Shown piece by piece: positions 1 through 50,122 of a stretch of 50,122 nucleotides of DNA. The translations under genes were made by a program, and so were the position numbers. Location of the stretch: assembly GCA_031431735.1 (NCBI GenBank), contig JANPDZ010000466.1, positions 1 to 50,122 on the forward strand, written 5' to 3'. The first letter of the stretch is position 1. Every line of letters begins with the position of its first letter. The DNA is from Acidobacteriota bacterium (GTDB lineage: Bacteria > Acidobacteriota > Blastocatellia > Pyrinomonadales > Pyrinomonadaceae). The notes under the pieces were generated by a model. It did no database searches and was not told the origin of the DNA. It worked only from the letters and a program-made list of their open reading frames with translations.

Positions 1-146
1 AATTGGACGATAACAACGCCAACGTTGCCGGCATATATTGTGGTATCAATTACGGATTCCACACAATCTTGCCATCAAAAATACTCTTCTCCAGTGATTT
101 GGCGAAGGTTTTGATAAAAAGTCACACTTTTAATTACACCCGGTAA
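1..146 (+). CDS. 3' end of unidentified CDS entering from upstream (partial)
   Basis: Frame 3 open from window edge to TAA 144-146 (..GIYCGINYGFHTILPSKILFSSDLAKVLIKSHTFNYTR*); no family motif recognised. Confidence 0.25.
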   Translation, partial: LDDNNANVAGIYCGINYGFHTILPSKILFSSDLAKVLIKSHTFNYTR

Positions 147-281
147 TGCGTCAGTAAAAAGTTAGATCTGCCCACGAAACACACGAAAAGCACGAAAAAA
201 AATCAACTTTTGTTTTTTTTAGTTTATTTCGTGTGTTTCGTGGGCAATAAATCTTTCTTTAACTTTTAACTGAGGCATCAC
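143..281. mobile_element. MITE-like nested palindrome with GTAATGC.TCAGTAAAAAG-type termini
   Basis: Outer inverted repeat GTAATGCGTCAGTAAAAAGTTAG (143-165) / CTTTAACTTTTAACTGAGGCATCAC (257-281); inner inverted repeat TGCCCACGAAACACACGAAA (169-190) / TTTCGTGTGTTTCGTGGGCA (227-246); same termini at 5946-6176 and 43288-43336. Confidence 0.5.
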
Positions 282-316
282 AAATGCCGCTGACAAATTG
301 TCGTTGCTGCAACGGC

Positions 317-1633
317 TTATTTCGTTATCAAATTTTTATAAACTTCACCGCCTTTCATCACAAATTGAACATTTTCAAAAACCTTTACGTCTTGCAAAGG
401 GTCATTTGTGACCGCGATGATGTCGGCATATTTGCCGGCAGAGATCGAACCGACCTTATCGCTCCAACCTAACAAATCCGCGCCGTTGACGGTTGCCGCC
501 TGAATCGCTTGCATCGGTGTCAAACCGAATTTGACCATATAGAAAAACTGTTTGCCGTTCCAGCCGTGAGGATAAACGCCGGCGTCGGTACCGTAGGTTG
601 CCTTGACGCCCGCCGTCACCGCTTTTTGAAAATTCTCGCGCTGAAGTCTGCCGACCAGCTTTTCTTTATTGATGATTATTTCGGGATAGCCGAGTTTTGA
701 ATATTCGGCGAGAATGTAATCGTCGTTGTAAATATCGGCGGAAAGATATGTTCCGCGTTCCTTCATCATTTGAATGCCTTCAGCGTCAATCAGGCTCCCG
801 TGTTCGATTGACGCAACGCCCGCTTTGATCGCCATCTTGATCGCTTCCGTGCCGTGGGCGTGAGCGCACGCCTTGATACCGTGAAGGCGCGCTTCGTCAA
901 CGATCGCGTTCATCTCTTCCTGCGTAAATTGCGGCGCGCCAACGCTTGCTTCTTCCGATAAAACGCCCGCGCTCGCGCCGAATTTGATGACATCCGCGCC
1001 GTATTTTATTAAATAACGAACCTTTTTCCGCAACGCATCCGGACCATCGGCGACGCCCGACATTTCTTCTGGCATCCGCGAACTGAGCCACGGTGAAAAA
1101 CCGTTCAGATCGCCGTGACTGCCCGTTGAACCGATGTAATAGGTGGCGACCTGCATTCTTGGTCCCGGAATTTTTCCGCCGTTGATAGCGTTTCGCAGTG
1201 CGACCGCAACAAAGCCTTCCGAACCGACATCGCGAACGGTCGTAAAACCCGCATCGAGGGTGCGGCGTGCGTAAATATGACAAGTGATCGCGCCGTCAAC
1301 AAACGATTTACGGAAAATATCGTCATAATACCCGCCACTGTCGCTCGGGTCGCCCGTCAGATGAACGTGCGTGTCAATCAAACCCGGCACGACGGTCGCG
1401 TTTGAAAGGTCTATGACCTTCGCGCCGGCCGGAATCTGCAAATTTGCACCGACCGCTTTGATCAGATCGTTTTCGATCAGGATCATCTGATTGGTCAAAA
1501 TCTTGCCGGTTTGCGTATCAATCAATTTTCCCGCCTTGATCACCGTCACCGAAACGTTTTGCGCGTTAGCAAACAAAACCGAACTCAAAAATAAAACTGT
1601 CCACAAAAGCCCAAAAATAATAATTTTTCGCAT
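317..1633 (-). CDS. secreted metal-dependent amidohydrolase (amidohydrolase superfamily, COG1228-like)
   Basis: Signal-peptide-like N-terminus MRKIIIFGLLWTVLFLSSVLFANAQ; HxH metal motif in PGLIDTHVHL; AHAHG, IEHGS, YGTDAGV motifs; ATG at 1633 preferred over TTG at 1663. Confidence 0.8.
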   Translation of the reverse strand: MRKIIIFGLLWTVLFLSSVLFANAQNVSVTVIKAGKLIDTQTGKILTNQMILIENDLIKAVGANLQIPAGAKVIDLSNATVVPGLIDTHVHLTGDPSDSGGYYDDIFRKSFVDGAITCHIYARRTLDAGFTTVRDVGSEGFVAVALRNAINGGKIPGPRMQVATYYIGSTGSHGDLNGFSPWLSSRMPEEMSGVADGPDALRKKVRYLIKYGADVIKFGASAGVLSEEASVGAPQFTQEEMNAIVDEARLHGIKACAHAHGTEAIKMAIKAGVASIEHGSLIDAEGIQMMKERGTYLSADIYNDDYILAEYSKLGYPEIIINKEKLVGRLQRENFQKAVTAGVKATYGTDAGVYPHGWNGKQFFYMVKFGLTPMQAIQAATVNGADLLGWSDKVGSISAGKYADIIAVTNDPLQDVKVFENVQFVMKGGEVYKNLITK

Positions 1634-1832
1634 TTTTCCGAATCTCACTTTAGTTTTTTGCAAATTGCTTAAAGAAATAGTTCTCTAAACATAAAGGCAA
1701 AAGGCAACCGCGTCAAATAAATCAAGTAAGCACTTGGATTTTAGGATAAACTTTTGTTTGTGTATTTGTTAAGATAAAGGCATAAAAGTTGCCTTTTGAT
1801 TTTTGTCGAAAAGGCGTTTTGGGAGTTTTTTT

Positions 1833-2462
1833 ATGATAACAACAACGACAAATAAAGGTTCGACCATTTTTGTTTATCGGTCTGAGCCGTTTGAATTTGC
1901 TTTGGGTTCGCTTCTCAAGCCGATAGATGACGATGAGTTTTTGAAACTCAGCCGAAACAATCAAGGTGTGCAAATCGAAATGACAAAGGATGGAGATTTA
2001 ATTATTATGCCCGGAACAGGCGGATTAACAGGGAGAAAAAATTCAAGAATTATTAGAAGACTTGACGAATGGGCGGAAAAAGACGCAAGCGGCGTAACTT
2101 TTGATTCCGACACGATTTTTTGTCTGCCAAACGGAGCAAAAAAGATTCCCGACGCATCCTGGGTAAGCAATGAAAAATGGAACGCGCTTTCAAAAGAAGA
2201 ACAAGACAAAATTGTCCCTTTCGCGCCGGATTTTGCCATCGAACTTCGTTCACGCACCGATTCGCTCAAAGATTTACAAGAAAAAATGCAGGAATACATC
2301 GAAAACGGCGTGTCTTTAGGTTGGCTGATTGATGCGAGCAATCACAAAGTTTATGTTTATCGTCAAGGCGCGGAAGTCGAAACGCTGGAAAATCCAACTG
2401 AAATTTCGGGCGAACCGCTTCTTCAAGGCTTTACGCTTAATTTGAAAGAGATTTGGGAATAA
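1833..2462 (+). CDS. Uma2-family (DUF820) PD-(D/E)xK putative endonuclease
   Basis: Core PDFAIELRS..D, C-terminal GVSLGWLID..KVYVY; close paralog of 3239..3874 and 9142..9777; ATG 1833 preferred over TTG 1803. Confidence 0.75.
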   Translation: MITTTTNKGSTIFVYRSEPFEFALGSLLKPIDDDEFLKLSRNNQGVQIEMTKDGDLIIMPGTGGLTGRKNSRIIRRLDEWAEKDASGVTFDSDTIFCLPNGAKKIPDASWVSNEKWNALSKEEQDKIVPFAPDFAIELRSRTDSLKDLQEKMQEYIENGVSLGWLIDASNHKVYVYRQGAEVETLENPTEISGEPLLQGFTLNLKEIWE

Positions 2463-2465
2463 TTT

Positions 2466-3194
2466 ATGAGAATTCCAACCCTGCAAGGCATTATCAAACG
2501 AAGACTTCTGGTAAATTTCCGCGCCGATGCCGAAAATATTCAAAAGATTCTGCCAAAAGAATTTCGTCCGAAATTACAAAAAGGCAAAGCGATTGCCGGA
2601 ATTTGTCTGATTCGGCTTGAACAGATGCGACCGAAATTTACGCCGGAATTTCTCGGGCTTTCGAGCGAAAACGCCGCGCACCGGATCGCCGTTTTGTGGG
2701 AAGACGATTCGGGCGAAACGCGCGAAGGAGTTTATATTCCGCGCCGCGACACCGATTCATTTATCAATGCGACGATCGGCGGAACGCTTTTTCCCGGCAA
2801 ACAGAATCGGGCTGATTTTACGGTCGAACGCGAGAAAAATGAGATTGATTTTGCGATGGAGTCGAAAGATAAAAAAGTTGCCGTCGCACTAAAAGGAAGA
2901 ATTACGGACACGTTGCCCGAAACTTCCATTTTTTCTTCGCTTGCTGAATCATCGAAGTTTTTTGAACCCGGATCACTCGGGTTTTCGGTCACAAACGACG
3001 TCAACTATCTGGACGGCATCTCTTTAGAAACAAAGAGTTGGAAAGTTGACGCGCTCGAAATTGATTATGTTCATTCGAGTTTTTACGATGACGCGAGCAT
3101 TTTCCCGAAGGGCGCGATCGAATTCGATCACGCGCTGATTATGCAAAACATCGCGCACGAATGGCACAGTGCGCCGCCGTTTGAGTTACGGTAA
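2466..3194 (+). CDS. hypothetical protein, possibly DUF2071-like (acetoacetate decarboxylase-like fold)
   Basis: 242-aa ORF starting 3 nt after preceding stop; N-terminal pattern LLVNFRADAENIQKILPKEF..GKAIAGICLIRLEQMRP resembles DUF2071; family call is weak. Confidence 0.45.
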   Translation: MRIPTLQGIIKRRLLVNFRADAENIQKILPKEFRPKLQKGKAIAGICLIRLEQMRPKFTPEFLGLSSENAAHRIAVLWEDDSGETREGVYIPRRDTDSFINATIGGTLFPGKQNRADFTVEREKNEIDFAMESKDKKVAVALKGRITDTLPETSIFSSLAESSKFFEPGSLGFSVTNDVNYLDGISLETKSWKVDALEIDYVHSSFYDDASIFPKGAIEFDHALIMQNIAHEWHSAPPFELR

Positions 3195-3238
3195 TATAAT
3201 TCAGATTTCCTTGGTAAAATGTTTTGAGAGGTAATTTT

Positions 3239-3874
3239 ATGAGTTCGATTACGGTTGACACCAGACTTATCGGCGGAATGTTTAGAGAATATACTCCGAA
3301 ACTGCGTTTGGATTTCGGCAATAAAGCGAAGAAGCTCAGCGATGATGATTTTTTTGAATTTTGTCGTGAAAACGCTGATGCGCGGATCGAAATGGATGCA
3401 AACGGAGATATTGAAATTATGCCGCCGACAGGAAGCGAAACGGGAATTAAAAACTTTAAATTAACGACGAAGTTTGGCGTTTGGGTGGAAAAAGACGGAA
3501 GCGGCGAAGGCTTCGATTCTTCAACCGGATTCACCTTACCGAGCGGTGCCAAGCGGTCGCCTGATTTGTCGTGGATAAAATTGGAAAAATGGAATGCGAT
3601 TCCGAAAGCCAAACGCAAGAAATTTGCGCCCGTCTGTCCCGATTTCGTCGTCGAACTTCGTTCCGAAACCGATTCGCTCGAAAAATTGCAGGAAAAAATG
3701 AAGGAATACATCGAAAACGGCGCGTCTTTGGGCTGGCTGATTGATGCCGGAAAACGCAAAGTTTACGTTTATCGTCCTGAAAAGGAAGTTGAAATTATGA
3801 GGAATCCGACCGAAATTTCCGGCGAACCGCTTCTTAAAGGATTCGTGCTGAATTTGAAAGAGATTTGGGAGTAG
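3239..3874 (+). CDS. Uma2-family (DUF820) putative endonuclease
   Basis: PDFVVELRSETDSL, GASLGWLID..KVYVY; same architecture as 1833..2462; ATG 3239. Confidence 0.75.
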   Translation: MSSITVDTRLIGGMFREYTPKLRLDFGNKAKKLSDDDFFEFCRENADARIEMDANGDIEIMPPTGSETGIKNFKLTTKFGVWVEKDGSGEGFDSSTGFTLPSGAKRSPDLSWIKLEKWNAIPKAKRKKFAPVCPDFVVELRSETDSLEKLQEKMKEYIENGASLGWLIDAGKRKVYVYRPEKEVEIMRNPTEISGEPLLKGFVLNLKEIWE

Positions 3875-3883
3875 AAAAAAGCT

Positions 3884-4156
3884 ATGCAAGTTACAGTTGA
3901 ACAAATAGAAAATGGAGTCAAACAGCTTTCACGGGAAGATCTGCGGAAAGTTCAAGAATTAGTGGATTCACTTTTGAAAACAGAAGAAACGAAACCGAAA
4001 ATGAGCGAAGAAGAATTTTTGAAAGAACTTGAAGCAGAAGGTTTTATCGGTAAAGTTCCGCCGCCGATCACTGATTTTTCGCGTTACGATAACTACAAAC
4101 CCGTCACCGTCACAGGCGAACCGATTTCGGAAATGATAATCAGGGAGCGACGCTAA
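3884..4156 (+). CDS. putative antitoxin of PIN toxin (unclassified family)
   Basis: 90-aa acidic ORF; its stop abuts the toxin start (TAA-ATG at 4154-4159); frameshifted paralog at 6771..7042. Confidence 0.55.
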   Translation: MQVTVEQIENGVKQLSREDLRKVQELVDSLLKTEETKPKMSEEEFLKELEAEGFIGKVPPPITDFSRYDNYKPVTVTGEPISEMIIRERR

Positions 4157-4618
4157 ATGGCGACTTATTTTTGCGATACAAGTGCGTTGGCAAAACGCTA
4201 TGTGACCGAAACGGGTTTGGCTTGGCTGATGGCAACGATTGACCCGAAAGTCGGCAATTATGTTTTTATCGCTCGAATTACGTTTGTCGAAGTCTTTTCA
4301 GCAATTTCGCGCAAAGAACGCGGCGGACATATTTCCGCAATCGATGCGGCAACTGCAAAAAAGCAATTTGAAACAGATTATTCAGGCGAGTTTGTCAGCG
4401 TCGAGATTACGGAAACATTAATTCTCGAAGCCGCAAGACTTGCCGAAAAACACGCTTTGCGCGGCTATGATGCCGTTCAACTGGCGGCGACGTTGGAAAC
4501 TCAAGCCAAACGTGCAGTCCGAAAATTGCCGCCTTTAACTTTGCTTTCCGCCGACACAGATTTAAACGCGGCGGCGGTCAGCGAAGGTTTGACGGTTGAT
4601 AATCCGAATAATCATTAG
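4157..4618 (+). CDS. PIN-domain ribonuclease toxin (VapC-like)
   Basis: N-terminal YFCDTSALAKRY (first acidic residue), later GYDAVQLA and SADTDL motifs typical of PIN domains; coupled to upstream small ORF. Confidence 0.7.
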   Translation: MATYFCDTSALAKRYVTETGLAWLMATIDPKVGNYVFIARITFVEVFSAISRKERGGHISAIDAATAKKQFETDYSGEFVSVEITETLILEAARLAEKHALRGYDAVQLAATLETQAKRAVRKLPPLTLLSADTDLNAAAVSEGLTVDNPNNH

Positions 4619-4642
4619 TCAGAAAAGGTTTGGGATTAGTTT

Positions 4643-5227
4643 ATGAAATCAGCAAGAATTTTCATTGTTTTTACTTTTCTTTTGGCATTCGTTGTTTGCG
4701 TTTCAGCGCAAGCTAATCCTTATCCAAATGAATTAAGAGGTTATGAGTTTTTTGGAAAAGGAAAATTAAAAGACTTAAAACTTGGAGTTTCGACAAAAGA
4801 AGATACTAAAAGGATTTTTGGACAAGACTGCGAATATGTTTGTCAATATGATGAAAACTGGTTTGTTAATTTTGATTTCATTGATGAGAACACAACAAAA
4901 GAAATAGGCGGCAAGAAATTTATCCCAAAGAAAGAATTTATTGGAACACTTTATTCAATAACCTTACAACCTAAGAAGAATATTTCTTTTCAAAAGATTA
5001 AATTTTCTAAGTCATTTGCTTTGGGTAATGGTGGCGGTTCAGCTTCTGGTAGTGAAACGGACGAAGGTTCTTGGTATGAGAGTAAAGTCTACGAAGATTC
5101 AAGCGGATTAATTTATGATATTTGCAAAAAGAGTTTTCCAGATAAATGTAAAAAAGGCGAACTGTTAGCAATCGAATACACGCTTCCAAAGAAATCCGAA
5201 GCTAAATTATTCACTTTACAAAAATAA
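4643..5227 (+). CDS. hypothetical secreted protein
   Basis: Signal peptide MKSARIFIVFTFLLAFVVCVSAQA; visibly A+T-rich relative to neighbours; no motif recognised. Confidence 0.5.
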   Translation: MKSARIFIVFTFLLAFVVCVSAQANPYPNELRGYEFFGKGKLKDLKLGVSTKEDTKRIFGQDCEYVCQYDENWFVNFDFIDENTTKEIGGKKFIPKKEFIGTLYSITLQPKKNISFQKIKFSKSFALGNGGGSASGSETDEGSWYESKVYEDSSGLIYDICKKSFPDKCKKGELLAIEYTLPKKSEAKLFTLQK

Positions 5228-5228
5228 A

Positions 5229-5295
5229 TTTATGCAATTTTCATTTGATACAAACTTAAACAGAATCGCCGCAAAGATTGAAGCAAATGAGCGTT
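5229..5295 (+). repeat. relic copy 1 of the 5' end of the radical-SAM gene at 7966
   Basis: TTTATGCAATTTTCATTTGATACAAACTTAAACAGAATCGCCG identical to 7963-8005; encodes [23 protein letters not shown] versus [24 protein letters not shown]. Confidence 0.85.
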
Positions 5296-5634
5296 TTATT
5301 TGAAATCTTCTTCAACTTCTGCGATCAGATATTTTAGTTCTTCATCAGTGATGTTTTCGGTTTCGGCTTTGTCGTAAATTGAGAGCAGATAAACGGTTTG
5401 GGCTATTTGATAAAAATAGGAAATAACACGCGCACCGCCGCTTTTGCCTTTGTTTTTGCTTGAGATTGCGAGGCGGATTTTATAGACGTTTGCGCCGAGC
5501 GATGTTCCGAGCGCGGCGTTTTCTTTTAGTTGGTCAACGAGGTTTTGTAAATCGTTCGGGAAAGATTTGTAGCGTTTGGCGAAACGTTTCGCTTGTTTTT
5601 GAAAAGTTTGGCGGACAATGATTTTATTGCTCAT
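5296..5634 (-). CDS. RelE/ParE-superfamily toxin (DUF1044-like)
   Basis: KGKSGGARVISYFYQ..VYLLSIYDKAETENITDEEL is the characteristic core of this toxin group; overlaps upstream small ORF by 11 nt. Confidence 0.65.
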   Translation of the reverse strand: MSNKIIVRQTFQKQAKRFAKRYKSFPNDLQNLVDQLKENAALGTSLGANVYKIRLAISSKNKGKSGGARVISYFYQIAQTVYLLSIYDKAETENITDEELKYLIAEVEEDFK

Positions 5635-5860
5635 CTTTTAATTTGGCAATGAAATCATCGGCGGAAAGATTGCGGTTTGCGTCCGCATTTTCATTTTGCA
5701 AATCTTTTTTGAGATTGGTCAGCGATTTTTTGAAATCGGTTAGAATGTCTGCTTTATTCACACGCTTTTTAAGCCGCAACAGTTCGTTCTGCAACTTTTC
5801 CCAATATTGGATTGGCACGATAACTGCGTCTTGGTCTTTTAGATATTGAATGTTTTGCAT
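5624..5860 (-). CDS. putative antitoxin of the RelE-like toxin
   Basis: 78-aa ORF from internal ATG (MQNIQYLKDQDAVIVPIQYWEKLQNEL), overlapping toxin start; position and size only. Confidence 0.5.
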   Translation of the reverse strand: MQNIQYLKDQDAVIVPIQYWEKLQNELLRLKKRVNKADILTDFKKSLTNLKKDLQNENADANRNLSADDFIAKLKDEQ

Positions 5861-5885
5861 AATTAATTTCGGCTGAATATTCACA

Positions 5886-6245
5886 AAATTTGATAGAATT
5901 ATAACAAAAATATGCAATTTTCACACGATAAAAATTTGAATTTGAGTAATGTTTCAGTTAATTCGAAACCACTACCAGAGGTAGTGGCTTACTCTTAGTA
6001 AAAAGTTTTAGCGACTGGAGCGCAAGCGTCCCCGCTTGCCATGAGCGTTGCTTCGACGCGAAAAAGCTTTGTTAAATTCGACGATAATAGGCTCGCGAAC
6101 GTCATTTTCGCGCTTTCGCGCTCAGGCAAGCGGGGACGCTTGCGCTCCAGTCATAACTTTTTACTGAGGCATTACTAATTTGATTTCGGAAAAAGTCGAA
6201 GGACGCGAGCGTTTGACTTTTAATGATGGAATATCACTTTCGCAA
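5886..6245 (+). pseudogene. relic copy 2 of a divergent mqn-type gene 5' end, split by a MITE
   Basis: ATG 5912 MQFSHDKNLNL, then element 5946-6176, then ISEKVEGRERLTFNDGISL; joined reading aligns with [30 protein letters not shown] of the gene at 7966. Confidence 0.75.
5946..6176. mobile_element. MITE-like nested palindrome inserted in relic copy 2
   Basis: Termini GTAATGTTTCAGTTAA / AACTTTTTACTGAGGCATTAC; inner 28-bp arms GACTGGAGCGCAAGCGTCCCCGCTTGCC / GGCAAGCGGGGACGCTTGCGCTCCAGTC; flanked by AATTTGA (5939-5945 and 6177-6183); removal restores the relic reading frame. Confidence 0.65.
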
Positions 6246-6413
6246 CAGACTTGTTTCGCTAACCGATTTGTTTTTCGGCAATCCGACTTTTGCTAAAACT
6301 TCATTCGCTTTGGCGAGTTTTTCGGGAAACAGATTTTTTCCGCGCAATTTTTCCAACGACTTATCAACTCTCACAATCGGCGTTTTACTCTTGTTTAGTT
6401 GTTCTATTTTCAT
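6234..6413 (-). CDS. small hypothetical protein (59 aa, below ORF-track cutoff)
   Basis: Hand translation: MKIEQLNKSKTPIVRVDKSLEKLRGKNLFPEKLAKANEVLAKVGLPKNKSVSETSLLRK*; its ATG overlaps the stop of an upstream small frame (ATGA). Confidence 0.35.
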   Translation of the reverse strand: MKIEQLNKSKTPIVRVDKSLEKLRGKNLFPEKLAKANEVLAKVGLPKNKSVSETSLLRK

Positions 6414-6570
6414 ACAAGTTTGTTCTCCGTGTTACCCAAAAAGGCTTCGTAGTCTTTTCCCTTTTCAAATTCATACCAAACATTTTCTTTCAGCCCAAAG
6501 ACTTCAAAATCCCCTGAAATTTCTTCGAGATTAAGCCTTCGGTTGCATATTCATATCTTGGCAGTTTCAT
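6410..6570 (-). pseudogene. small ORF upstream of 6234..6413, apparently frameshifted
   Basis: ATG at 6570 gives MKLPRYEYATEG.. and stops early; an adjacent frame continues ..LNLEEISGDFEVFGLKENVWYEFEKGKDYEAFLGNTENKLV* ending in ATGA overlap. Confidence 0.2.
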
Positions 6571-6685
6571 CTATTTCTTTCGGCAACACTCGCCTTTAGC
6601 TCTCAAATTCGCCGCAATGGAAATTATACGCCGAATTTTTCTAAATTAAAATCATTCGGAAATTGGAGTGTGAATAAAGCCGGAT

Positions 6686-6765
6686 ATTTGATAAAATTAG
6701 AAACAGAATATATGCAATTTTCACACGATACAAACTTAAACAAAATCGCCGAAAAGGTTAGGTAA
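6686..6765 (+). repeat. relic copy 3 of a divergent mqn-type gene 5' end
   Basis: ATG 6712 MQFSHDTNLNKIAEKVR*; shares the CACACG variant and ~26 nt of upstream sequence (ATTTGATA.AATTA..) with copy 2. Confidence 0.8.
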
Positions 6766-6770
6766 AATTT

Positions 6771-7042
6771 ATGCAAGCAGTTTTAGAAAATATTGAAAAA
6801 GAAGTGCAAAGTCTTTCAGCTACAGAACTTGCGAAGGTCAAAGAATTGGTTGATTCTTTGTTGGAAAAGAAAGAAGCGAAACCAACAATGACCGAAGAAG
6901 AGTTTGAGCAGCATCTTTACGAAAAAGGAATATCACCGAAGTTAAACCACCGATAACGGATTTTTCGCGCTATAACGATTACAAACCGATAACCGTGACA
7001 GGTGAACCGATTTCGGAAATGATAATCAGGGAGCGACGATAA
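6771..7042 (+). pseudogene. frameshifted paralog of the antitoxin at 3884..4156
   Basis: MQAVLENIEKEVQSLSATELAKVKELVDSLL.. parallels 3884 product; frame breaks near 6930-6942; other frame continues VKPPITDFSRYNDYKPITVTGEPISEMIIRERR*; last 35 nt identical to 4119-4153. Confidence 0.6.
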
Positions 7043-7231
7043 GTGAAAGTTCGTGAACTAATAAAATTGATTGAAAAAGATGGTTGGCATTTGGTCAGAA
7101 CAAAAGGCAGTCATCGCCAATTTCATCATCTAAGAAAAAGCGGCACGGTGACGATTGCCGGAAAAGAAAGCGTTGAGGTTCCGGCGGGAACGGCGAACAG
7201 CATTTTGAAACAAGCGGGATTGAAAAAATAG
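7043..7231 (+). CDS. hicA: HicA mRNA-interferase toxin
   Basis: GTG start directly after TAA; MKVRELIKLIEKDGWHLVRTKGSHRQFHH is the canonical HicA N-terminus. Confidence 0.8.
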   Translation: MKVRELIKLIEKDGWHLVRTKGSHRQFHHLRKSGTVTIAGKESVEVPAGTANSILKQAGLKK

Positions 7232-7243
7232 CGAGGTAAAATT

Positions 7244-7459
7244 ATGCGGTATATGATTGTTATTGAAGAGGGCGAAACGAGTTTTGGTGCGTATGTGCCG
7301 GATTTACCGGGTTGCATCGCGGTTGGCGAGTCGGAAACAGAAGTCAAACAATTAATTCAGGAAGCAATCGAATTTCATCTTGAAGATTTGCACGAATCGG
7401 GCGCGGAAATTCCGAAGCCTTTGTCGAAAAGCGAATATGTCGAAGTTTTAGCCGTGTGA
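7244..7459 (+). CDS. hicB: HicB-family antitoxin
   Basis: MRYMIVIEEGETSFGAYVPDLPGCIAVGESETEV..AIEFHLE matches the HicB N-terminal domain; immediately downstream of hicA. Confidence 0.75.
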   Translation: MRYMIVIEEGETSFGAYVPDLPGCIAVGESETEVKQLIQEAIEFHLEDLHESGAEIPKPLSKSEYVEVLAV

Positions 7460-7513
7460 TCTAAAGTTAAATGTAGGAAATAGAATAGATTAGAACAAGA
7501 GCGTAAATGATTT

Positions 7514-7852
7514 ATGAATAACCAGACGAAATGTTATTTATGCGGAAATGTTATCAAAGCCAACTTTGGTAATTCTACAGCATGTGATAACTGCTTCAAA
7601 AGCCTTGAAGCTGGAACCTACAAATCTATTCAAAGAGATACGCCAAAACCTAAAGAAAATAATTCTAACATTACAACAACTTCGACTAATCGTAAATTCT
7701 CAAAGTTGTTTTTTGAATACATAGGAACCGTAGGCGGACTATTGACTATCTTACTTGCCGCCTATAATTTTTATTATGTCACTAAACGACGGAAAGAGTT
7801 TAAAAGATTCTTTTATATTTGCGGCGATTATATTTGGGTTTCTTGTTTTTAG
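7514..7852 (+). CDS. hypothetical zinc-ribbon membrane protein
   Basis: CYLCG..CDNC Cys pairs at N-terminus, one predicted TM helix (VGGLLTILLAAYNFYYV); A+T-rich. Confidence 0.4.
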   Translation: MNNQTKCYLCGNVIKANFGNSTACDNCFKSLEAGTYKSIQRDTPKPKENNSNITTTSTNRKFSKLFFEYIGTVGGLLTILLAAYNFYYVTKRRKEFKRFFYICGDYIWVSCF

Positions 7853-7965
7853 GATGATTTTAGCTTGGTTAAGATACAAATAAGTTTAAACCTTTACGAA
7901 ATAAATAAAAATCGTGGACTAAATCATACGAGGAAATTTTAGGGCAAAGTTTAAAGAACAGATTT

Positions 7966-9072
7966 ATGCAATTTTCATTTGATACAAACTTAAACAGAAT
8001 CGCCGAAAAGGTTGAAGCGGGGGACCGTTTGACCTTTGATGAAGGCATCGAATTATACAAAACCGACGATTTGAACGCGCTCGGTAAATTGGCGGATTCG
8101 GTTCGGCGCGCAAAACACGGAAAGACGACTTATTACAACGTCAACCGGCATTTTAATCACACGAATATCTGCGTTGCGGACTGCAAATTCTGCGGTTTTT
8201 ACCGCCGCGCTCGGCAGTCGGACGCTTATACGCATTCGATTGCGGAAGCGTTGGAGATTGCGGGAAACGCTGTCAAAGAAGGCGCGACCGAACTTCATAT
8301 TGTCGGCGGTTTGAACTCGAAATTGCCGTTTGAGTATTACATCGATTTGTTTTCGTCATTAAAACGCGAATTTCCGCGTCTGCATCTTAAAGCGTTGACG
8401 ATGGTCGAGCTAGATTTTATGGCGCGGTTTTATAAAATGTCGGACGAAGAAGTGATCGAACGCCTCAAAGCGGCGGGAATGGACAGTTGCCCGGGCGGCG
8501 GCGCGGAGATCTTTGCCGAACCGACGCGTTCGCGCATCTGCGACCATAAATGCGACGGAATGCGCTGGCTCGAACTCGCCGGAAAAGTCCACAAAGCGGG
8601 ACTTAAAACCAACGCGACGATGCTTTACGGACATATCGAAACGACCGAAGACCGCGTTGACCATTTTGTAAAACTGCGTGAACAGCAAGAAAAATCGGGC
8701 GGTTTTCAATGTTTTATTCCGCTCGCGTTTTATCCGGCGGGAACTGCGCTTTCATCACTTCCCGGACCGGACGCGATTGACAATCTGAAAACGATCGCCG
8801 TTTCGCGCCTGATGCTCGACAATTTCGACCATATCAAAGCGTATTGGGTAATGCTCGGCAAGGCGACGACACAAACCGCGCTTCATTTCGGCGCGAACGA
8901 CGTTGACGGCACGATTACCGACGGCGGCGAACTGACGCACGCTTATTCGGTCGAAGAAGGCGGCGAACAGAAAATGACGAAGGCTGAATTAATTACGATG
9001 ATCGAAAACGCCGGTTTTGAAGCGGTCGAGCGCGATACGGTTTACAATCGCGTCGAAAAGGTTGCGGCGTAA
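7966..9072 (+). CDS. radical-SAM enzyme of the futalosine menaquinone pathway (MqnE/MqnC family)
   Basis: [10 protein letters not shown] = CxxxCxxC radical-SAM cluster motif; ~368 aa with N-terminal GERLTFDEG-type region and [12 protein letters not shown] typical of MqnE/MqnC/CofH-like enzymes; cannot separate MqnE from MqnC by eye. Confidence 0.7.
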
Positions 9073-9087
9073 TTTGTAGAGAAAGAT

Positions 9088-9124
9088 AGCGCGATTCCGA
9101 AAACAAAATTAACGCCCGAAGAAT
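9088..9124 (+). repeat. direct-repeat copy of codons 2-14 of the Uma2 gene at 9783
   Basis: AGCGCGATTCCGAAAACAAAATTAACGCCCGAAGAAT versus 9786-9822 AGCGCGACTCCGAAAACAAAATTAACGCCCGAAGAAT (36 of 37). Confidence 0.85.
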
Positions 9125-9141
9125 TTTAGAGGAGAAGAAAG

Positions 9142-9777
9142 ATGCAGACAGTTTCAGAAAAAACTTACAGTAAAATTTTTGTTCCCAACAACTCCGGCGC
9201 ACTACGTTTCAAATTCGAGGCGAATAATAAACGGCTGAAATTCACCGATGATGAATTTTGGGAATTTTGCCGTCAAAACGATGAGATGCGAATTGAAATG
9301 ACCAAAGAAGGAGACGTAATAATTATGCCGCCGACGGGAAGCGAAACGGGCGAAAGAAACGCCGAAATTACGATGCAGTTAAGAATCTGGGCGAAAAAAG
9401 ACAAATGCGGCAAAAGTTACGATTCTTCAACCGGATTCAAACTGCCGAACGGCGCGACCGTTTCGCCGGATTCATCTTGGGTTTTAAATAAAAGACTGGA
9501 AAAATTTACCGCCAAACAGCGCGAAAAATTTCTGCCGCTGTGTCCCGATTTTGTTTTAGAATTGCGTTCCGCGTCAGACAGTCTGAAAATAGCGCAAAAT
9601 AAAATGCAGGAATACATCGAAAACGGCACGCGACTCGGTTGGCTGATTGATCCGAAAAATAAACGGGTTCACATTTACCGTGCAAACGGCGAAATCAAAA
9701 TCTTGGAAAATCCGGATAAAGTTTCGGGAGAAGATGTTTTGCCCGGGTTTGAATTGGATTTGACAGAGATTTGGTAA
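9142..9777 (+). CDS. Uma2-family (DUF820) putative endonuclease
   Basis: RBS GAGGAG; PDFVLELRSASDSL, GTRLGWLIDPKNKRVHIY; paralog of 1833 and 3239 genes. Confidence 0.75.
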   Translation: MQTVSEKTYSKIFVPNNSGALRFKFEANNKRLKFTDDEFWEFCRQNDEMRIEMTKEGDVIIMPPTGSETGERNAEITMQLRIWAKKDKCGKSYDSSTGFKLPNGATVSPDSSWVLNKRLEKFTAKQREKFLPLCPDFVLELRSASDSLKIAQNKMQEYIENGTRLGWLIDPKNKRVHIYRANGEIKILENPDKVSGEDVLPGFELDLTEIW

Positions 9778-9782
9778 AAATT

Positions 9783-10361
9783 ATGAGCGCGACTCCGAAA
9801 ACAAAATTAACGCCCGAAGAATATCTCGAATTTGAGCGAAAATCCGAGACGAAGCACGAATATTTTAACGGCGAAATCTTTGCGATGTCGGGCGCAAAGC
9901 GAAATCATAATGTCGTTGCGTGGAATATCGGCGGTGAGTTACGGCAAAAGTTGAAGGGCAAAAGTTGTGAAGCCTATCCGGCAAATATGCGCGTTTTTGT
10001 TCCGCAAACAGGACTTTACACTTATCCTGATTTGGTCATTGTTTGCGGTGAACCGCAGTTTCAGGACGATGTTTTCGACACTTTGCTCAATCCGATTTTA
10101 CTTATTGAAGTGCTTTCCGATTCGACCGAATCTTATGATCGCGGCAAAAAGTTTCAGCATTATCGAAGCATCGAGAGTTTGCAGGAATATGTTTTGGTCG
10201 CGCAGGACGAAGCGCGAATCGAAAAATATATCCGGCGCGGCGACGGCTTTTGGCTTTTATCGGAAGCGGTCGGTTTGGGTGCGGAAATCGAATTTTCTTC
10301 GGTCGAATGCCGCATTGCGCTGGCGGAAGTTTATGACAAGATAGATTTTGAAAATGAGTAA
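9783..10361 (+). CDS. Uma2-family (DUF820) putative endonuclease, second subtype
   Basis: LTPEEYLEFE..HEYFNGEI, YTYPDLVIVCG, NPILLIEVLSDSTESYDRGKKFQHYRSIESLQEYVLV are classic Uma2 blocks. Confidence 0.75.
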   Translation: MSATPKTKLTPEEYLEFERKSETKHEYFNGEIFAMSGAKRNHNVVAWNIGGELRQKLKGKSCEAYPANMRVFVPQTGLYTYPDLVIVCGEPQFQDDVFDTLLNPILLIEVLSDSTESYDRGKKFQHYRSIESLQEYVLVAQDEARIEKYIRRGDGFWLLSEAVGLGAEIEFSSVECRIALAEVYDKIDFENE

Positions 10362-10842
10362 TGCCCGCCAACATTTAATCCGCATTCTGCAAAATGCTCA
10401 CGCCGGCGAACTGGCGGCGGCTTTTGCTTATCGCGGACATTGGAAATCTTTGCGTGAATCGGCGGAAAAAACGCAAATAAAAAAGATTGAAGCGGAAGAA
10501 TGGGCGCATCGCGCGAATGTGCGAAAGTGGCTTGAGTATTTAGGCGCGAAGCCGCGTAGAATCAGAGAAGCCCTTTTTTGGACAATTGGCAAAACAATCG
10601 GCGTAGCGTGTTATATTTCGGGTTGGTTTTTCCCGATGTATTTTGCCGGCCGTCTTGAAAGCCAAAATGTTCAGGAATATGTAACGGCGGCTGAATTTGC
10701 GCGCGAATTGAAGATGCCGGATTGCGCCGAAGAATTGATGGAAATGTCGCTGACAGAACAAGAACACGAAGATTTTTTCAGGCAAACTGTCGCGAATCAT
10801 CGTCTTTTGCCAATTACGCGCAAGATATTTCGTTGGAGCTAA
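10354..10842 (+). CDS. ferritin-like di-iron protein (demethoxyubiquinone hydroxylase-like family)
   Basis: Two ExxH motifs (EAEEWAH, TEQEHEDFF) in a ~160-aa helical protein; start overlaps preceding stop. Confidence 0.5.
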   Translation: MSNARQHLIRILQNAHAGELAAAFAYRGHWKSLRESAEKTQIKKIEAEEWAHRANVRKWLEYLGAKPRRIREALFWTIGKTIGVACYISGWFFPMYFAGRLESQNVQEYVTAAEFARELKMPDCAEELMEMSLTEQEHEDFFRQTVANHRLLPITRKIFRWS

Positions 10843-10845
10843 TTT

Positions 10846-10879
10846 GATTTGAGATTTGGGATTGCGGATTTGGGATTTC
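10846..10879. repeat. tandem heptamer array, GATTGCG type (single arm)
   Basis: GATTTGA GATTTGG GATTGCG GATTTGG GATTTC immediately after stop of 10354..10842. Confidence 0.7.
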
Positions 10880-10913
10880 TTGTTTCTACTCGCTATAATT
10901 TTTTCCATTAGAC

Positions 10914-11084
10914 ATTATTTGAAATAAAGAAATTATCCACGAAGGGACACGAAGATTTCACGAAGGACAGAAAAAGTTGCGGATTAGTTAAAACTGAACC
11001 GACAAAGGGCGATAAATATTTCAAAAAAAGAAAAAATCTTCGTGTTTTCTTCGTGAAACTTCGTGGATAGTTATTTCAAATAAT
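10914..11084. repeat. long imperfect palindrome with CACGAAG-repeat arms
   Basis: ATTATTTGAAATAA / TTATTTCAAATAAT outer arms; inner ATCCACGAAGGGACACGAAGATTTCACGAAGG / CTTCGTGTTTTCTTCGTGAAACTTCGTGGAT. Confidence 0.65.
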
Positions 11085-11101
11085 CTCTATTAGAGCTCAT
11101 C

Positions 11102-11222
11102 GGAAATAAGAAAGATTTGCCCACGCGTACAGACGAAACCATCTAAAAGTGTTTTTGCTTTGCTTTAAATTTAGTGGTTTTCGTGTTTTTCGCAGGCAGA
11201 ATTTCTGCTCTATTTTATTTCC
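11102..11222. repeat. imperfect palindrome, TGCCCACG / CACGAAA type
   Basis: GGAAATAAGAAAGATTTGCCCACGCGTACAGACGAAACCA versus TGGTTTTCGTGTTTTTCGCAGGCAGAATTTCT..TTATTTCC; right arm nearly equals reverse complement of 19843-19862. Confidence 0.55.
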
Positions 11223-11246
11223 AACAATGTCTATTCCTGATTTTTA

Positions 11247-12167
11247 ATGCCGAAAAAAAAAAGTAACTTACAAAACAGATCAGAACTTTTCGCCGTGCGC
11301 TCGCTTTTGGGCGCGATCGGCGCGTTACCGCTCGAAACTTCAATGAGATTCGGGAAAGCGGTCGGCAAATTCCTTGCAAAACGATTTCCAAAATTACAAA
11401 AAACGGCGCGTCGTAATCTGGAAATTGCTTTGCCTGAGTTAACAGAAACCGAAAGAAAAAAAATTGTTCACGGCACATTTGAAAGTTTGGGCAGACATCT
11501 CGGTTTTGTTTCGCATTTCAGGAAATTCAAGCACGAAGACATTCGCGATCTGATCGAAGTTGTCGGCAAAGAACATTTTGACAAGGCGCATGAAACAGGT
11601 CGCGGAATTTTGTTTTTCACGGGACATTTCGGCAGTTGGGAAGTTTTTAATCTGCTGCCGCCGGCATTCGGTTACGGAATGAATATTCTTGTGCGCCGGA
11701 TTGATAATCCGCTTGTGGAAAACTTTGTGGATAAAATGCGAACTCGTTTCGGATCAGTTACTTTGGATAAAACAAAATCAACGCGGACGATGTTTCGCGC
11801 ACTCGAAAACGGCGAACTTCTCGGTATTCTGGCGGATCTGAATGTGCAGGAAAAAGAAGGCGTGTTCGTCGATTTTTTCGGCGTCCTGGCTTCAACTACC
11901 TTGAGCATTGCCAAATTAGCGATCAAAACCGACGCGGTCGTGCTTCCGGCGTTTGCTGTCTGGGAAGAATCGAAAAAGAAATACGTCGTTTATCTCGAAC
12001 CGCCGATTGAATATTCGAAAGGCGACAATTCGCCTGAAAACATCCTCGAACTGACGCAAAAAATCACAAACACGGTCGAAAAATACGTCCGCCGTTATCC
12101 CGAACAATGGCTCTGGATCCACAAACGATGGAATACGCGCCCGCCGGGCGAAGCAAACCTCTACTGA
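11247..12167 (+). CDS. lipid A biosynthesis (LpxL/HtrB-type) lysophospholipid acyltransferase
   Basis: FFTGHFGSWE (HX4-acidic motif), C-terminal RYPEQWLWIHKRW typical of the Kdo2-lipid IVA acyltransferase family. Confidence 0.7.
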   Translation: MPKKKSNLQNRSELFAVRSLLGAIGALPLETSMRFGKAVGKFLAKRFPKLQKTARRNLEIALPELTETERKKIVHGTFESLGRHLGFVSHFRKFKHEDIRDLIEVVGKEHFDKAHETGRGILFFTGHFGSWEVFNLLPPAFGYGMNILVRRIDNPLVENFVDKMRTRFGSVTLDKTKSTRTMFRALENGELLGILADLNVQEKEGVFVDFFGVLASTTLSIAKLAIKTDAVVLPAFAVWEESKKKYVVYLEPPIEYSKGDNSPENILELTQKITNTVEKYVRRYPEQWLWIHKRWNTRPPGEANLY

Positions 12168-12317
12168 TTGCGGATTGCGGATTTCGGATTGCGGATTTAT
12201 TTTTTAACGAATTCGAATCTTTCCGTGCCAATCTAACCAATCCGCAATCCCCAATCCACAATCCACAATCGAATGGATTTAACCAATCCGAGATCCGCAA
12301 TCCCCAATCCGAGATCG
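12166..12317. repeat. GATTGCG-type heptamer hairpin plus duplicated right arm
   Basis: GATTGCGGATTGCGGATTTCGGATTGCGGATTT (12166-12198) opposed by AACCAATCCGCAATCCCCAATCCACAATCCACAATCG (12236-12272) and a second block AACCAATCCGAGATCCGCAATCCCCAATCCGAGATCG (12281-12317). Confidence 0.75.
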
Positions 12318-13265
12318 TATGAACCAATCAGTAAATTTCGGAATTCCCTGTTCGATCTTCGTTTGCGGATTGTAGCCCAAAAGTTCCCGCGCTTTGGAAA
12401 TATCGGCAAAGGTTAGCGGAACGTCGCCGGGCTGCATCGGGCGGCGTTCGATGATCGCTTTTTTGCCGATGTTTCGTTCGATCAGCTCGATCAAATCATT
12501 CAATTCAATCGTCTGCGATTCGCCGAGATTGAAAATCTCGTAATTCGATTTGTCGTAATCAATCGCGGCGCGCACGCCTTGAATGATGTCGTCAACAAAC
12601 GTGTAATCGCGCCGCGTCGTGCCGTCGCCAAAAACAGGAATCGGTTTTTCTTCCGAAATCAGGCGCGAAAATTTGTGAATTGCCAGATCGGGACGCTGAC
12701 GCGCACCGTAAACCGTGAAAAAACGAAGGCAAACTGTCCGAATGTCGTAAAGATGCGAAAACGTGTGACAAAGCAGTTCGCCCGCCGCTTTGGTTGCGGC
12801 ATATGGTGAAATCGGTTTCGAGACTTTATCTTCTTCCGAGAAAGGAATTTTGCAATTTATCCCGTAAACCGAGCTTGACGAACCGAAAACAAATTGTTTG
12901 ACGCCGAAATCTTTCGCCAGTTCAAGCAGATTCAAAGTGCCGTTGACGTTGACCTGCGCGTAAAGTTTCGGATTCAGCAAGCTAGGGCGCACGCCCGCCC
13001 ACGCCGCGAGATGGACGATTGCGTCAAAAGAGTTTTCCGCGAAAATCCCGCGCAAAGTTTCCGGACAGCAAATATCGGCTTCGTAAAGCTGAAAACGCGG
13101 ATTATCCAGATGCGCGGCGATATTGGCGCGTTTGATTTCGGGCGCGTAAAAATTGTTAAAATTATCGACAACCGACACCTGCCAGCCGTTTTCAGCCAAC
13201 AATTTATCAACCAAATGCGAACCGATAAAGCCCGCGCCGCCTGTTACTAAAATTTTTTTATTCAC
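12279..13265 (-). CDS. NAD-dependent sugar-nucleotide epimerase/dehydratase (SDR family)
   Basis: [13 protein letters not shown] Rossmann motif, YAATKAAGE (YxxxK); last ~12 codons lie in the heptamer repeat. Confidence 0.8.
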
Positions 13266-13348
13266 TTGCTTTTATTAAAATCGGATGGCAAAAACCAAAT
13301 CTTAAACTCAAGAAAAATAACACGGTTTTGATGATTTTGGCAAAAACA

Positions 13349-14200
13349 TTAATTCAAAAATCTCTGGCGTGCGTGAAACCGATGAACGAGTTCTTCGAGA
13401 AAACCTTCATAAGTAAAGGCTTGCAAATCATAGTTCGGCTTGATTTTATACATTATCGGCAGGGCGACGCGCCACGCCATCCAAAGCCGCTGGCGGTCAT
13501 TCAGGTCCCAACGCCGCCGCAGAAAAGTTTCAACGACCTCGATTTCGCCCTCGGTCAATAGATTTACATCCGCCTGAAAATCCGTCCGCTTTTGCACGCG
13601 CCGAAATGCGGCATCACTGATCTGATTGGAAAAAGTTTCGGCAAAGGTCGGGGCTTCGTCGGTGCGTTCGCGAATCACGACCGTTCCCGCAAACATATCG
13701 CCGATGCGCTGGTCGCGGTTGTTCATAAAGATCGAAACCAGTCCGATCGAATAGATCGGGATAAAAAATCCCGGTATCGCATCAAAAATCCGTAACAGAT
13801 TTCGCGCGATCGCTTCCCAGAGCGTGATCGGACGACCGTCTTCGCGAATCACGCGCAACTTCATCAGACGCTTGCCCGGCGTTTGCCCGTTCCAAAGCCA
13901 TTCAAAAAAGATGAAATATCCCGCAAAAAGCAGAAAAAGAATAATTATCATCAAGGCGAGTGTCCATTTTGACATTTCCCCGAAAAACCCCGCCGCCGAT
14001 TGCGATTCTGTCAGAGTTTTCCCTGCTCCTGTCCAACTAAAAAACGCCCAAACAACGATAAAAATTGACAGATATTGAATAAAGTGATCAATTGCCACTG
14101 CCAGAAAACGATTGCCGATCGAAGCCAGCGCAAAAGCGAGCGGCACACGTTCGGGCGTTTCGATGATCAAGGTTTCTTCGGTTTCGATGATATGCGCCAT
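13349..14200 (-). CDS. RDD-family membrane protein
   Basis: N-terminal TM region with GQTPGKRLMKLRVIREDGRPIT (RDD-domain signature) and further TM helices. Confidence 0.65.
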   Translation of the reverse strand: MAHIIETEETLIIETPERVPLAFALASIGNRFLAVAIDHFIQYLSIFIVVWAFFSWTGAGKTLTESQSAAGFFGEMSKWTLALMIIILFLLFAGYFIFFEWLWNGQTPGKRLMKLRVIREDGRPITLWEAIARNLLRIFDAIPGFFIPIYSIGLVSIFMNNRDQRIGDMFAGTVVIRERTDEAPTFAETFSNQISDAAFRRVQKRTDFQADVNLLTEGEIEVVETFLRRRWDLNDRQRLWMAWRVALPIMYKIKPNYDLQAFTYEGFLEELVHRFHARQRFLN

Positions 14201-14221
14201 TTGGTTTGATTATAATGAATT

Positions 14222-15361
14222 TTATCTTTTCCGCGAAATTTTTTGCTTCAGTTTGATAATTTTTTCTTTCAGACGACGAAAAGACATTTTTCCGTAGCGG
14301 TTTTCCTTCAAGGCAATCTCGATAAGTTCGTGCGCTTCATCGTTTTCGGCGGCGTCCGCGACAGGTTTCGATTGCTCGGCGGTTGCGTCTTTTTCATAGC
14401 TCAGATTAACAAAGACTGGAAAATGGTCAGAACCGCACGCGTTTCCAACCACCTGCAAATCAATCAGGCGAAAATGATGCGAATGAAAAATATGATCGAG
14501 CGGAAGCCGAAAAAACGGATAATCCGCGTGAAAAGTGTTATAAAAGCCGCGCCCGACCCGCGGGTCGAGCAATCCGCTGATTCTTTTAAAAAGCCGCGTC
14601 GTGTAAGACCACGCCGCGTCGTTCAAATCGCCTGCGACAATAACGGGCAGATTCGATTCACGCACCGCTTTGCCGACCAGCAGAAGTTCGCCGTCGCGTT
14701 CAATCGAACGTCCGCGTTCTTCCGGAACAGGCGGACGCGGATGAATGCCGTGCAGCGCGATCGAATCGCCCGACGGCAATGTGATCTGCGTGTGAATCGA
14801 AGGAATATCGTCCTGAATCAAAAATTGAATCTCCGTGTCGTGAAGCGGAAACCGCGAAAAAAGCATCATTCCGTAATGATTTTCAAGCGTGTACGCGACC
14901 AGATTCGGATATTTTTCCTTGAGCGGCGCGAGTTTCTGCGCCCATAGATCGTTCGGTTCAGCTAACAAAACGATGTCTGGATCGAGGTTTTCGACAAGTT
15001 TCAAGACGCGCTCAAACTGTTGATTCTCCATCAAAACGTTAAAGACCAAAAGACTCAGATTCGTGTCGCCTTGATCCTGCGCCCGTGCCATTTGAACTTC
15101 CTGACGATGAAAAACCGTGAACGGCAAAATCGCACGAATCTGATAAAAAATGCAAAGAATCAGCGCAAAAGCGAAAATATCATCAACCGGATCTTTGTAG
15201 TCAAACCCGAAAAAGAGCAACGCAAGCGAAAAGACAAGCAAAAACATTACTTGCAGACGCGGAAAGTCGCCCAATCTGATAAACCAATTCGCACTTTTGA
15301 TAAAAGGCTTCACGGTTAAAACAATTGCCAGAATTCCGATGCTGATCGCCAACCATTTCAT
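14222..15361 (-). CDS. membrane-anchored endonuclease/exonuclease/phosphatase (EEP) family protein
   Basis: N-terminal TM helices; EEP blocks LLVFNVLMEN, VIVAGDLND, GSDHFPV. Confidence 0.7.
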   Translation of the reverse strand: MKWLAISIGILAIVLTVKPFIKSANWFIRLGDFPRLQVMFLLVFSLALLFFGFDYKDPVDDIFAFALILCIFYQIRAILPFTVFHRQEVQMARAQDQGDTNLSLLVFNVLMENQQFERVLKLVENLDPDIVLLAEPNDLWAQKLAPLKEKYPNLVAYTLENHYGMMLFSRFPLHDTEIQFLIQDDIPSIHTQITLPSGDSIALHGIHPRPPVPEERGRSIERDGELLLVGKAVRESNLPVIVAGDLNDAAWSYTTRLFKRISGLLDPRVGRGFYNTFHADYPFFRLPLDHIFHSHHFRLIDLQVVGNACGSDHFPVFVNLSYEKDATAEQSKPVADAAENDEAHELIEIALKENRYGKMSFRRLKEKIIKLKQKISRKR

Positions 15362-15367
15362 TCGTTT

Positions 15368-16429
15368 CTAAGCCGGTTCTTGCTGCGTCAAACAATGCAG
15401 AGTTCCCAAACCCCACACAAGGTCAACCGCGTGAATGCCGACAACGGAGCGCGTCGGGAAAAATTCGGCTAAAATTCCGAGCGCGATTCGATCGTTTTCG
15501 TCGTTAAATGTCGGAACTAAAACACTTTTATTCGCAATGTAAAAATTCGCATAGCTTGCCGGAAGTCTTTGTCCGGCAAAAATAAGCGGCGCGGGCATCG
15601 GCAATCGGACGACTTCCGGTTTCTTTCCGTTTTCCAACCTAAAACCTTCAAGCCGTTCGCGGTTTTCTTCCAAAATTTTATGATTCGCGTCAGACGGATT
15701 CTTTTCTTCTGCCAAAATAATTGTGTTTTTATTAACAAATCGGCAGAAATCGTCAACGTGTCCGTGCGTGTCGTCGCCGACGATTCCTTTATTTAGCCAC
15801 AGAACATTCGACGCGCCGAGTTTTTCACGGAAAACCTGTTCAATATCTTCGCGCGAAAGATGCGGATTACGCGTTTGAGTTTTGTAATCGAGAAGGCATT
15901 CTTCGGTCGAAAGAAGCGTTCCCGCGCCGTTGACATCAATCGCGCCGCCTTCTAAAACGACTTCTTCGCCTTTGTATTCGACTTTAAAAACTTTTCGTTT
16001 CGCGCCTTTTGCAAACTCCAAAGCGACTTTATTGTCGAGCTTCCAATCGTCGTATTTCGCCCACGCATTGAACTTAAACTTGATAACCGCAGTTTCGCCG
16101 GTTTGCTCATTCTTAACAAACATCGGTCCCGAATCGCGCATCCAGCCGCGATCATGCGGAATTTGGTAAAACTCAATTCTACCAAAATCAACGCCGACTT
16201 TCGTTAAAATGCTTCGTGCTTTCGCTTCGTGTTTTTCGTTCTGCACAAGGATACAAACCGTTTCCGATTCCGCAAGTTTGCGCGTAATTTCGCCATACAC
16301 CCAATGAATCGGCGCGATCTTGCCCGGAAAATCGTTTTTGTTATAACACCAGCCAATCCACGTGGCGCGATGCGTTTCCCATTCGGCGGGCATTTTGAAA
16401 CCTGCTTCAAGCGGAGTTTGTTTCGGCAT
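15368..16429 (-). CDS. aguA: agmatine deiminase
   Basis: MPAEWE.H N-terminal motif, catalytic Cys block GLGTLHCLTQQEP; start set at MPKQTPLEAGFKMPAEWE, since the longer ORF-track N-terminus is translated repeat. Confidence 0.85.
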   Translation of the reverse strand: MPKQTPLEAGFKMPAEWETHRATWIGWCYNKNDFPGKIAPIHWVYGEITRKLAESETVCILVQNEKHEAKARSILTKVGVDFGRIEFYQIPHDRGWMRDSGPMFVKNEQTGETAVIKFKFNAWAKYDDWKLDNKVALEFAKGAKRKVFKVEYKGEEVVLEGGAIDVNGAGTLLSTEECLLDYKTQTRNPHLSREDIEQVFREKLGASNVLWLNKGIVGDDTHGHVDDFCRFVNKNTIILAEEKNPSDANHKILEENRERLEGFRLENGKKPEVVRLPMPAPLIFAGQRLPASYANFYIANKSVLVPTFNDENDRIALGILAEFFPTRSVVGIHAVDLVWGLGTLHCLTQQEPA

Positions 16430-16435
16430 AAATTT

Positions 16436-16512
16436 AGTGCAAAGTGCATAGTGCAAAGTGCATAGTGCAATAGCCTTTTTAACTATGCACTTTGCACTAT
16501 GCACTTTGCACT
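16436..16512. repeat. GTGCAWA heptamer hairpin in the aguB-aguA spacer
   Basis: AGTGCAAAGTGCATAGTGCAAAGTGCATAGTGCAAT .. loop .. ACTATGCACTTTGCACTATGCACTTTGCACT. Confidence 0.8.
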
Positions 16513-17401
16513 AATCAATGAATCGTTTCTGCAAATCACCGTACTTCTCAATGCGGCGGTCGCGCAAAAATTGCCAGTTGCGGCGGACATCTTCCATCCG
16601 GGCACGGTCAATTTCGACCACTAAAACTTCTTCTTTATCATCGCTTGCCTGCGCGATGACGACGCCGAATGGATCGGCGACAAAGCTGTGTCCCCAAAAT
16701 TGGATTCCGTCCGTGCCTTCGTTAAAAATCTCGTGTCCGACGCGATTGACCGAGGCGACAAAAATTCCGTTGGCGATCGCGTGTGAACGCTGAATAGTCT
16801 GCCACGCGTCCTGCTGTGATGCGCCAACCTCTTCTTTTTCAAATGGATGCCAGCCAATCGCCGTCGGATAAAAAAGAATTTCCGCGCCGCGCAGTGCCGT
16901 TAATCTTGCGCCTTCGGGAAACCATTGATCCCAACAGATCAGCGTGCCGATCTTCGCCGTCGGCGTATCAAAAACCTTAAAGCCGAGATCGCCCGGCGTG
17001 AAATAAAATTTTTCGTAATACGAAGGATCGTCCGGGATGTGCATCTTTCGATAAATTCCGACAATTTCACCGTCTTCGCCGAGAACGGCAAGGCTGTTGT
17101 GATGCATTCCCATCGCCCGCCGTTCAAAAAGCGGCACGATGATCGTCACTTTTAATTCTTTAGCCACCGCGCCCAGAGTCATCGTTGACTTGCCGGGAAT
17201 CGTTTCCGCAAGGTTAAAAAGGTCAACGTCTTCACGCTGACAAAAATACTGCGACCGAAACATTTCCGGCAAACAAATAATTTTTGCGCCTTTCCCTGCG
17301 GCTTCGCGGACGAATTCGCCGGCGCGTTTGAGATTCTCGTCCACATCGGCGGACATCGCCATTTGCACCAAACCGATCGTGTATTTATCGTTTGTACTCA
17401 T
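16511..17401 (-). CDS. aguB: N-carbamoylputrescine amidase (CN-hydrolase)
   Basis: Nitrilase-superfamily blocks CLPEMF, YRKMHIP, LICWDQWFPE (catalytic Cys); adjacent to agmatine deiminase. Confidence 0.8.
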   Translation of the reverse strand: MSTNDKYTIGLVQMAMSADVDENLKRAGEFVREAAGKGAKIICLPEMFRSQYFCQREDVDLFNLAETIPGKSTMTLGAVAKELKVTIIVPLFERRAMGMHHNSLAVLGEDGEIVGIYRKMHIPDDPSYYEKFYFTPGDLGFKVFDTPTAKIGTLICWDQWFPEGARLTALRGAEILFYPTAIGWHPFEKEEVGASQQDAWQTIQRSHAIANGIFVASVNRVGHEIFNEGTDGIQFWGHSFVADPFGVVIAQASDDKEEVLVVEIDRARMEDVRRNWQFLRDRRIEKYGDLQKRFID

Positions 17402-17447
17402 ATTTTCAGGATACGAAAATTTACAATTTTGAGAAAGTTTTGCCGTT

Positions 17448-18578
17448 TCATTTTCCGATCAAGCGTTTGGCTTTATTGATCTCCGCTTCCAAAACCTTTT
17501 CGTCAGGCAAAACCATTTTATATTCTTTCGCCAAAATCTGATTCGGCAGGTTTTCCAATGTATAACGCGCCAGAGATTCGTTGTTTTGATCGCACAAGAT
17601 CAAACCAATCGGCGGATTTTCTCCTTCTTCGCGCCAATGATTGTCGGCATAACCCGTATAAAGAAGCATTTGCCCGATGTCGGCGTGCGTCAATTGGCCG
17701 AGTTTCAAATCAATTATCACCAAACACCGCAAACGCCGATTAAACAAAACCAGATCAACGCGAAACCATTCATCGCCGACGCGCAGACGCATCTGCCGCC
17801 CGACAAATGCAAAACCCGCGCCCATTTCAAGCAGAAAGCTCTGCAAATGTTTGATAATCGCTTCTTCAAGTTCGAGTTCGGAATATTCGTCCTTGAGATT
17901 CAAAAACTCCAAAACAAACGGGTCTTTGATCTCTTCGTCAGGTGAAACATAATCTTCAGGCAAAGCTTTTTCACCTTTTTTGAGCATTGCGGCTTTGTTT
18001 TTGGAAAGCAAAGTCCGCTCATAAAACCTTGAGTTTATTTGACGTTTGAGTTGGCGGACAGTCCAACCGCCGCGCAAGGTTTCATCTTCGTAAAACTTTC
18101 GTGCATTTTCGTTTTTACACGACAAAAGCAAAACGTAATCCGACCACGGAAGCGGAAAGTTTTTGGCAATTTCGGCAAGGTCAAAAGATTGTCCAGACGC
18201 TGTCTGGACTTTCTCAGATTCGGCAGACAGTGTCTGCCGAATCTCTTGAGATTTCGCAGACACTGTCTGCGAAATCTGCCAAGTTGAATAAAACAAACGC
18301 ATTTGTTCTAAATTGCGTTCTGAAAATCCGCGTCCAAATTTATCTGTTAAATCCTTTGAAAGTTTCTTTAAAAGCTCTTTTCCGTATTCAGCTCGTGCTT
18401 CGCCTTTCTGCTCGACTTCGACAATTCGCCGACCGATTTCCCAATAAGTCGCGGTCATAATCGCGTTGACCGAACGCGCTGTTAATTGGCGTGATTGTTC
18501 AAGTAATTCGACAAATTGCGACAAAATCGAATCGTAATTGTCTTGAGGTTTTACTATTTCAGCACTTTTCTTAGCCAT
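17448..18578 (-). CDS. DUF1016 / YhcG-family PDDEXK nuclease-domain protein
   Basis: N-terminal VNAIMTATYWEIGRRIVE..GEARAEYGKELLKKLSKDLT..FGRGFSERNLEQMRLFY and C-terminal VDLVLFNRRLRCLVIIDLKLG PDDEXK core. Confidence 0.7.
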   Translation of the reverse strand: MAKKSAEIVKPQDNYDSILSQFVELLEQSRQLTARSVNAIMTATYWEIGRRIVEVEQKGEARAEYGKELLKKLSKDLTDKFGRGFSERNLEQMRLFYSTWQISQTVSAKSQEIRQTLSAESEKVQTASGQSFDLAEIAKNFPLPWSDYVLLLSCKNENARKFYEDETLRGGWTVRQLKRQINSRFYERTLLSKNKAAMLKKGEKALPEDYVSPDEEIKDPFVLEFLNLKDEYSELELEEAIIKHLQSFLLEMGAGFAFVGRQMRLRVGDEWFRVDLVLFNRRLRCLVIIDLKLGQLTHADIGQMLLYTGYADNHWREEGENPPIGLILCDQNNESLARYTLENLPNQILAKEYKMVLPDEKVLEAEINKAKRLIGK

Positions 18579-18582
18579 AAAT

Positions 18583-19776
18583 TCAATTTCCTCTGACTTT
18601 CAAAAACTTGCGCTTGCCGACTTGGAGCAAAATTTCGTCTTTCAACTCGATTTCGGCGTTTGTGTTTGAAACCTTCTCGCTGTTCAATTTTACGCCGCCC
18701 TGTTCGATCAAGCGACGCGCTTCTTTTTTCGATGGCGCGAGATTGGTTTGGACAAGCAAATCGGCGAGATTATAATTGCCCGCCGAAACTTGCGTTTCTT
18801 CGATCTCGTCGGGAATTTCCTTTTTAACGAATCGCGCCACAAAATTTGCTTCCGCCAAGTTTGCCGCTCCTGTTGAGTGAAAATCTTTGATGATAAGTTT
18901 GGCTAAATTAACTTTCAAATTACGCGGATTTTCGCCGCTTGATTTCATTGCTTCGATTTGCGAAGGCGTAAAATCGGTCAAAAGATCGTAGTATTTCCAC
19001 ATCAGATCGTCGGAAATCGACATCACTTTGCCGAACATTTCAGTTGGCGGTTCGTCAATTCCGATGTAATTATTCAAGGATTTCGACATTTTGTTGACAC
19101 CGTCAAGGCCTTCGAGAAGCGGCGTGGTTATGATGACTTGCGGTGCTTGCGCGTATTCGCGCTGCAAGTTTCGCCCGACCATCAAGTTAAACTTTTGATC
19201 AGTTCCGCCGAGTTCGATGTCTGCTTCGAGCGCGACCGAATCGTAGCCTTGCGTCAGCGGATAAAGAAGTTCGTGCAAGGAAATCGGACGTTCTTCGCGC
19301 AGACGTTTTTCAAAATCGTCGCGTTCTAAGATTTGTTTGACCGTCACATGCGAGCAAAGTTTGACAAAATCAGCCGCCGAATATTTATCCATCCATTCGG
19401 AATTGAAACGAATTTCGGTTTTTTCGGGATCGAGAAGTTTGAAGATCTGCGTTTTATAAGTTTCGGCGTTGACGAGGATTTCTTCACGCGAGAGCGGCGG
19501 ACGAGTCGCATTTTTGCCCGACGGATCGCCGATCATTCCCGTAAAATCGCCGATCAGAAAGATCGCCGTATGTCCTAAGTCTTGAAAAGCGCGGAGTTTG
19601 CGGATAACGACCGTGTGTCCGATGTGAATGTCGGGCGCGGTCGGGTCAGCGCCGAGCTTAACGCGCAAAGGCTTGCCGGTCTTCGCCGAGCGTTCGAGTT
19701 TTTTGCGTAAATCTTCTTCGCGAATCACGTCAACCGCGCCTTTTTTGATAAATTCGATTTGTTCGTCTATTGTCAT
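18583..19776 (-). CDS. tyrS: tyrosine--tRNA ligase
   Basis: HIGH motif (PDIHIGHTV), KMSKS motif, C-terminal S4-like domain; start at [13 protein letters not shown]. Confidence 0.9.
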
Positions 19777-19840
19777 AGCTTTAATGTGTAAATGGATATT
19801 TTGCACGAACATTTTATTATTAACAATCTGTTTGGAAATA

Positions 19841-19920
19841 TTTGCCTGCGAAAAACACGAAATACACTAAAAGAATTTTTAAATAAATTTTCGTTTCTTT
19901 CGTGTCTTTCGTGGGCAAAA
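19841..19920. repeat. hairpin of TGCCYRCG / CACGAAA type
   Basis: TTTGCCTGCGAAAAACACGAAA versus TTTCGTGTCTTTCGTGGGCAAA, between divergent tyrS and proC. Confidence 0.65.
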
Positions 19921-19942
19921 CGTCTTATAAAATTCAGTGAGT

Positions 19943-20785
19943 ATGGAAAACAATTTAGCAAATACAAAACTCGCGTTCATCGGTTGCGGCGTGATGGCGG
20001 AGTCAATCATCGCCGGACTTTTGCGGAAAAAACTCGTTCGCGCCGGACAAATCGTCGCCAGTCATCCGCGTGAAAATCGGCGCAGGGAACTCGGCGAAAA
20101 ATATGGCATCGAAGTTTTTGAAGAAAACTCGGAAGCGGTTGAAAAGATTCGCAAAAACGAAAATTCAATCGTCATTTTATGCGTCAAACCGCAAAGAATT
20201 AAAGGCGTTTTGGAAGAATTGAAAGGCGCGGTCGCACTGCATCAACTTGTCGCCTCGATCATCGCGGGCGTGCGTATTGAAACGATTTCCGAAGCATTGA
20301 ATAATCAAAAAATCGTCCGCGCAATGCCGAACACGCCTTCGCAAATCGGCGCGGGAATTACGGCTTGGACTTGCACCGAAAGCGTTTCGGACGAAGAAAA
20401 ATCGCAAATCAAAGCCTTGTTGACCGCGCTCGGCAAAGAGCTTCACGTTGAAACCGAAAATATGATAGATATGGCGACTTCGCTTTCTGCCACGGGACCG
20501 ACGTATATTTTTCTCGTCATGGAAGCCTTAACGGACGCAGGCGTGCACCTCGGGTTTTCGCGTGAAATGGCAAAAGAACTCGTGCAGGAAACAATGCTCG
20601 GCTCCGTTTTGTTTGCGATGGAATCGCACAAACATCCGGCGGAACTCCGCAATATGGTCACCTCGCCCGGCGGAACTTCGGCGGACGCGATCTATCAAAT
20701 GGAAAAAGGCGGTCTTCGCACCGTTCTTTCAAAAGCCGTTTACGCCGCCTATCAACGTGCGGTTGCGCTCGGACAAAAGAAATAA
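19943..20785 (+). CDS. proC: pyrroline-5-carboxylate reductase
   Basis: N-terminal FIGCGVMAESII dinucleotide fold, MPNTPSQIG, SPGGTSADAI blocks. Confidence 0.85.
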   Translation: MENNLANTKLAFIGCGVMAESIIAGLLRKKLVRAGQIVASHPRENRRRELGEKYGIEVFEENSEAVEKIRKNENSIVILCVKPQRIKGVLEELKGAVALHQLVASIIAGVRIETISEALNNQKIVRAMPNTPSQIGAGITAWTCTESVSDEEKSQIKALLTALGKELHVETENMIDMATSLSATGPTYIFLVMEALTDAGVHLGFSREMAKELVQETMLGSVLFAMESHKHPAELRNMVTSPGGTSADAIYQMEKGGLRTVLSKAVYAAYQRAVALGQKK

Positions 20786-20787
20786 TT

Positions 20788-21095
20788 TTACAATTTCCGA
20801 TACATTATCAGCGCATTCGTCAAACCGTTTTCCTGATGCTGAAAGGCTTCGGGAATTTCGCCGATGATTTTAAAACCTACGCTCTGCCAAAGCCTGACGG
20901 CGACTGTGTTGGATTTGACGACGAAATTAAACTGCATCGCCTGATAGCCTAATTCCTTGGCTTCTTCCAAAGAAAATTCCGCCATTGTCCGTCCGACTTG
21001 TTTGCTTTTCTAATTTCCGGCATCTCTTTACTAATTTGAATTTCCAAACCATTCGATCAACATTTTCGTCGAAAATATAATTTCACAATCAAAAA
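20788..21095 (-). pseudogene. internally deleted GNAT remnant plus 3' tail of the SRA-like gene (degenerate copy of 24146-24745)
   Basis: 65-aa ORF shares 59 of 65 residues with the C-terminus of the GNAT at 24149..24688; the rest of the GNAT body is missing; 21000-21095 matches 24655-24745. Confidence 0.75.
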
Positions 21096-21279
21096 TTTAG
21101 AAACAAATTTACAAGTTTTCCCAGTTTTTGCGAGAAAAAAAACTTGGTAATCAGGCAAAGAAGGATTACAATAAATCAATTTCGGAAAAAAAGAAGCAGA
21201 CGGACTTGAGCTAATTTCACACTAATTTGCGAGTAGTATAGTTGGAGAGAAATTTTCAGTTCGGGAATTTTTATTATTG

Positions 21280-24129
21280 ATGGAGAAACTAATGAATAAA
21301 TATCGCTTAAATGTTGTCGCGGATTTGCAGCGGGTAATTTTTGTTATCGGATTATCGATAATCGCGCTTGCGGTTTTTTTCTACTTGCCAAAATCAGCCG
21401 AAATGCAGTCTGATTCCAAACTGTCGGAGCAAAATTTAGTGCTTGGCAGATTGGCGCATTCGCAGAAAACTTTGAGAGCACTTCCGTTTCCGCACGTCGC
21501 GTTTGAAGTTGTCCGCACCGCCGATTCGCAAGGTACGGGACAAATTACGTTGACGGGTTTCCCGCCATCGGCAAGCGAGCCGACGTGGTCGCCGGACGGG
21601 ACGAAGATTGCGTTTGTCGCTTTTAATGCGAGTTCGGATATTTATGTGATGAACGCCAACGGAAGCGGGCAGACTTTTTTGACCAATACGATGACGGCGA
21701 ATGAGCGAAATCCGTCTTGGTCGGTGAACGGAAAAATCGCTTACGAGCGCGACGGACAGATTTGGGTGATGAACGCGGACGGTACGAATCAAATTCAGTT
21801 TTCCGGCATTTCACAACCTTCGCCAACTTCTCCGGCGTGGTCGCCAAATGGAACGAAACTTGCTTTTTCGAGCGGCGGCGAAATTTGGGTGATAAACTCG
21901 GACGGCACGAACGAACAGCGCGTTACGATGAATGCGACGACGGATGCTGATCCGGCGTGGTCGCCCGACGGTTCAAAAATCGTTTTCGCCAAAGGTGGTT
22001 TGGGAATTGCCGTGATTAACTCCGACGGCACAAACGAGATGAATTTGACCAACGGAACGAATGACCAAAAACCGTCGTGGTCGCCCGATGGCACGACAAT
22101 CGCGTTTGTCAGATCCGGAGCCGGAATTTATATAATGGATGTGAACGGTGCAAATCAGGTCAGAATTATCGCCGATCAACCAGTCGGGATCGGTATAGAC
22201 GGCACTCGAAACAATGACCCCGAATGGCAGCCAATCGCGCAAACACCGAATACTTTTACAATTAGCGGACGAATTACACGCGAAGGTGCGAATTTGAGCG
22301 GCGCAATTGTTAATCTGAGCGGCTCGACAAATGCCGCAACGACGACTGACGCGGTTGGGAATTATCAATTTTCCAATCTCTCGACAGGCGGAAATTTTAC
22401 GATTTCGCCGTCGTTTGTGAATCACTTTTTCACGCCTGCGAACCGTATTTTTAATAATCTGAGCAGTAATCAAATCGCCGATTTTGCTGCCGTTGAAGTT
22501 TGCACGACGGCAAATTGCGTGAAGAACGGCAAGATTGCGTTCGCCCGAGGTTCGGGAATTTGGACAATGAGCACGGACGGCACGAATCAGACAAATATCA
22601 CCAACGGGACATCGCCGAATTATTCGCCCGACGGCTCAAACATCATTTTTTCAACCAACCGCGACGGCAATAACGAGATTTACAGAATGAACGTGGACGG
22701 AAGCAATCCGCTGCGTTTGACAAATAATACGGCATCGGAAACTTCGCCGAATTATTCGCCCGACGGTGCATCAATCGTTTTTGTCAGCAACCGCGACGGC
22801 AACGGTGAAATTTATAAAATGAACGCTGACGGCACAAATCAGGTTCGTTTGACGACAAATACAACTGCGGACGATGTTCCGACTTATTCGCCCGACGGCA
22901 GTAAGATTATTTTTGTCAGGAACGTCAGCACTGGGTTCAACGGCAATATTTGGACAATGAATTCGAACGGCACGAATCAACAGATACTGAACACCGCTGT
23001 GGGTTTTTATAATCGTCCGTCGTATTCGCCCGACGGCGCAAAAATTATTCTTGTCTATGATGGCGGGGTGGACATTACCGCACAGGACATTTGGACAATG
23101 AACGCCGACGGCACAAATCTTGTGCGGTTTCCGGTTGGTCGGTCGAGTCCGTCGTATTCGCCCGACGGCGCAAAAGTCGTCCACACCTGTTGTTTTAATA
23201 TCGATGCTGGGATGGACGGTATCCGGGTGAATGGGACAATTTTGACGCTCGGAGGGGGAGATACTTTACCCGATTGGCAGCCGATTCTCGCCCCGCGCCG
23301 TGTGCCGTTTGATTTTGACGGCGACGGACGCTCGGACATTTCGGTTTTCCGTCCGGCGGACAGAATTTGGTATTTGCTTCGTTCACAGGGAGGTTTTACT
23401 GCGCTTCAATGGGGACTTGCGACCGATACGCTCGTGCCTGCCGATTATGACGGCGATTTGAAAATCGACATCGCTGTTTGGCGCAGTTCGGACAGGAATT
23501 TTTATATTTTTAACAGTTTTAATAACACGGTGCGAATCGAAAATTTCGGTCTGTCGGGCGACGTTCCAACGGGCGGCGATTTTGACGGCGACGGCAAGGC
23601 GGACTTGGCGGTTTATCGCGGCGGAGCGCAAGGCATCTTTTATTATCGAGGTTCTTCAGGAAATCCAAACGGAAATATCACGATTATTCCCTGGGGAATT
23701 TCCGGCGATAAACCGGTCGCAGGCGATTTTGACGGCGACGGCAAAACGGACGCGGCGATTTTCCGACCGTCGAGCGGCGTTTGGTATGTCCGCCAAAGCA
23801 CGGACGGACAGCTCCTCGCAAATGCTTTCGGTTTGGCAAACGACACGCTCGTTCCGGCGGATTATGACGCGGACGGCAAAACCGATTTAGCGGTTTATCG
23901 CGACGGCATCTGGTATATTTTGCGCTCGCTTCAAGGTTTTACGGCGTTTCAATACGGACTTTCAAATGATGTGCCTGCGCCCGCCGATTACGACGGCGAC
24001 GGTCGCGCAGATGCGGCGGTTTATCGCAACGGTATTTGGTGGATTTTGAAAACGCAATCGGGAACGACGGAAGTTGTTTCGTTCGGTTTGGGCGGCGATA
24101 AGCCGATTCCGGCGGCGTATGTCAGGTAA
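21280..24129 (+). CDS. large secreted/anchored PD40 (TolB-like) beta-propeller plus FG-GAP/VCBS repeat protein
   Basis: N-terminal hydrophobic anchor; about a dozen WSPDG/YSPDG PD40 repeats; CarboxypepD_reg-like segment ISGRITREGANLSGAIVNLSG..GNYQFSNL; C-terminal DFDGDG..D..V(F/Y)R repeats. Confidence 0.8.
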   Translation: MEKLMNKYRLNVVADLQRVIFVIGLSIIALAVFFYLPKSAEMQSDSKLSEQNLVLGRLAHSQKTLRALPFPHVAFEVVRTADSQGTGQITLTGFPPSASEPTWSPDGTKIAFVAFNASSDIYVMNANGSGQTFLTNTMTANERNPSWSVNGKIAYERDGQIWVMNADGTNQIQFSGISQPSPTSPAWSPNGTKLAFSSGGEIWVINSDGTNEQRVTMNATTDADPAWSPDGSKIVFAKGGLGIAVINSDGTNEMNLTNGTNDQKPSWSPDGTTIAFVRSGAGIYIMDVNGANQVRIIADQPVGIGIDGTRNNDPEWQPIAQTPNTFTISGRITREGANLSGAIVNLSGSTNAATTTDAVGNYQFSNLSTGGNFTISPSFVNHFFTPANRIFNNLSSNQIADFAAVEVCTTANCVKNGKIAFARGSGIWTMSTDGTNQTNITNGTSPNYSPDGSNIIFSTNRDGNNEIYRMNVDGSNPLRLTNNTASETSPNYSPDGASIVFVSNRDGNGEIYKMNADGTNQVRLTTNTTADDVPTYSPDGSKIIFVRNVSTGFNGNIWTMNSNGTNQQILNTAVGFYNRPSYSPDGAKIILVYDGGVDITAQDIWTMNADGTNLVRFPVGRSSPSYSPDGAKVVHTCCFNIDAGMDGIRVNGTILTLGGGDTLPDWQPILAPRRVPFDFDGDGRSDISVFRPADRIWYLLRSQGGFTALQWGLATDTLVPADYDGDLKIDIAVWRSSDRNFYIFNSFNNTVRIENFGLSGDVPTGGDFDGDGKADLAVYRGGAQGIFYYRGSSGNPNGNITIIPWGISGDKPVAGDFDGDGKTDAAIFRPSSGVWYVRQSTDGQLLANAFGLANDTLVPADYDADGKTDLAVYRDGIWYILRSLQGFTAFQYGLSNDVPAPADYDGDGRADAAVYRNGIWWILKTQSGTTEVVSFGLGGDKPIPAAYVR

Positions 24130-24148
24130 GTGAATTATTAGATACTTT

Positions 24149-24688
24149 TCATAATTTCCGATACATAATCAGTGCGTTTGTCAGACCGTTTTCGGCGTGC
24201 TGAAATGCTTCGGGAATTTCGCCGATAATCTCAAAACCTAAGCTCTGCCATAATCGAACGGCGAACGTGTTCGATTTGACGACGAAATTAAACTGCATCG
24301 CACGATAGCCTAATTCCTTGGCTTCACGAAGCGAGAATTCCGCCATTGTCCGCCCGATGCCTTTGCCCATTGATTCCGCCGCAACCATATAACCCGCGTT
24401 GGCAATGTGCGAACCCAGATCGGGCTGATTGTCTTTGAGAAAAAATGTGCCGATGATTTTGGCGTTTGAGTTGATTGAGTTGGGCAAATTTAACCCGCCC
24501 GCTACCGCAGACGGTTCTGACAAAACGGCAACGTAAGTTTTTTTATCTTTAGAAAACCAGAAATCAAGCATTTTTTCTTGCGAGGTATTCGGATAAAAAG
24601 GGTATGTGTCGCCGCCAGCAATGACGGATTTGATAATTCCCCAGACCTGCGGTTTGTCGTCTTCGGTTGCTTTTCTAATTTCGAGCAT
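24149..24688 (-). CDS. GNAT-family N-acetyltransferase
   Basis: Acetyl-CoA loop MGKGIGRTM and GNAT C-terminal fold; contains extra LSEPSAVAGGLNLPNSINSN segment encoded by a repeat element. Confidence 0.75.
   Translation of the reverse strand: MLEIRKATEDDKPQVWGIIKSVIAGGDTYPFYPNTSQEKMLDFWFSKDKKTYVAVLSEPSAVAGGLNLPNSINSNAKIIGTFFLKDNQPDLGSHIANAGYMVAAESMGKGIGRTMAEFSLREAKELGYRAMQFNFVVKSNTFAVRLWQSLGFEIIGEIPEAFQHAENGLTNALIMYRKL
24490..24526. repeat. half copy of the palindromic element found in the helicase gene, in frame inside the GNAT CDS
   Basis: Reverse complement GTTTTGTCAGAACCGTCTGCGGTAGCGGGCGGGTTAA matches 41678-41714 GTTTTGTCAGAACCGCCTGCGGTAGCGGGTGGTTTAA. Confidence 0.7.
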
Positions 24689-25118
24689 CTCTTTGTAAAG
24701 TAAATTTCCAAATCATACGGTTTTGTGCTTCGTCGAAAATGTATTTTCCTTCCGCGACGCGCCAAAAACCTAAAAACTGCCACGCGCTCGTCTTTAGTTT
24801 GTTAAAAAGCGGCACAGCGCGACCTGATTCTATAGCATTAAACAACGATTTATTGAATGAATCAAGCCGTTGATCGCCGCGCCGACCCGCCCCCGTGTAA
24901 AAAATCGTTTCCGCCGTATCGCCGTGAAAATCGGGATAACACGGGTTGATTTTGCCGAAATCCGTCAGCAGCGAGATTAACATCCCTTTTCGCTGATAGA
25001 TACCGTTGCGCACTTTGTGAATTTCGGCGACCTCGTTCCACGAAAAATTTTTGCCGATGTCGTCGGTTGTAAAAAAACTACCGGTTATAGTTGTATTTTG
25101 TTCGTTTATACTTGACAC
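24675..25118 (-). CDS. hypothetical protein, possible SRA/YDG-like (PUA-fold) modified-base reader domain
   Basis: GIYQRKGMLISLL..DTAETIFYTGAGRRGDQRLDSFNKSL..AVPLF resembles the Y-T-G-x-G..(D)Q..N..L core of SRA/SBD domains; overlaps GNAT start by 14 nt; family call weak. Confidence 0.35.
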   Translation of the reverse strand: MSSINEQNTTITGSFFTTDDIGKNFSWNEVAEIHKVRNGIYQRKGMLISLLTDFGKINPCYPDFHGDTAETIFYTGAGRRGDQRLDSFNKSLFNAIESGRAVPLFNKLKTSAWQFLGFWRVAEGKYIFDEAQNRMIWKFTLQRDARN

Positions 25119-25338
25119 AAGTTTTCTCTATGATTAAACTCTTTTTACTTTTCATTTTATCTATGGAAATACTACCAGTTCTTTTCCTGCATTTCAGAAA
25201 AAATTGACCCCTTGTTTTTTCGTAAAAAGCGTCGAAAGTTTTTTTTTGCTCTGGTATTTTGTAATTTTATTCATAACGGCTTGATATTTTATCGGCAAAT
25301 ACAAATTTAAATTTAAGTCCCAAGGAGATTAAAAGAGC

Positions 25339-27453
25339 GTGAAAAGATTTTTAAGTATTTTGGCAGTTTTCGGTTTAGTGATTTTTGTTTTTGGTCTGAT
25401 TACCAAAAAAGCAGATGCGAACAAACCTGTTTTTAATGCAGGAACACAAGACGAACTCGACAACGCCAAGCAAATCAGTTTAGGCATCTTGCGTGGCCGT
25501 GCCGCACAGCGTGCGATCGGAAATGTTGACGAATTTCAGATTCAAAAAGTTGAAATTGACAGTTTGAAAATGGCGCATACGCGTGTTCGTCAGACAGTCG
25601 GAGGCGTTCCCGTCTGGGAAGGCGAAGCCATCGTTCACTTGAACACAGACGGTTCGCTGTCAACCGTGACCGACGATCTCAAAGAGATGATCGCCGTCAA
25701 CACGGAACCGAATTTATCGCAAAAAGATGCCATTAATTTGGTCGTTGACGGCTATCGCGGCGGAGCGAAATTGTCCGAAGACCCAACGGCGGATCTATGG
25801 ATTTATCGCGGCGAAACCCGCGACCATCTCGTCTATCGCGTCACGACGCCGCGGATTGACGGCTCCGACGCAACATCGGTTCCCGTAACTTTTATTGACG
25901 CGCAAACCGGCGAAAAAGTGATGGAATACGATAATCTGCAAACCGGCAGCGGTTCATCGCTTTACAGCGGAACAGTGACGATTTCGACAAACGGTTCGAG
26001 CCCGACTTTTTATATGGAAGACACCACCCGGCGGATGGGAACTTTCAATATGAACAGCACCGGCAACGAAACGACCGGTACGGGCGGCACGCAATCGCGC
26101 TACACGGACACGGACGACGTTTGGAACACGACGATCCAACGCGCCGGAGTTGACGCGCATTACGGCGCGGCGCAAACCTTCGATTATTTTCAGGCGGTTC
26201 ACGGACGCAACGGCATTGACGGAAACTACGGACCGGGCACGACGACTTCGGCGGTCGGCGCGATTCCGCTGGTTGTTTCGCGTGTTCACTTCGGCAGCAG
26301 CGGCCGCTACAACAACGCTTTCTGGTTCAATAATCAGATGAGCTACGGCGACGGCGACGGCACGACCTTTTCGCCGCTAACGACGATTGACATTTGCGGT
26401 CACGAAATGTCGCACGGCGTCACCGAACGCACCGCGAATTTGACCTATTCAAATGAATCGGGCGCATTGAACGAAGCGACTTCGGATATTTTCGGCGCGA
26501 TGGTCGAACTCCGAGCCGACGGCGGTGTGGTTTCGGCTGATACGTGGAAAATCGGTGAAGATTCTTATACGCCGGGAACTGCCGGCGACGCGCTTCGTCT
26601 GATGAACAATCCGAATGCGGTCGGCGATCCCGATCACTATAGCCTTCGCTACACCGGAACAGCTGACAGCGGCGGCGTTCACACCAATTCGAGCATTGCC
26701 AATCACGCCTTCTATTTGATGGCAGCGGGCGGCACGAATCGTGTCAGCGGCGTGGCAGTAACCGGCATCGGAACAAGCCCAATGGAAAGAATCTGGTATC
26801 GCGCTTTGACCGTCTATATGACTTCGGGCACGAATTTTTCCGCTGCAAGAACGGCGACTTTGAATGCCGCGACCGATCTTTTCGGCGGAACAAGCGCGCA
26901 ATACACGACCGTTGCGACCGGCTGGTGCGCGGTTGGCGTTGGCGCGTGTCCGGGCGGAACACCGACCCCAACACCAACTCCGACGGGAACCAATCGGCTC
27001 GTCAACGGCGGATTTGAAACCAGTGTTTCGCCCTGGGTTATGTCGGGAACAGGCGCGTTATATATCGCAAACGGCAGTTCACCGCACGGCGGAACAGGCT
27101 ACATCTATTTCGGCACGGCAAACAATCGCACGGGACAAAACTATCAAACGGTTTCAATCCCGACGACCGCAACCGGAACATTGACCTTCTGGCTCAATGT
27201 CACTTCGGCTGAAACGACAACAACGACGCAGTATGATAAATTGTTCGTCGAAGTCCGCAACACGGCGGGAACTCTGCTGGCAACTCCGGCAACTTACAGC
27301 AATTTGAATAAGACGGCATCTTCAACTACTTATTCGCAAAAATCGCTGAATTTGGCGGCTTACAAAGGTCAGACAGTTCGCGTTCAGTTCCGCACAACAA
27401 CGGATAGTTCGTTAATCACGACTTTCCGCGTTGATGATGCGGATCTGCGATAA
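25339..27453 (+). CDS. secreted M4 (thermolysin-like) zinc metalloprotease with C-terminal carbohydrate-binding-like domain
   Basis: GTG start after AAGGAG; signal peptide; HEMSHG (HExxH), GALNEATSDIFG (third ligand Glu), VHTNSSIANHAFY; TPTPTPTPTG linker then ~150-aa beta domain. Confidence 0.85.
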   Translation: MKRFLSILAVFGLVIFVFGLITKKADANKPVFNAGTQDELDNAKQISLGILRGRAAQRAIGNVDEFQIQKVEIDSLKMAHTRVRQTVGGVPVWEGEAIVHLNTDGSLSTVTDDLKEMIAVNTEPNLSQKDAINLVVDGYRGGAKLSEDPTADLWIYRGETRDHLVYRVTTPRIDGSDATSVPVTFIDAQTGEKVMEYDNLQTGSGSSLYSGTVTISTNGSSPTFYMEDTTRRMGTFNMNSTGNETTGTGGTQSRYTDTDDVWNTTIQRAGVDAHYGAAQTFDYFQAVHGRNGIDGNYGPGTTTSAVGAIPLVVSRVHFGSSGRYNNAFWFNNQMSYGDGDGTTFSPLTTIDICGHEMSHGVTERTANLTYSNESGALNEATSDIFGAMVELRADGGVVSADTWKIGEDSYTPGTAGDALRLMNNPNAVGDPDHYSLRYTGTADSGGVHTNSSIANHAFYLMAAGGTNRVSGVAVTGIGTSPMERIWYRALTVYMTSGTNFSAARTATLNAATDLFGGTSAQYTTVATGWCAVGVGACPGGTPTPTPTPTGTNRLVNGGFETSVSPWVMSGTGALYIANGSSPHGGTGYIYFGTANNRTGQNYQTVSIPTTATGTLTFWLNVTSAETTTTTQYDKLFVEVRNTAGTLLATPATYSNLNKTASSTTYSQKSLNLAAYKGQTVRVQFRTTTDSSLITTFRVDDADLR

Positions 27454-27472
27454 ACTCCTAACTTGGAATGCA

Positions 27473-27508
27473 AAAGGGAACGATTTCGGTCGTTCCCTTT
27501 TCTTTTTT
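27473..27508 (+). terminator. rho-independent terminator of the M4 protease gene
   Basis: AAAGGGAACGA-TTTCGG-TCGTTCCCTTT (11-bp stem) followed by TCTTTTTT. Confidence 0.7.
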
Positions 27509-27706
27509 AACGTCATTAAAAAAAGTTAGGAATTCAAATTACAGATGATTAGGCGCGAGAATTCAATGGCAAGAAGTTAATGCCATTGGGCTCTCGACGC
27601 GATTCAAAACAAATAACAAGCGTCGGGCAAAAGAGAAAAGGCTGAACCGTTTACTTCACGAACGAGACAGCCGTTGCTCTTTGACCGGCTTTCTACAATA
27701 AATCGT

Positions 27707-27857
27707 TAAGCAGGTGAGCATAAGTTTCGAGGTATTTTGAAAAGTTTTGAGTCCCGGATTTATGCGGCAAACCGCCAGCGAAGCGTGGCGGTTACACGCT
27801 AAAGCGTGGACTCTGAACGAAGAGCAAAATGTCGCAAAACTTATGCTCACCTGCTTA
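27707..27857. repeat. nested palindromic element with GAGTCC core
   Basis: 21-bp perfect outer arms TAAGCAGGTGAGCATAAGTTT / AAACTTATGCTCACCTGCTTA; core 27749-27818 with CCGCCAGCGAAGCGTGGCGG and CACGCTAAAGCGTGGACTCTGAAC. Confidence 0.75.
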
Positions 27858-28057
27858 GTAATTGTTGAAGTCCCGGGGTTTTTGACGCGCCGTCCGCCTG
27901 AGTTGACGGAAAAAAGATTTAATTTTCTAAAAGGCTTGAGCTAATTCTACTCCTTTTTGCGCGTATTCTGCGGAAATAGATTTTTCAAGTTTATGAGACT
28001 TGTAAAATTTACGACCAAAGTTAAGTTATTAATGAAAATATAATGGAGAATTAATTT

Positions 28058-29464
28058 ATGCTTAAAGAAAAAATTGCCAAAGAAACCACAAAGAATAGTT
28101 TCTTAACCGGACCGGAAATAACCACAAACATATCGATTGTGAAGAGTTTGATATTTTGCATTGCATTTGTATTGTTGACATCAAATGTATTTGCGCAAAA
28201 AGAAGTGAGGACGGATTTTCCGACTCAAAAAGAAGTGAGGACGGATTTTCCGACTCAAAATGTCCCGAATGAAGGAAAAATGTCAAAAAAAATTATTCCC
28301 GATTCGTATATCATCCTTTTTAATGAAGATGATCTCCAACCATACATAAAGAAAAGCCCTGCGGGAGAAAATGACAACCGCGAAGAAAAAGCAAATGATG
28401 CCCAAAAATATGAGGAACAAATGACTGTTACTCTTAGAAAAATAGCTCAAGACAAATTGGGTATTACTTCTGAGATGATTACCGAATATTATACCACTGC
28501 AACAACCGGGATTAAGATTCAGGTCAAAAACGATCAGGCGAAACGGATACTTGAAAGATTGAAAACCGTCAAAGAAGCGGCGGCAATGGTTCAAGATTTT
28601 GAAATCACCGCTTTCGAATCTGCCGTTGTGCCGGCGACAAACTTTTTAATGTTTTTTAGACAAACGCCAAGCTGGGGCGTGAGTATTGTCGGCAGCGGTA
28701 ACTATACGGGAAATAAATGGGCATGGGTGCTTGATACAGGAATTGACACCACACATCCTGATTTGAATGTTAAGTCATCGTCACCTTTTGCAGTTTCATT
28801 TATCAGCGGACAATCATTTGTTGACGGTTTTGGTCACGGCACGCATGTCGCCGGAATCATTGCCGCCAGAAACAATCGAATCGGCACGCTTGGCGTCGCT
28901 GCCGGGGCAACTGTTGTTCCGGTCAAGGTTCTTTCCAACTCCGGTGCAGGGTCTTGGGGCGCATTACTTTCCGGTCTCAATCACGTTGCCAAATATTATC
29001 TCCCCGGAGATGTTGTCAATATGAGTTTGGGCGGTCCCGCGCCGGATTGGTTCACCGACGCATTTATTTGGTGGGACGTTAGAAAACAATCGGAAAATGC
29101 GATCAGAAATTTAGGCAATGCCGGAGTGTTCTGTGTCATTGCGGCAGGTAATGACAATCAAAATGCAAATAATGTGACGCCCGCCAGAATTAATGGAAAC
29201 AGAGTCTATACTATATCTAATATGGATTGGAATAGAAACTTATCCGGTTCTTCTAATTATGGAAACGCCCCTGTGGATTATGCGGCTCCCGGAGAGAATA
29301 TTTTATCAACGTATATGGGCGGAGGCTATGCTTATATGAGCGGAACCTCAATGGCGGCACCTTTTGTTTCAGGAATTTTATTAATAAACAACGGAGTAAT
29401 TAACACCTCCGGTGTGGTTAATACCGATAAAGATGCGACCAAAGACCCGATAGCCGTTAGATAA
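28058..29464 (+). CDS. secreted S8 (subtilisin-family) serine protease
   Basis: Catalytic triad blocks VLDTGID, HGTHVAGIIAA, SGTSMAAPFVSG; N-terminal anchor/signal; A+T-rich relative to neighbours. Confidence 0.85.
   Translation: MLKEKIAKETTKNSFLTGPEITTNISIVKSLIFCIAFVLLTSNVFAQKEVRTDFPTQKEVRTDFPTQNVPNEGKMSKKIIPDSYIILFNEDDLQPYIKKSPAGENDNREEKANDAQKYEEQMTVTLRKIAQDKLGITSEMITEYYTTATTGIKIQVKNDQAKRILERLKTVKEAAAMVQDFEITAFESAVVPATNFLMFFRQTPSWGVSIVGSGNYTGNKWAWVLDTGIDTTHPDLNVKSSSPFAVSFISGQSFVDGFGHGTHVAGIIAARNNRIGTLGVAAGATVVPVKVLSNSGAGSWGALLSGLNHVAKYYLPGDVVNMSLGGPAPDWFTDAFIWWDVRKQSENAIRNLGNAGVFCVIAAGNDNQNANNVTPARINGNRVYTISNMDWNRNLSGSSNYGNAPVDYAAPGENILSTYMGGGYAYMSGTSMAAPFVSGILLINNGVINTSGVVNTDKDATKDPIAVR
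28199..28258 (+). repeat. perfect 30-bp tandem duplication inside the S8 gene
   Basis: AAAGAAGTGAGGACGGATTTTCCGACTCAA twice, encoding KEVRTDFPTQ KEVRTDFPTQ just after the signal peptide. Confidence 0.9.
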
Positions 29465-29500
29465 CCTGTTTTCTGCAATACTGAGCGGCATAAGCAGATA

Positions 29501-29567
29501 ATAATGCAGAAACACGCACGAAGTAAGGGCGCATTTCACACTTACTTCGTGCGTGTTTCTGCATTAT
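29501..29567 (+). terminator. 27-bp stem hairpin downstream of the S8 gene
   Basis: ATAATGCAGAAACACGCACGAAGTAAG - 13-nt loop - CTTACTTCGTGCGTGTTTCTGCATTAT; no clear U-tract, so terminator function is uncertain. Confidence 0.4.
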
Positions 29568-29647
29568 GTTACAAACATATGCCGACCTGCTTAGAAATAG
29601 CCGTCGGTTGGAAAACAAGAAATATCTGCACACGCGCCCAATGGCAT

Positions 29648-29813
29648 TAAGTAGAGCAATTTTTAAGTTTTCTAGGATTTGCGGATTTTTGTTTTCGTTC
29701 AGAGTCCACGCTTTAGCGTGTTCCCGCCAGCGAAGCGCGGCGGAAATTCAAACCTATTGTTTGGACTCTGAACAAAGACAAAACACCAGATAATTTTAAA
29801 ATTGCTCTACTTA
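29648..29813. repeat. nested palindromic element with GAGTCC core, inverted relative to 27707-27857
   Basis: Outer arms TAAGTAGAGCAATTTTTAA / TTTTAAAATTGCTCTACTTA; GTTCAGAGTCCACGCTTTAGCGTG (29697-29720) is the exact reverse complement of 27795-27818. Confidence 0.75.
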
Positions 29814-30074
29814 GCTATCAGCTAATTTTTCCCTTTTTTATCCTCACTTAGCCTAAGACTCCTGCCACAACCGTTTCCGCGCAGGCGGGAGATGTCAGGC
29901 GTTTTGCAAAACACATCCAAAAAAACTAAAATACAAACAAGTCGTTAATAGACTTCTACGCACGGGCAGGGCGGAAGTAACGCTTGTTAGATATGAACAG
30001 TCATTAGACGTTCAGAGCAAGAATCTCCAATCCATAAATCTTTGATTTTGGTTGGAGAGTGTCAATGATTAGAT

Positions 30075-32078
30075 TTAAGGCACGAAAGCATTCGGCACGG
30101 GTCTGTCGCCGGTCGTCCCGAAAGTTACAATCTGCGTTCCGGCAGTCGTTCGCTGAATAAACCATGTTGAGTTTGACGGTCGGAAAACCGTCAAATCAAA
30201 CTTGCCGTCGCCGTCGTAATCGCCCGGCGCGGGAATATCGCCTGTCGTGCCAAATGGTGCCGAGAAGAACGAAAAATCCTCGCTTCGCAAGACAAACCAG
30301 AAGCCTGTCGAAGGACGGAAAAATGCTGCATCAGCTTTGCCGTCGCCAGTGTAATCGCCCTGCACGGGTTTGTCCGCCGAGTTTCCAAACTGAAAAGCGG
30401 TCGTTCCGCCGGTTGCGCTGCGCCGAATCCACCATTCACCAACCGCCGGACGGAAAATGGCAATATCCGTTTTGCCGTCGCCATCAAAATCCGCCACAAC
30501 GGGAACATCATTCGACGCGCCAAATTGAACGATTGCCGTGCCCGCGCCGCCTGATTGGCTGATAAACCATGTCGCTGTTGACGGACGGAAAACAGCCGGA
30601 TCGGTTTTACCGTCGCCGTCATAATCGGCAGGCGCGGGAATATCACCCAACGCACCGAACGGAAATGAGAAAAATGAACCGTCTTCGCTCCGTAAAATAA
30701 ACCAGAATCCGGTTGACGGACGGAAAATGGCGATGTCGGTTTTGCCGTCGCCGGTGAAATCGCCCGAAGCGATTTTGTCCGAGCTGTTACCAAATTGCGC
30801 CGCGACGGTTTGCCCCGAAGAACTGCGGTTGATCCACCATTCGCCGGGCGAGGGGCGAAAGATCCCAATATCTGTTTTGCCGTCGCCGTCGAAATCAAAC
30901 TGTCCCAAACCGCGCGAAGTCAGACAAGTTCCGTTTGCCGTCACGTAACTGCTCACTTCCGACCGCGAAGATGTACAAAACGTGAGCTGCGTACTGCCAT
31001 TCAATTGGGCATTCATCAAAGTGTTCGCACAATTCAGCGCGGTGTCCGAATGGGTCGCGCCAAGATTATGTCCGATTTCGTGCGAAGTAACTAAAAAATT
31101 CGCTTCTTCCCATCCCCAAGTGACATCAACTCTGCCGCTTAAACCGTAAGCAAAATCAGGATTATTGCATACTACACCCAAAAATCCGTAACCTTGCGAC
31201 CGCACATTCGACTTGTAGGTAAAAAGATGCGCTACATCGCGCCGATATTGCGCCGCCGGAAAATTGGTGTTCCAATAGGCTTGAAATGAGCGAACGAGTG
31301 CATCTGCATTAGCTCCGTTATATGAATCAGCCGTTGACCAGGTATGTTGGAAAACGACGCTCACCGTCAAGTTTAGTTCGTTTTCATAAAGACCTTCGAC
31401 CATATTCAAAATGCTCAGAATCTTGGCGTTGGCACCCGCCGCGTTGGTCGTCGTATTGACAAAATCAAAATCGGCTTCGGTTGCGATCTCAATCGCTTTT
31501 TGCCCTGCAAGGGATTGCACATTGCCCGACAAAACCATCTTTTGGCCGTCCTCGATTTCGCCAGTCAAATCTTGCGGACAACTGAAACTTTTATCTCTGA
31601 TGACATCTTCCGCCCGATAAACAACAAATTCACCGGCAGCTGCCAAATCCGAATACTTTTTGGCGGATTCGATAAAATATCTTTCTGCGCCTGCTGAAAA
31701 ATAACCCTCGATTCCCGAATCATCCATCGTCAGACGAACTTCGGACTCCGTTTCGCCGACAATCTTTCCTTTGTAGGTCGTGACCGGCACTTTTTCAAGA
31801 CGGCGCGTGCCGTTTGCCGTCACATCTTCCGCAATGTAGCGTGATGAGCGTAAATCGTGCGGTGTCAACGACAATTCAAAGGTTCTGTTCGGTGTCGAAA
31901 AAGAAATTATCTGGCTCGCCTTTGCTTGTCTAATCGCTTCACGGGTGTTTAAACGCACCACATTGACGCTCTTAAATGAGTTTCCAAGATCATTTTTTAA
32001 CGCGTCGCTCTCCTGTGCCGAAGCCGATAAAAATGTAGCTAGCGTAAGTAGAATGCCAAATAAAATACTTTTCATCAT
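30075..32078 (-). CDS. secreted metzincin (reprolysin/M12B-like) zinc protease with C-terminal FG-GAP/VCBS repeats
   Basis: Signal peptide; HEIGHNLGATH (HExxHxxGxxH); seven or so DFDGDGKTD..IFRP repeats at the C-terminus. Confidence 0.8.
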   Translation of the reverse strand: MMKSILFGILLTLATFLSASAQESDALKNDLGNSFKSVNVVRLNTREAIRQAKASQIISFSTPNRTFELSLTPHDLRSSRYIAEDVTANGTRRLEKVPVTTYKGKIVGETESEVRLTMDDSGIEGYFSAGAERYFIESAKKYSDLAAAGEFVVYRAEDVIRDKSFSCPQDLTGEIEDGQKMVLSGNVQSLAGQKAIEIATEADFDFVNTTTNAAGANAKILSILNMVEGLYENELNLTVSVVFQHTWSTADSYNGANADALVRSFQAYWNTNFPAAQYRRDVAHLFTYKSNVRSQGYGFLGVVCNNPDFAYGLSGRVDVTWGWEEANFLVTSHEIGHNLGATHSDTALNCANTLMNAQLNGSTQLTFCTSSRSEVSSYVTANGTCLTSRGLGQFDFDGDGKTDIGIFRPSPGEWWINRSSSGQTVAAQFGNSSDKIASGDFTGDGKTDIAIFRPSTGFWFILRSEDGSFFSFPFGALGDIPAPADYDGDGKTDPAVFRPSTATWFISQSGGAGTAIVQFGASNDVPVVADFDGDGKTDIAIFRPAVGEWWIRRSATGGTTAFQFGNSADKPVQGDYTGDGKADAAFFRPSTGFWFVLRSEDFSFFSAPFGTTGDIPAPGDYDGDGKFDLTVFRPSNSTWFIQRTTAGTQIVTFGTTGDRPVPNAFVP

Positions 32079-32198
32079 TGAATCATCCGAAGAAAAAAGA
32101 TTATGGTTTTAATTTGAATGAGATTCGGGGGAAAATCTCGCTGATATAATTAATAAAGGTTTAACGTTGTTTATCTTCCACGAAAATCTGTAGATTAG

Positions 32199-32684
32199 AT
32201 GCCGGAATCCACGAAAAGTCAGAAAAATGTTTTAGGGGTTATCTTAGGGGGAATCTGGAAGCGTCCGCCGAGTCGGTTTCGGCTGACTATTATCCGCCTC
32301 ACGCAGAAAAAATTTACGGCTTCCGTTGGAGTCATCATAACAAATTCAGAAGATAAAGTCTTGCTGCTCGAACATATTCTGCGTCCGGCTTCGGGTTGGG
32401 GCATTCCCGGCGGATTTATTGACGAGGGCGAACAGCCCGTTGATGCTGTGCGGCGAGAATTGCGCGAGGAAACCGGCATTGATCTGGAAAACCTGAAAAT
32501 GCTTCGCGTTCGGACAATTCGCCGCCATATCGAATTTCTCTTTCGTGCCGAAAGCAATGACACAGCGGAAGTAAAAAGCCGCGAGATAAAAAGTCTGGAT
32601 TGGTTCGCGGTTGATAAAATGCCCGCCGAAATGAGTGTGGTGCAAAAAACAATCGTCGAAAAAGTTTTGCGCGGTGAAATTTGA
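32199..32684 (+). CDS. NUDIX hydrolase
   Basis: Nudix box GGFIDEGEQPVDAVRRELREETGI; start codon choice uncertain. Confidence 0.75.
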   Translation: MPESTKSQKNVLGVILGGIWKRPPSRFRLTIIRLTQKKFTASVGVIITNSEDKVLLLEHILRPASGWGIPGGFIDEGEQPVDAVRRELREETGIDLENLKMLRVRTIRRHIEFLFRAESNDTAEVKSREIKSLDWFAVDKMPAEMSVVQKTIVEKVLRGEI

Positions 32685-32740
32685 TAAAAAGTTTTCCGCC
32701 GTTTAGACTGATAAAGATAAATTTTATTAGGAGAAAGAAA

Positions 32741-33355
32741 ATGGTTGATTTAATTCCGTCGTCAGAATCGGTGATGGCGATTTTGCAAGAAACGGGCGCA
32801 TATCGCAAAGGACATTTCAAATACCCGAACGGCAAACACGCTTCGCATTATTTTCAGATGCCGTTGGCGTTTCGTTATTACAATAATGCAAGAGTTATGT
32901 CGGTCGGTTTAAGCCGAATGTTTCGGCTGGAAAAAGCGATTTCCAGCCGCTTGCCCAAAATTTCGGTGATCAGTCCGAGTCCGGGCGGCATTGTCGTCGC
33001 TTTTGGCGTGCGCGAAGCTTTGTCTGCCGAACAGATTTACTGGGCGGAAATGGAAGACGGCAAGCGTCAATTTCGTCAATATATCGGCGAAGGTGATGTT
33101 CATCCGGCAATTATCGTTGACGATATAATTCGTTCGGGCAAAGCAATAGAGGAAACCTTTAATCTCGTCAGAGAATTGGGTGCGGAAGTTATCGGTTGTG
33201 GCGCGATCGTCAGATTTGAAGACTCGCCGACCGAAATTGACGGTGTTCCGGTTAAAAGTTTGATGACGTTTGACGTAAATTTCTATGAAACAGAAGAAGA
33301 ATGGAAACATTCCCGAAACGCATCTGACACCGACGAACAAAAAGTTAGATTTTAA
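32741..33355 (+). CDS. type I phosphoribosyltransferase (orotate PRTase-like)
   Basis: RBS AGGAGA before ATG 32741; PRPP-binding loop AIIVDDIIRSGKAI. Confidence 0.65.
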   Translation: MVDLIPSSESVMAILQETGAYRKGHFKYPNGKHASHYFQMPLAFRYYNNARVMSVGLSRMFRLEKAISSRLPKISVISPSPGGIVVAFGVREALSAEQIYWAEMEDGKRQFRQYIGEGDVHPAIIVDDIIRSGKAIEETFNLVRELGAEVIGCGAIVRFEDSPTEIDGVPVKSLMTFDVNFYETEEEWKHSRNASDTDEQKVRF

Positions 33356-33535
33356 AGTGAAAAAGGGTAAAAGGGTAAGAGGGTAAAAGGGGAAAGGGGA
33401 AAAAGTTTGATCGCAAATTATCGACTAAACTTTTACCCTTTTACCCTTTTACCCTCTTACCCTCTTACCCTCTTACCCTCTTACCCTCTTACCCTCTTAC
33501 CCTTTTACCCTTTTACCCTTTTTCACTTTTTCACT
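33356..33535. repeat. GGGTAAAA octamer hairpin with unequal arms
   Basis: Left arm about 5 units (GGGTAAAA GGGTAAGA GGGTAAAA GGGGAAA..), loop, right arm about 13 units of ACCCTTTT/ACCCTCTT; between convergent genes. Confidence 0.85.
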
Positions 33536-34896
33536 TTGTTGAGTTTCTTAAAGAGACTGCGTCTTTCCGCCAGTAATCTCAAAAACTTCTCGCGTTTGAG
33601 AAAAAACAGCGAAATGGCTTTGAGCCAGCCGCTCAGATCGCCGATTTCTTCAAGCGAACGAAGCGCGATATAACCGCCCAAAAACGAAACCGGAATCGAA
33701 AGCAAGGCGATTAGCCAGCCGAAATAAAAATCTAAAACACCCGCGAAAATCAGCCACGTCAAAGGCATCAGAACTATCGCTGACAAAAACTTGACCGTCG
33801 AAGCCATATCAAAATAACCTTTTTTGATTTGCAAATAAGCTAAGACCTTGCCGAATTGATACGCGGGAAAATGCAAAACCGTGCCGAAGATGGCGAGCGG
33901 CGCAAGCAAGATCAAATACCACGAACGCCAAAGAGCGTGTTTCAAAACAAATCTCTTTGAATAATCGGCAAGCGCGAGAAATTCCGATTCGATGCCGAGT
34001 TGGTCGAGTTTTTTATTATATTCGGCAAGTCTTTTTTCGAGTTTTGCATCCAAATTATTCGGCGGTTCGGCGACGAATTTCTGCAAAAATTCTAATCTTT
34101 CCGCCAGATTTTCCTCGTGCGGCGTGGTCGCAGTAAAAACATCTTCGGCGATTCGTGCGACGGCAATTTCCGCGTCGGATTCGGCATTTAAAGTTACTTC
34201 GCGCAGAGATTTTTCGATTTTCTCCGTCAATTCCCGAACGGCTTGGCGCGGCGGTTGTCCCTCTTCATCCAATTCAACCGGCAAAACCGGAAAAGGCGTG
34301 CCGAAATGAAGCAGTGCCTCGCTTCGAAAAGTCGTTTTGTTGGTGTAATAAAGTCCGACCGGAACGATTTGCAGATCGAGCGACGAAGGGTTTTTGCCGA
34401 CCGAAACCGTGCCAAGTGCAATTCGCGCCGCACCGGTTTTTAGCGGCTGAAGTTTGGGTTTGTCGTGCGAGATTCCTTCGGGGAAAATCGCGATCACGCC
34501 GCCATTTTTGAGTAGTTCACGCGCCACCGCGAAAGTTTCCTGATTTTTGGAAACGTCCGCGCCCGAATCTTGCTGACGATAGAGCGGAAGCGCGCCGACC
34601 GTGCGAATCAGATAACCGATCACGGGCATCTTAAAAAGTGTCGATTTGGCAAGAAACGCTAATTTTCGCGGCAGCGCAATAAACAAAAGCGCGGGATCAA
34701 TCAGCGCGTTCGGATGATTGCTGACAAAGATCAAACCGCTTGTTTTCGGCAGATTTTCGTAATTATAAAGCTCGATCTTTCTAAAAAAGATGCTGATGCC
34801 AACACCGAAAATAAAATGGATCAGCCACAAAGCAAAAGAGCCTCGACGATGCAGAATCACATCACCAAGGCGTAGTTTTTTCACGTCAGTCTTCAT
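33523..34896 (-). CDS. PlsC-family 1-acyl-sn-glycerol-3-phosphate (lysophospholipid) acyltransferase with C-terminal membrane domain
   Basis: NHPNALID (HX4D), FPEGISH blocks; TM helices in the C-terminal third; stop lies in the octamer repeat. Confidence 0.7.
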   Translation of the reverse strand: MKTDVKKLRLGDVILHRRGSFALWLIHFIFGVGISIFFRKIELYNYENLPKTSGLIFVSNHPNALIDPALLFIALPRKLAFLAKSTLFKMPVIGYLIRTVGALPLYRQQDSGADVSKNQETFAVARELLKNGGVIAIFPEGISHDKPKLQPLKTGAARIALGTVSVGKNPSSLDLQIVPVGLYYTNKTTFRSEALLHFGTPFPVLPVELDEEGQPPRQAVRELTEKIEKSLREVTLNAESDAEIAVARIAEDVFTATTPHEENLAERLEFLQKFVAEPPNNLDAKLEKRLAEYNKKLDQLGIESEFLALADYSKRFVLKHALWRSWYLILLAPLAIFGTVLHFPAYQFGKVLAYLQIKKGYFDMASTVKFLSAIVLMPLTWLIFAGVLDFYFGWLIALLSIPVSFLGGYIALRSLEEIGDLSGWLKAISLFFLKREKFLRLLAERRSLFKKLNKVKK

Positions 34897-34901
34897 TTGC
34901 C

Positions 34902-34977
34902 GATTTGGGATTTAGGATTGCGGATTGCGGATTGCTCGGTTATCAAATCCGCAATCCGCAATCCTAAATCCCAAATC
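34902..34977. repeat. GATTGCG heptamer hairpin (32-bp stem)
   Basis: GATTTGGGATTTAGGATTGCGGATTGCGGATT - GCTCGGTTATCA - AATCCGCAATCCGCAATCCTAAATCCCAAATC, between recR stop and plsC-like start. Confidence 0.85.
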
Positions 34978-34979
34978 CA

Positions 34980-35594
34980 TTAGATTTCATGGCGGTTTGC
35001 CATTGCTTTGTCCATCGTCACTTCGTCCACAAATTCCAAATCCGAACCGACCGGCATCCCCATCGCAATCCGCGTCACACGAACTCCCAATGGTTTCAGA
35101 AGACGCGCAATATAATTCGCCGTCGCTTCGCCTTCGGTCGTCGGATTCGTCGCGATGATGATCTCTTTGACCTCGACACCTTCATTATTATTCGGCATCA
35201 GACGCGGAAACAGATTCGCGATCATTAATTCATCGGGACCGATGCCGCGAATCGGTGACAGAGAGCCGTGCAAAATGTGATACAAACCTTTATAAGAACG
35301 TGTTTTTTCGATGGCGACGAGATTATAAGGTTCTTCGAGCACGCAAATCTGCGAACGGTCGCGCGTGGGCGAAGCGCAATACATACACGGATTGATGTCC
35401 GTCATATTGTTGCAAACGGAACAGAAAACGATTTTTTCCTTGACCTCGCGCAGCGCGTCAATAAAATTTTCGACTTCCGCGAGCGGACGGCGCAAGATAT
35501 GAAAAGCCAATCTTTGCGCTGATTTATGTCCGATTCCGGGCAGCCGCTTAAATTCGTCGATCAACTTGGCGACAGGTTCTGAATATTCCAACAT
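34980..35594 (-). CDS. recR: recombination protein RecR
   Basis: N-terminal Hh[19 protein letters not shown]4 zinc finger CSVCNN..CMYC, Toprim domain. Confidence 0.9.
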
Positions 35595-35599
35595 ATTTC

Positions 35600-35698
35600 G
35601 ATTTGGGATGTCGGATTGCGGATTGCGGATTTATTTCAAGAGAGAAAACTTTGTTTCTCGTTAGATAAATCCGCAATCCGCAATCCCAAATCCGCAAT
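35600..35698. repeat. GATTGCG heptamer hairpin in the ybaB-recR spacer
   Basis: GATTTGGGATGTCGGATTGCGGATTGCGGATTTA .. TAAATCCGCAATCCGCAATCCCAAATCCGCAAT. Confidence 0.8.
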
Positions 35699-36003
35699 TA
35701 CATGAGTCCGGGCGGCAGCATTCCGCCGAGTTTTCCTTTGAGCGATTCTTCGACCTTGCGCCGCGCTTCATTGAGTGCCGCAACCGCCAGATCCTGAATC
35801 ATTTCGGTGTCGCCGTCTTTGACCAGATCGGGCGAGATCGTCAATTCCAAAACTTCAAAATCGCCGCGCATTTTGACCGTCACCGCGCCGCCGCCGGCGG
35901 ACGCGTCAACGGTCATCTGTTTCATTTCCTTGCCCATTTGCTCCTGCATTTTCTGGGCTTGTTTCATCATCGAATTCATATCAAATCCGCCTGGAAATTT
36001 CAT
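35698..36003 (-). CDS. ybaB: YbaB/EbfC-family nucleoid-associated protein
   Basis: ~100 aa, MMKQAQKMQEQM..VTV.M.GD.EV..L.I.P.LV.D.D.EMIQDL pattern; upstream of recR as usual. Confidence 0.85.
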   Translation of the reverse strand: MKFPGGFDMNSMMKQAQKMQEQMGKEMKQMTVDASAGGGAVTVKMRGDFEVLELTISPDLVKDGDTEMIQDLAVAALNEARRKVEESLKGKLGGMLPPGLM

Positions 36004-36198
36004 AATTTTTTTCTCATCCTTAAATATATAATTGCAAAAAAACTGTCCGGTAATTATAACATTTCATTTCTACAAATGTCTTTCGGCGGAAATTATACCG
36101 CAAATATTTTTTCTGAATGGTCTGTCAAATCTCTACCTGACACAAGTAAGTGATTCCTTACTTGCTTTTTGCGATCATCTGCATTACAAATTAATTTG

Positions 36199-37065
36199 AT
36201 GGAAATCAATTGGAAAAATAACGCCAAAAAGCCGTATCTGTTTCTCCAAAAAGCCGAATGGACCGGTCTGACGGTTCATCGGGCGCGTGTTTTGCCCGGT
36301 TCAATTGTTGAACACGCCAATCCGTATCACGAAGTTAATCTGTCAATTTCGGGCAATTTGATGACCGAGAAAATTTCGGCCGGCGGCAAACGCATCAGGA
36401 CAAAATGCGCGCCGGGAAATCTTTGCATCACGCCGGCAAATCAACTAATTGGTGCGTTTTGGGAAAAACCGTTGGACAATATGGGGTTTTTCCTTGAACC
36501 TGAGTTTGTGACCAAAACCGCTCTCGAAAATCGTTTTTCGTCCAATTTTGAATTTCACGAAGTGTACGAAGAAAAAGACCCGCTGATCCAGCATATCGGT
36601 CTCGCTCTGCTTGCCGAATCAAATACGAAAAGCAACGCCGGAAGGCTTTACGCCGATTCGCTGATTCAATCGCTGACGCTTCATCTTTTGAAAAATTACA
36701 GCAACGCCGCCACCGTTCAAGAGAACATTAACGGCGGACTTTCGGGCTACAAATTACGCCGCGTGCAGGAATTTATCAACGCGAACCTCGAGGAAGATCT
36801 GTCTTTGGCAGAAATTGCCGAAGTCGCCGATCTGAGCCAATTTCATTTTGCCCGCGCCTTCCGCAAATCAACCAATCTGACACCGCAGCAATATCTGATG
36901 CAGCAGCGCATCGAACGCGCCAAAGAACTTCTGGCAAAAGAAGATCTGCCGATCGTCGAAATCAGTCTGCGGACAGGCTTCAAAAATCAAAGCCATTTCA
37001 CGACGCTTTTCCGCAAATTCACGAAATTTACCCCGAAACTCTGGCGCGAACTCAAGCACGCTTAA
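36199..37065 (+). CDS. AraC-family transcriptional regulator
   Basis: C-terminal double HTH (LSLAEIAEVADLSQFHFARAFRKSTNLTPQQYLMQQRIERAKELL .. IVEISLRTGFKNQSHFTTLFRKF). Confidence 0.8.
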   Translation: MEINWKNNAKKPYLFLQKAEWTGLTVHRARVLPGSIVEHANPYHEVNLSISGNLMTEKISAGGKRIRTKCAPGNLCITPANQLIGAFWEKPLDNMGFFLEPEFVTKTALENRFSSNFEFHEVYEEKDPLIQHIGLALLAESNTKSNAGRLYADSLIQSLTLHLLKNYSNAATVQENINGGLSGYKLRRVQEFINANLEEDLSLAEIAEVADLSQFHFARAFRKSTNLTPQQYLMQQRIERAKELLAKEDLPIVEISLRTGFKNQSHFTTLFRKFTKFTPKLWRELKHA

Positions 37066-37180
37066 GAAAGGGAAAAAGGGTAAAAGGGTAAAAGTTTGCT
37101 CATTCGTAGGCAATCAAACTTTTACCCTTTTACCCTTTTACCCTTTTACCCTTTTACCCTTTTACCCTTTTACCCTTTTA
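37066..37180. repeat. GGGTAAAA octamer hairpin with unequal arms (second copy of family)
   Basis: Left arm 2-3 units, loop GTTTGCTCATTCGTAGGCAATCAAAC, right arm 7 units of ACCCTTTT. Confidence 0.85.
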
Positions 37181-37284
37181 AAGAGCAATTTCAGAACACA
37201 AACCGCAAACAGCCGAAAGATTTTCATCGAACGAATTTTCTAAAATCATTTCAGACTATAAAAGTCTAAGGAGATATTTAGATA

Positions 37285-37989
37285 ATGAAACGAATAATTT
37301 TGAGCATTTTTGTTATATTGGCGGCATTGGTTTTCAGCGTTTCGGCGCAATTTTTCGAAACACGGCAGACGTTTGAAAAAGGAATTGATCTGGCAAATGC
37401 CGGAAAATACGAAACGGCACTCGGCGATTTCAAAAAATCTCTGCGGCTTGCCGAATCAGAGGATACGGACAATAAATTTCGCGCTAAAATTCATTTCAAC
37501 ATCGGCGTTTGTCTTTATCAATTAAAGCAAAACACAGAAGCCGTCGCGGAATTTGAGCAAGCCATCAAACTCGGCAAAGGCGATTACGAAAAAGCGTTTT
37601 ACGCGCTCGGAATGGCGCAGGCCGAATTGAAAAACTGGCAGTCGGCCGAACAAGCATTTCGTGGCGCGATCCGGTTAAATAAACGCAACGGCGAATCGTG
37701 GTTCGATCTGGCGTTTGTTTATCTGGCGCAAAACGATCTCGACGCGGCGCGAAATGCGTTTCAGAGATCAATCGAATTAAAAAGCGTCGCGACTTCGATC
37801 GGACATAATAATCTCGGCGTGCTTTTTGCGATGAACGGCGATATAAGTTCCGCCGTCAAGGAATTTGAAACCGCGCTAAAACAATCGAAAGGGAAATTTG
37901 CGGTCGCCGAACGCAACTTGCAATTCTGTAAATCGTTGGGGCAAAATTTCAATCAGGAGTTGATGGCAAAATTAGAATTTACAAAGTAG
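37285..37989 (+). CDS. secreted TPR-repeat protein
   Basis: RBS AAGGAG; signal peptide; repeated A..F..A(I/L)..(N/K)P.. TPR pattern. Confidence 0.7.
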   Translation: MKRIILSIFVILAALVFSVSAQFFETRQTFEKGIDLANAGKYETALGDFKKSLRLAESEDTDNKFRAKIHFNIGVCLYQLKQNTEAVAEFEQAIKLGKGDYEKAFYALGMAQAELKNWQSAEQAFRGAIRLNKRNGESWFDLAFVYLAQNDLDAARNAFQRSIELKSVATSIGHNNLGVLFAMNGDISSAVKEFETALKQSKGKFAVAERNLQFCKSLGQNFNQELMAKLEFTK

Positions 37990-38061
37990 TTTTGAGTCCC
38001 GCCTTCAGGCGGCTTTCGCTTCGACAGTCGAAAAACGCCGCCTCAAGGCGGGACTCAGAAC
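37989..38061. repeat. GAGTCC-type hairpin
   Basis: GTTTTGAGTCCCGCCTTCAGGCGGC .. GCCGCCTCAAGGCGGGACTCAGAAC; begins like the core at 27745. Confidence 0.7.
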
Positions 38062-38073
38062 ATTGGAGAAAAT

Positions 38074-38526
38074 ATGGAAAAACAAAATGATGTAATGGCG
38101 ATCTTAAAACTTTATGAACTGCGGCGCGAGCCGGCAATGCGTGAATCGCGGCAATGGTATTTTTCTGCTTTCGCGCCCCGCTCGGCGATGGACATAATTG
38201 CGCTCTTTCGCGCGGGAGAACGCGAGAGTGCAAATCTACGGATGATAACTTCTTATTGGGATATGGCGGCATCGTTCGTCCTGAACGGCGGAATTGACGA
38301 AAAAATGTTTCTCGATGCGGGCAGCGAATATATTTTCGTTTACGCCAAGATCCAACCGTTTTTAGCCGAGATCCGCCAAATGTTTCAAGAACCTGATTAC
38401 TTGATAAATCTCGAAACGCTGGTGATGAAAATTCCCGGCGTTGAAGCCAAACTCGAAGCACGAAAACGTCTCGCGGTCATTTGGACGAAAGAAGAAAAAG
38501 AAATTTCAGCGACCGAAAACATCTAA
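38074..38526 (+). CDS. hypothetical protein
   Basis: 150-aa ORF with RBS-like GGAGAA; no motif recognised. Confidence 0.5.
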   Translation: MEKQNDVMAILKLYELRREPAMRESRQWYFSAFAPRSAMDIIALFRAGERESANLRMITSYWDMAASFVLNGGIDEKMFLDAGSEYIFVYAKIQPFLAEIRQMFQEPDYLINLETLVMKIPGVEAKLEARKRLAVIWTKEEKEISATENI

Positions 38527-38547
38527 AAATTAAAACACAAACTTTAC

Positions 38548-38604
38548 GCTTCGGGCAGAAGATTTTTATTCATCAAAGATGATAAAAATTCTCTGCCCGA
38601 AGGC
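38548..38604 (+). terminator. long hairpin downstream of 38074..38526
   Basis: GCTTCGGGCAGAAGATTTTTATTCATC / GATGATAAAAATTCTCTGCCCGAAGGC imperfect ~26-bp stem followed by TTTTC. Confidence 0.45.
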
Positions 38605-38818
38605 TTTTCAGCACCGAAAAAAGTTAAGTTGACGGAATAGAAATTGCCTTTTTGCCTAGTTTTTATCGGCATTTCACAAAAAAATATTTTTCGTTTTTTT
38701 TTCAGACTTTTTCATAATTCCCCGTGTCTAAGCTAGCCATAAGAAGAGTGAAAAATACTTCTTAAATCAGGCTCGCGGTGCGCCTTAAAAGTGCCGCAAT
38801 GAAAGAGGAGAAAAAATT

Positions 38819-39421
38819 ATGAGAACAATAAAATGGATACGAAATTTAGTTTTTGGAATGGCAATTATTTTCGGAGTGCAAAGCTCGGCGTTTGCGGCGC
38901 AATCGATCGCGACGGTCGGGACGAACACTTCGGCGGCAAATGTCTTCTATACCGGCGGCGTTGGCGGAAACTTGAATATTATGACGAACAACGCTTTTTT
39001 GAGAAGCAAATTCGGATTTGGATTCGCTCCGAATGTCACGGTTCAGTTTTCGCAGATGGTCGCCATACCGGGAACATATGTTTTTAACGCTGACGGTGTT
39101 TGGCATCTGTGGCTCAGAGACCCGAATAACGGTTTTACTACTTTTGTGGTGACTGATAATACAAACGGCAATATTTTGCTGCGCGGCAGATTTCAAAAAG
39201 CGATTTTGCACGGGCGGACAGGCTCGTCATCGCTGGCGATAACCTTGCCGTTCGATAATGTTTCATACAATCAGGCTTCGCTCGCATTTCCGGCGGGCTT
39301 TGAGTTCGTGAACGGTTCGTTTTCGATCGCGATTCTGTCGCAAGTTCCGCTGATTGCCGACCCGATGGCGGGACCGATGGCTTTTAATGCCAACGGCGAC
39401 ATCAATTTCGGAGCTGAATAA
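38819..39421 (+). CDS. hypothetical secreted protein
   Basis: RBS GAGGAG; signal peptide ..VQSSAFAAQS; no motif recognised. Confidence 0.55.
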   Translation: MRTIKWIRNLVFGMAIIFGVQSSAFAAQSIATVGTNTSAANVFYTGGVGGNLNIMTNNAFLRSKFGFGFAPNVTVQFSQMVAIPGTYVFNADGVWHLWLRDPNNGFTTFVVTDNTNGNILLRGRFQKAILHGRTGSSSLAITLPFDNVSYNQASLAFPAGFEFVNGSFSIAILSQVPLIADPMAGPMAFNANGDINFGAE

Positions 39422-39532
39422 AGGGTAATTTCGGCGTGTCGCCTGACGGAAAATTCGGGCGGCACGCCGTTTTTGAAAATAGAAAAGTGACGGCGGTTTC
39501 TCTTAAAAAACCTGCCAAAGATAGGAGAATTT

Positions 39533-39925
39533 ATGACTGAAACGGAAAAAGATCTAATAATTTGTATGTCGTGTATGGCTCCCAATGATAAATCGGATGA
39601 TTTTTGTCAGAACTGCCGCGCGTCACTCGCCACAACGTCAACGCTCGACCCGCTGCAAACAATTCAAAATGAAGGATCTCTTTGGCGGAAAGCGACTTCG
39701 GAACGCCCGAAATTTATAGTCGTTTTGGGAATGTGGGTTTTGTTTCTGCCCTGGATTGTCGGAACCATCGTGATAGAGGCGAGCATTATTATCAATTGGG
39801 ATGGATTTTCGAGCCTGATTTTTTTCTGGATCGGTGTCGCGCTCTTTCTGATTGCTCTCAATATGTTATTTACCGTAACGAAAAACTATTTGACGATGCC
39901 CGAAAAGACCGGCGCGGCAAAATGA
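39533..39925 (+). CDS. hypothetical zinc-ribbon membrane protein
   Basis: CMSC..FCQNC Cys pairs followed by three hydrophobic helices. Confidence 0.5.
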   Translation: MTETEKDLIICMSCMAPNDKSDDFCQNCRASLATTSTLDPLQTIQNEGSLWRKATSERPKFIVVLGMWVLFLPWIVGTIVIEASIIINWDGFSSLIFFWIGVALFLIALNMLFTVTKNYLTMPEKTGAAK

Positions 39926-39968
39926 GAAGCGGAGCGAAAATCTATTTTTAACAGTAGGAGAGAAAATT

Positions 39969-40280
39969 ATGAAAAAGATTTATTTGATAATGGCAAGTAT
40001 TTTTTTGATATCGGGTCTTTCGATCAGCGTTTTTGCTCAAAAACAGTCGAACAAAAAAAGACCGACTACCGCCACGGTTCGCCGCACCGAATCGGTCAGC
40101 AATAACGAAAAAATTACAATTGGCGGTAATCGTTCTTCAATCGGAAGAAAAAATCAGGACATCGAAGTCGAAAACGATGAAACTCATTGGCGCAGAAATA
40201 GGCAAATGCAAAGCAATTCCGTGGTTTTCGAGCCGAACGACGAACCTTTGTGGGTAAGAAGAAGAAACTATTTACATTAA
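39969..40280 (+). CDS. small hypothetical secreted basic protein
   Basis: RBS AGGAGAG; signal peptide MKKIYLIMASIFLISGLSISVFAQ. Confidence 0.45.
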   Translation: MKKIYLIMASIFLISGLSISVFAQKQSNKKRPTTATVRRTESVSNNEKITIGGNRSSIGRKNQDIEVENDETHWRRNRQMQSNSVVFEPNDEPLWVRRRNYLH

Positions 40281-40324
40281 CTTTTAACTCAGGGCGCGGC
40301 GTGTTATAAATCAAACATTGCTTT

Positions 40325-42481
<2,157 letters not shown>

Positions 42482-42891
42482 TCCCAAAGTCCTGGAGCGG
42501 ATTTTGTTTGAATGTCCGGTGAACGCGGACGGCAATTTGCCGATCTGCGTTCCGAGGTTGAAGCCTCAGCAACAAAATACGCTCCGCATTTGTTGGACAT
42601 CTTGCGCCAAGCCCTTAACTTAACGCCATTGGCGCAAAGCAACACTTGCTGACCTTTTGATGGTTTTATCTGGTCTTTTTAACTTCAACTTGAATTATTA
42701 TCTAGCTTTAACAAAGAAGTTAAAAATAATTTCAGGTCGGGAAGGGGCGCTTGCGCCCGCTCAAGTCAAAACATATTCAATTCAAAAAAAAAAGAATCCC
42801 CATTCAAGAGACGCGCCTTTGATCGAAGAAAAGAAGCAGGTTTTCATCCATTAAGTTTTGCTTGTAATTTTCCGAAGTTTGCCGTTAAACT

Positions 42892-42972
42892 GTGGGTGTA
42901 GATTTTGAATGGGACGGCAACAAAAGCGAGCTGAACATTAAAAATCACGGGCTTGATTTTGCGGATGTTTGA
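42892..42972 (+). pseudogene. truncated BrnT (DUF497) toxin remnant
   Basis: VGVDFEWDGNKSELNIKNHGLDFADV* keeps only the FEWD..K...N..KHG..F N-terminal motif (26 codons). Confidence 0.55.
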
Positions 42973-43002
42973 CAGATGTTTGAATAGCCGATAATTGTAA
43001 CG

Positions 43003-43222
43003 ATGACGGACAAAGAAATTGACGTTTCCGACATTCCACCGCTTGGTGAAAAGTTTTTTGCCAAACGCTAAACTCCGTCTGCCGAAAGGCAAGGTCAGCG
43101 TTCTTTTGACCGTTGCCGAAGAAACAAGCGATTGGTATCAAGCACAAGGTAAAGAAGCCAAAGAATTAATGACCGTCGCTTTCAGAATCTACGCCGAAGC
43201 ACATAAAGAAATCCATCGTTAA
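43003..43222 (+). pseudogene. frameshifted BrnA (DUF4415) antitoxin
   Basis: MTDKEIDVSDIPPLGEKFFAKR* then, shifted in a T-run near 43054-43062, NAKLRLPKGKVSVLLTVAEETSDWYQAQGKEAKELMTVAFRIYAEAHKEIHR*. Confidence 0.6.
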
Positions 43223-43287
43223 GGATTTCATTTCAAAGCCCGACAAATCAATTAACGATTTTCGCACCCGTCGCTTTCAGCGATTTT

Positions 43288-43336
43288 GTAATGCCTCAGT
43301 AAAAATTAGGAATTCATATTTTTACTGAGGCGTTAC
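43288..43336. mobile_element. minimal copy (termini only) of the GTAATGCCTCAGTAAAAA element
   Basis: GTAATGCCTCAGTAAAAATTAGGAATTCATATTTTTACTGAGGCGTTAC. Confidence 0.55.
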
Positions 43337-43402
43337 TGGTAGATTGCAAATTTCCGGTTTCTGAATTGCAAAATGCGGTATAATCATCTGCGGAAGTTTA
43401 TT

Positions 43403-43427
43403 AAATCCGAAATCCGAAATCCGAAAT
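43403..43427. repeat. tandem heptamer array AAATCCG x3
   Basis: AAATCCGAAATCCGAAATCCGAAATT just upstream of ATG 43434. Confidence 0.7.
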
Positions 43428-43433
43428 TGAAAT

Positions 43434-43967
43434 ATGCCTTCAGGAAAAACACACGACGCAATCACATTTCTCTTTGTCGCACCCGTTTTTGTGGCGGCGT
43501 GGCGCGTTACCGAAAACACTGCGATTTCCGCCGTCATCACATTTGCCTTTTTATTTGGCGGATTGATGTTTGGTCCTGATCTGGACACGATGAGCAAACA
43601 ATATACGCGCTGGGGAATTTTGCGTTTTTTGTGGTTTCCTTATCAGAAATTTTTCGCACATCGTTCGCGCTGGTCGCACGGACTTGTTTTCGGAACCTTT
43701 CTGCGCGTCGTTTATTTTATGGGCGCATTGACGCTCATTGCCTTTGCCGTTGTTTATATTTACGCGAGTTATGCCGGCGGCAACTTGCCTGATCTGCTGG
43801 AAATGGCGAAGACCTGGGGTGAACTCGGCGAAATGGTTCGTAAAAACATCGGTGAATATTTTTTACCGTCCGTTTTTGTCGGATTGTGGCTCGGCGCGGC
43901 AAGCCATACGCTGACCGATATGGCGGGAACATTCGTCAAAACCAGAAGAATTACGGAATTCTTATAA
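43434..43967 (+). CDS. membrane protein, DUF2227-like putative metal-binding protein
   Basis: MPSGKTHD N-terminus, several TM helices, conserved His clusters (HRSRWSHG, ASHTLTD). Confidence 0.45.
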   Translation: MPSGKTHDAITFLFVAPVFVAAWRVTENTAISAVITFAFLFGGLMFGPDLDTMSKQYTRWGILRFLWFPYQKFFAHRSRWSHGLVFGTFLRVVYFMGALTLIAFAVVYIYASYAGGNLPDLLEMAKTWGELGEMVRKNIGEYFLPSVFVGLWLGAASHTLTDMAGTFVKTRRITEFL

Positions 43968-43971
43968 TTTT

Positions 43972-44040
43972 GGATTTGAGATTGCGGATTGCGGATTTGA
44001 AGAAAAACAATCCCAAATCCCAAATCCGCAATCCCAAATT
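43972..44040. repeat. GATTGCG heptamer hairpin between convergent genes
   Basis: GGATTTGAGATTGCGGATTGCGGATTTG .. CAATCCCAAATCCCAAATCCGCAATCCCAAATT. Confidence 0.75.
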
Positions 44041-44043
44041 GAA

Positions 44044-45285
44044 TCATCTGCCCGCTCGTGCGTTTGCGAGCCGCAGCGACTGTTTGCGGACGGCATCGGA
44101 AACATTGCGATTTTTCGACATTGCGAGTAAATCGCGAAGTTGCAGACGCGTCAGAATACTGATTACATTGCCCATCGGCGTTCGCGGGTTCGATGCCAAT
44201 TTGAGCATGATCTGATAATTTCGCGCCCACGCCCGGTTGATCGCGATCATCCGCAAAACATCTTCGGGAACCGATTTCATCGAAGCGATTTTTTCCACTT
44301 CCTGTTCGGTAATGCGGTTATTCTGGATAACTGCCTGCGCGACGATGCGGTTTGGATCGCGAATCAGAATATTTCGTGCTTCGCGGTCGCCTTTCATCGC
44401 CAATTTTACGCGGTCTTTCATACCCATTTTCAGAATGCGATTGATCATCGAAATCCGTTCGCCGGAAATCGAATCTTCCTCGAATTTGAGTTCGCCCAAG
44501 ATCTTGTCAACAATGGCCGCACGTTCTTCGGGCGATTCTTCGTAGAGTTCTTCGATAAATTCGAGCGACAGCCAACTGTCATCAACCTCGTCGTCGGGAA
44601 CTTCGATATGTTGGGCAAGCAGAATCGCGTCGTCAAAACTGATTTCAAAACCTTTCGGGTCATCGGAGATCGCCGCCTTTTCGATAAATTCAGCCGCCGC
44701 TTCTTTACCTTGGGCGCGAAGCTCGCTGGCGATTTGCTGGGCGCCGCGTTCTTTTTCAAAAAACTCGCGTTTGACTTCCTGGGCGCGGCGTTCGGCTTCT
44801 GATGTCCGATAGGTATTGGCGATGATCGCATCAATGATCGCCGGGGCTTTGATCAAAAGCTGTTGATTAAAGGAGATCAATTCGAGAAGGTCGCCACTGG
44901 TCGTTTTTCGGGCAAGTTTGACGATCGATTGTTCGGGCGTTCGCGTATTTTGAACGATTGCTTCGCAAATCTCGTTTGGCAGATTTTCGTAATCGGAGAA
45001 AAAATCCAGTACACGCGGCGCAACTTCGTGTGATTGAACAACATCTTTGAGAGATGTTGCGATCTGCGAGGAAATAGTCTGACGCGCATTTTCGGCAAGG
45101 TTCGCATCCGGGTTATCGGCCAATGCAACCAAGATCTCAAGTAAATCGTTTTGCGCCAAAGGCAGCAGTCCACGCGCGGCAGCCATCTTGACAGGCTGCG
45201 GCGCAGTTCCCCCAATGATGGATTTGACGACCGGGTTTGTCGAATTTACTTCAAAATTCATAAAATTGGCTGGATATTTCGGCAA
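44044..45285 (-). CDS. hypothetical helical-repeat (HEAT/ARM-like) protein
   Basis: 413-aa ORF, acidic, repeated leucine-rich helical segments; no catalytic motif recognised. Confidence 0.5.
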   Translation of the reverse strand: MPKYPANFMNFEVNSTNPVVKSIIGGTAPQPVKMAAARGLLPLAQNDLLEILVALADNPDANLAENARQTISSQIATSLKDVVQSHEVAPRVLDFFSDYENLPNEICEAIVQNTRTPEQSIVKLARKTTSGDLLELISFNQQLLIKAPAIIDAIIANTYRTSEAERRAQEVKREFFEKERGAQQIASELRAQGKEAAAEFIEKAAISDDPKGFEISFDDAILLAQHIEVPDDEVDDSWLSLEFIEELYEESPEERAAIVDKILGELKFEEDSISGERISMINRILKMGMKDRVKLAMKGDREARNILIRDPNRIVAQAVIQNNRITEQEVEKIASMKSVPEDVLRMIAINRAWARNYQIMLKLASNPRTPMGNVISILTRLQLRDLLAMSKNRNVSDAVRKQSLRLANARAGR

Positions 45286-45350
45286 TTAGGAGTTTTCTGT
45301 TATCAGGCAAGTCCGCAAAAAAGACTTGCAGGCAAATATTATAACATAAC

Positions 45351-45530
45351 CTGAGTCGCGAGTTGAGAGTCGCGAGTCGCGAGTCGTTTGAAATATGACG
45401 CGCATCAAACAGATTTTTCCGGCATCTTTCCAAATGGGTCGTAGAAATCGAAGATTTGATGAGATTCGGCCTCACAAATCACTGACGCACACCCGACTCG
45501 CGACTCGCGACTCTCAACTCACGACTCGGA
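45351..45530. repeat. GAGTCGC heptamer inverted arms separated by ~105 nt
   Basis: CTGAGTCGCGAGTTGAGAGTCGCGAGTCGCGAGTCG (45351-45387) versus CGACTCGCGACTCGCGACTCTCAACTCACGACTCGG (45494-45529). Confidence 0.8.
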
Positions 45531-45763
45531 TTAACATAAACCGCTTAATGCCAAACCAAGCAGATTTGTTGGAGCAATTTGACAATTAGAGCAAGTGTTT
45601 TCACAATATAAATTCATCTTTTCCAACAAAAAGATGCGGATTGAAACGACTATCGAAAAAGCATAAATTAAATTAAGATTTTGCGGAAAAAAGCCCCTTT
45701 TCTTCGCAAAATAAACCTTATTGATAAAGCATTTATATTTTGAATCCAAAAAGAACAATAAAA

Positions 45764-48232
45764 ATGGTAAAAGACGATCTAAAAAATCTTATTACGGAAA
45801 GAAGTGCTCGAATCGGTGTCATCGGACTCGGTTATGTCGGTTTGCCGCTGATCATCGAATTTGCACTGAAAGGCTTTCCAACCGTCGGTTTTGAAGTTGA
45901 CGCGAAAAAAGTTGACGTGCTCAACACAGGCGTTTCGCACATCGTTGACGTTTCTTCGGAAAACGTTCAAAAAGCGATCGAAGCCGGAAAATTTACGGCA
46001 ACAACCGATTCTTCGCAGCTGAAAGATTGCGACGTGATCATTATCTGCGTTCCGACACCGCTCAGAAAAACGAAAGACCCCGATATGTCATATATTTTGG
46101 CGGCGGGCGAACAGATCAAAAAATATGCGCGGCGCGGGCAACTTGTCATTTTAGAATCTACAACATATCCCGGCACGACCGACGAAATTCTCCAACCGAT
46201 GATCGAAGAAGCTGGCTTAAAACTCGACGAAGATTTTCTGCTCGCGTTTTCGCCCGAACGCGTTGATCCGGGCAATCCGCAATATCAAACGCACAATATT
46301 ACAAAGGTCGTCGGCGGTGTCGGCAAAGATTCGACCGAGGTTTCCGCGCTTCTTTATGCGCAAATTGTCGAAAATGTTCATCCCGTTTCGTCGGCCCGCG
46401 TCGCGGAAGCCGCCAAACTCTGGGAAAACACATTTCGCGCCATCAATATCGGAATGGCAAATGAAATGGCCAAGGTCTGCAACGCGCTCGGCATTGACAG
46501 CTGGGAAGTGGTGCGCGCCGCCGCGACCAAACCGTTCGGCTTTATGCCGTTCTATCCCGGTCCCGGAATCGGTGGGCATTGTTTATCGGGCAAAGAAACT
46601 GTTATCGTGCGCGACGAAAACGGTAAAAAAATCGAAAATCTGGCGGAACTTTTTACAAATGAAGGCACGAAAAATCGTGTTCGCCGATTTGAAGTTCACG
46701 GAAGCGATGTGATTTACAAACCTAACCTTGAGGCTTTGTCAATCAATATGGAAACGAACAAAGCGGAATGGAAGCCCGTTGAGTATCTTTTCCGCCGCCA
46801 AACCGATGTTGATTTGGTAAAAGTTACAACCAGCGACAATCGCACTATAACCGTTACCGATTTGCATCCGATGCTTGTGGCTGACGAAAACGGCAAACTA
46901 ACGGAAGTTTTTGCGAAAGATTTGAAAGCGGGAAATCGTTTGCCGATTCATCACGCTGAGGAAAATATCGAAAGTGGAAATATAAAGATTGATTTACTTA
47001 AATTCGTTTCTGCTTCATCGGCTGAAAAGATTCGTGTTTGTCTGCGCGAAGGAAGTTTTTATAATTACCATGAAGTTTTGAAAAAACATATCTCGGCGGA
47101 AAAGGTTTGGGAACTTTCCAAAATTAACTATTTAAGTTTGAAAGACTTTTTGAAAGCCGAAAAGGATTTGAATGTCTCGCGTGAAAACCTGATTTTGCGA
47201 ATCGGACGCGGAAATTCGGCTAGTTCTTTTCCGGCGATAGTTGAAATTACGTCGAATGTTGCCCGTTTGATCGGTTATTATTTGGCGGAAGGCTGTGCGA
47301 CGACCGAAAAGGGCAATGAGCGAATTCGGTTTAGCTTTCATTGCAAAGAAAACGAATTTATTGAAGATGTTTGTAGTATTTTGAAGTCTGATTTTGGCGT
47401 AGAAACATCACTTATTCATTCAAATGTTGACCAAGTTACTCATATTCGCGTTGCTTCGGCGTTATTCGGTTGGTTTTTGGTTGAAGTCTTAAAATGCGGA
47501 AAGCGTTCGACTGAAATGCAGATCCCTGACCGTTTATTAAATCTTTCCACTTCGCATAAAACCGAACTTTTGAAAGGTCTTTTGCGCGGCGACGGCGATG
47601 TTTATGTTAAGTCGGGAATGAATTCTTACGAGAAAAACGGCAAAATTTATGAGCATCGAAATACAACTGCCGAAGTCGGATATTTTTCGAGCAGTCCGAA
47701 ACTTTTCCAGCAGGTAGTTTATCTTTTACAGGAGCAAGGTTTCACGCCGACCTGCAAACGCACCAAACCGCACTTGCAAATGAAAGGACGCGAACAACTT
47801 GAAAGAATGTCGAACTGGTTAGGCGAAAAAGGAGCAAAACTTCAAACTTATTTTGCCAATAATTTGCGAAAAGTTAAGAGCAAAACTTTCAAATCATTCG
47901 GTGGAATTATGACCGTTCCCGTCAAAGCCATCGAGATTATCAAAACAACTAAACCTTTTGAAGTTTTCTCGATTGAGGTTGAAGGAAATCATACTTTTGC
48001 GACATCTTATGGCGTTTTTGTTCATAATTGCATCCCTTTGGACCCGCATTATCTTTCGTGGAAGGCGCGGCAGCACGGATTTGATTCGCAATTTATCACT
48101 TTGGCGGAGCAAATCAATTCGGGAATGCCGAAATATGTTGCCGGACTCGTGCGCGATGCTTTGAACGATAACGAAAAATCGGTCAAGGGCGCGAAGATCT
48201 TGATTTTGGGCGTGGCGTATAAAAGATATTGA
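45764..48232 (+). CDS. nucleotide-sugar dehydrogenase (WbpA/WecC-like UDP-N-acetyl-hexosamine 6-dehydrogenase) interrupted by an intein; frame ends prematurely at 48232
   Basis: N-extein IGVIGLGYVGLP Rossmann motif ..PFYPGPGIGGH; C-extein CIPLDPHYLSWKARQHGF..ILILGVAYK; ATG 45764 preferred over TTG 45740. Confidence 0.8.
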   Translation: MVKDDLKNLITERSARIGVIGLGYVGLPLIIEFALKGFPTVGFEVDAKKVDVLNTGVSHIVDVSSENVQKAIEAGKFTATTDSSQLKDCDVIIICVPTPLRKTKDPDMSYILAAGEQIKKYARRGQLVILESTTYPGTTDEILQPMIEEAGLKLDEDFLLAFSPERVDPGNPQYQTHNITKVVGGVGKDSTEVSALLYAQIVENVHPVSSARVAEAAKLWENTFRAINIGMANEMAKVCNALGIDSWEVVRAAATKPFGFMPFYPGPGIGGHCLSGKETVIVRDENGKKIENLAELFTNEGTKNRVRRFEVHGSDVIYKPNLEALSINMETNKAEWKPVEYLFRRQTDVDLVKVTTSDNRTITVTDLHPMLVADENGKLTEVFAKDLKAGNRLPIHHAEENIESGNIKIDLLKFVSASSAEKIRVCLREGSFYNYHEVLKKHISAEKVWELSKINYLSLKDFLKAEKDLNVSRENLILRIGRGNSASSFPAIVEITSNVARLIGYYLAEGCATTEKGNERIRFSFHCKENEFIEDVCSILKSDFGVETSLIHSNVDQVTHIRVASALFGWFLVEVLKCGKRSTEMQIPDRLLNLSTSHKTELLKGLLRGDGDVYVKSGMNSYEKNGKIYEHRNTTAEVGYFSSSPKLFQQVVYLLQEQGFTPTCKRTKPHLQMKGREQLERMSNWLGEKGAKLQTYFANNLRKVKSKTFKSFGGIMTVPVKAIEIIKTTKPFEVFSIEVEGNHTFATSYGVFVHNCIPLDPHYLSWKARQHGFDSQFITLAEQINSGMPKYVAGLVRDALNDNEKSVKGAKILILGVAYKRY
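46580..48028 (+). other. 483-aa class-1 intein with LAGLIDADG homing-endonuclease domain
   Basis: Starts CLSGKETVIV (Cys1), block B TVTDLHPM, LAGLIDADG motifs ARLIGYYLAEGCA and LLKGLLRGDGDVY, ends GVFVHN followed by +1 Cys (CIPLDP); more A+T-rich than exteins. Confidence 0.85.
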
Positions 48233-48548
48233 CGATATGCGCGAATCGCCGGCACTGTCGGTGATTGACCTGCTTCGTTCACGCGGCGCCGAAGTTAGCT
48301 ATCACGATGATTTTGTCGCGGAAGTGACGTTTGACCATTCTTACACGATCGGTGCCGGCGACCCGCTTTACAATCAGGAATTGACCGACGAGCTGCTTGC
48401 GTCGTCAGATTGCGTCGTGATCTGCACCGAACACTCAAACGTTGATTACAAACGCGTCTGTGCACTTTCGAAAGTCATCGTTGACACGCGCAACGCTTTG
48501 AAAGAAGATTTGCGCGAAGGAAGCAAGGCGAAAATAGTTCGTTTGTAG
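48225..48548 (+). CDS. C-terminal domain of the same dehydrogenase, in the +1 frame
   Basis: DIDDMRESPALSVIDLLRSRGAEVSYHDDFV continues the family motif AYK-x3-DDMRESP; frame switch within TATAAAAGAT (48218-48227). Confidence 0.65.
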   Translation, partial: DIDDMRESPALSVIDLLRSRGAEVSYHDDFVAEVTFDHSYTIGAGDPLYNQELTDELLASSDCVVICTEHSNVDYKRVCALSKVIVDTRNALKEDLREGSKAKIVRL

Positions 48549-48565
48549 ATTTAGTGAATTCAAAT

Positions 48566-48765
48566 CATTACTGAGCGGTCTAAAAATTGCAATGGCTTTG
48601 AAAACTAAGAATATCTGCCCACGCGCACACACTAAACAAACGAAAAAAAGCATTTTTGCCAAATCTTTTTTCTTGTTTTCGTGCGTGCGCGTGTGTGCGC
48701 GTGGGCAAAAATCTTAAAATATTTCATACTTTTCAAGTAAGCAATAACTATGCCGCTCAGTAATG
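48566..48765. repeat. nested palindrome, TGCCCACG type
   Basis: Outer CATTACTGAGCGG / CCGCTCAGTAATG; inner TCTGCCCACGCGCACACAC / GTGTGTGCGCGTGGGCAAA. Confidence 0.65.
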
Positions 48766-48772
48766 AGAAGAA

Positions 48773-48894
48773 CTAGTATCTGCTTCCGTAGAAGAGTGGT
48801 AACTTATTTCCTCTAATGAAAATCTCTTTGAACATCAAACGCTACAGAGTTGTTGTTCAGAGAGTTGGTATTTACTTACGGAAGCAGATACTAG
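48773..48894. mobile_element. 122-bp element with perfect 18-bp terminal inverted repeats
   Basis: CTAGTATCTGCTTCCGTA (48773-48790) and TACGGAAGCAGATACTAG (48877-48894) enclosing 86 nt; lies ~240 nt upstream of tnpB. Confidence 0.5.
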
Positions 48895-49046
48895 AAGTTC
48901 AATTCACCTGTGAACTGAAATAATTTATCAAGATTTAGCGCAAGACTCCGTCCATAATCCGCTTCGGATTTGGGGGGAGATGTAGCGCGTTCCACAGCAA
49001 CCGCGCTTTTAAGCGGTTGTTTCTTTGACGCAAGTAGTTTTCGAGA

Positions 49047-49075
49047 TTGAAGGAATTGAGAAACTTTGGTATAAT
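49047..49075 (+). promoter_or_regulatory. sigma70-like promoter upstream of tnpB
   Basis: TTGAAG - 17 nt - TATAAT with TG at the extended -10 position (TGGTATAAT). Confidence 0.45.
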
Positions 49076-49136
49076 CAAAGACGATGCACTGAAAAGCGAT
49101 AAACTTCGCTGTGCTTCTGACACAATCAAAAGGTGG

Positions 49137-50122
49137 TTGATTAGGGCTAAAGCAATTATCACAAAATCTTTCAAGTTTCGCATCTCGAAACCCTCTAAAA
49201 TAGTTCAAGAACGCCTTGAACAAACTCTCTACCATTGCCGACAACTCTATAACGGTGCGCTTCAAGAAAGAATCGGCGCGTATAAAATCAATCACATTTC
49301 GCTCAACTATTACGATCAAGCGAATCAGCTTTCTGACATTAGACAAGACAATCCCGAATACAAAGACATTCACAGCCAAGTTTTGCAGAATGTTTTGAAA
49401 CGATTGGATAAAGCATTTGACGAATGTTTTCGTCGCATCAAAGCAAAACAAACTGCGGGTTTCCCGCGCTTCAAAGGTCAAAACCGATACGACAGCTTCA
49501 CTTTTCCGCAAAGTGGTTTTTCGCTGACGGGAAACAAGTTGACACTTTCCAAAATCGGCACGGCCAAACTTAAATTGTCGCGGCAAATTATCGGCAAAGT
49601 AAAAACGCTTACACTCAAGAATGAGTGCGGAAAGTGGTTTGCAATCTTCACTGTTGAAACGAGTATTAAGCCATTGCCGAAAACAGGTGAATCGGTCGGA
49701 ATGGACGCGGGAATAAGTAGCTTTATGACCTTGAGCGATGGCACGGAAATTGATAACTGGAAATACTACGAATCTACTCAAAAGCGATTGCGAATTGCAC
49801 AACGCCGCGTAGCACGTCGAAAGAAAGGTTCTCACCGTCGCCGTCAAGCAGTCCTTCTCCTTCGCAAGATTCACCAAAAGATAAAAAATCAACGAGCCGA
49901 TTTTCAACATAAAGTTTCTACTTATTTGGTCAAAACTTATGATTTGATAGCAATCGAAAAACTTTCTATTCTCGGTATGTCGCGTGGCATACTTTCTAAA
50001 CAAATACACGATGCCAGTTGGCGTTCTTTTTTTGGAATGTTGGACTACAAAGCTGAAAACGCTGGTCGCCAACTGATAAAAGTAAATCCAAACTATACGA
50101 GTCAAGACTGTTCCGCCTGTGG
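49137..50122 (+). CDS. tnpB: IS200/IS605-family TnpB (RNA-guided endonuclease), 3' end outside window
   Basis: Hand translation of + strand, open from 49038 to window end: KSFKFRISKPS..LYNGALQERI..GFPRFKGQNRYDSFTF..VGMDAGISSF..YDLIAIEKLS..NPNYTSQDCSACG; no in-frame ATG, TTG at 49137 proposed; absent from ORF track because it lacks ATG and a stop. Confidence 0.8.
   Translation, partial: MIRAKAIITKSFKFRISKPSKIVQERLEQTLYHCRQLYNGALQERIGAYKINHISLNYYDQANQLSDIRQDNPEYKDIHSQVLQNVLKRLDKAFDECFRRIKAKQTAGFPRFKGQNRYDSFTFPQSGFSLTGNKLTLSKIGTAKLKLSRQIIGKVKTLTLKNECGKWFAIFTVETSIKPLPKTGESVGMDAGISSFMTLSDGTEIDNWKYYESTQKRLRIAQRRVARRKKGSHRRRQAVLLLRKIHQKIKNQRADFQHKVSTYLVKTYDLIAIEKLSILGMSRGILSKQIHDASWRSFFGMLDYKAENAGRQLIKVNPNYTSQDCSAC

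Follow-up and report, generated by a model that had tools for sequence, protein, structure and literature searches.

Integrative elements accrete at gene ends in tandem ICE/CIME arrays, at rlmH (SCC elements), and at tRNA genes (tycheposons); these systems, like integrons, depend on a dedicated recombinase that acts at a fixed core site. Insertion with long target duplication (Nobusato et al. 2000; Furuta, Abe & Kobayashi 2010, PMC2853133) involves no mobility genes; the target duplications are long and variable, lie over start or stop codons, and occur mostly in competent species. Its cargo consists of restriction-modification units, mostly inserted in single events and flanked by near-identical repeats. 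Arrays of orphan immunity genes in the T6SS clusters of V. cholerae have been attributed to homology-facilitated illegitimate recombination (PMC5361080). In these arrays and in orphan Rhs/CDI modules, the anchor belongs to a polymorphic toxin system, whose own variable tip or immunity gene is displaced. Minimal mobile elements of Neisseria (Saunders & Snyder 2002), as summarized in the citing paper (PMC3787668), need a different conserved gene on each side and leave no relics behind.

We analyzed a 50,122-nt stretch of DNA (the window) from an Acidobacteriota bacterium of the Pyrinomonadaceae (GCA_031431735.1, contig JANPDZ010000466.1, positions 1 to 50,122, forward strand). The resident gene at the center of this study (7950–9072, + strand, ATG at 7966) encodes MqnE, aminofutalosine synthase of menaquinone synthesis (TIGR03700, 473.9 bits against a cutoff of 434.6). 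A degenerate 29-nt pattern for its 5′ end matched four times in the window, always on the + strand (5232, 5912, 6712, and 7966), compared with no match in 100 dinucleotide-preserving shuffles. A sequence-only reading of the window had placed four copies of the gene start at exactly these positions, and the translations quoted there were correct when rechecked against the sequence. It had also distinguished two sequence types, and both were recovered: the copies at 5232 and 7966 form a single type (51/53 identical), and those at 5912 and 6712 both carry CACACG and have ~26 nt of upstream sequence in common (5888–5913 versus 6686–6711, 81%). The outer-left neighbor of the array (ORF 4643–5227, + strand) encodes a signal-peptide protein, secreted or lipoprotein-like, with no match in a Pfam search. 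The family is hypervariable with a conserved signal peptide; homologs directly abut intact mqnE in L047 and stand before a relic in L072 and L003 (L numbers designate the comparator loci). The ~16 nt before the resident mqnE resemble the 3′ end of this gene (5215–5231), and 5215–5284 is 91% identical to 7950–8018.

The four mqnE starts separate three cassettes. Relic 1 (5232–5296, + strand) begins 4 nt after the stop codon of the outer-left gene and comprises mqnE nt 1 to ~65 of the FSFDT type. It is most likely the old gene start, which has retained its native spacing after the upstream gene. Cassette 1 (5296–5860, − strand) follows, with a RelE-family toxin (5296–5634; PF06296, E = 7.7e-10) and an upstream antitoxin (5624–5860). 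Relic 2 is split. Its first part, relic 2a (5888–5945, + strand), consists of a cassette-borne leader of ~24 nt and mqnE nt 1–34 of the FSHDK type, and is interrupted by a palindromic MITE of 230 nt (5946–6175, no strand assigned). The terminal inverted repeats of the MITE are 12 nt long (GTAATG...CATTAC), a further inverted repeat of 28 nt inside it is perfect, and 7 bp of target sequence, AATTTGA, are duplicated at 5939–5945 and 6177–6183; its DNA fold has an energy of −77 kcal/mol (z = −11.8). A sub-threshold Rfam match of the MITE to mir-584 was rejected, as it reflects the hairpin only. The mqnE copy picks up again at 6184 and ends at ~6240, so that relic 2b (6177–6240, + strand) extends as far as mqnE ~+93; on its inner side it is similar to relic B of L003 (6191–6487 versus L003 6656–6951, 88.6%). 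Cassette 2 (6234–6570, − strand) contains a 59-aa ORF (6234–6413) and a frameshifted upstream ORF (6413–6570), neither of which had a match in Pfam; the unit is conserved in L003 and decaying in the window. Relic 3 (6686–6759, + strand) comprises 26 nt of the relic-2 leader and mqnE nt 1–48 of the FSHDT type, and its junction with the antitoxin RBS is homologous to junctions in L005 and L023. Cassette 3 (6771–7852, + strand) contains a frameshifted antitoxin (6771–7042), HicA (7043–7231; Pfam search, E = 3.1e-19), HicB (7244–7459; E = 1.9e-13), and a Zn-ribbon/TM ORF (7514–7852). The antitoxin relic is a paralog of 3884–4156 (3877–4159 versus 6764–7045, 72%). The RelE, HicA, and HicB domain matches and the frameshifted antitoxin agree with the cassette contents listed previously; one of the two tiny ORFs proved to be frameshifted as well.

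The same pattern is found a second time immediately downstream of mqnE. Uma2 gene B is represented at 9086–9124 (+ strand) by a relic of its initial ~40 nt in which the ATG is destroyed. The segment that follows (9127–10361, + strand) holds the inserted Uma2 gene A, which brings its own RBS (ORF 9142–9777), and then the intact target, Uma2 gene B (ATG at 9783, to 10361). Genes A and B match PF05685 with E = 2.3e-40 and 2.1e-32, respectively. The junction of GAAGAAT with TTTAGAGGAGA is common to L005, L072, L083, and L160. The gene A junction occurs in five genomes with differing left flanks, and L001 also has the gene B relic together with the flank downstream of it. The empty site, mqnE followed by gene B alone, is found in L004 and L006.

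Each cassette junction at the mqnE start recurs in relatives. The junction between relic and RelE stop is also present in L015, L072, and L161–L164, that between relic and antitoxin in L005 and L023, and that between relic and tiny ORF in L003. Left of the antitoxin junction, L005 has a DUF2071 gene, L023 a different gene, and the window another cassette. Empty sites, in which the upstream gene directly abuts mqnE, are found in L001, L004, and L047. These junctions and empty sites support the proposal that each event leaves a relic while mqnE stays intact. The hotspot is wider than that reading saw, with both ends of mqnE affected in many relatives. Relics of the 3′ end are stacked downstream of the gene in 19 of 51 evaluable close-clade loci, with up to four in tandem (L028); 5′ relics are rarer (6 of 52). 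Among more distant relatives, neither 5′ relics (0/75) nor 3′ relics (0/79) were found. Across 1.97 Mb of loci there are 101 direct-repeat pairs, 43 of which involve an mqnE end, and many of the others pair one relic with another. The cargo of the examined loci includes RelE, HicAB, PIN, ParE, Gp49/HTH, DUF4258, Uma2, Vsr, and a putative C5-methyltransferase ORF (by motif only).

Nearly all comparators, like the window itself, are contigs from MAGs or metagenomes, and the loci were judged from the assembled contigs. Strain variants concatenated at a shared k-mer region could, in such material, mimic a repeat array. We consider such an assembly artifact highly improbable: neither simple haplotype contains junctions such as mqnE +65 to the RelE stop, these junctions are found again in independent assemblies from separate studies, including contigs of 94 kb to 1.5 Mb, and the relics show decay in the form of indels, destroyed ATGs, and a MITE with its target duplication.

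The junctions scatter within mqnE. Inner boundaries at the 5′ end fall at ~+41, 48–54, 57, 65–70, 93, and 105, and those at the 3′ end fall 59–240 nt upstream of the stop codon; the insertion points in the window lie inside the coding sequence at ~+48, ~+65, and ~+93. Thus, of the earlier proposal of insertion at a single hotspot at the start codon, the hotspot stands, with the same junctions and empty sites in relatives, and the position does not, as the junctions fall within the ORF, from +41 to +105. The recombinase motif H.[LFMIV]RH[ST] was found four times in ORFs of at least 150 aa (L001–L080 and the window), never adjoining mqnE. Recombinase genes were absent from the arrays except for one borderline IS200-like ORF in L024. 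None of the relics was attC-like in its folding (z = −0.85 to +1.5). These searches concur with the earlier report of no integrase and no attC-like site. Because the boundaries scatter, no tyrosine-recombinase motif lies beside mqnE, and the relics lack hairpins, insertion does not appear to be site-specific.

The same data bear on two recombinase-based explanations. The cassettes could be remnants of integrase-less CIME-like or satellite elements, mobilized in trans by a tyrosine or serine recombinase, with attB overlapping the mqnE ends and the relics representing attL and attR. Accretion at att sites typically leaves the end of a conserved gene in partial, tandem copies, and restriction to one clade is what a clade-specific enzyme would give. 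However, the boundaries form a continuum at either end of the gene and lack a shared core, and the duplicated segments are 40–240 nt long and allele-mosaic; together with the recombinase searches, this makes such accretion improbable. An integron-like array or CALIN, in which the repeats act as attC-type sites, would be in keeping with small, ordered, mostly promoterless-looking cassettes between related repeats and with the frequency of TA genes in chromosomal integrons. Against this, the repeats are plain coding-sequence copies homologous to the adjacent gene and have no hairpin potential, the cassettes stand in both orientations, and no intI-like motif was found. We therefore regard an integron as very unlikely.

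The alleles of the relics provide information on where the new gene end comes from. L004, L015, L072, L161, and L163 carry the CACACG (FSHDK) type as their resident allele, and the copy at 5912 is 94% identical to the L004 resident start versus 79% to the window's own, consistent with the earlier suggestion that the second type was imported from another mqn allele. Homologs of the cassette 1 RelE (83–90% identity) adjoin an mqnE start in 4/4 contexts examined, of which three are distinct (L163 and L164 are near-identical), and this cassette appears to be locus-bound, tied to the mqnE start. In the five genomes in which this cassette and the resident gene are directly adjacent (L015, L072, L161, L163, and L164), mqnE always has the same leader and FSHDK-type start; in the window and L162, the leader and start copy after the cassette have been truncated by a later insertion, and L162 reads FSYDK. 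The outer relic beside the cassette is of the FSFDT type. At the 3′ end, the last ~69 nt of the L012 resident are a different allele, resembling the relic that L102 carries ahead of the same VapBC cassette. Over 109 nt, the L012 relic matches the L097 resident end at 100% identity, versus 88% for its own resident, although part of this tract lies within ~nt 811–930, which is very conserved in several genomes anyway. Many relics are closer to residents of other genomes than to their own, and some are chimeric: relic 1 differs from the resident at none of its first 40 nt and 7 of its last 25, and relic 2 is FSHDK-like on its outer side and L003-like on its inner side. Based on these allele patterns, what remains as the relic is most likely the start that the recipient had before the event, and its replacement would arrive with the cassette. 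The reverse polarity, in which the outer gene and relic were imported from the left, would be the less likely alternative. The mqnE 5′ ends of RelE-cassette carriers are no more alike than the rest of the gene; therefore, the RelE events are probably old, with blurred breakpoints.

These patterns also bear on duplication in situ, in which a non-homologous cassette enters at widely staggered breaks and fill-in duplicates 40–240 bp of the recipient's gene end. The breaks would perhaps be made by a cassette-encoded or host nuclease (Uma2 or toxin), and differences between relic and resident would arise by later drift and mqnE allelic replacement. To our knowledge, no enzyme makes staggered cuts of 40–240 bp. 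Several observations suit this explanation: the youngest-looking pairs are near-identical (the Uma2 gene B relic, with a 37-nt match of 97.3% to 9786–9822; the two L012 copies, which overlap by 58 identical nt [58/58]; and relic 1, 40/40 nt), relics 2 and 3 have 26 nt of upstream leader in common as if co-duplicated, and nuclease genes are frequent cargo. The phenomenon is also described in such terms, with no mechanism given, in PMC2853133. Nevertheless, the RelE cassette is accompanied by the same leader and an FSHD-type start (FSYDK in L162) in seven genomes, as the intact resident in five and truncated by a later insertion in two, next to an outer relic of the other type; the foreign allele in L012 is linked to its cassette; and relics are commonly closer to other genomes' residents. 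We consider duplication in situ unlikely.

Collectively, the locus is probably a stack of small cassettes, selfish or accessory, built without an integrase by homology-anchored recombination in mqnE. The cassettes hold toxin-antitoxin pairs and Uma2 nucleases, with Dcm/Vsr and others among the cargo of relatives. The anatomy, its recurrence, the variable junctions, the foreign alleles, and the decay are observed; working back from these end products in MAGs, we infer as follows by which route recombination took place, in what order the events fell, and why the cassettes were kept. The incoming DNA would be a cassette joined to a copy of an mqnE end, with the join falling inside the recipient's mqnE end, 40–105 nt past the ATG or 59–240 nt before the stop. 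mqnE would be rebuilt from the incoming copy, leaving the recipient's old end as a truncated relic beyond the cassette. One illegitimate join would be required the first time each kind of event happens, by homology-facilitated illegitimate recombination or single-crossover insertion-duplication. Afterwards, the unit of gene end, cassette, and relic could enter any mqnE-bearing genome by ordinary two-armed homologous recombination, one arm being the gene body and the other the relic, which, as a homology arm that moves with the cassette, would pair with the gene end of the recipient. Repeated events at the resident copy would stack cassettes, with the newest closest to the gene. Loss by repeat-mediated deletion would be slowed by the short, diverged repeats and by addictive toxin-antitoxin modules, and relics and cassettes would later decay by frameshifts, deletions, and MITE insertion. 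The shortness of the relics and the choice of mqnE do not follow from the scheme itself and may reflect survivorship and founder effects.

The sequence-only reading had concluded that no described mechanism fits. Insertion with long target duplication (PMC2853133) and arrays built by homology-facilitated illegitimate recombination (PMC5361080) do fit. The mqnE stack appears to fit the former: in both, a small selfish unit lies between long (>30 bp), variable direct target repeats, a relative's empty site has one copy, no integrase or transposase is present, and the repeats often cover a start or stop codon while the target gene stays intact. At mqnE, however, the cargo consists of TA pairs, Uma2 nucleases, and other small genes; the events are iterated, with up to 3–4 relics, at both ends of one housekeeping gene and across a bacterial family; and the repeats are allelic mosaics, pointing to a donor-supplied gene end. 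The T6SS and Rhs/CDI arrays similarly have a conserved homologous anchor with the other end joined illegitimately, and successive events push older modules outward, where remnants stay, without a recombinase. The anchor at mqnE differs in being an unrelated housekeeping gene that serves as a landing pad at both ends. Unlike minimal mobile elements, the mqnE units would draw both arms from one conserved gene, because a piece of mqnE is duplicated on the cassette's far side. ICE/CIME arrays, SCC elements, tycheposons, and integrons also stack cargo between repeated gene ends or recombination sites, whereas at mqnE the boundaries vary, hairpins are lacking, and a recombinase was not found. The apparently recombinase-free stacking of selfish genes recurs at both ends of mqnE across a family of soil Acidobacteria.

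The intact resident gene starting at 7966 encodes aminofutalosine synthase MqnE (TIGR03700, 473.9 bits). A degenerate 29-nt pattern of its start matched the window at 5232, 5912, 6712 and 7966 and never in 100 dinucleotide-preserving shuffles, which bears out the four gene-start copies of the sequence-only reading. Repeat finding and alignment reproduced the two sequence types that it distinguished, and alignment confirmed the leader of about 26 nt that it saw upstream of both copies 2 and 3. The three truncated copies, or relics, overlap the resident by about 48, 65 and 93 nt and are thus direct repeats of the target longer than 30 bp. Relic 1 shows no differences from the resident in its first 40 nt and 7 in its last 25. 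Relic 2 combines a RelE-linked start of protein-level type FSHDK with an inner part of the type found in L003, one of the comparison loci carrying mqnE relatives (handles L001 to L164). It is interrupted, as had been proposed, by a palindromic 230-nt element (5946-6175), a probable MITE, which has terminal inverted repeats of 12 nt, is flanked by the 7-bp target duplication AATTTGA and folds with z = -11.8. Past this element, relic 2 runs on to about +93 from the ATG. One MITE copy is present in the window, and a 28-nt fragment lies in L007 (14275-14302). The sole Rfam match in 3000-11000, a sub-threshold hit to mir-584, reflects a resemblance of the MITE hairpin only. A promoter and terminator scan of 4600-9200 returned fewer sites than shuffled sequence.

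Three cassettes lie between the copies. Cassette 1, on the minus strand, holds a RelE-family toxin (PF06296, above gathering score) and its upstream antitoxin; cassette 2 holds a 59-aa ORF and a frameshifted partner. Cassette 3 begins with a frameshifted paralogue of the antitoxin at 3884-4156 and continues with HicA (PF07927), HicB (PF15919; both above gathering score) and a Zn-ribbon ORF. The RelE, HicA and HicB families, in adjacent small toxin and antitoxin genes, identify type II toxin-antitoxin cargo. Searches of Pfam and NCBIfam gave no match for the 59-aa ORF, the RelE-partner antitoxin, the Zn-ribbon ORF or the outer secreted protein. Inserts in the window measure 0.6-1.2 kb, below a 20-kb limit, and their ORFs are toxin-antitoxin genes, Uma2 genes or small unknowns. 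An intact antitoxin-PIN pair is located upstream of the array (3884-4618), and the paralogue of its antitoxin in cassette 3 occupies 6771-7042. The presence there of HicAB in place of the PIN toxin suggests that a toxin may have been replaced inside the cassette.

MqnE relatives were taken from genome and metagenome collections, and the comparison evidence consists of MAGs. By these relatives, the window belongs to Pyrinomonadaceae (Acidobacteriota). An exact-sequence look-up of the window MqnE for conspecific contigs found none on record. The single-copy sites that the sequence-only reading had proposed looking for in relatives do exist. A homologue of the secreted-protein gene at 4643-5227 abuts mqnE directly in L047, a DUF2071 gene does so in L004, and the closest relative, L001 (96% amino-acid identity), is also empty, with no mqnE relic. 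Occupied sites share junctions with the window. The joint between relic and RelE stop codon was found in L015, where most of RelE is deleted, in L072 and, through a search for RelE homologues, in L161-L164. The joint between relic and antitoxin ribosome-binding site (RBS) recurs in L005 and L023; these two loci and the window have the same junction in different outer contexts. That between relic and tiny-ORF unit recurs in L003 (88.6% over 297 nt). L162 resembles the window in having a second relic (to about +105) and one more cassette. Because such non-trivial junctions are common to independent assemblies, an assembly artefact, the objection that the sequence-only reading raised against itself, is strongly disfavored.

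Upstream of mqnE lies a member of a secreted-protein family whose signal peptide is conserved (M.RAKIFI.FTFL.AF...SAQ) and whose body is hypervariable (about 32% identity). Members are found in the window (4643-5227), L003 (5310-5933 and 5950-6612), L001 (2384-2932) and L161 (5404-5904). In L003, the second secreted-protein gene stands after one relic, and an unrelated gene of 213 aa after another. Since an mqnE-start relic lies between the tandem secreted-protein genes, the secreted-protein gene also behaves as a cassette.

To survey both ends of the gene, we searched 1.97 Mb of loci using nhmmer with profiles made from the 110 nt at each end of mqnE. Relics of the 3' end, located downstream of the gene, are commoner than 5' relics and occur up to four in tandem (L028). 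Within the close clade, defined by at least 78% identity to the window MqnE, 5' relics were present at 6 of 52 evaluable loci and 3' relics at 19 of 51; the corresponding counts in more distant Pyrinomonadaceae were 0 of 75 and 0 of 79. Loci with 3' relics are L003, L011-L013, L018, L023, L024, L028, L084, L088, L089, L092-L096, L100, L102, L150 and L154. These relics span 59-240 nt and often stand two to four in tandem, with toxin-antitoxin, Uma2, Vsr and other cassettes between them. Apparent insertions of about 330 nt within mqnE in L094, L095, L150 and L154 were discarded, as tblastn had joined the resident to an adjacent 3' relic. An mqnE end is involved in 43 of the 101 pairs in a direct-repeat census, and many of the remaining pairs join relic to relic. 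We rejected the idea that gene-start relics are common at all genes, as the census gave only a handful outside mqnE. Across loci, array cargo comprises HicAB, VapBC/PIN, ParE with antitoxin, Gp49/HigB with HTH, DUF4258, Uma2, Vsr, PIG-L, secreted proteins and unknowns. L024 is the sole relative in which Vsr adjoins a putative C5-methyltransferase ORF, recognized by motif only. One array of L024 (12313-12828) also includes a borderline IS200-like Y1 (RayT-like) ORF.

A similar arrangement follows mqnE in the window. Just past the stop codon, at 9086-9124, lies a 38-nt relic, 97% identical to the Uma2-B start and with its ATG destroyed; it is followed by Uma2-A (9142-9777) with its own RBS and by intact Uma2-B (9783-10361). 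The junction GAAGAAT/TTTAGAGGAGA is common to L005, L072, L083 and L160, although the Uma2-A genes have diverged, and the relic is present in L001 too. Empty sites are provided by L004 and L006, where Uma2-B follows mqnE without Uma2-A. A third insert flanked by a target duplication in the window is formed by a decayed, internally deleted copy (20782-21084; 84% and 77% identity) of the GNAT acetyltransferase gene at 24149-24688 on the minus strand (compared region 24142-24748). This copy directly follows proC (19937-20785), and a gene for a 950-aa PD40/FG-GAP beta-propeller protein separates it from the intact GNAT gene.

Four paralogues of the Uma2 putative nuclease (PF05685) lie within 9 kb around mqnE (1803-2462, 3224-3874, 9142-9777 and 9783-10361); the first two flank a DUF2071 gene and are 78% identical over their 3' 290 nt. 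Several gene ends carry short, palindromic, REP-like intergenic repeats that form families (10840-10881, 12166-12273, 34897-34987, 35594-35706 and 43965-44039), and two related blocks at 33354-33543 and 37061-37180 have a tandem structure in an 8-nt register.

The inner boundaries of the relics are scattered, at about +41, 48-54, 57, 65-70, 93 and 105 for the 5' end and at 59-240 nt before the stop codon for the 3' end, and the outer boundaries are simply the native neighbor. Thus, the hotspot of the sequence-only reading stands, but its position at the start codon does not, as the 5' junctions lie at about +41 to +105 within mqnE. With boundaries varying at both ends, no fixed core or crossover site is common to the junctions. 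An illegitimate joint would be expected at a microhomology of 3-10 bp; mqnE +44-48 and the antitoxin RBS have AAGG/AGGT in common, which is only suggestive. The tyrosine-recombinase motif H.[LFMIV]RH[ST] was matched four times in ORFs of at least 150 aa from 81 sequences, never near mqnE. In window ORFs of at least 150 aa, and beside mqnE in the loci, this motif screen gave no match, which speaks against an IntI-type integrase with attI adjoining the array. Six repeat regions folded as single-stranded DNA gave z scores from -0.85 to +1.53 against shuffles, with no attC-like hairpin, and the relics matched no family in the Rfam search of 3000-11000. The sequence-only reading had likewise seen no integrase or attC-like site. 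Since the junctions lack a common core, a hairpin, an Rfam family and a tyrosine-recombinase motif beside mqnE, site-specific accretion of the CIME, SCC or tycheposon kind is unlikely, and so is an integron- or CALIN-type mechanism.

Often a relic is more similar to the resident allele of another genome than to that of its own. The 3' relic of L012 is 100% identical to L097 and 88% to its own resident, the 5' relic of L015 is 91% identical to L151 and L008 and 77% to its own, and the first part of window copy 2 (2a) is 94% identical to L004. The last value supports the import from a different mqn allele proposed from the sequence alone. Where the RelE cassette directly abuts the resident (L015, L072, L161, L163 and L164), a single leader and an FSHDK-type start follow in 5 of 5 cases. 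In the window and L162, the start after this cassette was truncated by a later insertion, and the L162 copy reads FSYDK; altogether, seven genomes link an FSHD-type start (FSYDK in L162) to the RelE cassette. The outer relic beside the cassette is of the FSFDT type. As a breakpoint signal, we compared the 5' ends of RelE-cassette carriers (L072, L015 and L004) with the gene body; the ends were not more alike, and the N-terminal region is the most variable part of mqnE in this comparison.

L012 shows the donor-linked anatomy most cleanly. Its resident matches L097 up to about 69 nt before the stop codon, and the last 69 nt or so are of a different allele, like the relic preceding the same VapBC cassette in L102. 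This foreign gene end is followed by VapBC and then by a relic that starts about 121 nt before its own stop codon; the first 58 nt of the relic are identical to the resident copy, and the remainder, with about 50 nt downstream, is of the L097 type. This anatomy indicates that the cassette came in on one piece of DNA with a replacement gene end, and that the duplicated stretch is the overlap of both. Window relic 1 has the same polarity, with no differences in the outer 40 nt and 7 in the inner 25. Near-identity of nt 811-930 in several genomes weakens the case for taking the 100% tract between L012 and L097 as a clean recombination tract; what carries the argument is nt 960-1045, together with the relic and the foreign end of about 69 nt. 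The main rival explanation is duplication of a long target in situ through a break-and-fill process. The near-identity of some repeat pairs, such as the 58 nt of L012, agrees with it; the homologous anchor beside foreign DNA holds donor-derived sequence, both at the L012 end and at the RelE-linked starts, and we consider this rival unlikely.

The observation is confirmed. Empty sites, recurring junctions and foreign alleles support cassette stacking as first read, with corrections. Sequence comparison suggests that its best explanation is probably a homology-anchored, recombinase-free insertion of cassettes with gene-end duplication. In the seed event, a cassette with its mqnE end from a related genome would be joined inside the recipient's mqnE end, one side by homology and the other illegitimately, or alternatively by single-crossover insertion-duplication. 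The product, ordered gene body, end B, cassette and relic B', would be transferable into any mqnE-bearing genome by ordinary two-armed homologous recombination, in which the relic would pair with the recipient's own gene end while B and the cassette loop in. This mechanism would account for the same junction in different outer contexts, for chimeric relics and for the locus-bound distribution of the RelE cassette. Stacking would place the newest cassette beside the gene (window and L162 compared with L072 and L161). We propose that the outer 20-40 nt of relics are conserved despite cassette divergence because each transfer would re-create them from the functional recipient gene, and that a need for sequence similarity would explain the restriction to one clade. 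We infer that toxin-antitoxin addiction favors retention and that short, diverged repeats are the survivors. Decay is visible in frameshifts, the L015 deletion, an L003 deletion between ATTTTC microhomologies and the MITE.

More tentatively, the relics may be what makes a cassette system without a recombinase work. The duplicated gene-end piece would serve as a portable homology arm, and plain RecA recombination could insert the unit of gene end, cassette and relic into any carrier of the gene, whatever its neighbors; with the relic re-created from the recipient gene at each transfer, repetition would build integron-like arrays at both mqnE ends. If true, this would be a general route for toxin-antitoxin, restriction and nuclease genes to move without transposases or integrases, and would supply a mechanism for the unexplained long target duplication. 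How chromosomal toxin-antitoxin and small defense or selfish modules spread between genomes without mobility genes is a long-standing loose end, and for 25 years long target duplications at restriction-modification (RM) genes have been catalogued with no mechanism to explain them. With nested arrays, empty sites and allelic mosaics at either end of a single gene, the mqnE loci amount to dozens of natural replicates on which competing mechanisms predict different, checkable things. For annotation, short pseudo-copies of a housekeeping gene from near its start or stop codon should be read as cassette boundaries, not assembly noise.

Insertion with long (>30 bp), variable target duplication was defined for RM units by Furuta et al. 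(PMC2853133). Those units carry no mobility genes and are found for the most part in naturally competent species; a start or stop codon often lies within their repeats, which keeps the target gene intact (PMC2853133). The mqnE case matches this structurally, with repeats over 30 bp, an empty site and no tyrosine-recombinase motif near mqnE in our screen. The sequence-only reading knew of no described mechanism for the locus; this described phenomenon fits it, and the authors give no mechanism (PMC2853133). Window inserts hold RelE/antitoxin, HicAB and Uma2 genes and no restriction and modification genes; RM content is a criterion of those authors' screen rather than of the phenomenon. Kirchberger et al. 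explained orphan immunity-gene arrays by homology-facilitated illegitimate recombination (PMC5361080), and the mqnE case agrees with the donor-allele prediction of that model. Minimal mobile elements of Neisseria move via flank homology (PMC3787668). The mqnE case differs from the systems of PMC2853133 and PMC5361080 in its cargo, in its repeated insertions, which form arrays at either end of a single housekeeping gene across a family, and in that one gene apparently serves as both arms.

Follow-up and report, generated by a model that had tools for sequence, protein, structure and literature searches.

A duplicated Uma2 gene start at the mqnE locus of Pyrinomonadaceae is probably a scar of the cell's own recombination

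We analyzed a 50,122-nucleotide stretch of DNA from an Acidobacteriota bacterium of the family Pyrinomonadaceae (contig JANPDZ010000466.1, positions 1 to 50,122; hereafter the window) and compared it with other loci of this family, designated by L-numbers, 80 of which carry an ortholog of mqnE. This gene (7966..9072; like all features below on the forward strand unless stated otherwise) encodes aminofutalosine synthase and is the conserved core gene of a hotspot of small gene cassettes: its product matches NCBIfam TIGR03700 with 473.9 bits (cutoff 434.55) as well as the Pfam families Radical_SAM and CofH_C. Downstream follow two genes of the Uma2 family, whose fold is PD-(D/E)xK-like: Uma2A (9142..9777, 211 aa; Pfam PF05685, E = 2.3e-40) and the resident Uma2B (9783..10361, 192 aa; E = 2.1e-32), which score 138.3 and 112.4 bits, respectively, at a gathering cutoff of 27. 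Uma2A matches TT1808 (PDB 1WDJ, 2e-29), an entry of unknown function; we found no published activity for Uma2 proteins, their PDB entries being termed 'hypothetical' and their function being called unknown in the literature. Uma2 proteins of the window, Uma2A included, match the PADLOC candidate defence family PDC-S03. The earlier note on this DNA had suggested surveying Uma2 genes for flanking duplications, and this survey did not generalize the pattern: among the four Uma2 genes of the window, which include paralogs of Uma2A at 1833-2462 and 3239-3874, a single one is bracketed by repeats, and the Uma2A-like genes directly upstream of mqnE in L037, L040 and L043-L046 lack any start duplication.

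The bracketed gene is Uma2A, which is enclosed by two copies of a 37-nucleotide sequence. The upstream copy (9088-9124, AGCGCGATTCCGAAAACAAAATTAACGCCCGAAGAAT) and the downstream copy (9786-9822) agree at 36 of 37 positions, the sole difference being T/C at 9095/9793, and start 698 nucleotides apart; allowing up to three mismatches, exactly two copies occur in the 50-kb window and none in 100 dinucleotide-preserving shuffles, so that the sequence is not the dispersed repeat that the earlier note had envisaged as a possible refutation. The downstream copy comprises codons 2-14 of Uma2B, whose ATG lies at 9783. The upstream copy is a stranded version of the same codons: it is preceded by ATA in place of ATG as a result of a one-base deletion, and it runs in frame into a TAG (9127-9129) that abuts the ribosome-binding site of Uma2A. 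In L005, L108, L113, L122 and L129 the ATG of the stranded start is intact, which yields a 14-codon mini-ORF, MSAIPKTKLTPEEF plus stop. The 15 nucleotides between the mqnE stop and the upstream copy (9073..9087, TTTGTAGAGAAAGAT) are a remnant of the native Uma2B leader and ribosome-binding site: they are homologous to the 5' leader of Uma2B in relatives, GGAGAAAGAAA-ATG, and to the ...TTGGAGAAAGAAA-ATG that precedes either Uma2B or a stranded start in L004, L093, L108 and L129. The insert between the repeats measures 661 nucleotides and consists of 17 nucleotides containing AGGAG, the 211-aa ORF (9142-9777), the five nucleotides AAATT and an ATG. At the right junction (9778..9785), this spacer and ATG restore Uma2B, and the pattern TGG-TAA-(A/G/C)AATT(n)-ATG is kept in 15 loci. 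Hence, a resident gene has received a gene-sized segment within codons 1-14, its start being duplicated and its ORF left whole, just as the earlier note had read the sequence, including the lost ATG. The 36/37 identity of the two copies is not evidence of recency, and the pair is too short and, with one difference, too alike for an allele-switch pattern to be read from it. Gene conversion between the two copies of a locus was considered and rejected, as differing variants are kept in L093, L100, L108 and L145. Another 698-nucleotide repeat spacing, around recR (34.9-35.7 kb), turned out to be a coincidental match of intergenic palindromes.

The joint of the left side (9124|9125) is covered by a further 37-nucleotide block (9099..9135, GAAAACAAAATTAACGCCCGAAGAATTTTAGAGGAGA), which also spans the in-frame TAG and the Uma2A ribosome-binding site and is nearly invariant across 10 loci. 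Where Uma2B is adjacent, pairwise comparison of the six loci scored gives 32-36 identical positions out of 36 for this block, at 77-88% identity of the associated Uma2A coding sequences, whereas the block has decayed in three of the four loci that lack an adjacent Uma2B (L161, L162 and L163, as opposed to L005). This contrast hints that the two repeats interact; moreover, the block, stranded start included, may constitute the leader of Uma2A. The leader RNA is unusually unstructured, with a minimum free energy of -3.3 kcal/mol compared to a shuffle mean of -8.4 (z = +2.4), and the 37-mer itself is less structured than all 200 shuffles; neither a hairpin site in the leader nor dyad symmetry in the 37-mer was found. 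A scan of positions 1-14000 against Rfam returned no RNA family at the leader and merely spurious matches of miRNA models on long palindromes. A promoter and terminator scan detected none from mqnE to the COQ7-like gene, which is consistent with co-transcription and uninformative on the leader. We also considered exceptional conservation of synonymous sites in codons 1-14 of Uma2B and rejected it: conservation is only moderate (0.75 versus 0.59 overall) and no better than in the best internal codons, 116-130.

Uma2B orthologs are always located between mqnE and COQ7-like or LpxL-like genes. Among 56 Uma2B loci, five adjoin mqnE, 16 are separated from it by another insert and 19 have a gene of the Uma2A or Uma2C type in front. 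Empty sites, which the earlier note had suggested looking for, do exist: L006, L095, L118, L121 and L127 read from the mqnE stop over 4-20 nucleotides directly into the ATG of Uma2B. On the occupied side, the junction GAAGAAT|TTTAGAGGAG is common to 11 loci and is decayed yet recognizable in L161, L162 and L163; since the Uma2A proteins of these 14 loci are 60-87% identical, the shared junction points to one old event and not to recurrent homing. A third arrangement is found in L002, L007, L030 and L115, where Uma2A follows the mqnE stop as GTT-TAA/TGA-GGAG...ATG and, in the latter three, is itself followed by Uma2B; this order is plausible as the donor arrangement for the Uma2A block. The histories of Uma2A and Uma2B at these loci are mosaic: their identity matrices are uncorrelated (Spearman 0.15), and the body of Uma2B has been swapped for divergent alleles between haplotypes that are otherwise 99% identical, as in L093 and L108, which agree to about 99% up to nucleotide ~95 of Uma2B, then to 60-85% and then to 93%. 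The Uma2C variants (L097, L109, L111, L131), which have a shorter stranded start, could represent an independent insertion or a deletion derivative.

The earlier note had likened the bracketed Uma2 gene to an mqn-type gene nearby, and the comparison holds: the start of mqnE (7966) has three partial copies upstream within the window. Copy 1 (5232-5295; 70 nucleotides at 91% to the real start) directly follows a lipoprotein gene (4643-5227), and its allele type together with this upstream neighbor corresponds to the functional arrangement of L047 and L010. Copy 2 (5912..5940), an MQFSHDKNLN allele, belongs to the allele type of L004, L072, L097 and L015, a match that includes the upstream 20 nucleotides; between copies 1 and 2 lies a cassette of a RelE-family toxin and its antitoxin (5296..5917, reverse strand; Pfam RelE, 7.7e-10), and the same pair is found directly upstream of the functional mqnE in L072, L097 and L015. 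Copy 3 (about 6712..6765; 58 nucleotides at 90% to the real start) forms a mini-ORF, MQFSHDTNLNKIAEKVR plus stop, that ends five nucleotides ahead of the ATG of the next cassette. The latter (6771..7852) extends from copy 3 to the functional mqnE and comprises a frameshifted antitoxin paralog, HicA, HicB (Pfam HicA_toxin, 3e-19; HicB_lk_antitox, 2e-13) and a small membrane protein; the segments 6764-7045 and 3877-4159 share 72% identity. At three junctions of the window a stop codon occurs 0-2 codons past the joint, which could be due either to selection or to a process of greater specificity.

Such duplications recur across the family. Duplicated 5' ends of mqnE are present in the window, L003, L005, L115 and L122, duplicated 3' ends in L003, L011, L012, L013, L018, L023, L024, L028, L029 and L163, and the cargo bracketed at either end consists of HicAB, RelE, PIN or HigBA toxin-antitoxin genes or of lipoprotein genes, besides the Uma2 genes discussed below. 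The extent of the duplications varies: 5' copies end between +20 and +67 and 3' copies start between -238 and -18, with the first 20 nucleotides of mqnE being present in every 5' stranded copy. The stranded termini are foreign or older alleles and not copies made in situ. In L011, for instance, the 3' copies are near-identical over 58 nucleotides and then, by manual alignment count, differ by 14 third-position and two first-position changes. Two bracketed genes downstream of mqnE were set aside: the one in L012 is a REP-associated tyrosine transposase with REP sequences on either side and thus a different thing, and the one in L026 amounts to two fragments of some gene start. Within 1.45 Mb, 23 of 27 mid-range direct repeats fall in the variable regions flanking mqnE.

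Taken together, we consider it likely that the duplicated start is the scar left when related haplotypes recombined additively at a selfish-cassette hotspot. The recipient haplotype would have carried Uma2B after mqnE, either immediately or separated from it by a small lipoprotein gene, and the donor would have been a related haplotype with Uma2A directly between mqnE and Uma2B. The block added would comprise stop codon and ribosome-binding site, Uma2A, five nucleotides and a new Uma2B start, whereas the upstream 37-mer would be the old 5' end of Uma2B, that is, leader plus first 14 codons, stranded in place, where it may now act as the leader of Uma2A. The agent would be the host's own recombination and not the cargo. 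Two routes are candidates, between which the sequence alone cannot discriminate: a single (Campbell-type) crossover with a circularized fragment, or a one-ended event that combined homologous crossing over within Uma2B with illegitimate joining at codon 14. By either route, the homologous segment would end up in two copies and the resident ORF would remain complete. The event would have happened once, anciently, in a Pyrinomonadaceae lineage, its product being later inherited and reshuffled by homologous recombination. It would also be one instance of a locus-wide process in which toxin-antitoxin, Uma2 and restriction-type genes pile up co-directionally and with minimal spacers at the mqnE operon, every addition leaving an earlier terminus of mqnE or Uma2B stranded. 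Additions would be retained by selection in preference to replacements, given the need for mqnE and the resistance of resident toxin-antitoxin modules to being lost. This account agrees with the existence of the gene order mqnE stop, ribosome-binding site, Uma2A in relatives and with the stranded mqnE starts having kept the neighbors they have in L047 and L010 or in L072, L097 and L015. An origin of the two copies from different alleles is seen for mqnE (L011, copy 1 of the window); the 37-mer pair offers a single difference in this respect. What counts against the account is that nearly all such events in 1.45 Mb are located at this one locus and that no circular or linear donor intermediate was observed; the stop codons just past three joints of the window and the decay of the leader block at loci without an adjacent Uma2B also weigh against it.

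We also weighed whether the repeats are more than a passive scar. The unit of one 37-mer plus Uma2A might loop out as a circle between the direct repeats and re-enter, by a homologous single crossover, whichever genomes possess a Uma2B start, in which case the repeats would be a working attachment sequence that manages without a recombinase; the circle junction would read ...TGGTAAAAATTATGAGCGCG...GAAGAAT|TTTAGAGGAG, closed on itself. A 'virus-like life cycle' proposed for restriction-modification units by Kobayashi's group (PMC2853133) provides a precedent. Several features of the leader fit such cycling: it is kept next to Uma2B and decayed in L161-L163, the stranded copy corresponds to the commonest start allele of Uma2B rather than to the locus's own (L093, L100, L108, L145), and one leader is joined to two divergent allele groups of Uma2A (L122 and L005 versus the window). 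We nevertheless regard it as unlikely: the junction is of single origin, Uma2A is as diverged as its neighbors (74-87%) and thus bears no sign of recent spread, no circle junction was observed, and the contrast between adjacent and decayed leaders is drawn from 13 phylogenetically non-independent loci. Besides, RecA-dependent exchange requires a minimum homology close to 37 nucleotides, which places the repeat near this limit. An extension of this reading to the whole locus, in which the gene-terminus blocks (37-mer and mqnE ends) are working attachment sequences of an integrase-less platform in the menaquinone operon, strikes us as quite improbable. Here, cassettes of the Uma2, toxin-antitoxin and restriction type would leave and re-enter by looping through their flanking repeats, with the resident Uma2 PD-(D/E)xK nucleases making the initiating breaks; if true, it would explain the near-exclusive occurrence of the events at one locus in 1.45 Mb, as this locus always carries Uma2 genes.

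The same extreme concentration could be taken to indicate a site-specific recombinase encoded elsewhere, the cassettes entering attachment sites that overlap gene termini and the repeats being attL and attR, which would resemble integron cassettes or those satellites of integrative elements that lack an integrase. The one- or two-gene cassettes, with spacings of 620-810 nucleotides, are co-oriented, tightly packed and toxin-antitoxin-rich like those of chromosomal integrons, and the first 20 nucleotides of mqnE, shared by all 5' copies, could act as a core. Such an enzyme is very improbable in view of its sites: three unrelated ones (mqnE 5', mqnE 3' and Uma2B 5') would be needed, repeat boundaries are variable, the events at the mqnE 3' end have no common core, and the 37-mer has the lack of symmetry and structure described above. 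Furthermore, no recombinase gene was found within 10 kb at any locus, and no integrase or transposase was detected by Pfam on the neighbors scanned or by inspection of representative ORFs. The stranded pieces, for their part, are diverged functional alleles, as general recombination predicts.

The earlier note had raised the possibility that the cargo brought about its own insertion: Uma2A would be a homing-type PD-(D/E)xK endonuclease that cleaves empty alleles (mqnE stop - leader - ATGAGCGCG...GAAGAATATCTCGAA) at the Uma2B start and is copied in upon repair. This proposal, which we judge highly improbable, draws on the nuclease-like fold that Pfam assigns to Uma2 proteins, on the presence of Uma2-family genes as cargo of no fewer than four bracketed arrangements (the window; L011 and L023; L029; L163) and on the suspicion, voiced for restriction-modification units (PMC2853133), that insertions of the long-target-duplication type are driven by double-strand breaks which the cargo introduces. 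However, the downstream copy is intact from the ATG on (ATG...GAAGAATATCTCGAA) and differs from empty alleles only upstream of it; as it thereby keeps the whole presumed target, the occupied allele would be without immunity. A target duplication is not a product of homing, and the one junction of the 14 loci is shared by descent. Relatives of Uma2A outside the mqnE locus were not found among those seen or looked up, and nuclease activity of Uma2 proteins is unreported. Finally, the same signature at mqnE comes with lipoproteins or with HicAB, RelE, PIN and HigBA cargo, the toxins of which fall into known RNase families. The descent of the two genes from a tandem duplication of an ancestral Uma2 gene, with the 37-mer as last conserved remnant, is scarcely credible even though both belong to PF05685 and runs of Uma2 paralogs are known (PMC2701414): the location of the upstream copy, outside Uma2A and ahead of its ribosome-binding site instead of at its start, refutes it, as does the absence of other similarity (BLASTP of Uma2A versus Uma2B, E = 0.96, no detectable similarity; the Uma2A stretch homologous to the repeat motif, KFTDDEFW at 9238-9259, only 73% similar), and empty sites occur.

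Among described systems, the closest precedent is the "insertion with long target duplication" reported by Kobayashi's group for restriction-modification units (Nobusato et al. 2000; Furuta, Abe & Kobayashi 2010, PMC2853133). In both cases a short unit encoding a (here putative) nuclease is placed between direct repeats of more than 30 bp (here 37 nucleotides), the repeat is present as a single copy at the empty site of a relative, its length differs among events and a transposase or integrase is missing; the insert of 661 nucleotides also lies within the limit of 20 kb without another mobility gene. In contrast, the cargo here is a solitary Uma2 gene without methyltransferase and, elsewhere at the locus, toxin-antitoxin pairs or lipoproteins, so that the case behaves like this class without being a member by the authors' criterion, which asks for homologs of restriction and modification genes. 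Moreover, a single core gene has gathered such events in repeated layers at either end, and the duplicated target is, unlike in that class, always a gene terminus, which leaves the resident ORF intact; that the stranded copies are diverged alleles argues for recombination between haplotypes over a staggered cut. An experimental counterpart exists: when circular molecules with partial homology integrated by a single crossover, 109-950 bp of the homologous locus were duplicated (PMC3240628). This Campbell-type integration and homology-facilitated illegitimate recombination share with our locus the homology at one end only, and the former also the homologous segment duplicated on either side of the insert. 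The duplications observed here, of 20-240 nucleotides, are shorter, and homology-facilitated illegitimate recombination usually deletes recipient DNA instead of duplicating it (PMC3240628), which speaks against our preferred reading.

Other classes of elements resemble the locus in part. Integron cassette arrays are likewise co-oriented, promoter-less, roughly 0.6-1.3 kb per unit and toxin-antitoxin-rich with repeated sequences in between, but the repeats here are pieces of resident coding sequence instead of attC, without hairpin potential and without intI. Integrase-borne islands that insert into gene ends, such as tRNA and tmRNA islands or SXT at the 5' end of prfC, bring along a surrogate end. 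As in our case, the incoming terminus saves the resident gene and older termini heap up beside it; our locus differs in having no integrase, single-gene inserts, no fixed core and three different termini. With free-standing homing endonuclease genes, Uma2A shares the small nuclease-fold gene wedged among resident genes and the presence/absence polymorphism, and departs from them by its duplicated and intact target, single old origin, undispersed cargo and lack of known activity. A DNA transposon or MITE would be expected to have terminal inverted repeats, of which none were found at the insert boundaries, and a duplication of less than 15 bp instead of 37 nucleotides. Cassettes of Uma2 paralogs (COG4636, PF05685) have been described as 'likely solo toxin' (Makarova et al. 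2009, PMC2701414) and, as here, contain several adjacent Uma2 genes among toxin-antitoxin modules; that description covers clustering alone and reports no flanking duplications of neighboring gene starts.

The analysis reveals neither a new mobile element nor the function of Uma2. It does indicate how small selfish or defence genes (Uma2, toxin-antitoxin modules, restriction enzymes) can enter an essential operon while keeping it unbroken: a replacement gene end arrives with the new DNA and the old end stays behind as a datable fossil. The signature of long target duplication thereby reaches beyond restriction-modification systems, and its form at this locus argues for recombination between diverged alleles and not for a cargo nuclease. 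The scar formed by the 37-mer is one of many around the vitamin-K2 gene mqnE in Pyrinomonadaceae and was probably left by the cell's own recombination; the stacked mqnE fossils next to it represent a readable record of successive haplotype exchanges in this uncultured soil family.

A 37-mer at 9088-9124 has a second copy at 9786-9822 that differs by a single mismatch (36/37 match) and constitutes codons 2-14 of Uma2B, the resident 192-aa Uma2 gene (9783-10361): No third copy is present in the 50-kb window at ≤3 mismatches, and 100 shuffled sequence controls contained no copy. The earlier claim that this repeat brackets a complete Uma2 gene is correct and beyond chance. The segment between the two copies consists of 17 nt containing an AGGAG ribosome-binding site, the 211-aa ORF of Uma2A (9142-9777), 5 nt, and the ATG of Uma2B; both proteins match PF05685 (Uma2 family; 138 bits for Uma2A, 112 bits for Uma2B). 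At the start codon position the upstream copy, the stranded start or relic, reads ATA, whereas the downstream copy reads ATG, and the lost-start frame leads from the upstream copy into a TAG (9127-9129) directly 5' of the Uma2A ribosome-binding site. A diverged tandem duplication is excluded because Uma2A and Uma2B share no similarity detectable by BLASTP (E = 0.96) and the upstream 37-mer lies outside the Uma2A ORF. Uma2B is also a candidate defence gene (PADLOC PDC-S03).

Upstream of Uma2A lies mqnE (7966-9072), encoding the aminofutalosine synthase MqnE, which scores 473.9 bits against TIGR03700 and thereby exceeds the cutoff. Using MqnE and Uma2B as queries, we obtained 160 related loci (designated by L numbers), of which those anchored by MqnE are nearly all from MAGs titled Pyrinomonadaceae or Acidobacteriota. 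Their backbone order runs from a UbiA/MqnP-like prenyltransferase via mqnE and a COQ7-like gene to an LpxL-like acyltransferase, and the gene content on either side of mqnE is highly variable: It includes toxin-antitoxin pairs (VapBC-like (PIN), HicAB, RelE-family, Gp49/HigB-HTH), several Uma2 types, DUF6438 lipoproteins, DUF2071, DUF6642, and a HaeII-type restriction enzyme. Nearly all cassettes are in operon orientation with spacers of a few nucleotides, and all four Uma2 genes of the window lie in this variable region. The HaeII-type endonuclease is located directly 5' of mqnE in L002 (4136-5476), L008 (142-1317), L047 (8333-9394), L162 (327-2315), and L163 (191-2242); in the latter two it is accompanied by a DNA methylase, and therefore a genuine restriction-modification unit uses the mqnE hotspot.

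Orthologs of Uma2B (at least 66% identity; 56 loci) always have mqnE on one side and the COQ7-like or acyltransferase genes on the other. In five of the 56 loci (L006, L095, L118, L121, L127) mqnE adjoins Uma2B with a spacer of 4-20 nt, 16 carry mqnE and some other insert before Uma2B, and 19 have a Uma2A- or Uma2C-type gene 5' of it, the remaining sequences being too short to classify. The empty site predicted by the earlier note thus exists in relatives. The note's reading of an insertion with duplication of the resident gene start is right.

The same signature is also found without a nuclease at mqnE, a gene with which the note had drawn the parallel and whose start is repeated three times in the window 5' of the functional gene (5232-5295, 5912-5940, and 6712-6765, with the match to the mqnE start at 6712-6760) and is also copied in L003, L005, L115, and L122. 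The cargo between these copies and the functional mqnE comprises a RelE-family pair, a DUF6934 remnant, and an antitoxin-HicA-HicB-membrane protein cassette; the third copy forms a mini-ORF that terminates 5 nt upstream of the ATG of the next cassette. In relatives, mqnE is followed by extra copies of the mqnE 3' end, the cargo being Uma2B-like genes (L011, L023), HicAB (L013, L024), an antitoxin-PIN_3 pair (L012), HigB-HTH (L018), or Uma2A-like genes (L029, L163), and L028 contains up to five successive fragments. Each displaced 3' end (L028 11639-15353, L013 10076-10868, L024 13395-14154, L163 4677-4737) is a different allele, open through to its own stop codon. The fetched sequence (1.45 Mb) contains 27 direct repeats of 28-260 nt with at least 85% identity and a spacing of 250-4000 nt, and 23 of them lie in these mqnE-flanking regions. 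The duplication boundaries are variable: The end point of the 5' copies ranges from +20 to +67 and the starting point of the 3' copies from -238 to -18. The gene-terminus duplications come with no integrase, transposase, hairpin, or inverted terminal repeat; the one exception, a REP-associated tyrosine transposase (Pfam Y1_Tnp) with 34-nt REP-like flanking repeats in the downstream variable region of L012 (6765-7568), is unrelated to them. In L125, where a small secreted-protein gene is inserted at the mqnE end, a degenerate mqnE 3' fragment (915-1010) lies 5' of Uma2A; in this haplotype, Uma2A thus moves together with the mqnE end. At window 6771-7045, a paralog of the antitoxin gene 3884-4156 carries a frameshift (72% nucleotide identity with 3877-4159); it is followed by HicA-HicB rather than by the PIN toxin, which gives the impression of a toxin-module swap at the antitoxin gene 3' end.

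The window contains further repeats. Two near-perfect palindromes of ~130-150 nt (6007-6158 and 148-279), one of them within the cassette array 5' of mqnE, may be MITE- or REP-like elements; their matches to plant and animal miRNA hairpin models are spurious. Intergenic palindromes of the form GATTGCGGATT.../...AATCCGCAATC (10853-10902, 12166-12326, 34901-34987, 35599-35709, 43966-44050) are probably terminator- or REP-like; two of them flank recR (34980-35594) at the same 698-nt spacing as the 37-mer pair, which is a coincidence. Arrays of the octamer ACCCTTTT (33354-33555 and 37059-37204, 3.6-3.7 kb apart), each with the complement AAAGGGTA just 5' of it, flank a multi-gene block.

The proposal that Uma2A was the agent of its own insertion is unsupported. 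The joint GAAGAAT/TTTAGAGGAG is identical in every locus bearing a stranded Uma2B start (window, L001, L005, L072, L093, L100, L108, L113, L122, L129, L145) and decayed but recognisable in L161, L162, and L163, while the Uma2A proteins of these junction loci are 60-87% identical to that of the window, a divergence similar to that of the neighbouring genes. Across all loci searched, the core 25-mer occurs in 47 true starts (10 with variant downstream codons) and 11 junction copies and nowhere else, always in one orientation. Of the closest Uma2A homologs whose position was looked up in large contigs or genomes, all reside at the mqnE locus. The presumed target is intact in the downstream repeat from the ATG onward, and therefore the occupied allele would be unprotected against its own enzyme. 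A repeatedly homing nuclease fits neither this intact target nor a single joint with diverged, mqnE-bound cargo: The stranded Uma2B start points to one old event. It retains its ATG in L005, L108, L113, L122, and L129, where it forms the 14-codon mini-ORF MSAIPKTKLTPEEF-stop. Uma2B is missing from L005, L161, and L163, which retain Uma2A and the relic, so that the relic is the sole trace of Uma2B there. In L161 (4945-5636) the TAG is changed to CAG, which joins the relic in frame to Uma2A and possibly yields an N-terminally extended chimeric Uma2 protein; its Uma2A overlaps the start of the COQ7-like gene. Uma2C, a second Uma2 type 40-50% identical to Uma2A, lies 5' of Uma2B with a shorter stranded start of 7-10 codons (L097 5336-5360, L109 1036-1070, L131 60-95) and is fused to it in frame in L097, thereby using the Uma2B ATG; this arrangement goes back either to a separate insertion or to a deletion.

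A 37-nt block spanning the junction (9099-9135) is nearly invariant in ten loci and in several pairs significantly better conserved than the Uma2A CDS (window versus L005: 35/36 identical versus 66%, P ~6e-6). Its unusually low RNA structure (z = +2.4) would be expected of an open translation-initiation region. Since the Uma2A ribosome-binding site also adjoins a stop codon, that of mqnE, in L007, L030, and L115, the arrangement suggests translational coupling. Against a firm constraint on the relic, only 5 of 14 relic-bearing loci preserve an uninterrupted mini-ORF, and L161, L162, and L163 have a decayed block. Alternatively, the two 37-nt repeats could interact, with the 37-mer and Uma2A looping out and in as a cassette: All nine compared loci in which Uma2B is adjacent have kept the block, and three of the four that lack an adjacent Uma2B have lost it.

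The stranded termini do not stem from recent copying of the gene beside them. In L011, the stranded copy and that within the functional mqnE are near-identical over 58 nt, beyond which we manually counted 14 third-position and two first-position changes (one of the two silent): As the differences are almost exclusively third-position, both copies diverged as functional gene ends of separate lineages before they were brought together. The stranded mqnE starts of the window are different alleles, each with an upstream neighbour found in other genomes: Copy 1 (AAKIEANER allele) adjoins a lipoprotein gene exactly as does the functional mqnE in L047 and L010, and copy 2 (MQFSHDKNLN allele) adjoins the RelE pair, its upstream 20 nt being the same as those of the functional mqnE in L072, L097, and L015. 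Consequently, the array consists of stacked left flanks of different haplotypes. The Uma2A/Uma2B pair is likewise a mosaic; their identity matrices are uncorrelated (Spearman 0.15). L093 and L108 share ~99% identity over a stretch that begins at the lipoprotein gene, includes Uma2A, and covers the first ~95 nt of Uma2B; identity is 60-85% in the Uma2B body (L093 1718-2200) and again 93% in the next gene, which looks like allelic replacement or diversifying selection. In many locus pairs the first 90 nt of Uma2B form an island of 93-100% identity with flanks of 59-78%.

The structure equals an illegitimate joint of two extant haplotypes, mqnE-(lipoprotein)-Uma2B and mqnE-stop/RBS-Uma2A-Uma2B, the latter represented by L007, L030, and L115; in L002, Uma2A follows the mqnE stop and Uma2B is absent. 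In published experiments, when a circular molecule bearing a portion of a locus integrates by a single crossover, that portion (109-950 bp) is duplicated; one-ended HFIR usually deletes recipient DNA (PMC3240628). For these reasons we favour additive integration from a related haplotype: DNA would have been integrated in a Campbell-type manner or, alternatively, by a one-ended event with the illegitimate joint inside the homologous terminus, and selection would retain only products with a whole mqnE and a whole Uma2B. Resident toxin-antitoxin modules would probably disfavour replacement events. Like the insertions with long target duplication described for restriction-modification units (PMC2853133), the Uma2A cassette has a long and variable target duplication, an empty site in relatives, and no mobility genes; unlike them, it lacks the R plus M cargo by which their authors define the class, so that it works in the same manner but is not a member. 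Those authors suspected breaks made by the cargo, whereas the allele-switch patterns argue for recombination between diverged alleles. The bracketing of Uma2A is a recombination scar of a known kind, newly exemplified here by Uma2 and toxin-antitoxin cargo, and is embedded in a striking but locus-bound hotspot.

Follow-up and report, generated by a model that had tools for sequence, protein, structure and literature searches.

Inverted heptamer arrays around recR and elsewhere in the window

The window, by which we mean the whole 50,122-nt stretch of DNA from a Pyrinomonadaceae bacterium (Acidobacteriota) analysed here, carries on its minus strand a ybaB/ebfC gene (35698-36003(-)), recR (34980-35594(-)) and, downstream of recR, an acyltransferase gene (33523-34896(-)). 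Pfam searches identified YbaB/EbfC in the first product, Toprim_4, RecR_HhH, RecR_ZnF and RecR_C in the second and an acyltransferase in the third, confirming the gene identities recR and ybaB given in a preliminary description of this DNA. The best sigma-70-like promoter match for the unit lies at 36082-36053(-). The 103-nt spacer between the ybaB stop (35698-35700) and the recR ATG (35592-35594) is filled by hairpin B (35600..35698(-)), composed of GATTGCG/GATTTGG heptamers. Its 48-nt arms (35601-35648 and 35651-35698) are 81% complementary, with arrays at 35612-35631 and 35668-35698; GATTGCG units pair in the core stem, a small inner hairpin lies in the loop, and the fold has a free energy of -50.6 kcal/mol (z = -10.3). 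The ybaB stop codon abuts the 5' arm and recR starts ~5-8 nt past the 3' arm; no Shine-Dalgarno (SD) motif was found in the region upstream of recR. Hairpin A (34902..34977(-)), built from GATTTGG/GATTTAG/GATTGCG heptamers, fills the 83-nt spacer that runs from the recR stop (34980-34982) to the acyltransferase ATG (34894-34896), the ATG following 5 nt after the hairpin. The two 32-nt arms (34902-34933 and 34946-34977) are 100% complementary, enclose a 12-nt loop and contain the units GATTTGG, GATTTAG, GATTGCG and GATTGCG in mirrored order. Folded as RNA from the recR sense strand, hairpin A reaches -56.6 kcal/mol (z = -11.0 against dinucleotide shuffles). Thus recR is indeed bracketed by two GATTGCG-type hairpins, both very stable, as the preliminary description had proposed. 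Open reading frames run through the hairpin arrays, that at 34925-35158 being spurious.

The same family had been said to recur at six gene boundaries. With at most one mismatch allowed, GATTNNGGATTNNGGATT matched the window 31 times against 0.02 expected, and all matches fell within six sites (10846-10877, 12166-12316, 34902-34977, 35600-35699, 43404-43428 and 43973-44040), in agreement with that claim. A single G-rich array (10846..10878(+); GATTTGG/GATTGCG, 4.7 copies) lies 3 nt past the stop of a COQ7-like gene (10348-10842(+)), with no complementary arm found nearby. Between convergent genes at 12166..12316, 4.6 copies of GATTGCG face CAATCCN arrays at 12239-12270 and 12284-12316; the GATTGCG array overlaps the TGA of a lipid A acyltransferase gene, and the third array (12284-12316) is located inside the last codons of an epimerase ORF, where it encodes the C-terminal tail. 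A single G-poor array (43403..43427(+); AAATCCG, 3.6 copies) ends 6 nt before the ATG of a DUF2227 gene (43434-43967(+)), and a hairpin of GATTGCG/GATTTGG units (43973..44040) separates this gene from its convergent neighbor (44044-45285(-)). The six members have the heptamer in common, but neither loops nor ends and flanks. Across the whole window, Rfam covariance models gave 0 matches at gathering score.

Hairpins with unrelated units, also proposed earlier, are real and occur at four further sites; the four that were folded have z-scores of -6.9 to -11.3. A GTGCAWA hairpin (16434..16514(-)) with 40-nt arms of GTGCAAA/GTGCATA units extends from the TGA of the gene upstream to a point 4 nt short of the following ATG (16427-16429), reproducing the stop/hairpin/start geometry seen at recR. 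Two hairpins are composed of octamers. At 33354..33530, 5.6 copies of GGGTAAAA face 12.6 copies of CTTTTACC between convergent genes, the structure abutting both stop codons and the CTTTTACC array overlapping the last codons of the acyltransferase gene (33523-34896(-)). At 37067..37180(+), 3.5 copies of GGGTAAAA face 7.8 copies of CTTTTACC, 1 nt past the stop of an AraC-family gene (36169-37065(+)). Finally, a GAGTCGC hairpin (45347..45533) has 40-nt arms of mirrored GAGTCGC/GAGTTGA units, 93% complementary around a 107-nt loop, in the spacer upstream of both 44044-45285(-) and 45740-48232(+). A further 9-nt family, with CACGAAA units, is also present in the window.

The ybaB-recR junction in relatives and a 771-kb survey

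We compared 161 related recR loci, in 140 of which ybaB lies directly upstream of recR. Relatives with 85-96% RecR amino-acid identity were all metagenome-assembled genomes of Pyrinomonadaceae or other Acidobacteriota. The length of the ybaB-recR spacer is bimodal, being either 3-4 nt or ~75-120 nt with a hairpin. Among the 133 spacers of at least 40 nt, 119 (~89%) fold with z < -3 relative to shuffles, and the best period is 7 in 118. The median distance from the ybaB stop to the stem is 2 nt, and that from the end of the stem to the recR ATG is 5 nt. While the hairpin is kept, the units are replaced: 37 different heptamers dominate at this single junction, and unit sharing has disappeared by 93-95% recR DNA identity. 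Units differ even between genomes whose recR DNA is 95-97% identical, as in L093 and L095 (GTAGAGA and GTGGTAA; recR 96.6% identical). (TAACTGA)n forms the arm preceding the recR ATG in relatives L003, L015, L020 and L064. Exact-protein look-ups for RecR and YbaB returned no strain-level variants, and a metagenome scan found no relative closer than 94%. The recR-acyltransferase junction behaves likewise (z < -3 in 36 of 47 spacers), and classical terminators follow recR where synteny is broken. The proposal that architecture is conserved while sequence is not is therefore borne out in the window and, with more force, at a single orthologous junction across ~130 genomes. This combination speaks for a generating mechanism or a structural role that the hairpins share, or for both.

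The placement of such elements relative to stops and starts was surveyed in 771 kb comprising the window and loci L001-L080, with ORFs called heuristically after array masking; the resulting statistics lean heavily on one orthologous junction, on these heuristic calls and on metagenome-assembled genomes. Tandem Repeats Finder (TRF) assigned period 7 to 224 of 339 tandem arrays, a period that dominates whether arrays are paired or single and that is almost lacking in shuffles. We found 134 inverted-array hairpins with a median arm of 24 nt, a median loop of 28 nt (>20 nt in 72%, at most 10 nt in only 4%) and a mean complementarity of 93%; each arm consists of about four units of 7 nt, sometimes 8-9 nt. 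Hairpins occupy 84 of 424 co-directional and 33 of 154 convergent junctions, but only 6 of 129 divergent ones; the background rate is ~20% of junctions. All but one (133/134) lie outside ORFs as called after array masking, although arrays do spill into ORF ends. Together with a median stop-to-arm distance of 3 nt, the depletion between divergent genes substantiates the suggested link to gene ends. At co-directional junctions other than that of recR, ~100 nt usually separate the hairpin from the next start, and just 2 of 21 hairpins lie close to both the stop and the start. An SD motif precedes 1 of 53 hairpin-preceded genes, compared to 30% of other genes. Unit diversity is high, with 78 units in 132 hairpins, and sharing within a locus (27%) barely exceeds that between loci (16%); this difference is too weak for a genome-specific repertoire or spread of units, which we rejected.

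The arms differ consistently in composition. The arm beside the stop is poor in C and the arm beside the following start poor in G, and each arm uses three letters; 95 hairpins are G-first and 19 C-first, and units in the G-rich orientation contain 7.5% C. Single arrays follow the same polarity, with G>C after stops (15:5) and C>G before starts (11:5) in the survey, and 48:3 and 29:5, respectively, in other phyla. Selection for backup stop codons was rejected as the cause of the C-poor first arm: a stop occurs in 73 of 132 units, and ~50% is expected from composition. A longer or purer C-rich than G-rich arm was looked for, and the asymmetry was not significant.

The preliminary description had listed bidirectional terminators among the candidate functions. 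In the classical intrinsic sense, this does not apply. No U-tract was found after the stems (mean 4.4 T in 12 nt), the loops are long (median 28 nt), and canonical terminators were present in 0/32 and 0/84 hairpin junctions versus 11/89 and 15/240 hairpin-free junctions. With a classical terminator in none of 116 hairpin junctions, we rejected intrinsic (Rho-independent) termination. The best terminator-like site in the window is 39432-39469, and the heptamer hairpins are not among such sites. Protein-binding arrays, another earlier suggestion, are unlikely in their sequence-specific form, as 132 hairpins use 78 units. No difference in minimum free energy was seen between sense and antisense strands (46 vs 37, p = 0.43; 50 vs 73, p = 0.22), and mismatches on the sense strand showed no wobble enrichment (66 of G:U type vs 94 of A:C type); accordingly, these two comparisons lend no support to selection on the sense RNA. 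In a permutation test of mirrored unit order, which is biased by the way hairpins were selected, 53 of 57 hairpins exceeded the null mean and none reached p = 0.05; this test was given no weight.

Possible roles and origins of the hairpins

A plausible, if tentative, explanation is that these are transcript-level 3'-end hairpins renewed by slippage, with translation coupling possible at tight operon junctions. Replication slippage, which is known to favor heptamers, would expand and homogenize the units, and template switching between the arms of the palindrome would keep them complementary; the sequence could then drift as a block while the structure stays. In the transcript, the hairpin would serve as a 3'-end element of the upstream cistron, either blocking 3'-to-5' exonucleases or acting as a signal for pausing or termination that lacks a tail, by analogy with the REPs of Escherichia coli. 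RNase III may also cut a near-perfect duplex of 22-32 bp. At tight junctions (ybaB-recR, recR-acyltransferase and 16434-16514), the stem base would unite the stop with the next start and bury the SD-less start region, and translation of the downstream gene would require that a ribosome complete the upstream gene and open the base of the stem. Because co-directional hairpins elsewhere lie ~100 nt from the next start, coupling can only be a special case. A stem beginning 0-3 nt past the stop should hinder termination on the upstream gene, which counts against this explanation.

A more specialized proposal, which we consider improbable, treats the hairpin as a termination-reinitiation device that bridges a long spacer, the bacterial equivalent of ribosome shunting. 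The base of the stem would set the ybaB stop (2 nt before the stem) beside the SD-less recR start (5 nt after it), and a ribosome that has terminated and melted this base would be handed straight to the next start. The 7-nt register might let the stem slip and re-pair, cold-shock-type proteins could possibly tune it, and after terminal genes the elements would act to cap 3' ends. Such a device would explain why the spacer is either 3-4 nt or a hairpin, why the start-side arm is G-poor, and why structure is kept while sequence varies.

The hairpins could also be a neutral by-product, if heptamer slippage and palindrome-templated correction renew inverted arrays wherever sequence is unconstrained. 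Arrays would then abut stops by expanding up to the coding constraint, and divergent spacers would be avoided because promoters are constrained. The dominance of period 7 in all arrays, paired or single, and in many phyla among the matches listed, is consistent with this idea, as are the very fast unit turnover, the lack of a wobble signature of RNA selection and the spill of arrays into ORF ends; moreover, an origin of heptamers by polymerase slippage has already been proposed (PMC4692102; summarized in PMC4679880). Nevertheless, ~89% of ybaB-recR spacers of at least 40 nt keep a hairpin even though its loss is viable, as the 3-4-nt spacers demonstrate, and the background is only ~20%. Neither a strand-neutral process nor a single transcription-coupled bias predicts opposite G/C skews after stops and before starts, and hairpins replace the SD region of downstream genes. 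On balance, neutrality seems rather unlikely. Elements acting as DNA, whether cruciform or slipped-strand structures or sites for gyrase or nucleoid proteins at transcription-unit ends, as proposed for BIME/REP, would be palindromes that take up or release the supercoiling generated by transcription. The two strands form equally stable folds, mismatches lack an RNA wobble bias, hairpins are enriched at convergent and co-directional gene ends, and the G-first chirality is identical whichever strand is read, all of which would suit such elements. However, long loops disfavor cruciform extrusion in duplex DNA, and here the median is 28 nt with only 4% at or below 10 nt. Unit diversity speaks against a sequence-specific DNA-binding protein, single-array polarity follows the direction of the neighboring gene, and placement 0-5 nt from stop and start codons fits a role in transcript or translation better, leaving a DNA-level function with little probability.

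Cold-shock-type OB-fold proteins bind ~7 nt of single-stranded RNA or DNA per domain, and a protein of this kind, bound in a 7-nt register, might coat one arm and open or close the hairpin. The period is strictly 7 nt whatever the sequence, and three-letter arms have little structure of their own. There is precedent in CspB, which binds heptamer direct repeats with one protein per heptamer (reviewed in PMC4679880), and a heptamer-binding factor has been postulated in Nostoc (bioRxiv 10.1101/2022.06.06.494920). We regard this as very doubtful because we have neither a candidate protein nor a motif conserved among the 78 units, and octamer and nonamer hairpins share the architecture. Spread of MITE- or REPIN-like palindromes by a transposase could account for a GATTGCG family at six sites in 33 kb, for identical heptamer arrays in many phyla (among the matches listed) and for abruptly different units at one site in close relatives. 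Against it, the six members share only the heptamer and not loops or ends, 132 hairpins use 78 units with 27% sharing within versus 16% between loci, and the same junction is occupied in ~90% of relatives. Mobility is thus extremely unlikely.

The ybaB-recR junction constitutes an unusually clean natural experiment, with a hairpin in ~90% of ~130 genomes and at least 37 units. The conserved features are the 7-nt period, the pairing of the arms, abutment on the stop codon and the order of a C-poor followed by a G-poor arm; sequence and G-quadruplex (G4) potential are not conserved, and G4 formation is removed as a general explanation. If the hairpins do act as 3'-end caps or coupling devices, operon expression in soil bacteria would be controlled at a further level that is widespread and has been overlooked. 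The hairpins are also relevant to annotation, as they give rise to spurious ORFs (34925-35158) and repeat-encoded protein tails (12284-12316).

Comparison with described repeats

Tandem heptamers were reportedly described in cyanobacteria in 1990. The hairpins had been thought not to belong to a described repeat class, and this view does not stand, since the cyanobacterial STRR and the Xanthomonas and Nostoc heptamers were already described: the hairpins are a Pyrinomonadaceae lineage-wide class, kin to known heptamer repeats, and the class is not new. Assignment to the named STRR1-3 families was rejected; their units, reportedly given by Mazel et al. in 1990 as CCCCAGT, TTGGTCA and CAACAGT, are absent from the window arrays and from all 78 units. 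The traits of the general heptameric SSR/STRR type are all present: tandem 7-nt units in few copies and many arrays, a non-coding bias with scarcity between divergent genes, the G-rich-strand polarity of Rehm et al. 2015, and a conserved location with variable length and sequence (140 loci). The G-quadruplex GGGNATC subclass, which calls for at least 3 consecutive G in every unit and at least 4 units, was excluded because GGG runs are missing from the recR units GATTGCG and GATTTGG and from most of the 78 units, occurring only in the GGGTAAAA and GGGATTT types. Literature searches returned no GATTGCG or GGATTTT array strings in the papers covered, and nothing relevant for Pyrinomonadaceae combined with tandem repeats.

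The closest likeness is to the tandem 7-nt repeats of ~4 copies reported by Rehm et al. 2015, GGGAATC in Xanthomonas and GGGGA(C/T)T in Nostoc/Anabaena (PMC4692102). Those arrays are 89-93% intergenic and far nearer to the upstream than to the downstream ORF, have the G-rich strand coding after stops and non-coding before starts, and are under-represented between divergent genes, with 70-75 inverted pairs per Xanthomonas genome (PMC4692102). Their location is conserved across species despite extensive variation in length and sequence, and they are transcribed, although no function was found (PMC4692102). Unit length, copy number, placement near the stop, polarity and conserved location all agree with our arrays, and the Xanthomonas rule of placement and polarity holds in loci of several other phyla. 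In contrast, Xanthomonas and Nostoc each use one dominant G-tract unit, read as G4-forming, whereas dozens are used here, mostly without G-tracts (GATTGCG, GTGCAAA, CAGTTAT), which means that G4 formation cannot be what all these arrays have in common. Arrays here are as a rule inverted pairs, which are a minority there, and the phylum differs. GATTCGG, planned as a control heptamer for GATTGCG, is itself a natural repeat of the Xanthomonas type.

In heterocystous cyanobacteria, STRR heptamers form hairpins between hupS and hupL (PMC2670836) and upstream of hoxW (PMC2408588), for which transcript stability or translational coupling has been proposed (PMC2670836). They share with our elements the 7-bp tandem intergenic units, the hairpin between co-transcribed genes and the many sites per genome, and the Nostoc (ATTGCGA)n family is close to GATTGCG. 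STRR were described locus by locus; unit turnover at a fixed position, stop/start geometry and arm polarity were not systematically reported.

REPs located at most 15 nt from a stop stall ribosomes, and REPs block exonucleases, according to PMC12306157, which cites Liang et al. 2015 and Newbury et al. 1987. Like the E. coli REP/BIME as portrayed there, our hairpins are palindromes after stops, between cistrons and between convergent genes and are not classical terminators; they are likewise extragenic, near gene 3' ends, with a stable stem that lacks a U-tract. REPs form one conserved ~35-nt sequence family per genome, without tandem units and linked to RAYT transposases, while the present elements are hypervariable with period 7. 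Membership in REP/BIME/REPIN as one sequence family was rejected on the grounds of 78 units in 132 hairpins, no common loop or flank and 27% versus 16% sharing. Compared with MITEs, the copies are not near-identical and the loops are unrelated.

The (ATCTTTC)n array in the Haemophilus influenzae hmw 5'-UTR forms a hairpin that is an RNase III substrate, and changes in repeat number require the hairpin, transcription and RNase III (PMC12721329). There, as predicted for our elements, one arm of a long RNA hairpin is a transcribed heptamer array, the other arm of hmw being G-rich. However, hmw is a single phase-variable virulence locus with the array upstream of the gene, a second arm that is not tandem, and expression set by repeat number. 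Heptamers as the dominant long simple repeat in bacteria are an old observation, summarized in PMC4679880. TAACTGA direct repeats occur in Beggiatoaceae, cyanobacteria and Bacteroidetes (MacGregor 2015, PMC4679880), and resemble our arrays as heptamers of 2-6 copies that end one to a few nt before starts in scattered phyla, with translational regulation proposed for TAACTGA. They differ in being nearly all direct, with one inverted case in 170, and in having one dominant unit per genome.

Two heptamer hairpins at the recR locus

By Pfam assignment, recR (34980-35594, minus strand) lies between ybaB/ebfC (35698-36003, minus) and an acyltransferase gene (33523-34896, minus), all three co-directional. 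The 83-nt recR-acyltransferase spacer is nearly filled by hairpin A, a perfect 32-bp inverted repeat (34902-34933 against 34946-34977) with arms composed of GATTTGG-GATTTAG-GATTGCG-GATTGCG-GATT and the exact mirror image. Hairpin B, in the 103-nt ybaB-recR spacer, draws on these units in two arrays (35612-35631, 35668-35698) and has 48-nt arms of 81% complementarity. Folded as sense-strand RNA, hairpins A and B reached -56.6 kcal/mol (z = -11.0 against dinucleotide shuffles) and -50.6 kcal/mol (z = -10.3), respectively. The inverted repeats, arrays and folds bear out the preliminary description of recR as bracketed by two GATTGCG-type hairpins. Its six-site GATTGCG family was also recovered: the pattern GATTNNGGATTNNGGATT gave 31 matches against 0.02 expected, all within the six named sites, whose loops are unrelated, and the four structures made of unrelated units (16434-16514, 33354-33530, 37067-37180 and 45347-45533) are likewise real hairpins. 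No promoter-like site was found inside either recR spacer; the best promoter match for the transcription unit lies upstream of ybaB (36082-36053).

Because GATTGCG arrays are stop-free in every frame, a plus-strand ORF of 77 aa (34925-35158), opposite in strand to recR, begins within hairpin A and reads through it, exemplifying the spurious ORF calls that these repeats can produce. The last ~12 codons (12279-12316) of the epimerase/dehydratase ORF 12279-13265 (minus) are a heptamer array, and the Pfam match covers the 328-residue product only up to residue 309; either the reading frame has absorbed an intergenic repeat or the original stop was lost.

The window contains other repeats as well. 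Divergent, convergent and co-directional spacers (169-246, 10931-11072, 11125-11210, 19849-19916 and 48625-48715) hold a second hairpin family, whose termini TGCCCACG ... CGTGGGCA are conserved and whose arms consist of ~9-nt CACGAAA/TTTCGTG units. Unlike the heptamer hairpins, it is conserved in sequence between genomes, and GTGTNTTTC units are also present in comparison loci L002, L017, L020 and L043. A REP-like palindrome, TTGTCAGAACCGCCTGCGGTAGCGGGTGGTT (41681-41784; 34-nt arms, 36-nt spacer), lies within or at the end of ORF 40325-42481; its core recurs at L002 548-568, L004 335-355 and L073 4758-4906, and the further Acidobacteriota loci L176 and L191 carry similar copies. A perfect 28-nt inverted repeat (6013-6040/6125-6152, 84-nt spacer), a 33-nt inverted repeat (27707-27739/27825-27857) and a TTACTGAGGCAT-like motif flanking several structured spacers (near 272, 6160, 43295-43330, 48575 and 48755) may represent further dispersed families. 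ORF 28058-29464 contains a perfect 30-nt tandem repeat (2.2 copies, 28196-28260), and the 132-nt repeats (22612-22923) of a 950-aa ORF (21277-24129) look, from their translated consensus, like TolB/PD40-type protein repeat units. Probable toxin-antitoxin pairs were recognized by eye: a RelE/ParE-like ORF (5296-5634) with a small upstream ORF (5624-5917), and a HicA-like ORF (7043-7231) followed by a HicB-like ORF (7244-7459).

Prevalence and turnover among relatives

All RecR relatives at 85-96% identity belong to metagenome-assembled genomes of Pyrinomonadaceae or other Acidobacteriota, including some closed long-read chromosomes, and an assembly artefact is accordingly unlikely. In the window and 80 related loci (771 kb), TRF detected 339 arrays of at least 2.8 copies, 224 of them with period 7, and shuffled sequence yielded almost no period-7 arrays. 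When a hairpin was defined as an array with a complementary partner at most 300 nt away, the set resolved into 143 unpaired arrays, many of them the surviving halves of decayed hairpins, and 134 hairpins with a median arm length of 24 nt, a median loop length of 28 nt and an average complementarity of 93%. The hairpin density is ~1 per 6 kb.

Genome and metagenome scans placed ybaB immediately upstream of recR in 140 of 161 recR loci. Among the 133 ybaB-recR spacers of at least 40 nt, 119 folded with z < -3 and 118 had a best period of 7, figures that put much weight on one junction and on related, hence non-independent, sequences. At the median, 2 nt separate the ybaB stop from the start of the predicted stem, and 5 nt lie between the end of the stem and the recR ATG. 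The dominant heptamer nevertheless took 37 forms, including GATTTTG, GATTGCG, CAGTTAT, GTGGTAA, GAGAGTA, GTGAAAA and CAGATTC, in keeping with the earlier claim that the architecture is conserved and the sequence is not. The shared 7-mer fraction collapses below ~96% recR DNA identity; L093 and L095 (recR 96.6% identical) carry GTAGAGA and GTGGTAA hairpins, and L028 and L027 (95.6%) carry GGTAAAC and CAGATTC. The few hairpin-less genomes have spacers of 3-4 nt (L069, L144, L146), and weakly folding spacers contain visibly decayed heptamer hairpins. At the recR-acyltransferase junction, 36 of 47 spacers with retained synteny had z < -3; in loci that have lost this synteny, an ordinary G+C-rich stem with a T-tract comes after recR (L003, L008, L016, L024, L027). 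Exact-protein look-ups of RecR and YbaB and the metagenome scan found no same-species strains for polymorphism.

The strongest result of the analysis is twofold: a whole bacterial family retains the structure, period and position of the hairpin, and the hairpin sequence is replaced faster than expected from synonymous change in the neighbouring gene. The ybaB-recR junction is a clean demonstration, at one orthologous site, of structure retained while sequence turns over.

Placement, polarity and level of action

Across the 771 kb, hairpins occupied 84/424 co-directional, 33/154 convergent and only 6/129 divergent junctions, counts based on heuristically called ORFs with arrays masked beforehand and including the two recR junctions per locus that served as bait for fetching the loci. 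The median distance from stem to nearest stop codon was 3 nt, and the proposed link to gene ends therefore holds. Co-directional hairpins outside the recR junctions lie near the upstream stop and typically ~100 nt from the next start, indicating that the general anchor is the stop codon, not the start. A Shine-Dalgarno motif was present in 1 of 53 hairpin-preceded genes, compared with 30% of other genes.

In their G-rich orientation the units contain 27% G, 34.5% A, 31% T and only 7.5% C. The 5' arm is G-rich and C-poor in 95 hairpins and C-rich in 19, a ratio of 28 to 2 at convergent junctions. Because palindrome chirality is identical on both strands, it identifies no strand by itself; unpaired arrays do possess one, and the same polarity rule can be read there. 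In the 771 kb set, unpaired arrays had G>C on the gene's sense strand after stops (15:5) and C>G before starts (11:5). Among the matches listed for (GATTGCG)3 in other phyla (Planctomycetota, Verrucomicrobiota, Gemmatimonadota, Chloroflexota, Bacteroidota and others), the ratios were 48:3 and 29:5, and 21/81 had a complementary arm at most 130 nt away. Opposite skews in 3' and 5' untranslated positions, within one transcript direction, rule out a single transcription-coupled mutation bias and point to selection tied to message position. Exact GATTGCG and GATTCGG arrays occurred, among the matches listed (L161-L240, L280-L359), in many phyla at G+C of 0.43 to 0.73, with hosts in Planctomycetota, Verrucomicrobiota, Gemmatimonadota, Chloroflexota, Bacteroidota, Xanthomonadales and Nostoc, often as inverted pairs at gene ends (e.g. 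L169, L177, L179, L187, L193, L199).

The bidirectional terminators suggested in the preliminary description do not fit as classical intrinsic terminators: the hairpins lack a U-tract and have long loops, and the terminator scan of the window (best match 39432-39469) returned no heptamer hairpin. None of the 32 convergent and 84 co-directional junctions with a hairpin had a classical terminator; among hairpin-free junctions, 11/89 convergent and 15/240 co-directional ones did. The two kinds of element are mutually exclusive, which leaves room for the hairpins as a functional replacement of terminators. A single mobile sequence family was rejected on the basis of 78 units in 132 hairpins, unrelated loops and weak sharing within a locus; no Rfam family matched in the window. 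Sense and antisense strands fold with equal stability, and a classical RNA signature is absent, with 66 G:U-type against 94 A:C-type mismatches on the sense strand and hence no G:U enrichment. In the start-side arm, avoidance of G seems stricter than maintenance of pairing (T:G 22 against C:A 43). Both the long loops and the polarity of unpaired arrays speak against a duplex-DNA cruciform. With no more than moderate confidence, the sequence evidence favours a transcript-level role, because placement is codon-precise, hairpin-preceded genes are SD-less and the two recR spacers lack promoter-like sites.

A proposed mechanism and known relatives

Given the observed architecture, placement, persistence, turnover and polarity, we propose an origin and a function. 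Template switching occurs at quasi-palindromes, and such copying between palindrome arms would keep them matched, so that the unit sequence would drift as a block. Slippage would expand and homogenize the units; a heptamer preference of polymerase slippage has been proposed (PMC4692102, PMC4679880). The hairpin may act as a REP-like 3'-end stem-loop of the upstream cistron, either an exonuclease barrier or a tail-less pause/termination element, and stems of 22-32 bp are long enough for RNase III to act on. Where operon junctions are tight, stop and start would meet at the base of the stem, which would also bury the SD-less start region, and downstream translation would need the terminating ribosome to open the stem base; the two spacer length classes, 3-4 nt and a complete hairpin, are a bimodality that fits such coupling. 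REPs at most 15 nt from a stop stall ribosomes, and REPs stabilize mRNA (PMC12306157); an H. influenzae heptamer hairpin is RNase III-processed and required for repeat-number changes (PMC12721329); and stability or coupling was proposed for the hupS-hupL STRR hairpins (PMC2670836).

The suggestion that this repeat class was undescribed does not stand, as Xanthomonas GGGAATC arrays, cyanobacterial STRR hairpins and TAACTGA repeats are already on record; the Pyrinomonadaceae hairpins belong to a known but unexplained class. Rehm et al. found GGGAATC arrays to be 89-93% intergenic, depleted between divergent genes, and conserved in position with variable length and sequence, at mean distances of 28 nt from the upstream ORF and 160 nt from the downstream ORF; the G-rich strand coincides with the coding strand in arrays that follow stops and with the non-coding strand in those that precede starts, 70-75 inverted pairs occur per genome, and the arrays are transcribed, with no function found (PMC4692102). 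Further relatives are the STRR hairpins (PMC2670836) and the TAACTGA repeats, which in Beggiatoaceae, cyanobacteria and Bacteroidetes are reported to stand ahead of start codons as direct repeats (PMC4679880). In L003, L015, L020 and L064 (~4930-5000), (TAACTGA)n forms the arm immediately ahead of the recR ATG and pairs with an inverted (CAGTTAT)n array that follows the ybaB stop. The Pyrinomonadaceae hairpins extend these known repeats to a new phylum, are as a rule inverted pairs where elsewhere such pairs are the exception, and comprise many coexisting unit families, most of them unable to form G-quadruplexes, which removes that structure as a general explanation.

Follow-up and report, generated by a model that had tools for sequence, protein, structure and literature searches.

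The window, a 50,122-nucleotide stretch of DNA, carries on its forward strand an open reading frame (45740/45764..48232) for a nucleotide-sugar dehydrogenase that is interrupted by an insert of 1449 nt, or 483 codons. The frame reads ..PFYPGPGIGGH/CLSGKETVIV ... YGVFVHN/CIPLDPHYLSWKA (a slash marks a splice junction or insertion point throughout), and the insert was identified as a class-1 intein with a two-motif LAGLIDADG endonuclease (Table 1). The locus is properly annotated as one intein-containing, frameshifted nucleotide-sugar dehydrogenase, not as two proteins.

Table 1 Features of the interrupted dehydrogenase gene in the window.
Feature	Position	Strand	Description
N-extein of nucleotide-sugar dehydrogenase	45764..46579	+	272 codons, ending ..GPGIGGH; NAD-binding domain and first part of central domain; PF03721 (E=1e-46), PF00984 (E=5e-29)
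N-extein start codon (ATG)	45764	+	Agrees with homolog start MVKDELKNLI
N-extein aligned to intein-free allele L080	up to 46581	+	93% nt identity
Class-1 intein (Cys1...His-Asn, then Cys+1)	46580..48028	+	PF14890, PF14528, TIGR01445, TIGR01443; AF2 model; precise relative to L080
N-terminal splicing (Hint) part	46580..46948	+	Residues 1-123; block A Cys1 (TGT) at 46580-46582
Block B (TxxH)	T93 46856-46858; H96 46865-46867	+	T93-D-L-H96 in TVTDLHPM; both invariant in alignment A1
Endonuclease region	46949..47887	+	~Residues 124-436; helical linker/DNA-binding region and double-LAGLIDADG core; PF14528
LAGLIDADG motif 1	47267-47299	+	LIGYYLAEGCA; E237 invariant
LAGLIDADG motif 2	47567-47605	+	LLKGLLRGDGDVY; D338 invariant
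C-terminal splicing part	47888..48028	+	~Residues 437-483; TIGR01443; invariant V462, S464, E466, V467, F473, H482, N483
Block F	within 47888..48028	+	EVFSIEVEGNHTF
Block G	48023-48028	+	VHN; His482-Asn483 (CAT AAT), both invariant
Cys+1 (TGC)	48029..48031	+	C-extein nucleophile and catalytic Cys of GGHCIPxDP; spliced TIGR03026 match; aligns with Cap5O (3ojl) and 4r16
C-extein up to the stop	48029..48232	+	Correct for 65 codons, frame lost thereafter (..GVAYK RY stop); stop 48230-48232
Frameshift site	48221..48224	+	A4 run vs A6 in relatives; 2-nt contraction; relatives TAT AAA AAA GAT = YKKD
Remaining C-extein, UDP-binding domain	48225..48548	+	DIDDMRESPA...KIVRL stop; +1 frame vs upstream ORF; PF03720 (E=4e-15)
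Remaining C-extein aligned to L080	up to 48549	+	92.8% nt identity

Profile searches matched the insert to Pfam Intein_splicing (PF14890, E=1.6e-15), to LAGLIDADG_3 in two stretches (PF14528, E=1.1e-12), and to the NCBIfam models intein_Nterm (TIGR01445, 42 bits against a cut-off of 24.5) and intein_Cterm (TIGR01443, 23.7 bits against 15.6). The best PDB folds for its AF2 model (pLDDT 91) were PI-PkoII (2cw7, E=6e-27), PI-PfuI, the Tli and Pho VMA inteins, and PI-SceI. The Hint fold superposes on mini-inteins (RadA intein, rmsd 1.8-2.2 A, ~125 columns) as well as on full inteins, and the endonuclease core, an alpha-beta-beta-alpha-beta-beta-alpha fold, was matched by Foldseek to I-Tsp061I, I-DmoI, I-OnuI, I-SceI, and intein endonucleases. 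C1, T93, H96, E237, D338, H482, and N483 are among the residues invariant in the 12-member intein alignment A1. At the composition of the insert, 483 stop-free codons would arise by chance with a probability of ~2e-15, and the blastn alignment with the intein-free allele L080, whose uninterrupted junction reads CCCGGAATTGGGGGACAT/TGCATCCCTTTGGACCCGCAT, breaks at 46581/48027, indicating a precise insertion. Counted against splicing was the Ser at position 4 of block F, which is invariant in the family, versus the commoner Asp. The initial annotation, made from the sequence alone, had described a full-size LAGLIDADG intein with the splicing blocks Cys1, TxxH, and terminal HN and with both LAGLIDADG motifs; the profile matches and predicted folds bear this out, and the key splicing residues are invariant in 12 of 12 members.

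The host dehydrogenase and its frameshift

With the intein removed and the A-run repaired, the host matched TIGR03026 over positions 2-413 of 413 (444 bits, cut-off 189.8) and shared 98% identity with P0075 and P0076, two proteins of 445 aa that lack the intein. Models of UDP-ManNAc dehydrogenase/TviB scored it higher (293, 256, and 238 bits) than those of UDP-glucose 6-dehydrogenase (187, 150, and 58 bits). These scores and the GGHCIPLDP motif place the host on a branch paralogous to UDP-glucose 6-dehydrogenase, with the same intein family. As judged from these matches, it is a WecC/Cap5O-like UDP-N-acetyl-hexosamine dehydrogenase. None of the NCBIfam equivalog cut-offs was reached (NF040825, 293 versus 750; NF008286, 256 versus 459; TviB, 238 versus 592), so these models do not fix the substrate; by analogy, the UDP-GlcNAc 2-epimerase gene that neighbors the dehydrogenase in relatives suggests UDP-ManNAc.

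The closest solved structures of the host are Staphylococcus aureus Cap5O (3ojl) and 4r16, and Cys+1 aligns with the Cys of GPGVGGHC in the former (chain residue 269, native Cys258) and of GIGVGGHC in the latter. Cys258 of Cap5O is reportedly the residue that Gruszczyk and colleagues assigned as catalytic in 2011. Given this alignment, the proposal that the intein lies at the catalytic Cys of a UDP-sugar dehydrogenase, with that Cys serving as the +1 nucleophile, holds, and excision does recreate the active-site motif, as seen in the end-to-end TIGR03026 match after frameshift repair.

That the host gene is broken had been overlooked in the initial annotation. Its reading frame ends early, 67 codons past the intein, and the PF03720 domain continues in the +1 frame to 48548. 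The cause is the contraction of an A6 run to A4, 65 codons past the intein; the site reads A6 or AAGAAG in each of L001-L005, L008, L029, L080, and L084. As assembled, the gene is predicted to be incapable of giving a full-length enzyme, and no contig on record encodes the 822-aa product of the window itself. Either the contraction is a mutation that inactivated the gene very recently, or the assembly is in error here.

If the frameshift is real, the dehydrogenase gene has only just died, its locus is decaying, and the intein is carried along without a functional host to rescue, a reading that we consider plausible but tentative. It fits the premature stop with the UDP-binding domain left in another frame, and the TnpB element that starts right after the stop codon, where L080 and L084 have Epimerase_2 following the dehydrogenase. 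The assembly is not full of errors in general, since the contig elsewhere has long intact ORFs and the ~3.5 kb syntenic with L080 contain no coding indel other than the A-run; miscounting a homopolymer by 2 nt is, however, a frequent artefact of assembly or consensus calling. A dead gene would also have to be reconciled with the lack of any further lesion in the host gene, with an extein dN/dS of 0.06 against L080, with the 92.8% nucleotide identity still seen in the out-of-frame part, and with the existence of an intact, near-identical allele, P0215/L084 (928 aa), which has A6 at the frameshift site and an intein 89% identical to that of the window.

The gene order DUF2227, a 405-aa unknown gene, and the dehydrogenase is common to the window and L080; L084 has the same unknown gene and dehydrogenase but another gene further upstream. 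The genome probably belongs to the Pyrinomonadaceae/Blastocatellia (Acidobacteriota). Neither an Rfam scan at gathering thresholds nor a tRNA scan gave a hit anywhere in the window. The frameshift bears on the cloning suggested in the initial annotation: the copy in the window would require repair of the A-run, or the intact allele P0215 could be used instead.

Acquisition and maintenance of the intein

The closest host orthologs are empty: among the 120 best, 115 lack an intein and are 445 aa long, including the nearest three (98%, 98%, and 95% identity). Between the window and the mini-intein allele L083, dS was 0.48 in the distal exteins (CI 0.37-0.63), 0.23 in the junction-proximal extein, and 0.22 in the intein (bootstrap P(intein dS >= distal dS) = 0.0025). 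Against the empty allele L080, it was 0.26 distally and 0.34 proximally, and the control comparison of L080 with L083 gave 0.46 and 0.45. At three-way informative sites, the window sided with L080 distally (78:26) and with L083 in -97..+239 (16/26). Mismatch density relative to just the empty allele gave no information on a co-conversion tract; the three-way sites and regional dS did. The window allele looks mosaic, its distal exteins being nearest the empty allele and its intein and junction-adjacent extein nearest the mini-intein allele, a signal that comes from three reference alleles and a proximal bin picked after the data had been seen, and for which a breakpoint scan corrected over all intervals by permutation gave p ~0.09.

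Most likely, a close relative was the source of the intein, which entered an L080-like intein-free allele through homing or gene conversion. We regard it as rather unlikely that the intein descended vertically from the ancestor of the Pyrinomonadaceae clade, with precise losses in the empty close relatives and no recent homing. When the window is compared with intein-bearing alleles that are more distant, intein and extein dS are indeed alike (L001-L005, ~0.8 each; L084, 0.54 versus 0.65), as would also be expected if the two had long resided together and the intein had now and then been lost precisely, and the intein grouping ((window, L083), L084) mirrors that of the exteins. Vertical descent is harder to square with the empty state of the closest host alleles, with an intein dS against L083 that is half that of the distal exteins, and with the switch of nearest relative in the junction-proximal extein; moreover, unless an empty allele takes part through recombination, precise deletion of 1449 nt is a rare event mechanistically. 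As for the route of the putative homing event, tblastn of the intein gave no match among plasmids and, among phages, only a match, at 26% coverage, to the endonuclease of an intein in the RNR of Tenacibaculum phages, so there is no evidence of a plasmid or phage vector.

The initial annotation had read the A+T-richness of the intein as a sign of recent arrival. The intein is A+T-richer than its exteins (40.2% G+C, compared to 50.1% in the N-extein and 48-52% in the C-extein) and lies at the 6.8th percentile of equal-sized windows of the contig (45.5% G+C). However, the inference does not follow: intein G+C is below that of the exteins in 65 of the 69 same-site loci described below, by a mean of 5.1 points, and tracks host G+C (r=0.95). 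Because low G+C is a property of the whole family, it is not evidence of recent transfer.

The endonuclease is, by its dN/dS of ~0.13, under purifying selection: its region gave 0.12-0.17 against close relatives, compared to 0.06-0.13 for the exteins. It is therefore doubtful, and in our view distinctly improbable, that the endonuclease is inactive and that the element is kept only by the need to splice, on its way to a mini-intein. Shortened forms are common at the same site in the same clade, namely alleles of 314-326 aa with a half-deleted endonuclease and mini-inteins of 176-224 aa, and among the matches with gene calls covering both junctions, 27 are mini, 3 partial, and 13 full. The endonuclease region is half-deleted in P0016-P0018 and absent from mini-intein alleles such as L083/P0020 (181 aa), which keeps the N-terminal splicing part at 94% nucleotide identity. 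In the window, however, both catalytic acidic residues are present and are family-invariant, and all 483 codons have stayed free of stops.

Predicted splicing and homing

Taken as a whole, the locus very probably holds a bifunctional class-1 'udp' intein placed just before the catalytic Cys of a WecC/Cap5O-like host, with a likely arrival by homing and with a contracted A6 run in the host. From the conserved residues and the selection, we infer that the intein both splices and cleaves DNA; the mosaic pattern, which would fit co-conversion, supports cleavage of the empty allele indirectly as well. The precursor would be inactive because GGH/CIP is split. Cys1 would carry out an N-S acyl shift, the resulting thioester would be attacked by Cys+1, which later serves as the catalytic Cys, and cyclization of Asn483 would then give the ligated enzyme of 445 residues and the free endonuclease of 483 residues. 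The latter would cut intein-free alleles at a ~30-40 bp site spanning ..GGAATTGGGGGACAT/TGCATCCCTTTGGACCC.., and repair would copy the intein in.

Since the catalytic thiol is also the intein +1 nucleophile, splicing could be a redox- or thiol-sensitive switch that gates the UDP-N-acetyl-hexosaminuronic acid precursor of a surface polysaccharide, which would make the element a retained regulatory intein and not a pure parasite. Separately, the allele set, with empty, full, half-deleted, mini, and mosaic alleles, the last with a possible co-conversion tract, could represent a natural homing cycle that is still running in uncultured soil Acidobacteriota. We consider this extended reading a long shot. 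A programmed +1 frameshift at the A4 site, in which tRNA-Lys would move from one AAA to the next, overlapping AAA ahead of AGA and so give the full-length enzyme minus one Lys, was judged extremely improbable: TAT AAA AGA TAT TGA would permit perfect tRNA-Lys re-pairing in the +1 frame and the stop lies two codons past the slip site, but AGA is not rare in the window (12.8% of Arg codons), the relatives are all in one frame with A6, and no stimulatory element was seen.

Distribution and relation to described inteins

Among the best 79 loci in species-representative genomes, 69 have an intact intein of 473-493 aa at exactly GGH/C...HN/CIP. The claim of an identical site covers these 69 checked loci, out of 510 tblastn-positive stretches in the genome scan; counting all 510 as this allele was rejected because one of the search patterns was a generic LAGLIDADG motif and because a profile search found close relatives of the intein in other hosts, e.g., PurL-like proteins. 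Inteins at the same site occur in Acidobacteriota, Omnitrophota, Planctomycetota, Chloroflexota, Cyanobacteria, and other phyla, including the isolate Oscillatoria sp. HE19RPO and Oxynema aestuarii AP17, and the junctions read GG[HS]/C..HN/C[IVF]P in all 43 matches whose gene calls cover both of them. Beyond P0215/L084, identity to the intein of the window was 85% for L001/P0002, 76-81% for L002-L005, and down to 33-41% in other phyla.

A 'udp' intein has been described in Dictyoglomus thermophilum (H-6-12) and a Fervidibacteria genome (Soucy et al. 2014, PMC4071816), and 10 have been counted in Euryarchaeota (Novikova et al. 2016, PMC4760082); the allele spans the InBase 'UDP GD' inteins (e.g., of Methanocaldococcus jannaschii) and those of Halobacteria (PMC4071816; PMC4760082). 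Literature searches pairing inteins with 'nucleotide sugar dehydrogenase', or intein with 'UDP GD', found no papers. The intein of the window is, on sequence comparison, another copy of this already described 'udp' family. Hence, the expected rarity of bacterial alleles at this site was not borne out, in view of both the 69 of 79 best loci and the bacterial 'udp' inteins published in 2014. The initial annotation had itself allowed that a wide spread in bacteria would cost the allele its novelty and not the annotation, and that is what we found.

Beyond correct annotation, the significance of this copy is small. Catalytic-Cys inteins of UDP-sugar dehydrogenases are far commoner in bacteria than the literature suggests, the papers found giving two bacterial examples and otherwise archaeal ones. 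Pyrinomonadaceae hold empty, full, endonuclease-truncated, and mini alleles, whose splicing parts, where shared, are as much as 94% identical in nucleotides, a range that could be handy for studying the homing cycle or as a source of a compact Cys1/Cys+1 splicing domain (the natural 181-residue mini-intein).

Comparison with known UDP-glucose dehydrogenase inteins was made with Halorubrum and Thermoplasmatota members of the 'udp' allele. In Halorubrum distributum (P0196) and Thermoplasmatota, the insertion reads GGS/C...HN/CFPKD, a site homologous to the GGH/C..HN/CIPLDP of the window and likewise just before the catalytic Cys, and these inteins share with that of the window a Hint domain, a double LAGLIDADG, and a length of ~480 aa. 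Sequence identity between the window intein and archaeal 'udp' inteins is low: it is 27% with that of Thermoplasmatota P0069 over 100% of the intein (E=4e-31), and the P0069 intein in turn shares 46% identity, along its entire length, with that of Halorubrum distributum JCM 10247. The hosts also differ, the described 'udp' host being a UDP-glucose 6-dehydrogenase (COG1004 type, GGSCFPKD) and that of the window being WecC/Cap5O/TviB-like (GGHCIPxDP).

Among structurally characterized inteins, PI-PkoII (2cw7), PI-PfuI (1dq3), the Tli and Pho VMA inteins (7qss, 7qst), and PI-SceI (1vde) have a fold like that of the window intein, with a splicing domain and a LAGLIDADG core; PI-PkoII matched it with a Foldseek E=6e-27 (TMq 0.68) and a phmmer E=3e-11. 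However, identities in the structural alignments are 12-15%, and the hosts (DNA polymerase, RNR, VMA ATPase) and target sites differ from those of the window.

The nearest counterparts are in bacterial WecC-like dehydrogenases of public databases, among them JGI products named 'UDP-N-acetyl-D-mannosaminuronate dehydrogenase/intein/homing endonuclease', those of Oxynema and Oscillatoria, and those of many Pyrinomonadaceae MAGs, which have the identical site and host family. From these and other bacterial WecC-like copies, the copy in the window does not differ qualitatively; it stands in a frameshifted host beside a TnpB element.

The insert and its host gene

The host gene, read on the plus strand from the ATG at 45764 that is also the start in its homologs (an in-frame TTG lies at 45740), translates as ..PFYPGPGIGGH/CLSGKETVIV...YGVFVHN/CIPLDPHYLSWKA, where the slashes mark the intein junctions. 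The boundaries and length that the initial annotation gave the insert matched exactly, and DNA similarity to the intein-free allele at locus L080 breaks at 46581 and restarts at 48027, which marks a precise insertion. Profile comparison of the insert confirmed that it was correctly called an intein: Pfam returned Intein_splicing (E = 1.6e-15) and LAGLIDADG_3 (E = 1.1e-12), intein_Nterm and intein_Cterm of NCBIfam both exceeded their cut-offs, and the flanks matched UDPG_MGDP_dh_N and the central domain (Pfam). The positions invariant across 12 aligned full-size members of the family include Cys1, T93 and H96 of block B, the acidic residue of each LAGLIDADG motif (E237 and D338) and H482-N483. 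A run of 483 stop-free codons would arise by chance at this composition with p ~2e-15, and the AlphaFold2 model (mean pLDDT 91) was nearest to PI-PkoII, PI-PfuI, the Tli/Pho VMA inteins and PI-SceI. Judged by these features, the insert is predicted to be a canonical class-1 intein carrying a LAGLIDADG homing endonuclease. NCBIfam also aligned it to the intein of the tetraether lipid synthase Tes.

The host enzyme was analyzed after in-silico removal of the insert and repair of an A-run. The resulting 445 residues matched TIGR03026 (nucleotide-sugar dehydrogenase) over positions 2-413 of 413 with 444 bits. None of the equivalog models tried on it reached its cut-off; those for UDP-ManNAc dehydrogenase and TviB scored above those for UDP-glucose 6-dehydrogenase. 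The nearest solved structures were the P. horikoshii UDP-ManNAcA dehydrogenase 4r16 and S. aureus Cap5O. Cys+1, the first C-extein residue, aligned to the Cys of GPGVGGHC in Cap5O, native Cys258, which is reportedly the catalytic nucleophile. A UDP-GlcNAc 2-epimerase family gene follows the dehydrogenase in syntenic relatives, which suggests UDP-ManNAc as a putative substrate.

The initial annotation missed that this intein copy sits in a frameshifted host gene. The reading frame ends prematurely at 48230-48232 (..GVAYKRY stop), and the UDP-binding domain (PF03720) lies in the +1 frame, running to 48548, while all relatives read GVAYKKDIDDMRESPA within a single frame. Where the relatives have TAT/TAC AAA AAA GAT or AAG AAG, the window has only four A's (48221-48224). 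Across the ~3.5 kb syntenic with L080, this 2-nt contraction is the sole coding indel. Strong purifying selection otherwise acts on the exteins (dN/dS 0.06 vs L080), and a near-identical allele from a JGI metagenome (P0215/L084, 928 residues, same 90% cluster, intein 89% identical) is intact. The contraction is either a real and very recent inactivation or an assembly error; a programmed +1 shift at the A-run is unlikely, as AGA is a normal codon in the window.

Allele states, base composition and possible homing

Within the clade, every stage of the homing cycle is found at this one site: empty alleles in 115 of the 120 best host orthologs (two of them at 98% identity), full-size inteins, inteins of 314-326 residues without the first LAGLIDADG motif (P0016-P0018) and mini-inteins of 176-224 residues. 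One mini-intein allele, L083/P0020, retains residues 1-123 and roughly the final 45 of the window's intein at 93-94% nucleotide identity. The dN/dS of the endonuclease region against close relatives was 0.12-0.17, like that of the exteins, which argues that the endonuclease is being maintained.

The intein is indeed richer in A+T than its exteins (G+C 40.2%, at the 6.8th percentile among equal-sized contig windows, vs 48-52%; contig 45.5%). The recent arrival read from this in the initial annotation does not follow, because low G+C is a family property and uninformative on recency: the intein is below its exteins in 65 of 69 loci (mean difference -5.1 points) and tracks host G+C (r = 0.95).

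Other evidence does point to recent arrival. With junction-proximal extein defined as -120 to +240 nt, dS between the window and the mini-intein allele L083 was 0.48 in distal exteins, 0.23 near the junction and 0.22 in the intein; against the empty allele L080, the extein values were 0.26 and 0.34, respectively. The local dip was absent from the L080 vs L083 control (0.46 and 0.45). The window grouped with L080 at 78 distal informative sites vs 26, but from -97 to +239, 16 of 26 such sites favoured L083 (post-hoc Fisher p = 0.001; permutation over all possible intervals p ~0.09). Synonymous divergence and informative sites thus suggest a mosaic allele. Such a mosaic is what one would expect from homing that co-converts flanking extein, which may be its origin. 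Vertical descent of the intein with precise loss in the empty relatives is also possible, since intein and extein divergences are alike against more distant intein-bearing alleles.

Neighbouring genes

Pyrinomonadaceae/Blastocatellia MAGs were the top matches throughout our searches, so this acidobacterial group is the most likely source of the contig. Syntenic similarity stops one base past the dehydrogenase stop codon, and a TnpB gene that extends past the window's end takes the epimerase's place; no TnpA was seen in 48549-50122. The stretch between the stop codon and TnpB holds a long, imperfect hairpin, whose 22-nt arms are 91% complementary and which is nested with 28-nt arms, as well as an 18-nt inverted repeat that is perfect and has its two copies 86 nt apart; these could be transposon-end structures or terminators. 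A 59-nt piece (48712-48769) is found again, inverted, downstream of the dehydrogenase at locus L082.

Table. Features of the window.
Feature	Coordinates	Strand	Remarks
RelE-family toxin (PF06296) and overlapping 97-aa upstream partner	5296-5917	-	toxin-antitoxin-like
HicB-like antitoxin (PF15919)	7244-7459	+	toxin-antitoxin-like small gene
Protease and beta-propeller protein cluster	21277-32078		probably secreted; PD40/FG-GAP 950-aa protein, M4 thermolysin-like peptidase, S8 subtilase, M12B reprolysin-like peptidase with FG-GAP repeats
405-413-aa protein	44044-45285	-	divergently oriented, no Pfam match; upstream of dehydrogenase; kept in window, L080 and L084
Intein insert	46580-48028	+	1449 nt, 483 codons
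Hairpin/inverted-repeat structures	48611-48712 and 48773-48894		5' of TnpB gene
TnpB/IS605 OrfB gene	within 48549-50122	+	PF01385, PF07282 (Cas12f1-like TNB), PF12323 (HTH)

Distribution and relation to known inteins

A protein search with the intein alone gave 74 matches, nearly all UDP-sugar dehydrogenases, from Acidobacteriota, the cyanobacterium Oxynema aestuarii AP17, Chloroflexi and one Thermoplasmatota archaeon; all 43 whose gene call spans both junctions carry it at GG[HS]/C...HN/C[IVF]P. Among the 79 best loci inspected in species-representative genomes, 69 hold an intact intein of 473-493 residues at exactly the same site, so that a bacterial allele here is not the rarity first supposed. 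Same-site inteins occur in Acidobacteriota, Omnitrophota, Planctomycetota, Chloroflexota, Cyanobacteria (Oscillatoria sp. HE19RPO), Gemmatimonadota, Eisenbacteria, an actinomycete MAG and Woesearchaeota.

Two copies are irregular. At L027 (match 3001-4480 on the 402-kb contig CAWDDA010000024.1), intein and site are the same as here, with the N- and C-junctions in different frames; either the intein and its host gene have decayed or the long-read consensus is wrong. P0004 (JGI, 830 aa) has a full intein, and its C-extein turns into unrelated sequence right after ..HYLSWKA, suggesting that the contig is chimeric or rearranged there.

The family profile found 315 proteins at E ≤ 1e-30 among 1.84 billion cluster representatives. 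Of the 145 representatives newly listed among the top 150 matches, at least 61 have the junction motifs. Other entries are related inteins whose hosts differ, among them PurL-like proteins. The latter (P0248, P0257, P0260, P0263 and others, ~1,180-1,260 aa; motifs ..SEHCSYKSS.. and ..GIADYGN/C...HN/C[IV]GVPT) carry close relatives (E down to 1e-108), so the intein lineage is common to unrelated host genes.

InBase includes UDP-glucose dehydrogenase inteins, 10 are recorded in Euryarchaeota (Novikova et al., PMC4760082), and the 'udp' allele is known from Halobacteria, methanococci and two bacterial cases, Dictyoglomus thermophilum and a genome of Fervidibacteria (Soucy et al. 2014, PMC4071816). 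The Halorubrum 'udp' intein occupies the site homologous to the window's (GGS/C..HN/CFPKD), and the Thermoplasmatota member links the two, sharing 27% identity with the window's intein (E = 4e-31) and 46% with that of Halorubrum. Because of these same-site inteins and this homology, we assign the window's element to an already known intein family. It would differ in no mechanistic respect from canonical class-1 inteins with a LAGLIDADG homing endonuclease, the sole nuance relative to known 'udp' inteins being that the hosts of the bacterial copies belong to a paralogous, WecC-like branch of these enzymes.
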